This document shows positions 1 to 24,776 of a DNA stretch of 24,776 bases, in pieces; positions within the stretch are counted from its first letter, which is position 1, and the number at the start of each line of letters is the position of its first letter. The notes under the pieces are model-generated. The model saw only the letters and a list, made by a program, of their open reading frames with translations, was not told the origin of the DNA and did no database searches. The translations under genes and the position numbers were made by a program. Source of the DNA: an uncultured Paludibacter sp. (GTDB taxonomy: Bacteria; Bacteroidota; Bacteroidia; Bacteroidales; Paludibacteraceae). The stretch lies in assembly GCA_964412435.1 (NCBI GenBank), contig CAYPPC010000003.1, positions 7,634 through 32,409 on the forward strand, given 5' to 3'.

Positions 1-2
1 AC

Positions 3-92
3 TTTGAAGGTGCTGAATGTACTTTCGTTAAAACTTTTGAGTTTTCACATTCAATAGGTCAAAACACAAACGATAATCATACAAGCTGTTAA
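3..92 (+). CDS. Possible 3' end of an upstream gene truncated by the window edge (FEGAECTFVKTFEFSHSIGQNTNDNHTSC*)
   Basis: Only + frame open from the window start to TAA at 90-92; no recognisable motif. Confidence 0.25.
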   Translation, partial: FEGAECTFVKTFEFSHSIGQNTNDNHTSC

Positions 93-163
93 GCCTCTCA
101 CGGTTTCAGATTTACATGAAATAAAGTTTCATACAAAAAAACATAAGAAGTATAAAAATAGAT

Positions 164-571
164 ATGGGAAAACCACATCAACATGCTGAAAGCAGTGCAA
201 AGAAATTTGGTGGGCAAATGCAGGACTATTTAGAAATTCATGTCTTGTTAGATAGCAGTAAAATGGCTTTTGCTGATAATCGTCACCGAGCTTTAACACA
301 TAATAGCTGGTTTATAAACCACATTATACCCAAAATATTTGGCGATACAATTACAAATAGTGATGGAGAAGTAATTTCAGTGATTGATATAGCTGAGCAG
401 CATGTTTTGGAAGATTTCAACTACCATTTTATTCCAACAGCACAAGACTATCTTACGCAAATGTCGAAAACTTCCTGGCTAAACGGACAAGGTTTGCCAC
501 AATCAGCATTGACAAGAGAAGAGAAACCGAATTCAATAACATACAAGTTTGATAACAAATATGAGGAATAA
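164..571 (+). CDS. DUF6915-like His-rich hypothetical protein (135 aa)
   Basis: Motifs PHQHAESSAKKFGG, DYLEIH, DSSK, DNRHRALTHN, IFGDTITNSDG, EQHVLED and IPTAQDYL match my recollection of the DUF6915 pattern (H..HA.SS.kk.GG...DY..IH...D.SK....D.RHRAL.H...EQH..ED...IP...D.L). Confidence 0.8.
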   Translation: MGKPHQHAESSAKKFGGQMQDYLEIHVLLDSSKMAFADNRHRALTHNSWFINHIIPKIFGDTITNSDGEVISVIDIAEQHVLEDFNYHFIPTAQDYLTQMSKTSWLNGQGLPQSALTREEKPNSITYKFDNKYEE

Positions 572-1226
572 GTACCTTAAAGAATTTTTAGATGGATTGA
601 ATAATCCACCAAAAGATATTGGCAAATACATCAAAGAAGAGTTTTCTGGAATCAGATACAAAAGTTATGGGACACCTGAGTTAGAAATGAAGTTATTACA
701 TTCTCTTTTTCTACAAATAAAAGCAGAGCATCCCGGGTTTGAATCTTTTGGTTGGGAGCAATGTAATTCATACAACGATAATTATTACCACTTCCAACTT
801 TTCTCTCTAACAGTAAATGAAAAGCTGGATATAGAGACTGATATTGATTTTTATTTTCCTCACCATGAAGATGATAAAATCACTTCAGATATCCTTTTCA
901 ATCATATCGAATATCCGGATCCGGATGAAATTGAATTTGCAAGAACAAATAATCTTGAATACGATAATGATGGTGTGCGAAACTTGAATTATAAAGATTT
1001 TATGAATTTCATGAAAGAGAAATATCACCATCTCGAGACTCCTACATTGAAGTTTATGGTAATTTTAAAGTTATTAGAAATTCATTTTGGTATGTATTAC
1101 TTCCTTTATACCTTTGGGAATGGTGTAAAAATCACAATTAAAACAGAAGGAGTTACTATAACTCAATTAGAAATTAATGAGATAGATGGTGGCGCGCCTT
1201 TAGTAGCAGATTTAGACGAACTCTAA
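561..1226 (+). CDS. Acidic hypothetical protein, probable partner of the DUF6915-like gene
   Basis: Long ORF in AT-rich DNA. ATG at 561 overlaps the end of the upstream gene (stop at 569-571); the track start at 549 is a TTG. Contains HPGFESFGWEQCNSYND and a C-terminal FGNGVKITIKTEGVTI segment. Confidence 0.75.
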   Translation: MRNKYLKEFLDGLNNPPKDIGKYIKEEFSGIRYKSYGTPELEMKLLHSLFLQIKAEHPGFESFGWEQCNSYNDNYYHFQLFSLTVNEKLDIETDIDFYFPHHEDDKITSDILFNHIEYPDPDEIEFARTNNLEYDNDGVRNLNYKDFMNFMKEKYHHLETPTLKFMVILKLLEIHFGMYYFLYTFGNGVKITIKTEGVTITQLEINEIDGGAPLVADLDEL

Positions 1227-1277
1227 CACCCAAAGCCCATTCTTAATTCTTCATTTATAATTCATAATTTCCAAACC

Positions 1278-4200
1278 ATGACCATCCAACAATACCTCAA
1301 AAATATAGACGAACGATACAAACTCGGTAATGCAACAGAACACACTTTTCGGGGTGATTTACAGCAATTGATTGAGAGCCTTTTACCGGAAGTGCAGGCA
1401 ACCAACGAACCAAAAAGGCAGAGCTGCGGCGCACCGGATTATATTTTGACTAAACGGGAGATCCCGGTGGGATATATTGAGGCGAAAGATCTGGGTGATG
1501 ATGATTTGGAGGGGAAGAAAAAATCGGGTAATAAGGAGCAGTTTGACCGTTACAAAGCATCGCTGACTAACCTGATATTTACCGATTACCTCGATTTTCA
1601 CTTTTACCAGGATGGTGAACTGACCACCAAAGTGGCGATTGCCGAGCTGACCGACAAGGGTATTCAACCCAAACCGGAGAATTTCTCAATTTTCGAAAAT
1701 TTGCTGAGGAACTTTACCACACACGTCAGCCAGACGATTAAAAGTCCTGCAAAACTGGCTGAAATGATGGCAGGAAAAGCAAGACTGCTGGCAGATATTA
1801 TCGAAAATGCACTGACCAGCGACGAGGATAATCACCTGGACAGTTCGCTGAAGGAGCAAATGCTCGCTTTTAAGGAGATTCTGATTCATGATATTACGCC
1901 CAAAGCATTTGCGGATGTTTATGCACAAACCATTGCTTACGGTATGTTTGCTGCCCGTTTGCACGATGACAGTTTAGGTAATTTCAGCCGTCAGGAAGCT
2001 GCCGAACTGATTCCCAAAACCAATCCATTTTTGAGACGACTTTTCAGCTATATTATCTGGCCGGATATTGACGACCGCATCAAATGGGTGGTGGATAACC
2101 TGGCGGAGATATTTCTGGCGACCAACGTCGGACAAATCTTGCAAGATTATGGAAAAGCGACCAAAATGGAGGATCCGATTATCCATTTTTATGAAACATT
2201 CCTGAGCGAATACGACCCAAAGCTTAGAAAATCGAGGGGCGTTTGGTACACGCCGCAACCAGTGGTGGAATTTATCGTGCGTGCGGTGGATGATATTCTA
2301 AAAACTGAATTTAACCTGCCGCAAGGACTTGCCGACACCAGCAAAACCAAAATTAAAGTAAATACACAGACTGCTGACAAACGCTCTCCCACAGGTTATA
2401 AACAGATAGAACAAGAAGTACACAAAGTGCAATTACTAGACCCTGCTACCGGAACAGGTACCTTTTTGGCAGAAACCGTAAAGCATATTTATAAAAAGTT
2501 CAAAGGACAGGAGGGCATCTGGAGCAGTTATGTAGATGAACATCTGATTCCGCGACTAAATGGTTTTGAGCTACTCATGGCGAGCTACGCCATGGCACAT
2601 TTAAAAATGGACTTACTGCTGCAAGAGACCGGTTACCAGGGTGCAGGTGATAAGCGATTTCGGATTTATCTCACCAACAGCTTAGAGGAGCACCACCCCG
2701 ATACCGCCACGCTTTTTGCCAACTGGCTGAGTACCGAAGCTAATGAAGCCAACCTGATTAAACGCGATACACCTGTGATGTGTGTGATTGGTAATCCGCC
2801 ATACAGTGGCGAAAGTGCCAATAAAGGTGAGTGGATTATGAACCTGATGGAGGATTATAAAAAGGAACCGGGCGGGAAAGAACGATTAAAAGAGCAAAAC
2901 TCTAAATTTATAAACGATGATTATGTGAAATTTATTCGTTTTAGCTCCCACCTGATAGAGAAAAACGGTGAGGGTGTATTAGCTTTTATTAATCCGCACG
3001 GTTTCTTGGATAATCCCACATTTAGAGGAATGCGCTGGCATTTATTAAAGAAATTCGATAAAATCTACACTATTGATTTACATGGCAATGCAAAGAAAAA
3101 GGAAACAGCACCGGATGGTTCAATAGATGTTAATGTGTTTGATATTGAACAAGGTGTTTCTATAAATCTGTTCATAAAAACAGGAAAGAAGAAAGTCAGT
3201 CAATTAGGAGAAGTGTTTCATTATGATTTATTTGGAAAAAGAGAGATTAAATATGAATTCTTATTAAGTAATAGTCTAAAAACAACGCCATATAAAAAAG
3301 TTGAGTTACAATCACCTCAGTTTTTTTTAATGCCTAAGGATTTTGAAAACAAAAATATTTACGATAAAGGTTTTGGGTTGAAAGATATTTTCATAGAATT
3401 TTCACTTGGTGTATTATCAAAAAATGACAGTGTAACAATAGAGTTTAATAAAAATGTCCTAAGCAAAACGATAGAAGATTTCAGAAATTTAACAGATTCA
3501 GAGTTGAGAATTATTTACAACCTAAAAAGTGATAGCAGAGATTGGATTCTAGCTAAAGCTAGAAATGACCTTATTAAAAATCATAGTGAAAATAATTATA
3601 AAAAGATTTCTTATCGACCATTTGATGAGCGTTGGACATATTTCACAGGTACTACTAAGGGATTTTTCGCATATAGCCAAGATAGAATTATGAAAAACAT
3701 GCGAAATAATAAAAACTATGCCTTAATATCTGGAAGGCAAGGTCAAGCTGTTGGTAATATGCAGTGGAATTTGTCTTTTATAACTAATACTATTTCTGAT
3801 CAAAACATTTATTATCGCGGTGGTGGAAGCGTGTTCCCTTTATATCTATACCCCGACTCTTCTCAACTCGAATTAGAAGAAAAAAGCGAACGAGTTCCCA
3901 ATTTGAATATGGAGATTGTAGATAAGATTGCTAAGGCTTTGCAGTTGGATTTTGTCCCCGAAAAAAGCGAGGAGGAGGTGAATATTGCGCCGATAGATAT
4001 CTTGGACTACATATACGCTGTGTTACATTCGCCTGCATACCGGGAGAAGTATAAGGAATTCCTAAAAATTGATTTTCCGCGTGTGCCTTATCCAAAAGAC
4101 AGAGATACATTTTGGGCATTGGTAGAGCTGGGCAGCCAGATTCGTCAGATTCATCTTCTGGAAAGTGATGTTGTGGAGGAGTATATCACCACGTATCCAA

Positions 4201-4493
4201 AAGCAGGAAATAATGAAGTGACACGCAAATTAACATTGCGTTCACCCGGATTTGTAGCTACGGAAGATGGTTTGGGGCAGGTTTGGATTAATGATGAGCA
4301 GTATTTTGATAATGTTCCTGAAACAGCCTGGAATTTCTATATTGGCGGTTATCAGCCGGCGCAAAAGTGGCTGAAAGATCGCGCTGGCAGAGTCCTCGAC
4401 TTTGAAGATATACTGCATTATCAGAAAATTATTGTTGCCCTAAGCGAAACAGACCGCTTAATGAAGGAGATTGATAAAATTGATTTTATATAG
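1278..4493 (+). CDS. Single-polypeptide Type IIG/ISP-like restriction-modification enzyme (PD-(D/E)xK nuclease + N6-adenine methyltransferase + C-terminal specificity domain), no helicase domain
   Basis: N-terminal GAPDY...GYIEAK nuclease motif; FYETFL..YDPKLRKSRGVWYTPQPVV; motif I LLDPATGTGTFL; motif IV GNPPY; C-terminal WNFYIGGYQPAQKWLKDR typical of the Type ISP C-terminal domain. Confidence 0.9.
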   Translation: MTIQQYLKNIDERYKLGNATEHTFRGDLQQLIESLLPEVQATNEPKRQSCGAPDYILTKREIPVGYIEAKDLGDDDLEGKKKSGNKEQFDRYKASLTNLIFTDYLDFHFYQDGELTTKVAIAELTDKGIQPKPENFSIFENLLRNFTTHVSQTIKSPAKLAEMMAGKARLLADIIENALTSDEDNHLDSSLKEQMLAFKEILIHDITPKAFADVYAQTIAYGMFAARLHDDSLGNFSRQEAAELIPKTNPFLRRLFSYIIWPDIDDRIKWVVDNLAEIFLATNVGQILQDYGKATKMEDPIIHFYETFLSEYDPKLRKSRGVWYTPQPVVEFIVRAVDDILKTEFNLPQGLADTSKTKIKVNTQTADKRSPTGYKQIEQEVHKVQLLDPATGTGTFLAETVKHIYKKFKGQEGIWSSYVDEHLIPRLNGFELLMASYAMAHLKMDLLLQETGYQGAGDKRFRIYLTNSLEEHHPDTATLFANWLSTEANEANLIKRDTPVMCVIGNPPYSGESANKGEWIMNLMEDYKKEPGGKERLKEQNSKFINDDYVKFIRFSSHLIEKNGEGVLAFINPHGFLDNPTFRGMRWHLLKKFDKIYTIDLHGNAKKKETAPDGSIDVNVFDIEQGVSINLFIKTGKKKVSQLGEVFHYDLFGKREIKYEFLLSNSLKTTPYKKVELQSPQFFLMPKDFENKNIYDKGFGLKDIFIEFSLGVLSKNDSVTIEFNKNVLSKTIEDFRNLTDSELRIIYNLKSDSRDWILAKARNDLIKNHSENNYKKISYRPFDERWTYFTGTTKGFFAYSQDRIMKNMRNNKNYALISGRQGQAVGNMQWNLSFITNTISDQNIYYRGGGSVFPLYLYPDSSQLELEEKSERVPNLNMEIVDKIAKALQLDFVPEKSEEEVNIAPIDILDYIYAVLHSPAYREKYKEFLKIDFPRVPYPKDRDTFWALVELGSQIRQIHLLESDVVEEYITTYPKAGNNEVTRKLTLRSPGFVATEDGLGQVWINDEQYFDNVPETAWNFYIGGYQPAQKWLKDRAGRVLDFEDILHYQKIIVALSETDRLMKEIDKIDFI

Positions 4494-4508
4494 AAAAAAA
4501 GAACCTCC

Positions 4509-4532
4509 AAAATCACAACATAATGTGATTTT
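4509..4532. repeat. Perfect 9-bp inverted repeat with 6-nt spacer
   Basis: AAAATCACA-acataa-TGTGATTTT directly downstream of the RM gene; possibly a weak terminator or a protein-binding site. Confidence 0.5.
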
Positions 4533-4599
4533 CTTGCGTTTTTCGAATAAACAAAGCTTAGTAGAAACATTAATCAGCCACTCATTTTAAAGCAATGAA

Positions 4600-4636
4600 A
4601 ATAAATAGGTGTCCACAAAACCGGACACCTTTTATT
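4600..4636. terminator. Bidirectional intrinsic terminator between the convergent RM gene and the lysine operon
   Basis: Stem AGGTGTCC (4607-4614) / GGACACCT (4623-4630), with A/T tracts on both sides. Confidence 0.75.
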
Positions 4637-4665
4637 GTATAGATACGATAGCTGAAACTTTCAAA

Positions 4666-5409
4666 CTACACAGTCATCCCGTCATCAACGCTTAAAACGG
4701 TTCCGTTGATATAGGCTGCTTCGTCTGATGAGAGGAACAGGTAGGCTGATGCAATCTCTTCCGGCTTTCCTAAACGTCCGCTTGGAACTTTTGCTTTCAT
4801 GGCATCAAGAATATTCTCAGGCATTTGGGCTACCATTTCGGTGGCGATAAATCCGGGAGCAATAGCATTTACTGTAATACCTTTACGTCCCAATTCACGA
4901 CCTAATGTTTTGGTCATACCAATAAGTCCTGATTTTGTTGCTACATAGTTAGTTTGTCCAAAGTTTCCATAAAGCCCAACCACAGAAGATGCATTCACAA
5001 TTCTACCGTAGTTTTTCATCAACATATATTCAGAGATAATTTTTGAGCAATAGAACACTCCTGTCAGGTTTACATCAATTACCTGCTGCCACATTTCGGG
5101 AGTCATCTTTTTCAATGAACTATCGCGGGTAATTCCGGCATTATTTATCAAAATATCAATGGAGCCGTACTTATCAAATACTGCTTTGGCAGCTGCTTCA
5201 ATCTCTCCGTAATTGGTGGTATTAACTTTGGCAAACATCGCTTCACCACCTTGTGATTCAAGTTGTTTTACGACCTCGTTACCAAGCTCCTCATTTAAGT
5301 CCCAAATAACAACTTTGGCACCCTCTTTGGCAAAAAGTTCGGCTGTTGCTTTTCCAATTCCGGCAGCACCACCGGTAATAATAGCCACTCTATTTTCTAA
5401 TCTTTTCAT
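4666..5409 (-). CDS. SDR, FabG/PhaB-like 3-oxoacyl/acetoacetyl-CoA reductase, i.e. probable (R)-3-hydroxybutyryl-CoA dehydrogenase
   Basis: TGGAAGIG Rossmann motif, NNAGITRD, NASS, GNFGQTNY, catalytic YVATK; Asp at the end of beta-2 (VIWDLN). Confidence 0.88.
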   Translation of the reverse strand: MKRLENRVAIITGGAAGIGKATAELFAKEGAKVVIWDLNEELGNEVVKQLESQGGEAMFAKVNTTNYGEIEAAAKAVFDKYGSIDILINNAGITRDSSLKKMTPEMWQQVIDVNLTGVFYCSKIISEYMLMKNYGRIVNASSVVGLYGNFGQTNYVATKSGLIGMTKTLGRELGRKGITVNAIAPGFIATEMVAQMPENILDAMKAKVPSGRLGKPEEIASAYLFLSSDEAAYINGTVLSVDDGMTV

Positions 5410-5438
5410 GATTTTAAATTTTCAATTTGAATATAAAA

Positions 5439-5843
5439 TTAAATAAACCGTGCGTCATTTTTCAGTCTCGCAGTACCTTCGATAACTACTTTTCCGTTCT
5501 CGTCTTCTAAAATACACTTTATAATCCCTGTATGCCGTTCGGTGTTGACCTCGGTAACCTCAAACTTGGCAGTGTAAGGTTGATCAACAAAAACAGGAGC
5601 CATAAACTTCATATCCTGATACATATAAATTGTACCTTCGCCCGGAAATTTAGTCCCAAAAACCATTGAAAACACAGAAGCAGAGTAAAATCCGTGAACT
5701 ATCGGACGTTTAAAGAAAGTTTTAGCGGCATATTCCGTATCGATATGAATCGGATTATTGTCACCGGTAATTTCGGCAAAAGTATTTACATTTTCCTGAG
5801 TAAAACTCAATTTATGTGTGTAGGTATCACCTTGTTTAATCAT
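5439..5843 (-). CDS. MaoC/PhaJ-like (R)-specific enoyl-CoA hydratase
   Basis: Hydratase-2 motif FAEITGDNNPIHID...RPIVHG and FPGEGTIYMYQDMKFMAPV. Confidence 0.88.
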   Translation of the reverse strand: MIKQGDTYTHKLSFTQENVNTFAEITGDNNPIHIDTEYAAKTFFKRPIVHGFYSASVFSMVFGTKFPGEGTIYMYQDMKFMAPVFVDQPYTAKFEVTEVNTERHTGIIKCILEDENGKVVIEGTARLKNDARFI

Positions 5844-5871
5844 AGTTATAATGTTTTATTGTTAATACTGA

Positions 5872-7083
5872 TTACTTGCAAATTTTAACGATCATCGCAT
5901 TACCCATTCCGCCACCAATGCACAAGCTGGCAAGACCAATGTCATTGCCTTCTCTCTTCATTTCGTGGATTAAGGAGACTAAAATTCTGTTTCCTGACGC
6001 TCCAATTGGGTGACCCAATGCAATGGCACCACCGTTTTTATTAGTTCTTTCGCAGAGCCAATCGTTAGTAACTCCGTGCTCTTCAACTAATAGTTTGTTT
6101 ACACCAAGCGACTGAGCTGCAAATGCTTCGTTCAATTCAAGAACTTCCACATCCTGCAATTTCATATCAGCCATCGTTAAAGCCTTTCTAATGGCAGGAA
6201 CAGGACCAAGACCCATAACATCAGGAGCAACTCCGGCTTGTCCTATACCAATAATTTCAACCATTGGCTCAAGATTATATTTTTTCATTGCTTCTTCTGA
6301 AACAACCAAAACGAAAGATGCACCATCGTTAATGCCGGAAGCATTGCCTGCAGTAACTGTTCCGTCTTTTTTGAAAGCAGACCGTAAACCGCCAAGTTTT
6401 TCCGGGTTGGTTGTTCTGTTGGGATATTCGTCGGTATCAAAGGTTATATCGCCTCTTCTATGCGGAATCACCACAGGAACAATCTCTTCTTTAAATTTTC
6501 CGCCGTCAATCGCAGTGATAGCCTTTTGTTGCGATTTGTAAGCAAACTCATCTTGCTCTTCTCTGCTGATATTATGGCGTTCAGCAATATTTTCGGCAGT
6601 GATGCCCATATGTAATTTTGAGAAAGCATCGGTTAATCCATCATAAACCATATGGTCAATCATCTTCACATCACCCATTTTCTGGCCATTTCTCATCACA
6701 TTTCCGGGAATGATAAATCCACCCATACTCATATTTTCGGTACCACCGGCCAACACAACCTCAGCCTGCCCGGCAACAATATCAGTATAAGCCTGCATAA
6801 CAGATTTCATTCCGCTACCGCAAATCATATTGATGCCATAAGCCGGAACCTCTTCAGGAATGCCGCTGTTGATAGAAATCTGACGGGCGATACCCTGACC
6901 AAAACCGGCCATTAAGATATTTCCAACAATAACTTCGTCGATATCAGCAGGGTTAATTTTTGTGTCGCTTAAAATTTGCTTTACAACCGGAACGGCTAAA
7001 TCGGCAGGATGTACATTTCCAACGGTTCCTAAAAACTTACCGATTGGAGTGCGTTTAGCTGCAACTATAAAAACTTTCTTCAT
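5872..7083 (-). CDS. thlA: Acetyl-CoA C-acetyltransferase (thiolase)
   Basis: RTPIG, catalytic NMICGSG, NEAFA, GHPIGASG, CIGGGMG. Confidence 0.95.
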   Translation of the reverse strand: MKKVFIVAAKRTPIGKFLGTVGNVHPADLAVPVVKQILSDTKINPADIDEVIVGNILMAGFGQGIARQISINSGIPEEVPAYGINMICGSGMKSVMQAYTDIVAGQAEVVLAGGTENMSMGGFIIPGNVMRNGQKMGDVKMIDHMVYDGLTDAFSKLHMGITAENIAERHNISREEQDEFAYKSQQKAITAIDGGKFKEEIVPVVIPHRRGDITFDTDEYPNRTTNPEKLGGLRSAFKKDGTVTAGNASGINDGASFVLVVSEEAMKKYNLEPMVEIIGIGQAGVAPDVMGLGPVPAIRKALTMADMKLQDVEVLELNEAFAAQSLGVNKLLVEEHGVTNDWLCERTNKNGGAIALGHPIGASGNRILVSLIHEMKREGNDIGLASLCIGGGMGNAMIVKICK

Positions 7084-7134
7084 ATAATTATAAATTTATT
7101 ATTAAACATCAATTCAAATAGAGCTTTTTGGAAT

Positions 7135-7797
7135 TTAATTAATATTCATTTCCTTCAAATCAGGAGAAATTATAAGCTTAGCGTCTGTGACATTTTGAAT
7201 ATCCTCGACTGTAAACTCCGGGTGCAGTTCTGTAAGCAAAATTCCCTCTTCTGTAATTTCCATCACACCCATTTCGGTGATAATCAGATCCACCTGTCCG
7301 GCTGCTGTAAGCGGCAAGTTACACTCTTTGAAAATTTTAATATTGCCTCTTGCGGTATGCTCCATGGCAATAATTACCTTTTTAGCACCGGATACCAGGT
7401 CCATAGCACCGCCCATCCCCGGAACCATTTTTCCCGGAATCATCCAGTTGGCTAAGTTTCCTTTTTCATCCACCTGCAAAGCACCTAAAATAGTAAGATC
7501 AACATGTCCTCCTCTGATAATTCCAAAGGAAGTTGCGCTATCAAAAGTAGCTGCCCCGGGCATAGCCGTGATATACATTCCACCCGCATTTGTTAAGTAT
7601 CTGTCCTCTTCACCTTCTGCGGGGGTAGGCCCCAAGCCTAACAGTCCGTTTTCTGATTGAAAAGTAACATCAACACCCTTAGGCAGGTAGTTGGGCACCA
7701 TTGTAGGCATTCCAATACCAAGGTTTACCACATATCCGTCTTTGATCTCCTTTGCGGCTCTTCTTGCGATTACCTCACGCATTTGATTTCTATCCAT
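7135..7797 (-). CDS. atoA: Acetoacetate/3-oxoacid CoA-transferase subunit B
   Basis: NLGIGMPT, catalytic SENG, GGHVDLTILGALQVD, GMGGAMDLV. Confidence 0.93.
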   Translation of the reverse strand: MDRNQMREVIARRAAKEIKDGYVVNLGIGMPTMVPNYLPKGVDVTFQSENGLLGLGPTPAEGEEDRYLTNAGGMYITAMPGAATFDSATSFGIIRGGHVDLTILGALQVDEKGNLANWMIPGKMVPGMGGAMDLVSGAKKVIIAMEHTARGNIKIFKECNLPLTAAGQVDLIITEMGVMEITEEGILLTELHPEFTVEDIQNVTDAKLIISPDLKEMNIN

Positions 7798-7858
7798 AAT
7801 TGTATCTATATTAATTGTTTAACTCCAATATTATTTGTTATAAATAACAGAAAATCAC

Positions 7859-8650
7859 CTATTCAGCAGAAATTCTTCTTTTCATCTCCTGAGCAATAAA
7901 TGAAGCGACATCGTCGGCATAAGAGTTCATCCCAAAACCTGCATCATAACCCAGTTCTTTGGCAAGTTCATGCGAAATTCTCGGACCTCCGCATATCAAA
8001 ATAAGCTTATCCCTCAAGCCTTCCGCCTCAAGCAACTCCACCAATTCAATCAGATTTTTTACGTGCACATCTTTTTGAGTAACGGTTTGAGAAATCAACA
8101 ATGCATCTGCTTTTAGTTCAATTGCTTTTTTGATAAACTCATCATTAGGCACCTGACTTCCCATATTTAAGACTTCAAACATTTCATATCTCTCCAGCCC
8201 AAACCTTCCGGCATAGCCTTTCATATTCATTATGGCGTCTATGCCAACGGTATGAGCATCGGTACCGGTGCTCGCTCCAATCACAACAACAGGGCGACCG
8301 ATCTCCTTTTTTATAAACTCATCGGTTTCCTGCATTGTCCATGTGGTACTCTCCACCTTAGGGACATGAATAGAAGAATAATCGACATGATGCGTAGTTG
8401 AACCATAGCAATTCATAAAAGTATAACCATCGGTAAGCTCCTGAGCAAAAACCACTTGCGGATTATCGAAACCCATTTTTCGCATCAACTCTTTCGCAGC
8501 CTCAAAAGCCTCATCATCATAAGGAACGGGTAAAGTAAAACTCATCTGCACCTTACCATCGTTTAAAGTATCCCCGTAAGGTTTGACTTTTTTCAAATCT
8601 AAGCTTTGACCTTGTGCTTTTATACTGTTATTATTTTGTTCGCTACTCAT
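7859..8650 (-). CDS. kamE: D-lysine/beta-lysine 5,6-aminomutase beta subunit (B12-binding)
   Basis: VKPYGDTLNDGKVQMSFTLP; B12 motif DAHTVG followed by the PLP lysine in MNMKGY; SQTVTQKD. Confidence 0.95.
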   Translation of the reverse strand: MSSEQNNNSIKAQGQSLDLKKVKPYGDTLNDGKVQMSFTLPVPYDDEAFEAAKELMRKMGFDNPQVVFAQELTDGYTFMNCYGSTTHHVDYSSIHVPKVESTTWTMQETDEFIKKEIGRPVVVIGASTGTDAHTVGIDAIMNMKGYAGRFGLERYEMFEVLNMGSQVPNDEFIKKAIELKADALLISQTVTQKDVHVKNLIELVELLEAEGLRDKLILICGGPRISHELAKELGYDAGFGMNSYADDVASFIAQEMKRRISAE

Positions 8651-8659
8651 ATCTCAGTT

Positions 8660-10207
8660 CTATTTTTTCATTAAATCAATAAAAGGATTCAAATAACCGC
8701 TGCCCTTAGCAACAACTCCTTCCAAACCTTTACCGCCGTCTTTGGCACGCTTCACATCTCCAAAAATCCCTTTTTCCAGTGCATTAAAGAGACCTTCTGA
8801 TTCTACCTTTTCTATCAGTTCGATAGCGTTATCAAGTACAGTCTGGGCGCGTTTTTGGATAATGCCATCTTTTTTAAACTCCACCTCTTCACCAATATCT
8901 CTCATATTGTTAGAAACGTATTTTGCATTCTCAATAGCAAGATATCTGTCAGACATAAAAGGGGTGTGAATCGCCTCTGTAAGCATTCCAAGCAGAAGGA
9001 TTCCCTGATTGGTCCACACTGCAATTTCATTAAAGAGCGTATTTTGGATATGACCTTTGAATACATTTCCGGTCATATATTTGGTTGGCGGCATATATTT
9101 CAAAGGTGCTTTCGGGAAAATCTCTCTAAGCATCTGAGCTTGCGCCAATTCATACAAAAAGCCGTTTTTAAGTTCGGGATCCATTTCAAAGGCATGCCCC
9201 AGGCCCATTTGCTCCTCCGGAATACCGGCGATTAAAGCTAATTGCTCATTGATAAAGTCCGATGCCAAAACGGTGTGAGCTTGTTCAAAAGCATCAGCAG
9301 TGGTTAAGTAATTATCTTCACCGGTGTTTATAATCACTCCTGCAAAGCCGTTGATAACGCGGGAAAAGAACTGATCCACCAAAGTGCGCTGCATATTGAT
9401 ATCTCTGAACAAAATTCCGTAGAGAGCATCATTTAGCATTACGTCTAAGCCTTCCAATGCACCCATTGCAGCAATTTCGGGCATGCAAAGCCCGGAACAA
9501 TAGTTACACAAACGAATATACCTGCCAAGCTCCTCTCCCACTTCGTCCAGTTCTTTACGCATAATTCTGAAGTTTTCCTGAGTGGCAAAAGTACCGCCAA
9601 AACCTTCGGTAGTAGCACCATAAGGCACATAATCAAGCAGGCTTTGTCCGGTAGTTCTGATTACAGCAATGATATCAGCACCCTGACGAGCAGCGGCTTT
9701 TGCCTGAATTACGTCTTCGTAAATATTTCCGGTAGCAACAATGGCATAGAGATAAGGACGCTGAGCATCGCCTTGTTTTGCAATAATATCTTCGCGCCGT
9801 TTGCGATTTTGCTTTACTCTTTCGATGGTAGCATCCATATAGGGTTTCAGGGCTTTCAGAATATCCTCATCCGAATGCTTTTTGATGCTGAGCATATCCA
9901 ATTTATCAACCGTTATTTTTTCAGCAATTTCCTGCGGAGTGCCATGATTTTCGATAATGGCATTTCCCAAAAATCTCACAACGCCATCGGCAAGCAAGCC
10001 CTGTTCATTCATCTGATGTACCATTACGTTGGGCAATGGTACATCATATTCATCCACTCCGTCAATACCAAGCAAGCGACAAAGCGTCCTCTCTACCGCA
10101 ACGGTTGTATAGTTTTCTACAAAGTTCTGCACATCGTCAGCAATGCCTTTTGCGGCAAGTCGCGCTTTGTTTACTTTGTTAAAATCTAATCCTAATTTAC
10201 TGGTCAT
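8660..10207 (-). CDS. kamD: D-lysine/beta-lysine 5,6-aminomutase alpha subunit
   Basis: TTVAVERTLCRLLGIDG, IVATGNIYED, IRTTGQSLLDYVPYG, NYCSGLCMPEIA, KYMPPTKYMTG. Confidence 0.95.
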   Translation of the reverse strand: MTSKLGLDFNKVNKARLAAKGIADDVQNFVENYTTVAVERTLCRLLGIDGVDEYDVPLPNVMVHQMNEQGLLADGVVRFLGNAIIENHGTPQEIAEKITVDKLDMLSIKKHSDEDILKALKPYMDATIERVKQNRKRREDIIAKQGDAQRPYLYAIVATGNIYEDVIQAKAAARQGADIIAVIRTTGQSLLDYVPYGATTEGFGGTFATQENFRIMRKELDEVGEELGRYIRLCNYCSGLCMPEIAAMGALEGLDVMLNDALYGILFRDINMQRTLVDQFFSRVINGFAGVIINTGEDNYLTTADAFEQAHTVLASDFINEQLALIAGIPEEQMGLGHAFEMDPELKNGFLYELAQAQMLREIFPKAPLKYMPPTKYMTGNVFKGHIQNTLFNEIAVWTNQGILLLGMLTEAIHTPFMSDRYLAIENAKYVSNNMRDIGEEVEFKKDGIIQKRAQTVLDNAIELIEKVESEGLFNALEKGIFGDVKRAKDGGKGLEGVVAKGSGYLNPFIDLMKK

Positions 10208-10219
10208 CTATTTTGCAAA

Positions 10220-11251
10220 TTAATTATCTTGAATTTGTTTTTCTATCTCTTGAAATATATCGAAAACAGGAATATTTATCGCTTTCTCTACCGCTGAGCG
10301 CAAGATTTCCGGATCGAAATTATATCCCTCCGGGGATGTTGGATTTGTGCAAACTGCCAGCAGTTTTGCTTTTTGCAGCACCTCTATGCTCCCACCCCTG
10401 CGTATAAATTTTTTGAAACTTGCCGGCTCAACAAATATTTTTGAAAAATCACGTACTATCAGCTTTATCTTTGAGTCGCTTTGCTCCGCCAATATATTTT
10501 TCATAAAGCTTTCGGTTAAAGCACCGTTTACAAAAACATATTCGTACTTAGCAAACATTTCCGGTGAAATCTCAAAATCTAAAAACAGAGATTCGGTGAT
10601 TTTTTCGTAAGCCTCTCCACCTTTACTCAGGCCCCAAACTCCCTCCTGAATAGCATCACAAACAGTTATAAGCTGATCTTCAACCTGTTTAAGATTGATA
10701 AGTTCAGTCTGATACTTTACCCTTTTTACAAGCTGATCTAAATTGATAGAACAAGCAGCACCGGTACATAAAACCATGGCATCGGTAATGGCAGGCGAAG
10801 CAAGGCTCATACGAGACAAAGCACCGTCAACCAGAACCACATCGATATTGAAATTGTGCAGCTCGTTAATGCAGGATTGCAACCACAAAGAGTCGGAAGG
10901 GCCTGATAAAATCACTTTTCCCTCACTTTCAACCTTTGCGGTAATCAATGGACCAAGGGCAGTGAGTTTATTGCTAACCAGCAGAACTTTTGCAGCCAGC
11001 TCCCTCTCTTCAAAGTGTTTTTCGGAAGTGATAAAGTAATTGCCTTTTCGTAAGTTTATACGGGGTTTAAGAGTGTGGTACAAAACATCCCTCTCTTCAC
11101 CATCAACACCAATTGAAGTTACAGCAAGCCTCTTATTTGCCTTATGCAAGTTATCTAAAACATAATTTAAGCATGTGGTTTTTCCGGTATTTTTAGCCAT
11201 ACCAACGATTGCCACACTTTTATGTTTCAATATGTTTTGTAAAAAAGGCAT
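10220..11251 (-). CDS. kamB: KamB-like P-loop protein (putative 5,6-aminomutase reactivase component), 343 aa
   Basis: GMAKNTGKTT Walker A, VTSIGVDGE, LVDGALSR, NPTSP; lies between kamA and kamD. Start moved to ATG 11251 (MPFLQN) because the track start at 11419 overlaps kamA. Confidence 0.75.
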   Translation of the reverse strand: MPFLQNILKHKSVAIVGMAKNTGKTTCLNYVLDNLHKANKRLAVTSIGVDGEERDVLYHTLKPRINLRKGNYFITSEKHFEERELAAKVLLVSNKLTALGPLITAKVESEGKVILSGPSDSLWLQSCINELHNFNIDVVLVDGALSRMSLASPAITDAMVLCTGAACSINLDQLVKRVKYQTELINLKQVEDQLITVCDAIQEGVWGLSKGGEAYEKITESLFLDFEISPEMFAKYEYVFVNGALTESFMKNILAEQSDSKIKLIVRDFSKIFVEPASFKKFIRRGGSIEVLQKAKLLAVCTNPTSPEGYNFDPEILRSAVEKAINIPVFDIFQEIEKQIQDN

Positions 11252-11302
11252 CAAACAGGTTGTTTTATAGTTCGCATTTATATTGAAAAAAGAGAGTGAA
11301 AT

Positions 11303-11336
11303 AGCATAAAAACAAGGGGGTAATTGTCCCCTTATT
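11303..11336 (-). terminator. Intrinsic terminator-like hairpin between kamA and kamB
   Basis: Minus-strand RNA AAUAAGGGG-ACAAUUAC-CCCCUUGUU followed by UUUAUGCUAUUU, about 20 nt after the kamA stop. Confidence 0.6.
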
Positions 11337-11357
11337 TTATGATTTATCCCAAGAGTT

Positions 11358-12602
11358 CTATTTTTTGCTTCTCTCTTTTCTTTCCAGCCCGGCCGGCTCA
11401 ATAGCCAGCTTCTCTCCATTTAATAGTGCAGCAACTCCTTGAGAACGATTAGCCTCGCAATCATGACAATGGCACTCAGGCTTATAGTCAAGCGGCTGAG
11501 TATAAGTAGCAATTACGCCTTCGAAGTTTCTGAGCACCACCTTTCCCGGACTTTGAGAAATCAGATACTGAGGCATTACCGGAATTTTTCCTCCACCACC
11601 CGGAGCATCAACTACATAAGTGGGAACGGCGTAACCCGAAATATGGCCACGTAAGTTTTCTATTATCTCAATACCTCTTGAAACAGAAGTGCGGAAATGC
11701 TCTATGCCTACCGACAAGTCGCATTGGTAAATATAGTAAGGACGAATACGGTTTTTAACTAAACCAAGCACCAGCTCTTTCATCACTTGCGGGCAATCAT
11801 TAACGCCACGCAGCAATACAGTCTGATTTCCGATAGGTACTCCGGCATTTATAAGTTTAGTACAAGCTTCTACCGACTCAGGTGTAATCTCATCCGGATG
11901 ATTAAAATGCGTATTAAGCCAAATAGGGTGATATTTTTTTAGCATATCAACTAATCCGTCGGTAACACGTTGCGGGCAAACCACCGGGATTCGAGTTCCG
12001 ATTCTGATAATTTCAACATGCGGAATTTCTCTCAATCTCTGAATTATAGACTCTAACATGGCGTCGCTAACCATCAGGGCATCACCACCTGACAAAAGCA
12101 CATCTCTCACTTCTGGAGTTCTGGCAATATAATCTATACCTTGTTGAATACGTTCAGAGGGAGACTGTCTGTCGGTTTGTCCGGCAAATCTTCGGCGTGT
12201 ACAATGGCGGCAATACATTGAACACATATCAGTAATTAAAAACAAAACTCTGTCCGGATAACGGTGAGTAAGTCCAGGTACCGGTGAGTCTTCATCTTCA
12301 CTCAATGGGTCTAATAAATCTGCGTCAGATTGAAAAGCCTCGGCTCCGGTCGGGATACCTTGTTTTCTGATCGGGCAGTTTTTATTCTCCAAATCCATCA
12401 ATGAAAGGTAATAAGGAGTTATAGCCATACGAAGTTGTTTCAAAGCTTCTTTAACTCCCTGCTCATCTTCAGTACTTAGATTTGCGTATTTTTCTAAATC
12501 CTCTAAAGTCTCAATTCTGTTTCTGACTTGCCACTTCCAGTCGTTCCATTGTTCATCGGCAACATCCGGAAACAGTGCTTTTCTGTTCGAATTTGTGTTC
12601 AT
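11358..12602 (-). CDS. kamA: L-lysine 2,3-aminomutase (radical SAM)
   Basis: WNDWKWQ, HRYPDRVL, CSMYCRHC, SGGD, NTHFNHP, DAPGGGGKIP; C-terminal CHCHDC. Confidence 0.97.
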   Translation of the reverse strand: MNTNSNRKALFPDVADEQWNDWKWQVRNRIETLEDLEKYANLSTEDEQGVKEALKQLRMAITPYYLSLMDLENKNCPIRKQGIPTGAEAFQSDADLLDPLSEDEDSPVPGLTHRYPDRVLFLITDMCSMYCRHCTRRRFAGQTDRQSPSERIQQGIDYIARTPEVRDVLLSGGDALMVSDAMLESIIQRLREIPHVEIIRIGTRIPVVCPQRVTDGLVDMLKKYHPIWLNTHFNHPDEITPESVEACTKLINAGVPIGNQTVLLRGVNDCPQVMKELVLGLVKNRIRPYYIYQCDLSVGIEHFRTSVSRGIEIIENLRGHISGYAVPTYVVDAPGGGGKIPVMPQYLISQSPGKVVLRNFEGVIATYTQPLDYKPECHCHDCEANRSQGVAALLNGEKLAIEPAGLERKERSKK

Positions 12603-12667
12603 GGTATTGAAATTTTATTTACTCAGCATTCATTAATGCTGAAAATCAAAGTATATTTAGATAAAAA

Positions 12668-13711
12668 TTAAGCGTATAACTCTTCGAAAACTCTCCTAAG
12701 TTTTTCACTTTCTCTAAGAATTTCGAGTGTAATTTCTGCATGACCTTTTGTGTAACCGTTTCCTACAACCATAGTCACCTCGCTGCCAACACCTTCGGCT
12801 CCAAGTGCAGCTTTGGTAAAGCTTGTGGCCATAGAGAAGAAATAGACCACACCACTATCTTTTGTACAAAGAATGCTGGCCATCTCAGTATCAGGGATAT
12901 TTACATTATTGATAGTAATGTCAGCCATTTCGCCATTGCTAAGTTCAGCTACTTTCTCCATTGTGGGAACAGGATGAGTTGCATTTGCCTGAAGCACATG
13001 ATCGCAAACATCCAGGTCTATCAGACGTTTCATGCTACTTTCACTGTACTCTATGCCAATAACTTTACCGGTAATGCCGGCACGTTTTTTAGCTTCGTAG
13101 CAGCATAACATACCTGATTTTCCACCGGCACCAATAATAACCACGGTATCGCCGGGTTTTACGAGTTTTGCGGTTTGAGCAGGTGCACCGGCAACATCAA
13201 GAGCTGAAAGAACGAGTTTTTCAGAAATATCGGCAGGTATTTTGGCATAAATACCGCTTTCAAAAAGAATGGCTTTTCCTTCGATATCAACCTGATCCAC
13301 CTCTTTACGAATCTCTTTGATCTTGTCGATACGAAGCGGAGTAAGCGACAAAGAGACCAGAGTGGCAATTTTATCTCCAACTTTCAGGTCAATCTTACCC
13401 TCCAGAGCAGAGCCAATCTTTTCGACTTTGCCTAAAAGCATTCCGCCTGAACCAGTAACCGGGTTGCGATGTTTTCCCTGTTTTTCAACAATATCAAACA
13501 TTATTTCCTTAATTCTCTCTTCGTCGTCACCGGCTTGCTCCTTAATTTGAGTAAAACTGGCAGAGTCAATATTAAGGGTAATCACATCTATTAATATCTC
13601 GTTGTCGTACAAGATACCCATATTGTTATCCAGTTTATCTGCCGGTTGCGGCAACACTCCCTGCGGTGCTAAGACCCGATGTGTTCCGTACCTGTTCCCT
13701 TTTTTTTGCAT
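12668..13711 (-). CDS. kdd: L-erythro-3,5-diaminohexanoate dehydrogenase
   Basis: KGNRYGTHRV, LNIDSASF, NPVTGSGGML, TLVSLSLTPL, LDVAGAPAQ, GAGGKSG, FFSMATSF. Confidence 0.93.
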   Translation of the reverse strand: MQKKGNRYGTHRVLAPQGVLPQPADKLDNNMGILYDNEILIDVITLNIDSASFTQIKEQAGDDEERIKEIMFDIVEKQGKHRNPVTGSGGMLLGKVEKIGSALEGKIDLKVGDKIATLVSLSLTPLRIDKIKEIRKEVDQVDIEGKAILFESGIYAKIPADISEKLVLSALDVAGAPAQTAKLVKPGDTVVIIGAGGKSGMLCCYEAKKRAGITGKVIGIEYSESSMKRLIDLDVCDHVLQANATHPVPTMEKVAELSNGEMADITINNVNIPDTEMASILCTKDSGVVYFFSMATSFTKAALGAEGVGSEVTMVVGNGYTKGHAEITLEILRESEKLRRVFEELYA

Positions 13712-13729
13712 ACGCTTTAATAATTAACT

Positions 13730-14554
13730 CTAAATCGGTTTAAGATCTAAAATTTCTCTTGCTTCGGCAGGAGTAGCAATTCCACGTCCTAATTCATTAG
13801 CTATACGAACTACTTTTTCAACCAGTTCGCCATTAGATTTAGCTAAAACTCCTCTTGAAAGATACAGGTTATCTTCAAATCCTACTCTAACATTCCCACC
13901 CATAGCAATTGCATGAACAGCCATAGGAAATTCGTGACGACCCACTCCTGTTACACACCAGGTTGAACCTTGCGGAATGGCATTTACCATCCAGGTAAGA
14001 TTGTTGATATTTGCACTGGCGCAACCCAATACGCCCAAAACAAAGTTGAAATGCAGCTGTCCGGCAGGCGCTTCACCTCTTTTTATCAAATGTAAGATAG
14101 AGTCCAAATGCCCCATTTCAAAGCACTCATACTCAGGCTTAATGTTGTTCTCCATCATACGCTTACCAAAATCTCTCATCATGGGCAAAGTGTTTTCAAA
14201 CACTTCATCCCCAAAATTGCAGGTACCGCAATCTAAGGTAGCCATCTCTAATGGCAGCTCGGTGGGTTGCAAGCGCTCTTCTGAAGTCATACCAACAGCT
14301 CCACCGGTAGATGGAATAAGAATTACATCAGGAATCACCTCTAAAATTGCATCAATAACCTCTTTATAACGCGCTTTGCTTTGTGTTGGCGTTCCGTCAT
14401 CTTCACGAACATGAATATGAATAATAGCAGCACCTGCTTCATAAGCAGATTTTGCTTCACGAACCATCTCTTCAACCGTATAAGGAACTGCCGGGTTCAT
14501 CTCTTTGGTAACCTCAGCTCCACAAATAGCCGCTGTGATAATTAGTTTTTCCAT
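13730..14554 (-). CDS. kce: 3-keto-5-aminohexanoate cleavage enzyme (BKACE/DUF849)
   Basis: KLIITAAICGAE, HIHVR, STGG, GTCNFG, KPEYECFE, VRVGFEDN. Confidence 0.93.
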   Translation of the reverse strand: MEKLIITAAICGAEVTKEMNPAVPYTVEEMVREAKSAYEAGAAIIHIHVREDDGTPTQSKARYKEVIDAILEVIPDVILIPSTGGAVGMTSEERLQPTELPLEMATLDCGTCNFGDEVFENTLPMMRDFGKRMMENNIKPEYECFEMGHLDSILHLIKRGEAPAGQLHFNFVLGVLGCASANINNLTWMVNAIPQGSTWCVTGVGRHEFPMAVHAIAMGGNVRVGFEDNLYLSRGVLAKSNGELVEKVVRIANELGRGIATPAEAREILDLKPI

Positions 14555-14571
14555 TTTATTGTGTTTTTAAT

Positions 14572-14973
14572 TTAGACTTCTTTGTTTTTTCTTTGATTTG
14601 CTTTTGGTACTACGCAAGTACCGCTCGCTTTACAAACAATAACTGGTTCTTCAAGAAAATCGGCAGCTGAAGAGCTGATATCCGGACGAGGTGCCACAAC
14701 TTTTTTAGCTACAAAACTCATTTTTCTCGAAGAGTTACCCTTTTCGGTAATTTCGCCATAAGCTTCAATAAAATCTCCGGCATAAACAGGGGCTGTAAAC
14801 TGAACATTATCGTAAGCAACGAACAGACCCTCATCGCCATCGCTCTTAATTAACAATTCGGTGGCAACGTCGCCAAAAAGCGCAAGCATTTTTGAGCCAT
14901 CTACTAAATTACCTCCGTAATGAGCATCTTTCGAACTCATTCTTAGCCGTATCATTGATGTAATTTTTCCCAT
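14572..14973 (-). CDS. kal: 3-aminobutyryl-CoA ammonia-lyase (hotdog fold)
   Basis: [48 protein letters not shown]. Confidence 0.93.
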
Positions 14974-15005
14974 AAGACAAAGTTTTTATAGTTCAACAAT
15001 AAGTT

Positions 15006-15653
15006 TTAATGCACAATATAATTTACAAAAATTGCCGGTGTGTGCACACACTCAGCTTCAATTTCGTCGATTTCAAGCAGGTTTTCAACTTCTGCAATAA
15101 CCAGATCAGCAGCCATCGCCATAAGCGGGTTAAAGTTTTGAGAAGTACCTCTATATTTTAAGTTTCCGATTTTATCACCCCAGGTAGCAGCAACTATGGC
15201 TATCTCAGCTCTTAAAGGAGCTTCAAGCAGATATTCCACCCCATCCACAGTAACTTTTTGCTTATTTTCTTCCACAACAGTGCCTATGCCGGTTTTGGTC
15301 AAAACGCCACCCAAGCCATTTCCGGCACAACGGATTTGCTCTGCCAAAGTACCTTGAGGAACAAATTGCACCTCAATTTCACTCTCATGCATTAATTGAC
15401 CGGTAACAGGATTTGTTCCGATATGGGAAGTGATAACTTTTTTAACCTGACGATTAACGATTAACTTGCCTAAACCCACTTCAGGAAAAGCGGTATCATT
15501 GCAAATGATAGTCAGGTTTTTCACATTTTTCTCCACCAGGAGATCTATAATTCTTTTAGGGTCTCCATTACCCAGAAACCCACCAATCATAATAGTAGCG
15601 CCATCCTTGATATGAGCTACAGCCTCTTCAATGGTTATAAGTTTGTTTTTCAT
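15006..15653 (-). CDS. atoD: Acetoacetate/butyrate CoA-transferase subunit A
   Basis: DGATIMIGGF, ICNDT, SHIGTNP, PQGTLAEQIRCAG, NFNPLMAMAAD. Confidence 0.93.
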   Translation of the reverse strand: MKNKLITIEEAVAHIKDGATIMIGGFLGNGDPKRIIDLLVEKNVKNLTIICNDTAFPEVGLGKLIVNRQVKKVITSHIGTNPVTGQLMHESEIEVQFVPQGTLAEQIRCAGNGLGGVLTKTGIGTVVEENKQKVTVDGVEYLLEAPLRAEIAIVAATWGDKIGNLKYRGTSQNFNPLMAMAADLVIAEVENLLEIDEIEAECVHTPAIFVNYIVH

Positions 15654-15757
15654 ACGAAGATATTTTGTGTTTACTTTAAGGTCAAATGGGAAACGCCATC
15701 CATCTTCATCGCTATGGTAAAGATTTTATTATTGATGGCTGTGTTCGTTCTATAAAA

Positions 15758-15789
15758 ACAGATTGCAAATATCTGTAACTATCTGTAAT
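15758..15789. promoter_or_regulatory. Candidate promoter/operator of the lysine operon: inverted repeat ACAGAT-N7-ATCTGT overlapping a tandem TATCTGTAA(C/T) repeat
   Basis: Repeats seen directly; the minus strand reads GATATTTGCA (near match to the Bacteroidetes -7 element TAnnTTTG) inside the inverted repeat. Confidence 0.4.
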
Positions 15790-15826
15790 TACCGCTATTA
15801 GTGCACTTTAATTTCTTTAGAACACT

Positions 15827-15834
15827 CAAAGATA
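15827..15834 (-). promoter_or_regulatory. Bacteroidetes -7 element (TATCTTTG) upstream of atoD
   Basis: Exact TAnnTTTG match 174 nt upstream of atoD; -33 element weak. Confidence 0.4.
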
Positions 15835-16138
15835 AAAATAAAACTAACTACTCAGACCTTGCGAATTGTTAATTATTTTATTAATAAATGTGAATAACCG
15901 ACACCCCTGACAGTTTATTATTAAAGCTCTTGATAACGAGATAAATTCACACTATTTCACACATAATTCTACACAGTTGAATGCAGGCTAATTCTTCTGT
16001 TTTTAGCCTTTTTAGAATAGTTAATGAATATCTCTGGAGAAAGATAAAACGTGGGAGAAATCCGGGCAAAAATTACCTGGACTACAAAGCATCGAAATGG
16101 AGTTACGGAAAAAATGACAAGCAAAGTGAATCAGTTAA

Positions 16139-17329
16139 CTAACTCTCCCCCTGCACATTTTTCAGGTTCGGCAGAAAATAGGCAACCAAGCCTAAAAGTG
16201 GTAGAAAAGCGGTGATATGGTAAACAAAATTGACGCTTGTTAAATCAGCCACAAAACCCAGCACGGCAGAACCCAAGCCACCCATCCCAAAGGCAAAACC
16301 ATAAAACAGTCCGGAAACCATACCTAACTTTTTGGGCAACAGTTCCTGTGCATAGACAATAATTGCCGGGAAGGCTGATGAAATGATCAGGCCAATCAGA
16401 ACAATAAATATAGCTGTGAAAGTCTCATCCAGATAAGGCAGGGCAAGCGTAAAAGGCGCAGCACCCAAAATGGAGAACCAGATCACCGGCTTACGTCCAA
16501 AACGGTCACCAAAATAGCCGCCCAAAAGTGTGCCTAATGCAGATGCAATCAGGAAATAGAAAAGATAGACCTGAGCTCTTACCTCGGTAAAGTGGAATTT
16601 ATCCAGCGTATAAAACTGAAAATAGCTGGTGATACTGGCGGTGTAGAAAAATTTCGAGAAAATCAGAATCAACAGAATAGCTACCGACATTTTGATTTTT
16701 CGGGATGGAAAATTGGGAGGATTGATTACTTTCTGCTTCGAATTTTGTGAGAATCTGATAACCTGCCTGCGCCAGATACCGATAAAAACCAAAATAGCCA
16801 TCGCAACCAGAGCTACGCTTAAAAACCAGATAATATGTTGCTGTCCATTCGGAATAACAATCAGAGCCACTAAAAGCGGCGAAAGCGCCACACCGGTATT
16901 TCCGCCAATTTGAAAAATCGATTGCGCCAGGCTGCGCTTGCCTCCTGATGCCAGAAAAGCAATTCGCGCAGACTCCGGATGAAAAACCGATGAACCGATG
17001 CCCACCAGCGTAACACCAAATAAAATCCACAAATACGACGGCGCAAAAGCCAGTGTCACAATACCCAGAGAGGAGAAAAACATCCCAACAACCTGCGAAA
17101 AAGGTTTAGGGTTTTTATCTGTATAAAAGCCCACCAGCGGCTGAAATATCGATGCTGACAGCTGAAAGCAGAGGGTGATAATCCCAATCTGAGCCATCGA
17201 CAAACTGAATTTTTGTTCTAATTGCGGATATATGGCTGGTATAATGCCCTGAATCAAATCATTTAGCACATAGGCAAGTGATACAGCTATAAGAACAGGA
17301 TAAGCGGTCCTTTTCAAATCAATTTTCAA
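16139..17329 (-). CDS. fsr: MFS transporter, Fsr (fosmidomycin-resistance)-like
   Basis: LNDLIQ, QPLVGFYTD, GSSVFHPES, GGKRSLAQSIFQIGGNTG, DRFGRK, VYAQEL, GLFYGFAFGMGGLG; TTG start. Confidence 0.88.
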   Translation of the reverse strand: MKIDLKRTAYPVLIAVSLAYVLNDLIQGIIPAIYPQLEQKFSLSMAQIGIITLCFQLSASIFQPLVGFYTDKNPKPFSQVVGMFFSSLGIVTLAFAPSYLWILFGVTLVGIGSSVFHPESARIAFLASGGKRSLAQSIFQIGGNTGVALSPLLVALIVIPNGQQHIIWFLSVALVAMAILVFIGIWRRQVIRFSQNSKQKVINPPNFPSRKIKMSVAILLILIFSKFFYTASITSYFQFYTLDKFHFTEVRAQVYLFYFLIASALGTLLGGYFGDRFGRKPVIWFSILGAAPFTLALPYLDETFTAIFIVLIGLIISSAFPAIIVYAQELLPKKLGMVSGLFYGFAFGMGGLGSAVLGFVADLTSVNFVYHITAFLPLLGLVAYFLPNLKNVQGES

Positions 17330-17380
17330 AATACAATTTTCTTAACAGGGATTACTAAAACCTTCTTTTCAAAATTCCGG

Positions 17381-17388
17381 CAAAGATA
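17381..17388 (-). promoter_or_regulatory. Bacteroidetes -7 element (TATCTTTGCC) for fsr
   Basis: Exact TAnnTTTG match about 50 nt upstream of the start; a TTTG lies 23 nt further upstream. Confidence 0.55.
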
Positions 17389-17632
17389 AGCATTTTCATT
17401 ATAGCTCTACTCAAAGTGAACTTACCAAAGAGCTGTTTTGCCGACATTATCTTCTAACAACAGAGCCTGCTCCATTGTTGTAAGATCCAGAGCTATTTTG
17501 ATTATTGCTAATGGTTTGAATGAAAGTCCGTAATTGCAGGCTATCGCAGTAGCCTATCCTGATTTCCCAATTGTGCAAGTACTACCTGCACAGTTTCCAT
17601 TCAATTAATTTCTTTTTATAAAAAACTATTTC

Positions 17633-17640
17633 TACATTTG
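17633..17640 (+). promoter_or_regulatory. Bacteroidetes -7 element (TACATTTG) for the CxxC gene pair
   Basis: Exact TAnnTTTG match 20 nt upstream of ATG 17661. Confidence 0.45.
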
Positions 17641-17660
17641 GCCAATAAATCCTTTTAAGT

Positions 17661-17978
17661 ATGAAAAAGAAATTCTCATGCCCCAACTGCGGACAAAAAC
17701 AAGCGGTAAAGAAAGTATGGGCTGTACGTCACAACAACTCCTGGCAGTGCAAATCGTGTAAGCACGAAATAAAACCAATTATTCCAAGAAATTACGGCGG
17801 ATATTATGGTTTTCTTGCCGGTGTGTTAGTTATATTCCCTACTCTATACATCAACCGGATTTACGATCTTAGTTTCTGGCAAAGTATGGGTATCGCATTG
17901 ATTTTTGGTCTTATCGGTTTAGTGATTGCTCTAAGCCATATCTATTACACAACCTGGTTTGAGGGTGTAGAGAAATAG
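17661..17978 (+). CDS. Small CxxC-x19-CxxC zinc-ribbon membrane protein (cxxc_20_cxxc-like), copy 1
   Basis: CPNC-19aa-CKSC followed by two hydrophobic helices. Confidence 0.75.
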   Translation: MKKKFSCPNCGQKQAVKKVWAVRHNNSWQCKSCKHEIKPIIPRNYGGYYGFLAGVLVIFPTLYINRIYDLSFWQSMGIALIFGLIGLVIALSHIYYTTWFEGVEK

Positions 17979-18017
17979 TTCAAAGAAAAACATCTAATTT
18001 ATCAAACCTTTTGTATT

Positions 18018-18332
18018 ATGAAAAACAGATTCTTATGCCCCAACTGCCAAAGCAAACAAGCAGTGAAATGGCTTTTTACTCTATCCAAAACCGCCTCCTG
18101 GAAGTGCAGTAATTGCAATAACACTATAAAACCAAAGAATCCGCCCAAATATCCTGAGCTGTACGGATTAATTGGAGTATTAACATTGGTAGGCTTTCCC
18201 TTTTACTCCACTTATATCCTGGATTTCTCTTTCATAGAAACAGTAATTTTGGCATTGACATTCGGTGCTTCAGCGCTTCTTATTTTATGGATTTACACCT
18301 ACCTGACAACGGTATTAGACAAGGTAGAGTAA
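18018..18332 (+). CDS. Small CxxC-x19-CxxC zinc-ribbon membrane protein, copy 2 (paralog)
   Basis: CPNC-19aa-CSNC followed by two hydrophobic helices; 27 of the first 30 nt are identical to copy 1. Confidence 0.75.
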   Translation: MKNRFLCPNCQSKQAVKWLFTLSKTASWKCSNCNNTIKPKNPPKYPELYGLIGVLTLVGFPFYSTYILDFSFIETVILALTFGASALLILWIYTYLTTVLDKVE

Positions 18333-18339
18333 ATTTGCA
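18330..18339 (+). promoter_or_regulatory. Bacteroidetes -7 element (TAAATTTGCA) for the YjbR/MmcQ gene
   Basis: Exact TAnnTTTG match overlapping the stop codon of copy 2. Confidence 0.5.
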
Positions 18340-18372
18340 GTTCGTTTTTTCTACCGTTAAATCATGACATGT

Positions 18373-18726
18373 ATGAATATAGAAGAACTACGTGATTTTT
18401 GTCTGTCGCTGAAAGGCGCCGAAGAGTCCATGCCTTTCGATGACAGAATTCTGGTGTTTTCCGTACGGAAAAAAATGTTTTGTTCCACTGATATCACCCG
18501 CTACGATCGGATAAACGTAAAGTGCGACCCCGAAAAAGCGATTGAGCTGCGGGAGCAGTATCCCGACGTACAGCCCGGTTATCATATGAATAAAAAACAC
18601 TGGAATAGCATTCAAACCGAGGGAAGCATCTCACGCAAACAACTTCAAACATGGATTACTGACTCTTATAATCTGGTTGTTTCCGGCCTTCCAAGGAAAA
18701 TACGGGAAGAACTGAATGAAGAGTAG
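18373..18726 (+). CDS. MmcQ/YjbR family protein
   Basis: MNIEELRDFCLSLKGAEESMPFDDRILVF, NVKCDPE, LREQY..VQPGYHMNKKHWNSI, SYNLV. Start set at the second Met. Confidence 0.9.
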   Translation: MNIEELRDFCLSLKGAEESMPFDDRILVFSVRKKMFCSTDITRYDRINVKCDPEKAIELREQYPDVQPGYHMNKKHWNSIQTEGSISRKQLQTWITDSYNLVVSGLPRKIREELNEE

Positions 18727-18767
18727 AAAACAGCATTAAAACCACAAAACAATGTATTTTTTTTATA

Positions 18768-18852
18768 GCCACTAAAAACACAAAGAAGGGAATTATTTAG
18801 TAGTTTTAGTTTTCATTGAAAAAACTTTCGTAAGTTTTGTGTTTTTCGTGGC
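18768..18852. repeat. REP/MITE-like palindromic element with 17-bp terminal inverted repeats
   Basis: GCCACTAAAAACACAAA (18768-18784) versus TTTGTGTTTTTCGTGGC (18836-18852), 16/17 complementary; nested inverted repeat AAAACTT-tcgt-AAGTTTT. Confidence 0.55.
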
Positions 18853-18857
18853 AGAAA

Positions 18858-18897
18858 ACACAAAAACTCCCGCAAAGCAAAATCTCTGCGGGAGTTT
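18858..18897 (-). terminator. Intrinsic terminator downstream of FTCD (probably bidirectional)
   Basis: Perfect 11-bp stem AAACTCCCGCA (18864-18874) / TGCGGGAGTTT (18887-18897), with a T-rich tail on the minus strand. Confidence 0.8.
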
Positions 18898-18920
18898 CAT
18901 TTATAAGTTGAACTTTTGAA

Positions 18921-20630
18921 TTACTGTTCCACAGTTAGGCGCTCCTTCACAATGGCAAGAATCACCTGCTCGCGTGCCATCACATCTTTCTCAATTGCTT
19001 CGGCTTCGGCAATCAACCGAGCCGCCACCTCTTTATCTTTCAGGTCCAGACCGTTGATACGCACATTCATTCCGGCGCCCAGCACGGCTGTACGCACTGC
19101 CAGCGCTCCCACACCGGCATCTGAGATGGAGTTGGGATTACCTTTTTCCACCATGGCCTCAATCACTTCCATGGCTGCGGAGGCGGTACGCATCACTTGC
19201 AAAGGTACCTCCATAGCATATTGTGTAGCCTGCTGAATGGCTTCGGCGCGTGCCTGCTGCTCCTCTTCTGTAGATTTAGGCAAGCCAAATGCCGCCACAA
19301 TACCGTTGTAAGAGTTGGTATCTTCATCTACCAAGAAAAGTAGTTTCTCCTGAATCTCCTTGCCTTTTTCGGCCCACTCAGAAAACTCTTCCCAGCGGTC
19401 ATCCCAACCGCGCTTATGCGACGAGAGGTTGGCCACCATCGTGCCCAGTCCGGTCCCCATAGCACCCACCGCAGCAGATACTGAACCGCCACCCGGAGTT
19501 ACGCTATCCGAAGCAGTTTTATGCACAAACTGCTCAATGCTTAAATCAACCAGCTTCTTTTCTGCGCTGTCTTCGATCAGATACTCGATAATTTTCTTCC
19601 TCGGATCGAAAGGACCCAGCTCATCCAGGCCCATCGATTTGATGGCAATTTTTATAATCTCCTCATCGGCAATACCGATAGAACGTTTCTGCTTTTTCAG
19701 ATAATAGCGTCCGGCCTCCAGCATGGTCTGCAGCGGCACAATTCCCACTAATTCCGAACCGGTAACATGAACACCGCGCACCTCTGCACGCTCCCGCGCA
19801 TTTTCAAAAACCATATGCATCGGTGCCACCTCCGTGTCAGTAATATTGAATGAGAGCTGAGACACGCCGTACTCTTCGATGTACCAGCCAATCCCTTTCA
19901 CCCCTTTCATCAGGCCCGGCGTATACACCGGATTACCCTTTTCGTCGCGCACAATTTTTCCGGTCAGCGGATTGCCTTCGCGCTTGATGCGTCCCTTTTC
20001 ACGGATGTCAAAAGCAATGGCATTGGCCCAGCGGGTGGAGGTGGTATTGAGGTTGATATTGTATGCAATCAGAATGTTACGTGCACTGATGGCAGTTGCT
20101 CCTGAGCGGCGTGCAGTTTCGGTAAAAGATGCCGGACCAAAATCGGGTTTCCACGCCGGATCGCTCAGTTTTTTGGGCAAACCTTCATACTCACCGGCAC
20201 GGCAGGCAGCCAGGTTACGGCGCTTCTCTTCGGTGGCGGCAAATTCATAGAAGTACCCCGGAATTCCCAGCTCATCACCAATCCGTTTTCCCAGTGCGCG
20301 GGCATACTCCACAGTCTCCTCCATGCTGATATTTTTGATAGGAATCAGCGGCAGCACATCCGTGGCACCAAAGCGGGGATGCTCTCCCTTGTGCTTGCTC
20401 ATGTCGATCAGCTCTGAAGCTTTTTTCACAGCCAAGAATGCTGCATCACACACCGGTGCCGGCTCCCCCACAAAAGTTACCACTGTGCGGTTAGTAGCCT
20501 TTCCCGGGTCCACATCAAGCACTTTTACGCCATCCACAGAGTTAATTTCATCTACAATCTGCTGAATAACATCCAAATTTACCCCTTCACTAAAATTGGG
20601 TACACACTCCAAAAGTTGTCTCTCTTTCAT
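18921..20630 (-). CDS. ftcD: Bifunctional glutamate formimidoyltransferase / formimidoyltetrahydrofolate cyclodeaminase
   Basis: LLECVPNFSEG, DPGKATNRTVVTF, GEHPRFGATDV, GSELVG; C-terminal TPGGGSVSA, DEDT and SDAGV. Confidence 0.95.
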   Translation of the reverse strand: MKERQLLECVPNFSEGVNLDVIQQIVDEINSVDGVKVLDVDPGKATNRTVVTFVGEPAPVCDAAFLAVKKASELIDMSKHKGEHPRFGATDVLPLIPIKNISMEETVEYARALGKRIGDELGIPGYFYEFAATEEKRRNLAACRAGEYEGLPKKLSDPAWKPDFGPASFTETARRSGATAISARNILIAYNINLNTTSTRWANAIAFDIREKGRIKREGNPLTGKIVRDEKGNPVYTPGLMKGVKGIGWYIEEYGVSQLSFNITDTEVAPMHMVFENARERAEVRGVHVTGSELVGIVPLQTMLEAGRYYLKKQKRSIGIADEEIIKIAIKSMGLDELGPFDPRKKIIEYLIEDSAEKKLVDLSIEQFVHKTASDSVTPGGGSVSAAVGAMGTGLGTMVANLSSHKRGWDDRWEEFSEWAEKGKEIQEKLLFLVDEDTNSYNGIVAAFGLPKSTEEEQQARAEAIQQATQYAMEVPLQVMRTASAAMEVIEAMVEKGNPNSISDAGVGALAVRTAVLGAGMNVRINGLDLKDKEVAARLIAEAEAIEKDVMAREQVILAIVKERLTVEQ

Positions 20631-20925
20631 TGTCTCTTGTCTTTGTTTTTCAAAAAAATATTATGATTTAAATAAGTTTTAATAGCTCTGCCGGAGATCT
20701 GCTCCCGGGTAAAATCAAAAGATTTTAAGTCACCTGTTTCCGGTCTGAAAATTTCTCCACAAATATCGAAAAAATATTTCACATCTGCCCTATTCGGGCA
20801 ATGAAGATAGCAGCTCTTTTTCGAAGATTTCTAAAAATCATCCATCTTTTGCACCGAATCAGCAGCAAACCCCATAAAGCTACAAAAATAAGATGAAAAA
20901 AGCGAAGAAAGGGAACTACATTCTA

Positions 20926-20953
20926 CCAAAAAAGGCGAAAATAAATTTCGCCT
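20926..20953 (-). terminator. Intrinsic terminator of the ECF operon
   Basis: Minus strand AGGCGAAA-TTTAT-TTTCGCCT followed by a run of T, 24 nt after the stop at 20978. Confidence 0.75.
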
Positions 20954-20977
20954 CTTCTGATGTATAATGTTTTTTTG

Positions 20978-21292
20978 CTAACTATAAAGATACTCTTTCC
21001 CTTTATGATAGAACCAGATCAAAATAACTGCAAAAACCAAGTAGTAAATCCCGATCAGATAAATCAATGGGGTATTTTCAATCCAGCTGTAGAGGTCGTT
21101 CAGCAACAGCCTGAAATCTGTCAGTAGCGAAACCACCAGAACGCCTAACAATGTAAACAGCGGTGTGATGTACCAGTAACTTTTTTTCTCCGGCAATTGC
21201 TGCATCACCCGGTTCGTAAAATCATTATCCTCTATCTCTTTGCGGTGACTGTTCAGGAAGTCTGTCACCCTTTTTTCATCACTCTTTTCCAT
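20978..21292 (-). CDS. Small membrane protein, DUF5056-like putative anti-sigma factor
   Basis: FL.SHRKEIEDNDFTNRVMQQLP followed by two TM helices; overlaps the sigma gene stop. Start is 21292 or 21301. Confidence 0.75.
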   Translation of the reverse strand: MEKSDEKRVTDFLNSHRKEIEDNDFTNRVMQQLPEKKSYWYITPLFTLLGVLVVSLLTDFRLLLNDLYSWIENTPLIYLIGIYYLVFAVILIWFYHKGKEYLYS

Positions 21293-21824
21293 ATCCTTCA
21301 TTTTTAAGAAAATTGGCCAGTTTTATTTTAGCGTTCGAAATATTCGTCTTCACAGTACCCAGCGGAAGATCCATAATGGCAGCTGCCTCTTTGTGAGTCA
21401 TCTCCTCCATATAACAAAGCAGAATGGCGGCTCGTTCATTTTCATTCAACACCTGCATGGCGGTGTAAATATCGTAATTTTCTGATGAAAAGCCACTGCT
21501 TTCACGAAAACTTTGATCAATCTGGTCACTTTTCATCTCTTCTGTCGGCTTTTCAGCCCGTTTGGCATCATAAAACTGATTGTAAGCTATCCGGAAAAGC
21601 CAGGTGGGGAAAGCGGAAATACCCCGGAAAGAACGGATATTGAGATAGGCTTTGATAAAGGTCTCCTGCGCCAAATCATCCGCTAAGGCATCATTACCCG
21701 AGGTGAGATTGAGCAGAAAACGGCGCAGCGACGACTGGTACTTCCGGACCAAACGGTCGAAAGCGCTTCGGTCGTCGCTAATCACCACGCGTGATATCAA
21801 AAGTAAATCTTCCGCTTTACTCAT
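21279..21824 (-). CDS. ECF-type RNA polymerase sigma factor
   Basis: AFDRLVRKYQ, ADDLAQETFIKAY, FPTWLFRIAYN (region 2); region 4 THKEAAAIMDLPLGTVKTNI. Start at ATG 21824 overlaps the upstream TAA. Confidence 0.93.
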   Translation of the reverse strand: MSKAEDLLLISRVVISDDRSAFDRLVRKYQSSLRRFLLNLTSGNDALADDLAQETFIKAYLNIRSFRGISAFPTWLFRIAYNQFYDAKRAEKPTEEMKSDQIDQSFRESSGFSSENYDIYTAMQVLNENERAAILLCYMEEMTHKEAAAIMDLPLGTVKTNISNAKIKLANFLKNEGYGKE

Positions 21825-22418
21825 TGCTCTCGCTCTTCTCCTCTTTAGGTCTCTCAATAATCCACGCCACCAATCTGCCTAAGCCTACAAACCCGACGAT
21901 GGAAGCAAAATATAATCCACCGTTACCGGTTACATATCCGATAAAAAGAAATGCAATACCTAAAGCTAACATCACTAATGCAGATGAAAGCGATGATTTT
22001 TCCGCCGGTTTTGCGCTGCCTAATTCTTCAAATATCTTCTCCGGCAAGGCTTGTCCCGTTTCAGAGCTTTCATATAAATCTCATGTCTCAGCAGGTCACG
22101 TTGTTTTTTTGCCCGGTTGTTGAAATAATTCATCAGTACTACGCCCATAAAAATAATAAAGAGGGGCAGCACCACAGACAAAAGAAGTGATACGGCAATT
22201 ATTGTTTCAGCATCATTGCCTTTGCGGACCTCACCGATACGTGTATCAATTAACTTTTCCATATTTCCGGTCAGCTCATCCAATAAGCTGTTTTCTGTTG
22301 TTACAGTTTCTACAACTGCAGAGTCACTGCTCTCAGCTACAGGATTGGCAAATGCGCGCTGTGTTCCGGCTCCCGCTATCAGCAGCAGGCTCATCAAAAG
22401 AATTTGAATTTTTCTCAT
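21817..22418 (-). pseudogene. DUF6249-like membrane protein gene split by a 1-nt frameshift near 22059-22062 (true pseudogene or sequencing error)
   Basis: ORFs 22020-22418 and 21817-22047 join into one 200-aa protein (...IYMKAL-E/K-TGQALPEKIFEEL...) if one base is added at ctg^aaacggga. Confidence 0.75.
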
Positions 22419-22465
22419 GGGTCTAAAATTTTATTGAATTTGTAAATATAATGCTTGTTTGTCTA

Positions 22466-22494
22466 TTAGACGAAACACAGCACCTGTTTGGATT
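22466..22494 (-). promoter_or_regulatory. Candidate ECF-type promoter AATCC-N17-CGTCTAA upstream of the DUF6249-sigma operon
   Basis: Minus strand taAATCCaaacaggtgctgtgtttCGTCTAA; the CGTC -10 element and 17-nt spacer are typical of ECF promoters. Confidence 0.45.
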
Positions 22495-22571
22495 TAAAAA
22501 TCCGGTATTTTCTCACAATTCATCTAAACAGTCCGGCAAAAGGGCAAAAAAGATATCGAACCAAAATGTTG

Positions 22572-22579
22572 TATCTTTG
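22572..22579 (+). promoter_or_regulatory. Bacteroidetes -7 element (TATCTTTG) for copA
   Basis: Exact TAnnTTTG match about 40 nt upstream of ATG 22619. Confidence 0.55.
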
Positions 22580-22618
22580 TTCTTATTATAATATAGGCAA
22601 TAGCTCATAACAAGAGAA

Positions 22619-24776
<2,158 letters not shown>

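What the first reader, a model, noticed from the sequence alone, without database searches (positions are those of the whole stretch)
4666..7083. Lysine-fermentation operon ends in a thiolase + (R)-hydratase + SDR module instead of the butyrate-forming module
Seen: downstream of kamDE-atoA, co-oriented and 28-51 bp apart, lie thiolase, a MaoC/PhaJ hydratase and a PhaB/FabG-like SDR. No bcd, etfAB, crotonase or hbd gene is in the window. Established: lysine fermenters such as Porphyromonas gingivalis, Fusobacterium and Clostridium sticklandii reduce the crotonyl-CoA made by Kal to butyryl-CoA via Bcd/Etf. As I recall, the otherwise collinear P. gingivalis cluster continues atoA-bcd-etfB-etfA-crt-hbd. 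Inference: here crotonyl-CoA is hydrated to (R)-3-hydroxybutyryl-CoA and oxidised to acetoacetyl-CoA, then to acetyl-CoA. That would be a non-butyrogenic lysine-to-acetate route through an R-stereospecific branch, suited to H2-producing/syntrophic or respiring growth. Alternatively (R)-3HB-CoA is the CoA donor for AtoDA and 3-hydroxybutyrate is excreted. There is no phaC in the window, so PHB storage is less likely.
Basis: partly seen in the sequence, partly recalled or inferred. Interest (0 to 1): 0.78.

Follow-up and report, generated by a model that had tools for sequence, protein, structure and literature searches.

The report
R-type crotonyl-CoA module in lysine operon

Summary
On the minus strand, atoD-kal-kce-kdd-kamA-kamB-kamD-kamE-atoA is followed at 28-51 bp spacing by thiolase, a 134-aa MaoC/PhaJ hydratase and a 247-aa SDR, then a strong terminator.

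The hydratase+SDR pair sits where a species of the same genus carries crt-hbd. Among 41 high-quality lysine-operon genomes of the order, 11 have this MaoC, 16 have Hbd and none has both. So the pair replaces Crt-Hbd, not Bcd-Etf. In 15 related loci bcd-etfB-etfA follows the SDR directly, and 10 of 11 MaoC-bearing genomes hold a Bcd orthologue.

The SDR looks NAD(H)-dependent: it has Asp37, and its nearest solved relatives are an NADH-selective FabG homologue and the yeast MFE-2 (3R)-hydroxyacyl-CoA dehydrogenase.

In this genome, an 82%-complete MAG, I found no ACAD, ETF, crotonase or Ter. None of 24 genomes of its family has a butyrate-type Bcd. An acetate-only, NADH-yielding lysine route therefore stays open at roughly even odds, but it is not shown.

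Verdict: a new variant of a known kind, a widespread non-orthologous displacement that I did not find described in the papers I could search.

The parts
16139..17329 (-). MFS transporter gene upstream of the operon. A TAnnTTTG motif lies at 17381-17388. Its link to the pathway is unproven.
   Evidence: MFS_1 E 5e-40; motif
15827..15834 (-). Bacteroidetes-type -7 promoter motif (TATCTTTG), about 175 nt upstream of atoD. Candidate operon promoter.
   Evidence: The motif count in the window is not above chance, so this is only a candidate.
15006..15653 (-). atoD, CoA-transferase subunit A
   Evidence: TIGR02429 218 bits (cut-off 128.5); PF01144 E 1e-61
14572..14973 (-). kal, 3-aminobutyryl-CoA ammonia lyase (makes crotonyl-CoA)
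   Evidence: NF052388 193 bits (cut-off 160)
13730..14554 (-). [quoted passage not shown]
   Evidence: NF052387 418 bits (cut-off 382)
12668..13711 (-). kdd, 3,5-diaminohexanoate dehydrogenase
   Evidence: NF052381 273 bits (cut-off 200)
11358..12602 (-). kamA, lysine 2,3-aminomutase
   Evidence: TIGR03820 609 bits (cut-off 525)
10220..11419 (-). kamB, reactivase subunit. This is the longest ORF; the true start is probably near 11250. No kamC follows.
   Evidence: NF052386 339 bits, matching residues 69-388; KamC not found in the MAG
8660..10207 (-). kamD, lysine 5,6-aminomutase alpha subunit
   Evidence: NF052384 915 bits
7859..8650 (-). kamE, lysine 5,6-aminomutase beta subunit (B12-binding)
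   Evidence: NF052385 404 bits
7135..7797 (-). atoA, CoA-transferase subunit B
   Evidence: TIGR02428 318 bits (cut-off 243.6)
5872..7083 (-). thl, acetoacetyl-CoA thiolase. The catalytic Cys (ICGSG), His (GHPIGASG) and Cys (CIGGG) are all present.
5439..5843 (-). maoC/phaJ-like (R)-specific enoyl-CoA hydratase. Hydratase-2 motif F-AE-I-T-G-D-N-N-P-I-H. The Asp and His are conserved in 46 of 46 homologues.
   Evidence: PF01575 E 9e-20; best solved relative 1IQ6 PhaJ, E 3e-22
4666..5409 (-). Classical SDR, predicted NAD(H)-dependent (3R)-hydroxyacyl-CoA dehydrogenase / acetoacetyl-CoA reductase. Features: GGAAGIG, Asp37, Ser141-Tyr155-Lys159.
4607..4630 (.). Bidirectional intrinsic terminator hairpin (9 pairs, then a T-run) 36 nt after the SDR stop. 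It ends the operon and faces the convergent restriction-modification gene.

Best explanation
The last three genes encode a thiolase, an (R)-specific enoyl-CoA hydratase (hydratase 2 / PhaJ type) and an NAD(H)-linked (3R)-hydroxyacyl-CoA dehydrogenase. Together they interconvert crotonyl-CoA, (R)-3-hydroxybutyryl-CoA, acetoacetyl-CoA and 2 acetyl-CoA. The hydratase+SDR pair is a non-orthologous, opposite-stereochemistry replacement for crotonase (Crt) plus (S)-3-hydroxybutyryl-CoA dehydrogenase (Hbd). Those two enzymes form an optional accessory tail of Bacteroidales lysine-fermentation operons. The module is a reversible C4 redox shunt. Kal delivers crotonyl-CoA and AtoDA delivers acetoacetyl-CoA. 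The shunt can push acetoacetyl-CoA towards crotonyl-CoA and butyrate when reducing power is in excess. It can also oxidise crotonyl-CoA to acetyl-CoA when NADH is needed or no reductase is present. It is not an alternative to Bcd-EtfAB, with which it is usually linked. Shown here: gene identities, catalytic motifs, conserved synteny, and a complementary distribution with Hbd. Inferred: substrate, stereochemistry, NADH preference and direction of flux.
For: The species G019, same genus, has kamB-kamC-kamD-kamE-atoA-thl-crt-hbd, with crt-hbd exactly where the window has maoC-SDR. 27 of 66 MaoC-centred loci show (atoA-)thl-maoC(-SDR) beside lysine genes, and 15 continue directly into bcd-etfB-etfA. 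Among 41 genomes of the order that are at least 90% complete and carry kamE, 11 have the MaoC orthologue, 16 have an Hbd orthologue and 0 have both. One-sided Fisher P is 0.0014, not corrected for relatedness. Two genera hold both types in different species. A Bcd orthologue is present in 10 of 11 MaoC+ and 15 of 16 Hbd+ genomes. The module type changes at least twice for each type on a KamE+AtoA tree. The MaoC catalytic Asp and His are intact and invariant in 46 homologues; SDR Asp37 is kept in 31 of 33 and the Ser-Tyr-Lys triad in 33 of 33. The best solved relatives of the SDR are 4NBU and 4NBW (E 1e-83) and the (3R)-hydroxyacyl-CoA dehydrogenase of yeast MFE-2, 2ET6. 4NBU is described as NADH-selective and NAD-bound (PMC5249140, PMC5264612). 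Vital et al. 2014 (PMC3994512) read the crt-hbd genes co-located with Porphyromonas lysine operons as using acetoacetyl-CoA from lysine fermentation.
Against: There is no biochemical evidence: substrate, stereochemistry and cofactor are inferred from sequence alone. NCBIfam scores the SDR just above one FabG equivalog cut-off (306 against 296 bits), so an acyl-ACP role is not formally excluded. The pair also occurs away from lysine genes, for example in G026 next to a U32 peptidase and in L025, L031, L032 and others. It may therefore have a wider role. Co-transcription with kamDE is inferred only from short spacers, the lack of an internal terminator and a single terminal terminator. No RNA data were available.
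Confidence: 0.78

Rival explanations
1. One reading: there is no crotonyl-CoA reductase, so the module runs oxidatively. The route is crotonyl-CoA to (R)-3HB-CoA to acetoacetyl-CoA to 2 acetyl-CoA. AtoDA activates acetoacetate using acetyl-CoA as the CoA donor. Net reaction: lysine + 4 H2O gives 3 acetate + 2 NH3 + 4[H], with 2 ATP through Pta-AckA. The NADH is disposed of through hydrogenase or the respiratory chain, helped by H2 scavengers in a digester.
For: No ACAD, ETF, crotonase or Ter-type reductase was found in the MAG by HMM or tblastn. None of 19 same-genus and 5 same-family genomes has a butyrate-type Bcd; they have only a roughly 570-aa ACAD. The operon ends at a terminator. The window operon and that of G019 (same genus, different species) fall in different clades, and G019 (93% complete) also lacks Bcd. 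The compact relatives L036 and L041 run atoA-thl-maoC-SDR-atoD-kal with no bcd, and their genomes show no short Bcd. Beside RNase R, where G003 of the same genus has ACAD-etfAB, this genome has korAB instead. The genome does encode pta and ackA, a NuoF-linked [FeFe]-hydrogenase and Nqr. The window's DNA is held by bioreactor and wastewater metagenomes. AtoAD was shown to use acetyl-CoA plus acetoacetate in vitro (PMC3149608).
Against: The MAG is only 81.8% complete, in 518 contigs. All 11 related genomes tested have EtfAB. Every same-genus genome at least 90% complete has the long ACAD, while 7 of 8 less complete ones lack it. Its absence here may therefore be an assembly or binning gap, and the long ACAD-Etf might reduce crotonyl-CoA. 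10 of 11 high-quality MaoC genomes do have Bcd. Oxidation of 3HB-CoA with NAD+ is uphill and needs low H2 or another sink.
Confidence: 0.45
2. Reductive, butyrogenic use in this organism. Acetoacetyl-CoA is reduced by the SDR with NADH and dehydrated by MaoC to crotonyl-CoA. Crotonyl-CoA is then reduced by a Bcd-Etf that is unassembled, or by the genus-typical long ACAD-EtfAB. This gives extra butyrate and ferredoxin reduction.
For: This is the configuration of most relatives: bcd-etfBA is adjacent in 15 loci and Bcd is present in 10 of 11 MaoC genomes. NADH-type cofactor prediction suits a fermentative reductase, like Hbd. Vital et al. propose this flow for crt-hbd in Porphyromonas.
Against: No ACAD or ETF of any kind is in the assembly. 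No short Bcd occurs anywhere in the family. The substrate of the long ACAD is unknown.
Confidence: 0.4
3. The SDR is a housekeeping FabG, and MaoC is a dehydratase of fatty-acid or PHA metabolism that merely sits next to the operon.
For: NF004198 FabG equivalog 306 bits, cut-off 296.
Against: TIGR01830 FabG scores below its cut-off. A second FabG-like gene with the GAARGIG motif lies on contig C24. Synteny with thl, atoA and bcd-etf is conserved in 27 loci. The distribution is complementary to Hbd. No PhaC_N match.
Confidence: 0.04
4. The SDR is a 3-hydroxybutyrate dehydrogenase acting on free acetoacetate from Kce, or (R)-3HB-CoA donates its CoA through AtoDA. Either way 3-hydroxybutyrate is excreted as an electron sink.
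For: Kce releases free acetoacetate. The SDR matches the 3-hydroxybutyrate dehydrogenase model at 214 bits.
Against: That score is below the model's cut-off of 258 and well below the FabG and acetoacetyl-CoA-reductase scores. The SDR is constantly paired with an acyl-CoA hydratase and usually with bcd. This rival does not explain MaoC.
Confidence: 0.05

Closest known systems
thl-crt-hbd (acetyl-CoA to crotonyl-CoA arm) co-located with lysine operons in Porphyromonas, Fusobacterium and other Bacteroidales
   Same: Same position after atoA(-thl), same net chemistry (acetoacetyl-CoA to and from crotonyl-CoA), same frequent linkage to bcd-etfBA (PMC3994512).
   Different: The protein families are unrelated: hot-dog MaoC instead of crotonase, and a classical SDR instead of the 3HCDH family. 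The intermediate is the R isomer instead of the S isomer.
PhaA-PhaB-PhaJ/CroR, the R-route from acetyl-CoA to crotonyl-CoA in PHA metabolism and at the entry to the ethylmalonyl-CoA pathway (from my own knowledge)
   Same: Thiolase, R-specific acetoacetyl-CoA reductase and R-specific hydratase. MaoC's best solved relative is Aeromonas caviae PhaJ, 1IQ6.
   Different: The PhaB equivalog cut-offs are not met (261 against 302 bits; 227 against 418). The SDR carries Asp37 and lacks the basic residue, so NADH rather than NADPH is predicted. No PhaC or Ccr is present. The setting is an anaerobic amino-acid fermentation operon.
Peroxisomal multifunctional enzyme type 2 (hydratase 2 + (3R)-hydroxyacyl-CoA dehydrogenase)
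   Same: Same two activities and the same two folds. The SDR aligns to both dehydrogenase domains of Candida tropicalis MFE-2 (2ET6) and shares the NNAGI-RD and GLYGNFGQ-NY motifs.
   Different: Here there are two separate small genes, not one fused protein, and the predicted substrate is short-chain (C4). This is a bacterial anaerobe.
Kat variant of lysine fermentation (3-aminobutyryl-CoA aminotransferase; Perret et al. 2011, PMC3149608)
   Same: Another digester variant that reaches acetoacetyl-CoA without Bcd. It also relies on AtoDA using acetyl-CoA. Those authors flagged the missing hbd/crt step as 'enigmatic'.
   Different: Here kal is present, and the bypass runs through crotonyl-CoA hydration and oxidation rather than transamination.
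FabG homologues 4NBU and 4NBW; 4NBU, from Bacillus sp. SG-1, is reported as NADH-selective
   Same: E about 1e-83 over the full length. The Asp after strand beta-2 is shared.
   Different: Those proteins were studied as FabG substitutes. Their native context is not a lysine operon.

Membership tests
(R)-specific enoyl-CoA hydratase (PhaJ / MaoC, hydratase 2) | Single hot-dog MaoC dehydratase domain of about 130-160 aa | tested here: met
   PF01575 E 9e-20, residues 10-103 of 134; 1IQ6 E 3e-22
(R)-specific enoyl-CoA hydratase (PhaJ / MaoC, hydratase 2) | Hydratase-2 motif with catalytic Asp and His (G-D-x-N-P-[LIV]-H) | tested here: met
   GDNNPIH at residues 27-33; Asp28 and His33 invariant in 46 homologues
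(R)-specific enoyl-CoA hydratase (PhaJ / MaoC, hydratase 2) | Makes (R)-3-hydroxyacyl-CoA from trans-2-enoyl-CoA | not testable with these tools
   Needs an enzyme assay with chiral analysis
Acetoacetyl-CoA reductase PhaB | Passes the PhaB models' curated cut-offs | tested here: not met
   TIGR01829 260.7 bits against 302.1; NF009546 227 against 418
3-oxoacyl-ACP reductase FabG | Passes the FabG equivalog cut-offs | tested here: inconclusive
   NF004198 306.4 bits against 296 (passes); TIGR01830 291.8 against 297.75 (fails); NF004197 272.7 against 332 (fails)
3-oxoacyl-ACP reductase FabG | NADPH-binding signature (basic residue in the Gly motif or after beta-2) | tested here: not met
   GGAAGIG and VVIWD37L; Asp37 in 31 of 33 orthologues; nearest structure 4NBU is NADH-selective
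Classical SDR (3R)-hydroxyacyl-CoA dehydrogenase (MFE-2-like) | TGxxxGxG, NNAG and the Ser-Tyr-Lys triad, with an acidic residue after beta-2 | tested here: met
Thiolase II (acetyl-CoA C-acetyltransferase) | Thiolase N and C domains, with the Cys, His and Cys catalytic residues | tested here: met
   TIGR01930 450 bits against 240.6; residues seen
Canonical lysine-to-acetate+butyrate fermentation (Kreimeyer et al. 2007 pathway) | KamA, KamDE, Kdd, Kce, Kal, AtoDA and Thl | tested here: met
   All above NCBIfam cut-offs
Canonical lysine-to-acetate+butyrate fermentation (Kreimeyer et al. 2007 pathway) | Butyryl-CoA dehydrogenase with EtfAB | tested here: not met
   No match in the window or in the 81.8%-complete MAG. 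Absence from the organism itself is not proven.
PHA synthesis cluster | PHA synthase PhaC | tested here: not met
   PF07167 no match. Class III/IV synthases lack this domain, so the test is partial.

The most novel reading that the evidence does not exclude
This organism, and a few digester Bacteroidales with compact bcd-less operons such as L036 and L041, ferments lysine without any crotonyl-CoA reductase. Crotonyl-CoA is oxidised through an R-specific, NAD-linked beta-oxidation-like branch. The products are 3 acetate, 2 NH3 and 2 NADH (released as H2 or passed to the quinone pool) with 2 ATP per lysine. This would be a syntrophy-friendly, non-butyrogenic lysine fermentation.
Probability: 0.42. 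Interest if true: 0.65.

Novelty: new variant of a known kind. Interest (0 to 1): 0.5.

Why it matters
Catalogues of butyrate pathways, such as Vital et al. 2014, score Hbd and crotonase as markers. An R-type MaoC+SDR pair doing the same job would be missed or misnamed as FabG. Here 11 of 41 lysine-operon Bacteroidales carry it instead of Hbd. It offers a candidate for the 'enigmatic' link between acetoacetyl-CoA and crotonyl-CoA that Perret et al. 2011 noted in digester lysine fermenters lacking hbd and crt. It also supplies a natural NADH-linked R-route, useful for engineering C4 pathways. If the bcd-less versions are real, lysine degradation in digesters may yield acetate and H2 rather than butyrate, which changes carbon and electron budgets.

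Tried and rejected
RNA evidence: no RNA holder was listed for the window, so co-transcription could not be tested. Read laying was not used because only contig-level DNA runs were offered.

Deletion test: genes flanking bcd-etfBA in the closest relatives (L024, L023, L069) have no syntenic counterparts on the window's contig. A clean deletion could be neither shown nor excluded.

Literature: searches combining lysine fermentation with MaoC, R-specific hydratase and Bacteroidales returned no paper describing this module. This covers only the open-access library. The original paper on the NADH-dependent FabG structures was not held, so I relied on two citing papers.

Sigma-70 promoter scan: not above shuffles (34 found, 31.6 expected), and not suited to Bacteroidetes.

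Contig misbinning, rejected: FtcD on the same contig is 65-82% identical to same-genus genomes and 58-65% identical to other families.

PHB storage, rejected: no PhaC_N match.

Ter/FabV-type reductase: no match, but the control genomes did not match either, so this blank is weak.

Structure and complex predictions were not run, because sequence-level matches to solved enzymes were already clear and I make no binding claim.
Full report
**Observation.** The window carries a 12-gene minus-strand operon: atoD (15653-15006), kal, kce, kdd, kamA, kamB, kamD, kamE, atoA (7797-7135), thl (7083-5872), a 134-aa MaoC-domain gene (5843-5439) and a 247-aa SDR gene (5409-4666).
- All lysine-pathway genes pass NCBIfam equivalog cut-offs.
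- The last three genes are separated by 28-51 bp.
- No terminator-like site lies in the spacers between atoA, thl, maoC and the SDR gene.
- The best terminator in the region is a bidirectional 9-pair hairpin at 4607-4630, 36 nt after the SDR stop.
- A Bacteroidetes-type -7 motif lies about 175 nt upstream of atoD. None lies in the last three spacers.
- No bcd, etf, crt or hbd gene is in the window or on its contig.

**What the three proteins are.**
- The thiolase has both thiolase domains and the catalytic Cys, His and Cys.
- The MaoC protein carries the hydratase-2 motif GDNNPIH. Its catalytic Asp and His are invariant in 46 homologues. Its best solved relative is the (R)-specific enoyl-CoA hydratase PhaJ of Aeromonas caviae (1IQ6, E 3e-22).
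- The SDR has the classical TGxxxGxG, NNAG and Ser-Tyr-Lys features.
- Its Gly motif is GGAAGIG, with no basic residue, and an Asp follows strand beta-2 (VVIWD37L). That Asp is kept in 31 of 33 orthologues. This is the usual signature of NAD(H) rather than NADP(H) use, which I take from established SDR knowledge.
- The SDR's nearest solved relatives are the FabG homologues 4NBU and 4NBW (E about 1e-83). Two papers describe 4NBU as NAD-bound and NADH-selective.
- It also aligns to the NAD-dependent (3R)-hydroxyacyl-CoA dehydrogenase domains of yeast MFE-2 (2ET6).
- It fails the PhaB cut-offs. It passes one of three FabG equivalog cut-offs, by 10 bits.
- A separate FabG-like gene exists on another contig.

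The pair therefore looks like a split, short-chain version of hydratase 2 plus (3R)-hydroxyacyl-CoA dehydrogenase, using NADH.

**Comparative evidence.** The genus is mostly devoid of the lysine operon: 2 of 20 genomes have kamD.
- The other carrier, G019, has kamB-kamC-kamD-kamE-atoA-thl-crt-hbd. Its crotonase and Hbd sit exactly where the window has maoC-SDR.
- A scan of species-representative genomes with the MaoC protein returned 66 loci. 27 of them show (atoA-)thl-maoC(-SDR) beside lysine genes. Sources include termite gut, digesters, sediment, rumen and an oral isolate.
- In 15 of the 66 loci, bcd-etfB-etfA follows the pair directly or after one or two genes.

I then took all 41 kamE-bearing genomes of the order that are at least 90% complete (40, plus G019) and read their operon tails.
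- The tails are modular.
- Genome-wide, 11 of the 41 have the MaoC orthologue, 16 have an Hbd orthologue, none has both and 14 have neither. One-sided Fisher P is 0.0014, uncorrected for relatedness.
- Two genera contain both types in different species.
- A Bcd orthologue (at least 75% identical to that of L024) is present in 10 of 11 MaoC genomes and 15 of 16 Hbd genomes.
- On a KamE+AtoA tree, well-supported branches force at least two changes of each module type. The window's operon is separated from that of G019 by a well-supported branch.
- The neighbouring FtcD gene is clearly of the host genus.

The operon is therefore accessory and probably horizontally acquired, and the two species of this genus that carry it have operons of different lineages.

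**Meaning.** This is the pattern of a non-orthologous gene displacement: maoC-SDR replaces crt-hbd, not bcd-etf.
- The hydratase/dehydrogenase pair, of either stereochemistry, is optional for the core pathway, since 14 lysine-operon genomes have neither.
- It links the two C4 products of the pathway: crotonyl-CoA from Kal, and acetoacetyl-CoA from AtoDA.
- Vital et al. 2014 read the co-located crt-hbd of Porphyromonas as feeding lysine-derived acetoacetyl-CoA into Bcd-Etf for extra energy conservation. The R-type pair can do the same.
- It can equally run oxidatively.

**Is this organism non-butyrogenic?** Evidence for absence of a reductase:
- In the window's own assembly I found no ACAD, ETF, crotonase or Ter, by HMM or by tblastn with relatives' proteins.
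- No same-genus genome (19) or same-family genome (5) has a butyrate-type Bcd. They carry only a roughly 570-aa ACAD with EtfAB.
- Beside RNase R, where G003 of the same genus has that ACAD-etfAB, this genome has korAB.
- Two related operons, L036 and L041, are compact and lack bcd. Their genomes show no short Bcd.

The genome could handle the oxidative route. It has pta and ackA (with an hbd-like gene between them), a NuoF-linked [FeFe]-hydrogenase and Nqr. Its DNA is held by bioreactor and wastewater metagenomes.

The stoichiometry would be lysine + 4 H2O giving 3 acetate + 2 NH3 + 4[H], with two net acetyl-CoA going to ATP. AtoDA would use acetyl-CoA as donor, an activity shown in vitro by Perret et al..

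Evidence against concluding absence:
- The MAG is 81.8% complete, in 518 contigs.
- Every related genome tested has EtfAB.
- The long ACAD is found in every same-genus genome that is at least 90% complete, but in only 1 of 8 less complete ones. Its absence here may well be an assembly or binning effect.
- The substrate of the long ACAD is unknown.

I put the acetate-only reading at about 0.4-0.45.

**Literature.** In the open-access library I found no description of a MaoC+SDR module in lysine or butyrate operons.
- Perret et al. 2011 described a different bcd-independent variant (Kat). They remarked that the enzymes linking acetoacetyl-CoA and crotonyl-CoA were undetectable in digester lysine fermenters. 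The module described here is a candidate for that gap in Bacteroidetes.
- A digester metagenome paper states in passing that lysine-derived crotonyl-CoA may be degraded to acetate by beta-oxidation.

**Verdict.** The solid result is a widespread R-stereochemistry, NADH-type replacement of Crt-Hbd in Bacteroidales lysine operons. The claim that it replaces the butyrate-forming step is wrong for the family and unresolved for this genome.

Noticed in passing
window 10207-10220; whole MAG: kamC, the MutS-like reactivase ATPase, is missing between kamB and kamD. It is not found elsewhere in the MAG; the only hit is a MutS2-like gene at about 30% identity on C24. The closest relative, L024, also has no room for it (551-bp gap), while most other operons have kamB-kamC.
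   Followed up: partly
window 11309-11338 (minus strand): An 11-pair hairpin followed by a T-run lies in the kamA-kamB spacer, inside the operon. It could be an attenuator, a partial terminator or an RNA-stability element.
   Followed up: no
L103:1800-5069 (own genome, contig C20): The order is pta, then a divergent 3-hydroxyacyl-CoA dehydrogenase-like gene (319 aa, 207 bits against the Hbd cut-off of 408), then ackA. An Hbd-like gene sandwiched between the two acetate-forming genes is unexplained.
   Followed up: no
L144 (own genome C367), C92 and C115: A NuoF-like HydB sits directly upstream of a [FeFe]-hydrogenase HydA that is split over two contig ends. A second 457-aa hydrogenase lies on C31. 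The Rnf/Nqr-family hits on C115 belong to an Nqr operon, since NqrA is present.
   Followed up: partly
genus-wide: The roughly 570-aa ACAD with EtfAB is found in every same-genus genome at least 90% complete, but in only 1 of 8 below 90%. This locus seems systematically lost in poorer MAGs, or there is a sub-clade without it.
   Followed up: no
L011:9073-10281 (G026): The maoC-SDR pair also occurs alone, next to a U32 peptidase and an Nqr operon, in a genome whose kamDE-atoA lies on another contig. The pair is a mobile two-gene unit.
   Followed up: partly
L039, L053, L054: Several related operons carry two tandem kdd paralogues, about 78% and about 60% identical to the window's Kdd.
   Followed up: no
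window 164-4493: A DUF6915 gene pair and a Type ISP/IIG restriction-modification enzyme converge on the same bidirectional terminator as the operon. This defence island marks the end of synteny with related operons.
   Followed up: no
tree: The window's KamE+AtoA sits on a long terminal branch (0.49 against a median of 0.12). It does not group with the operon of G019, which suggests separate acquisitions within the genus.
   Followed up: partly
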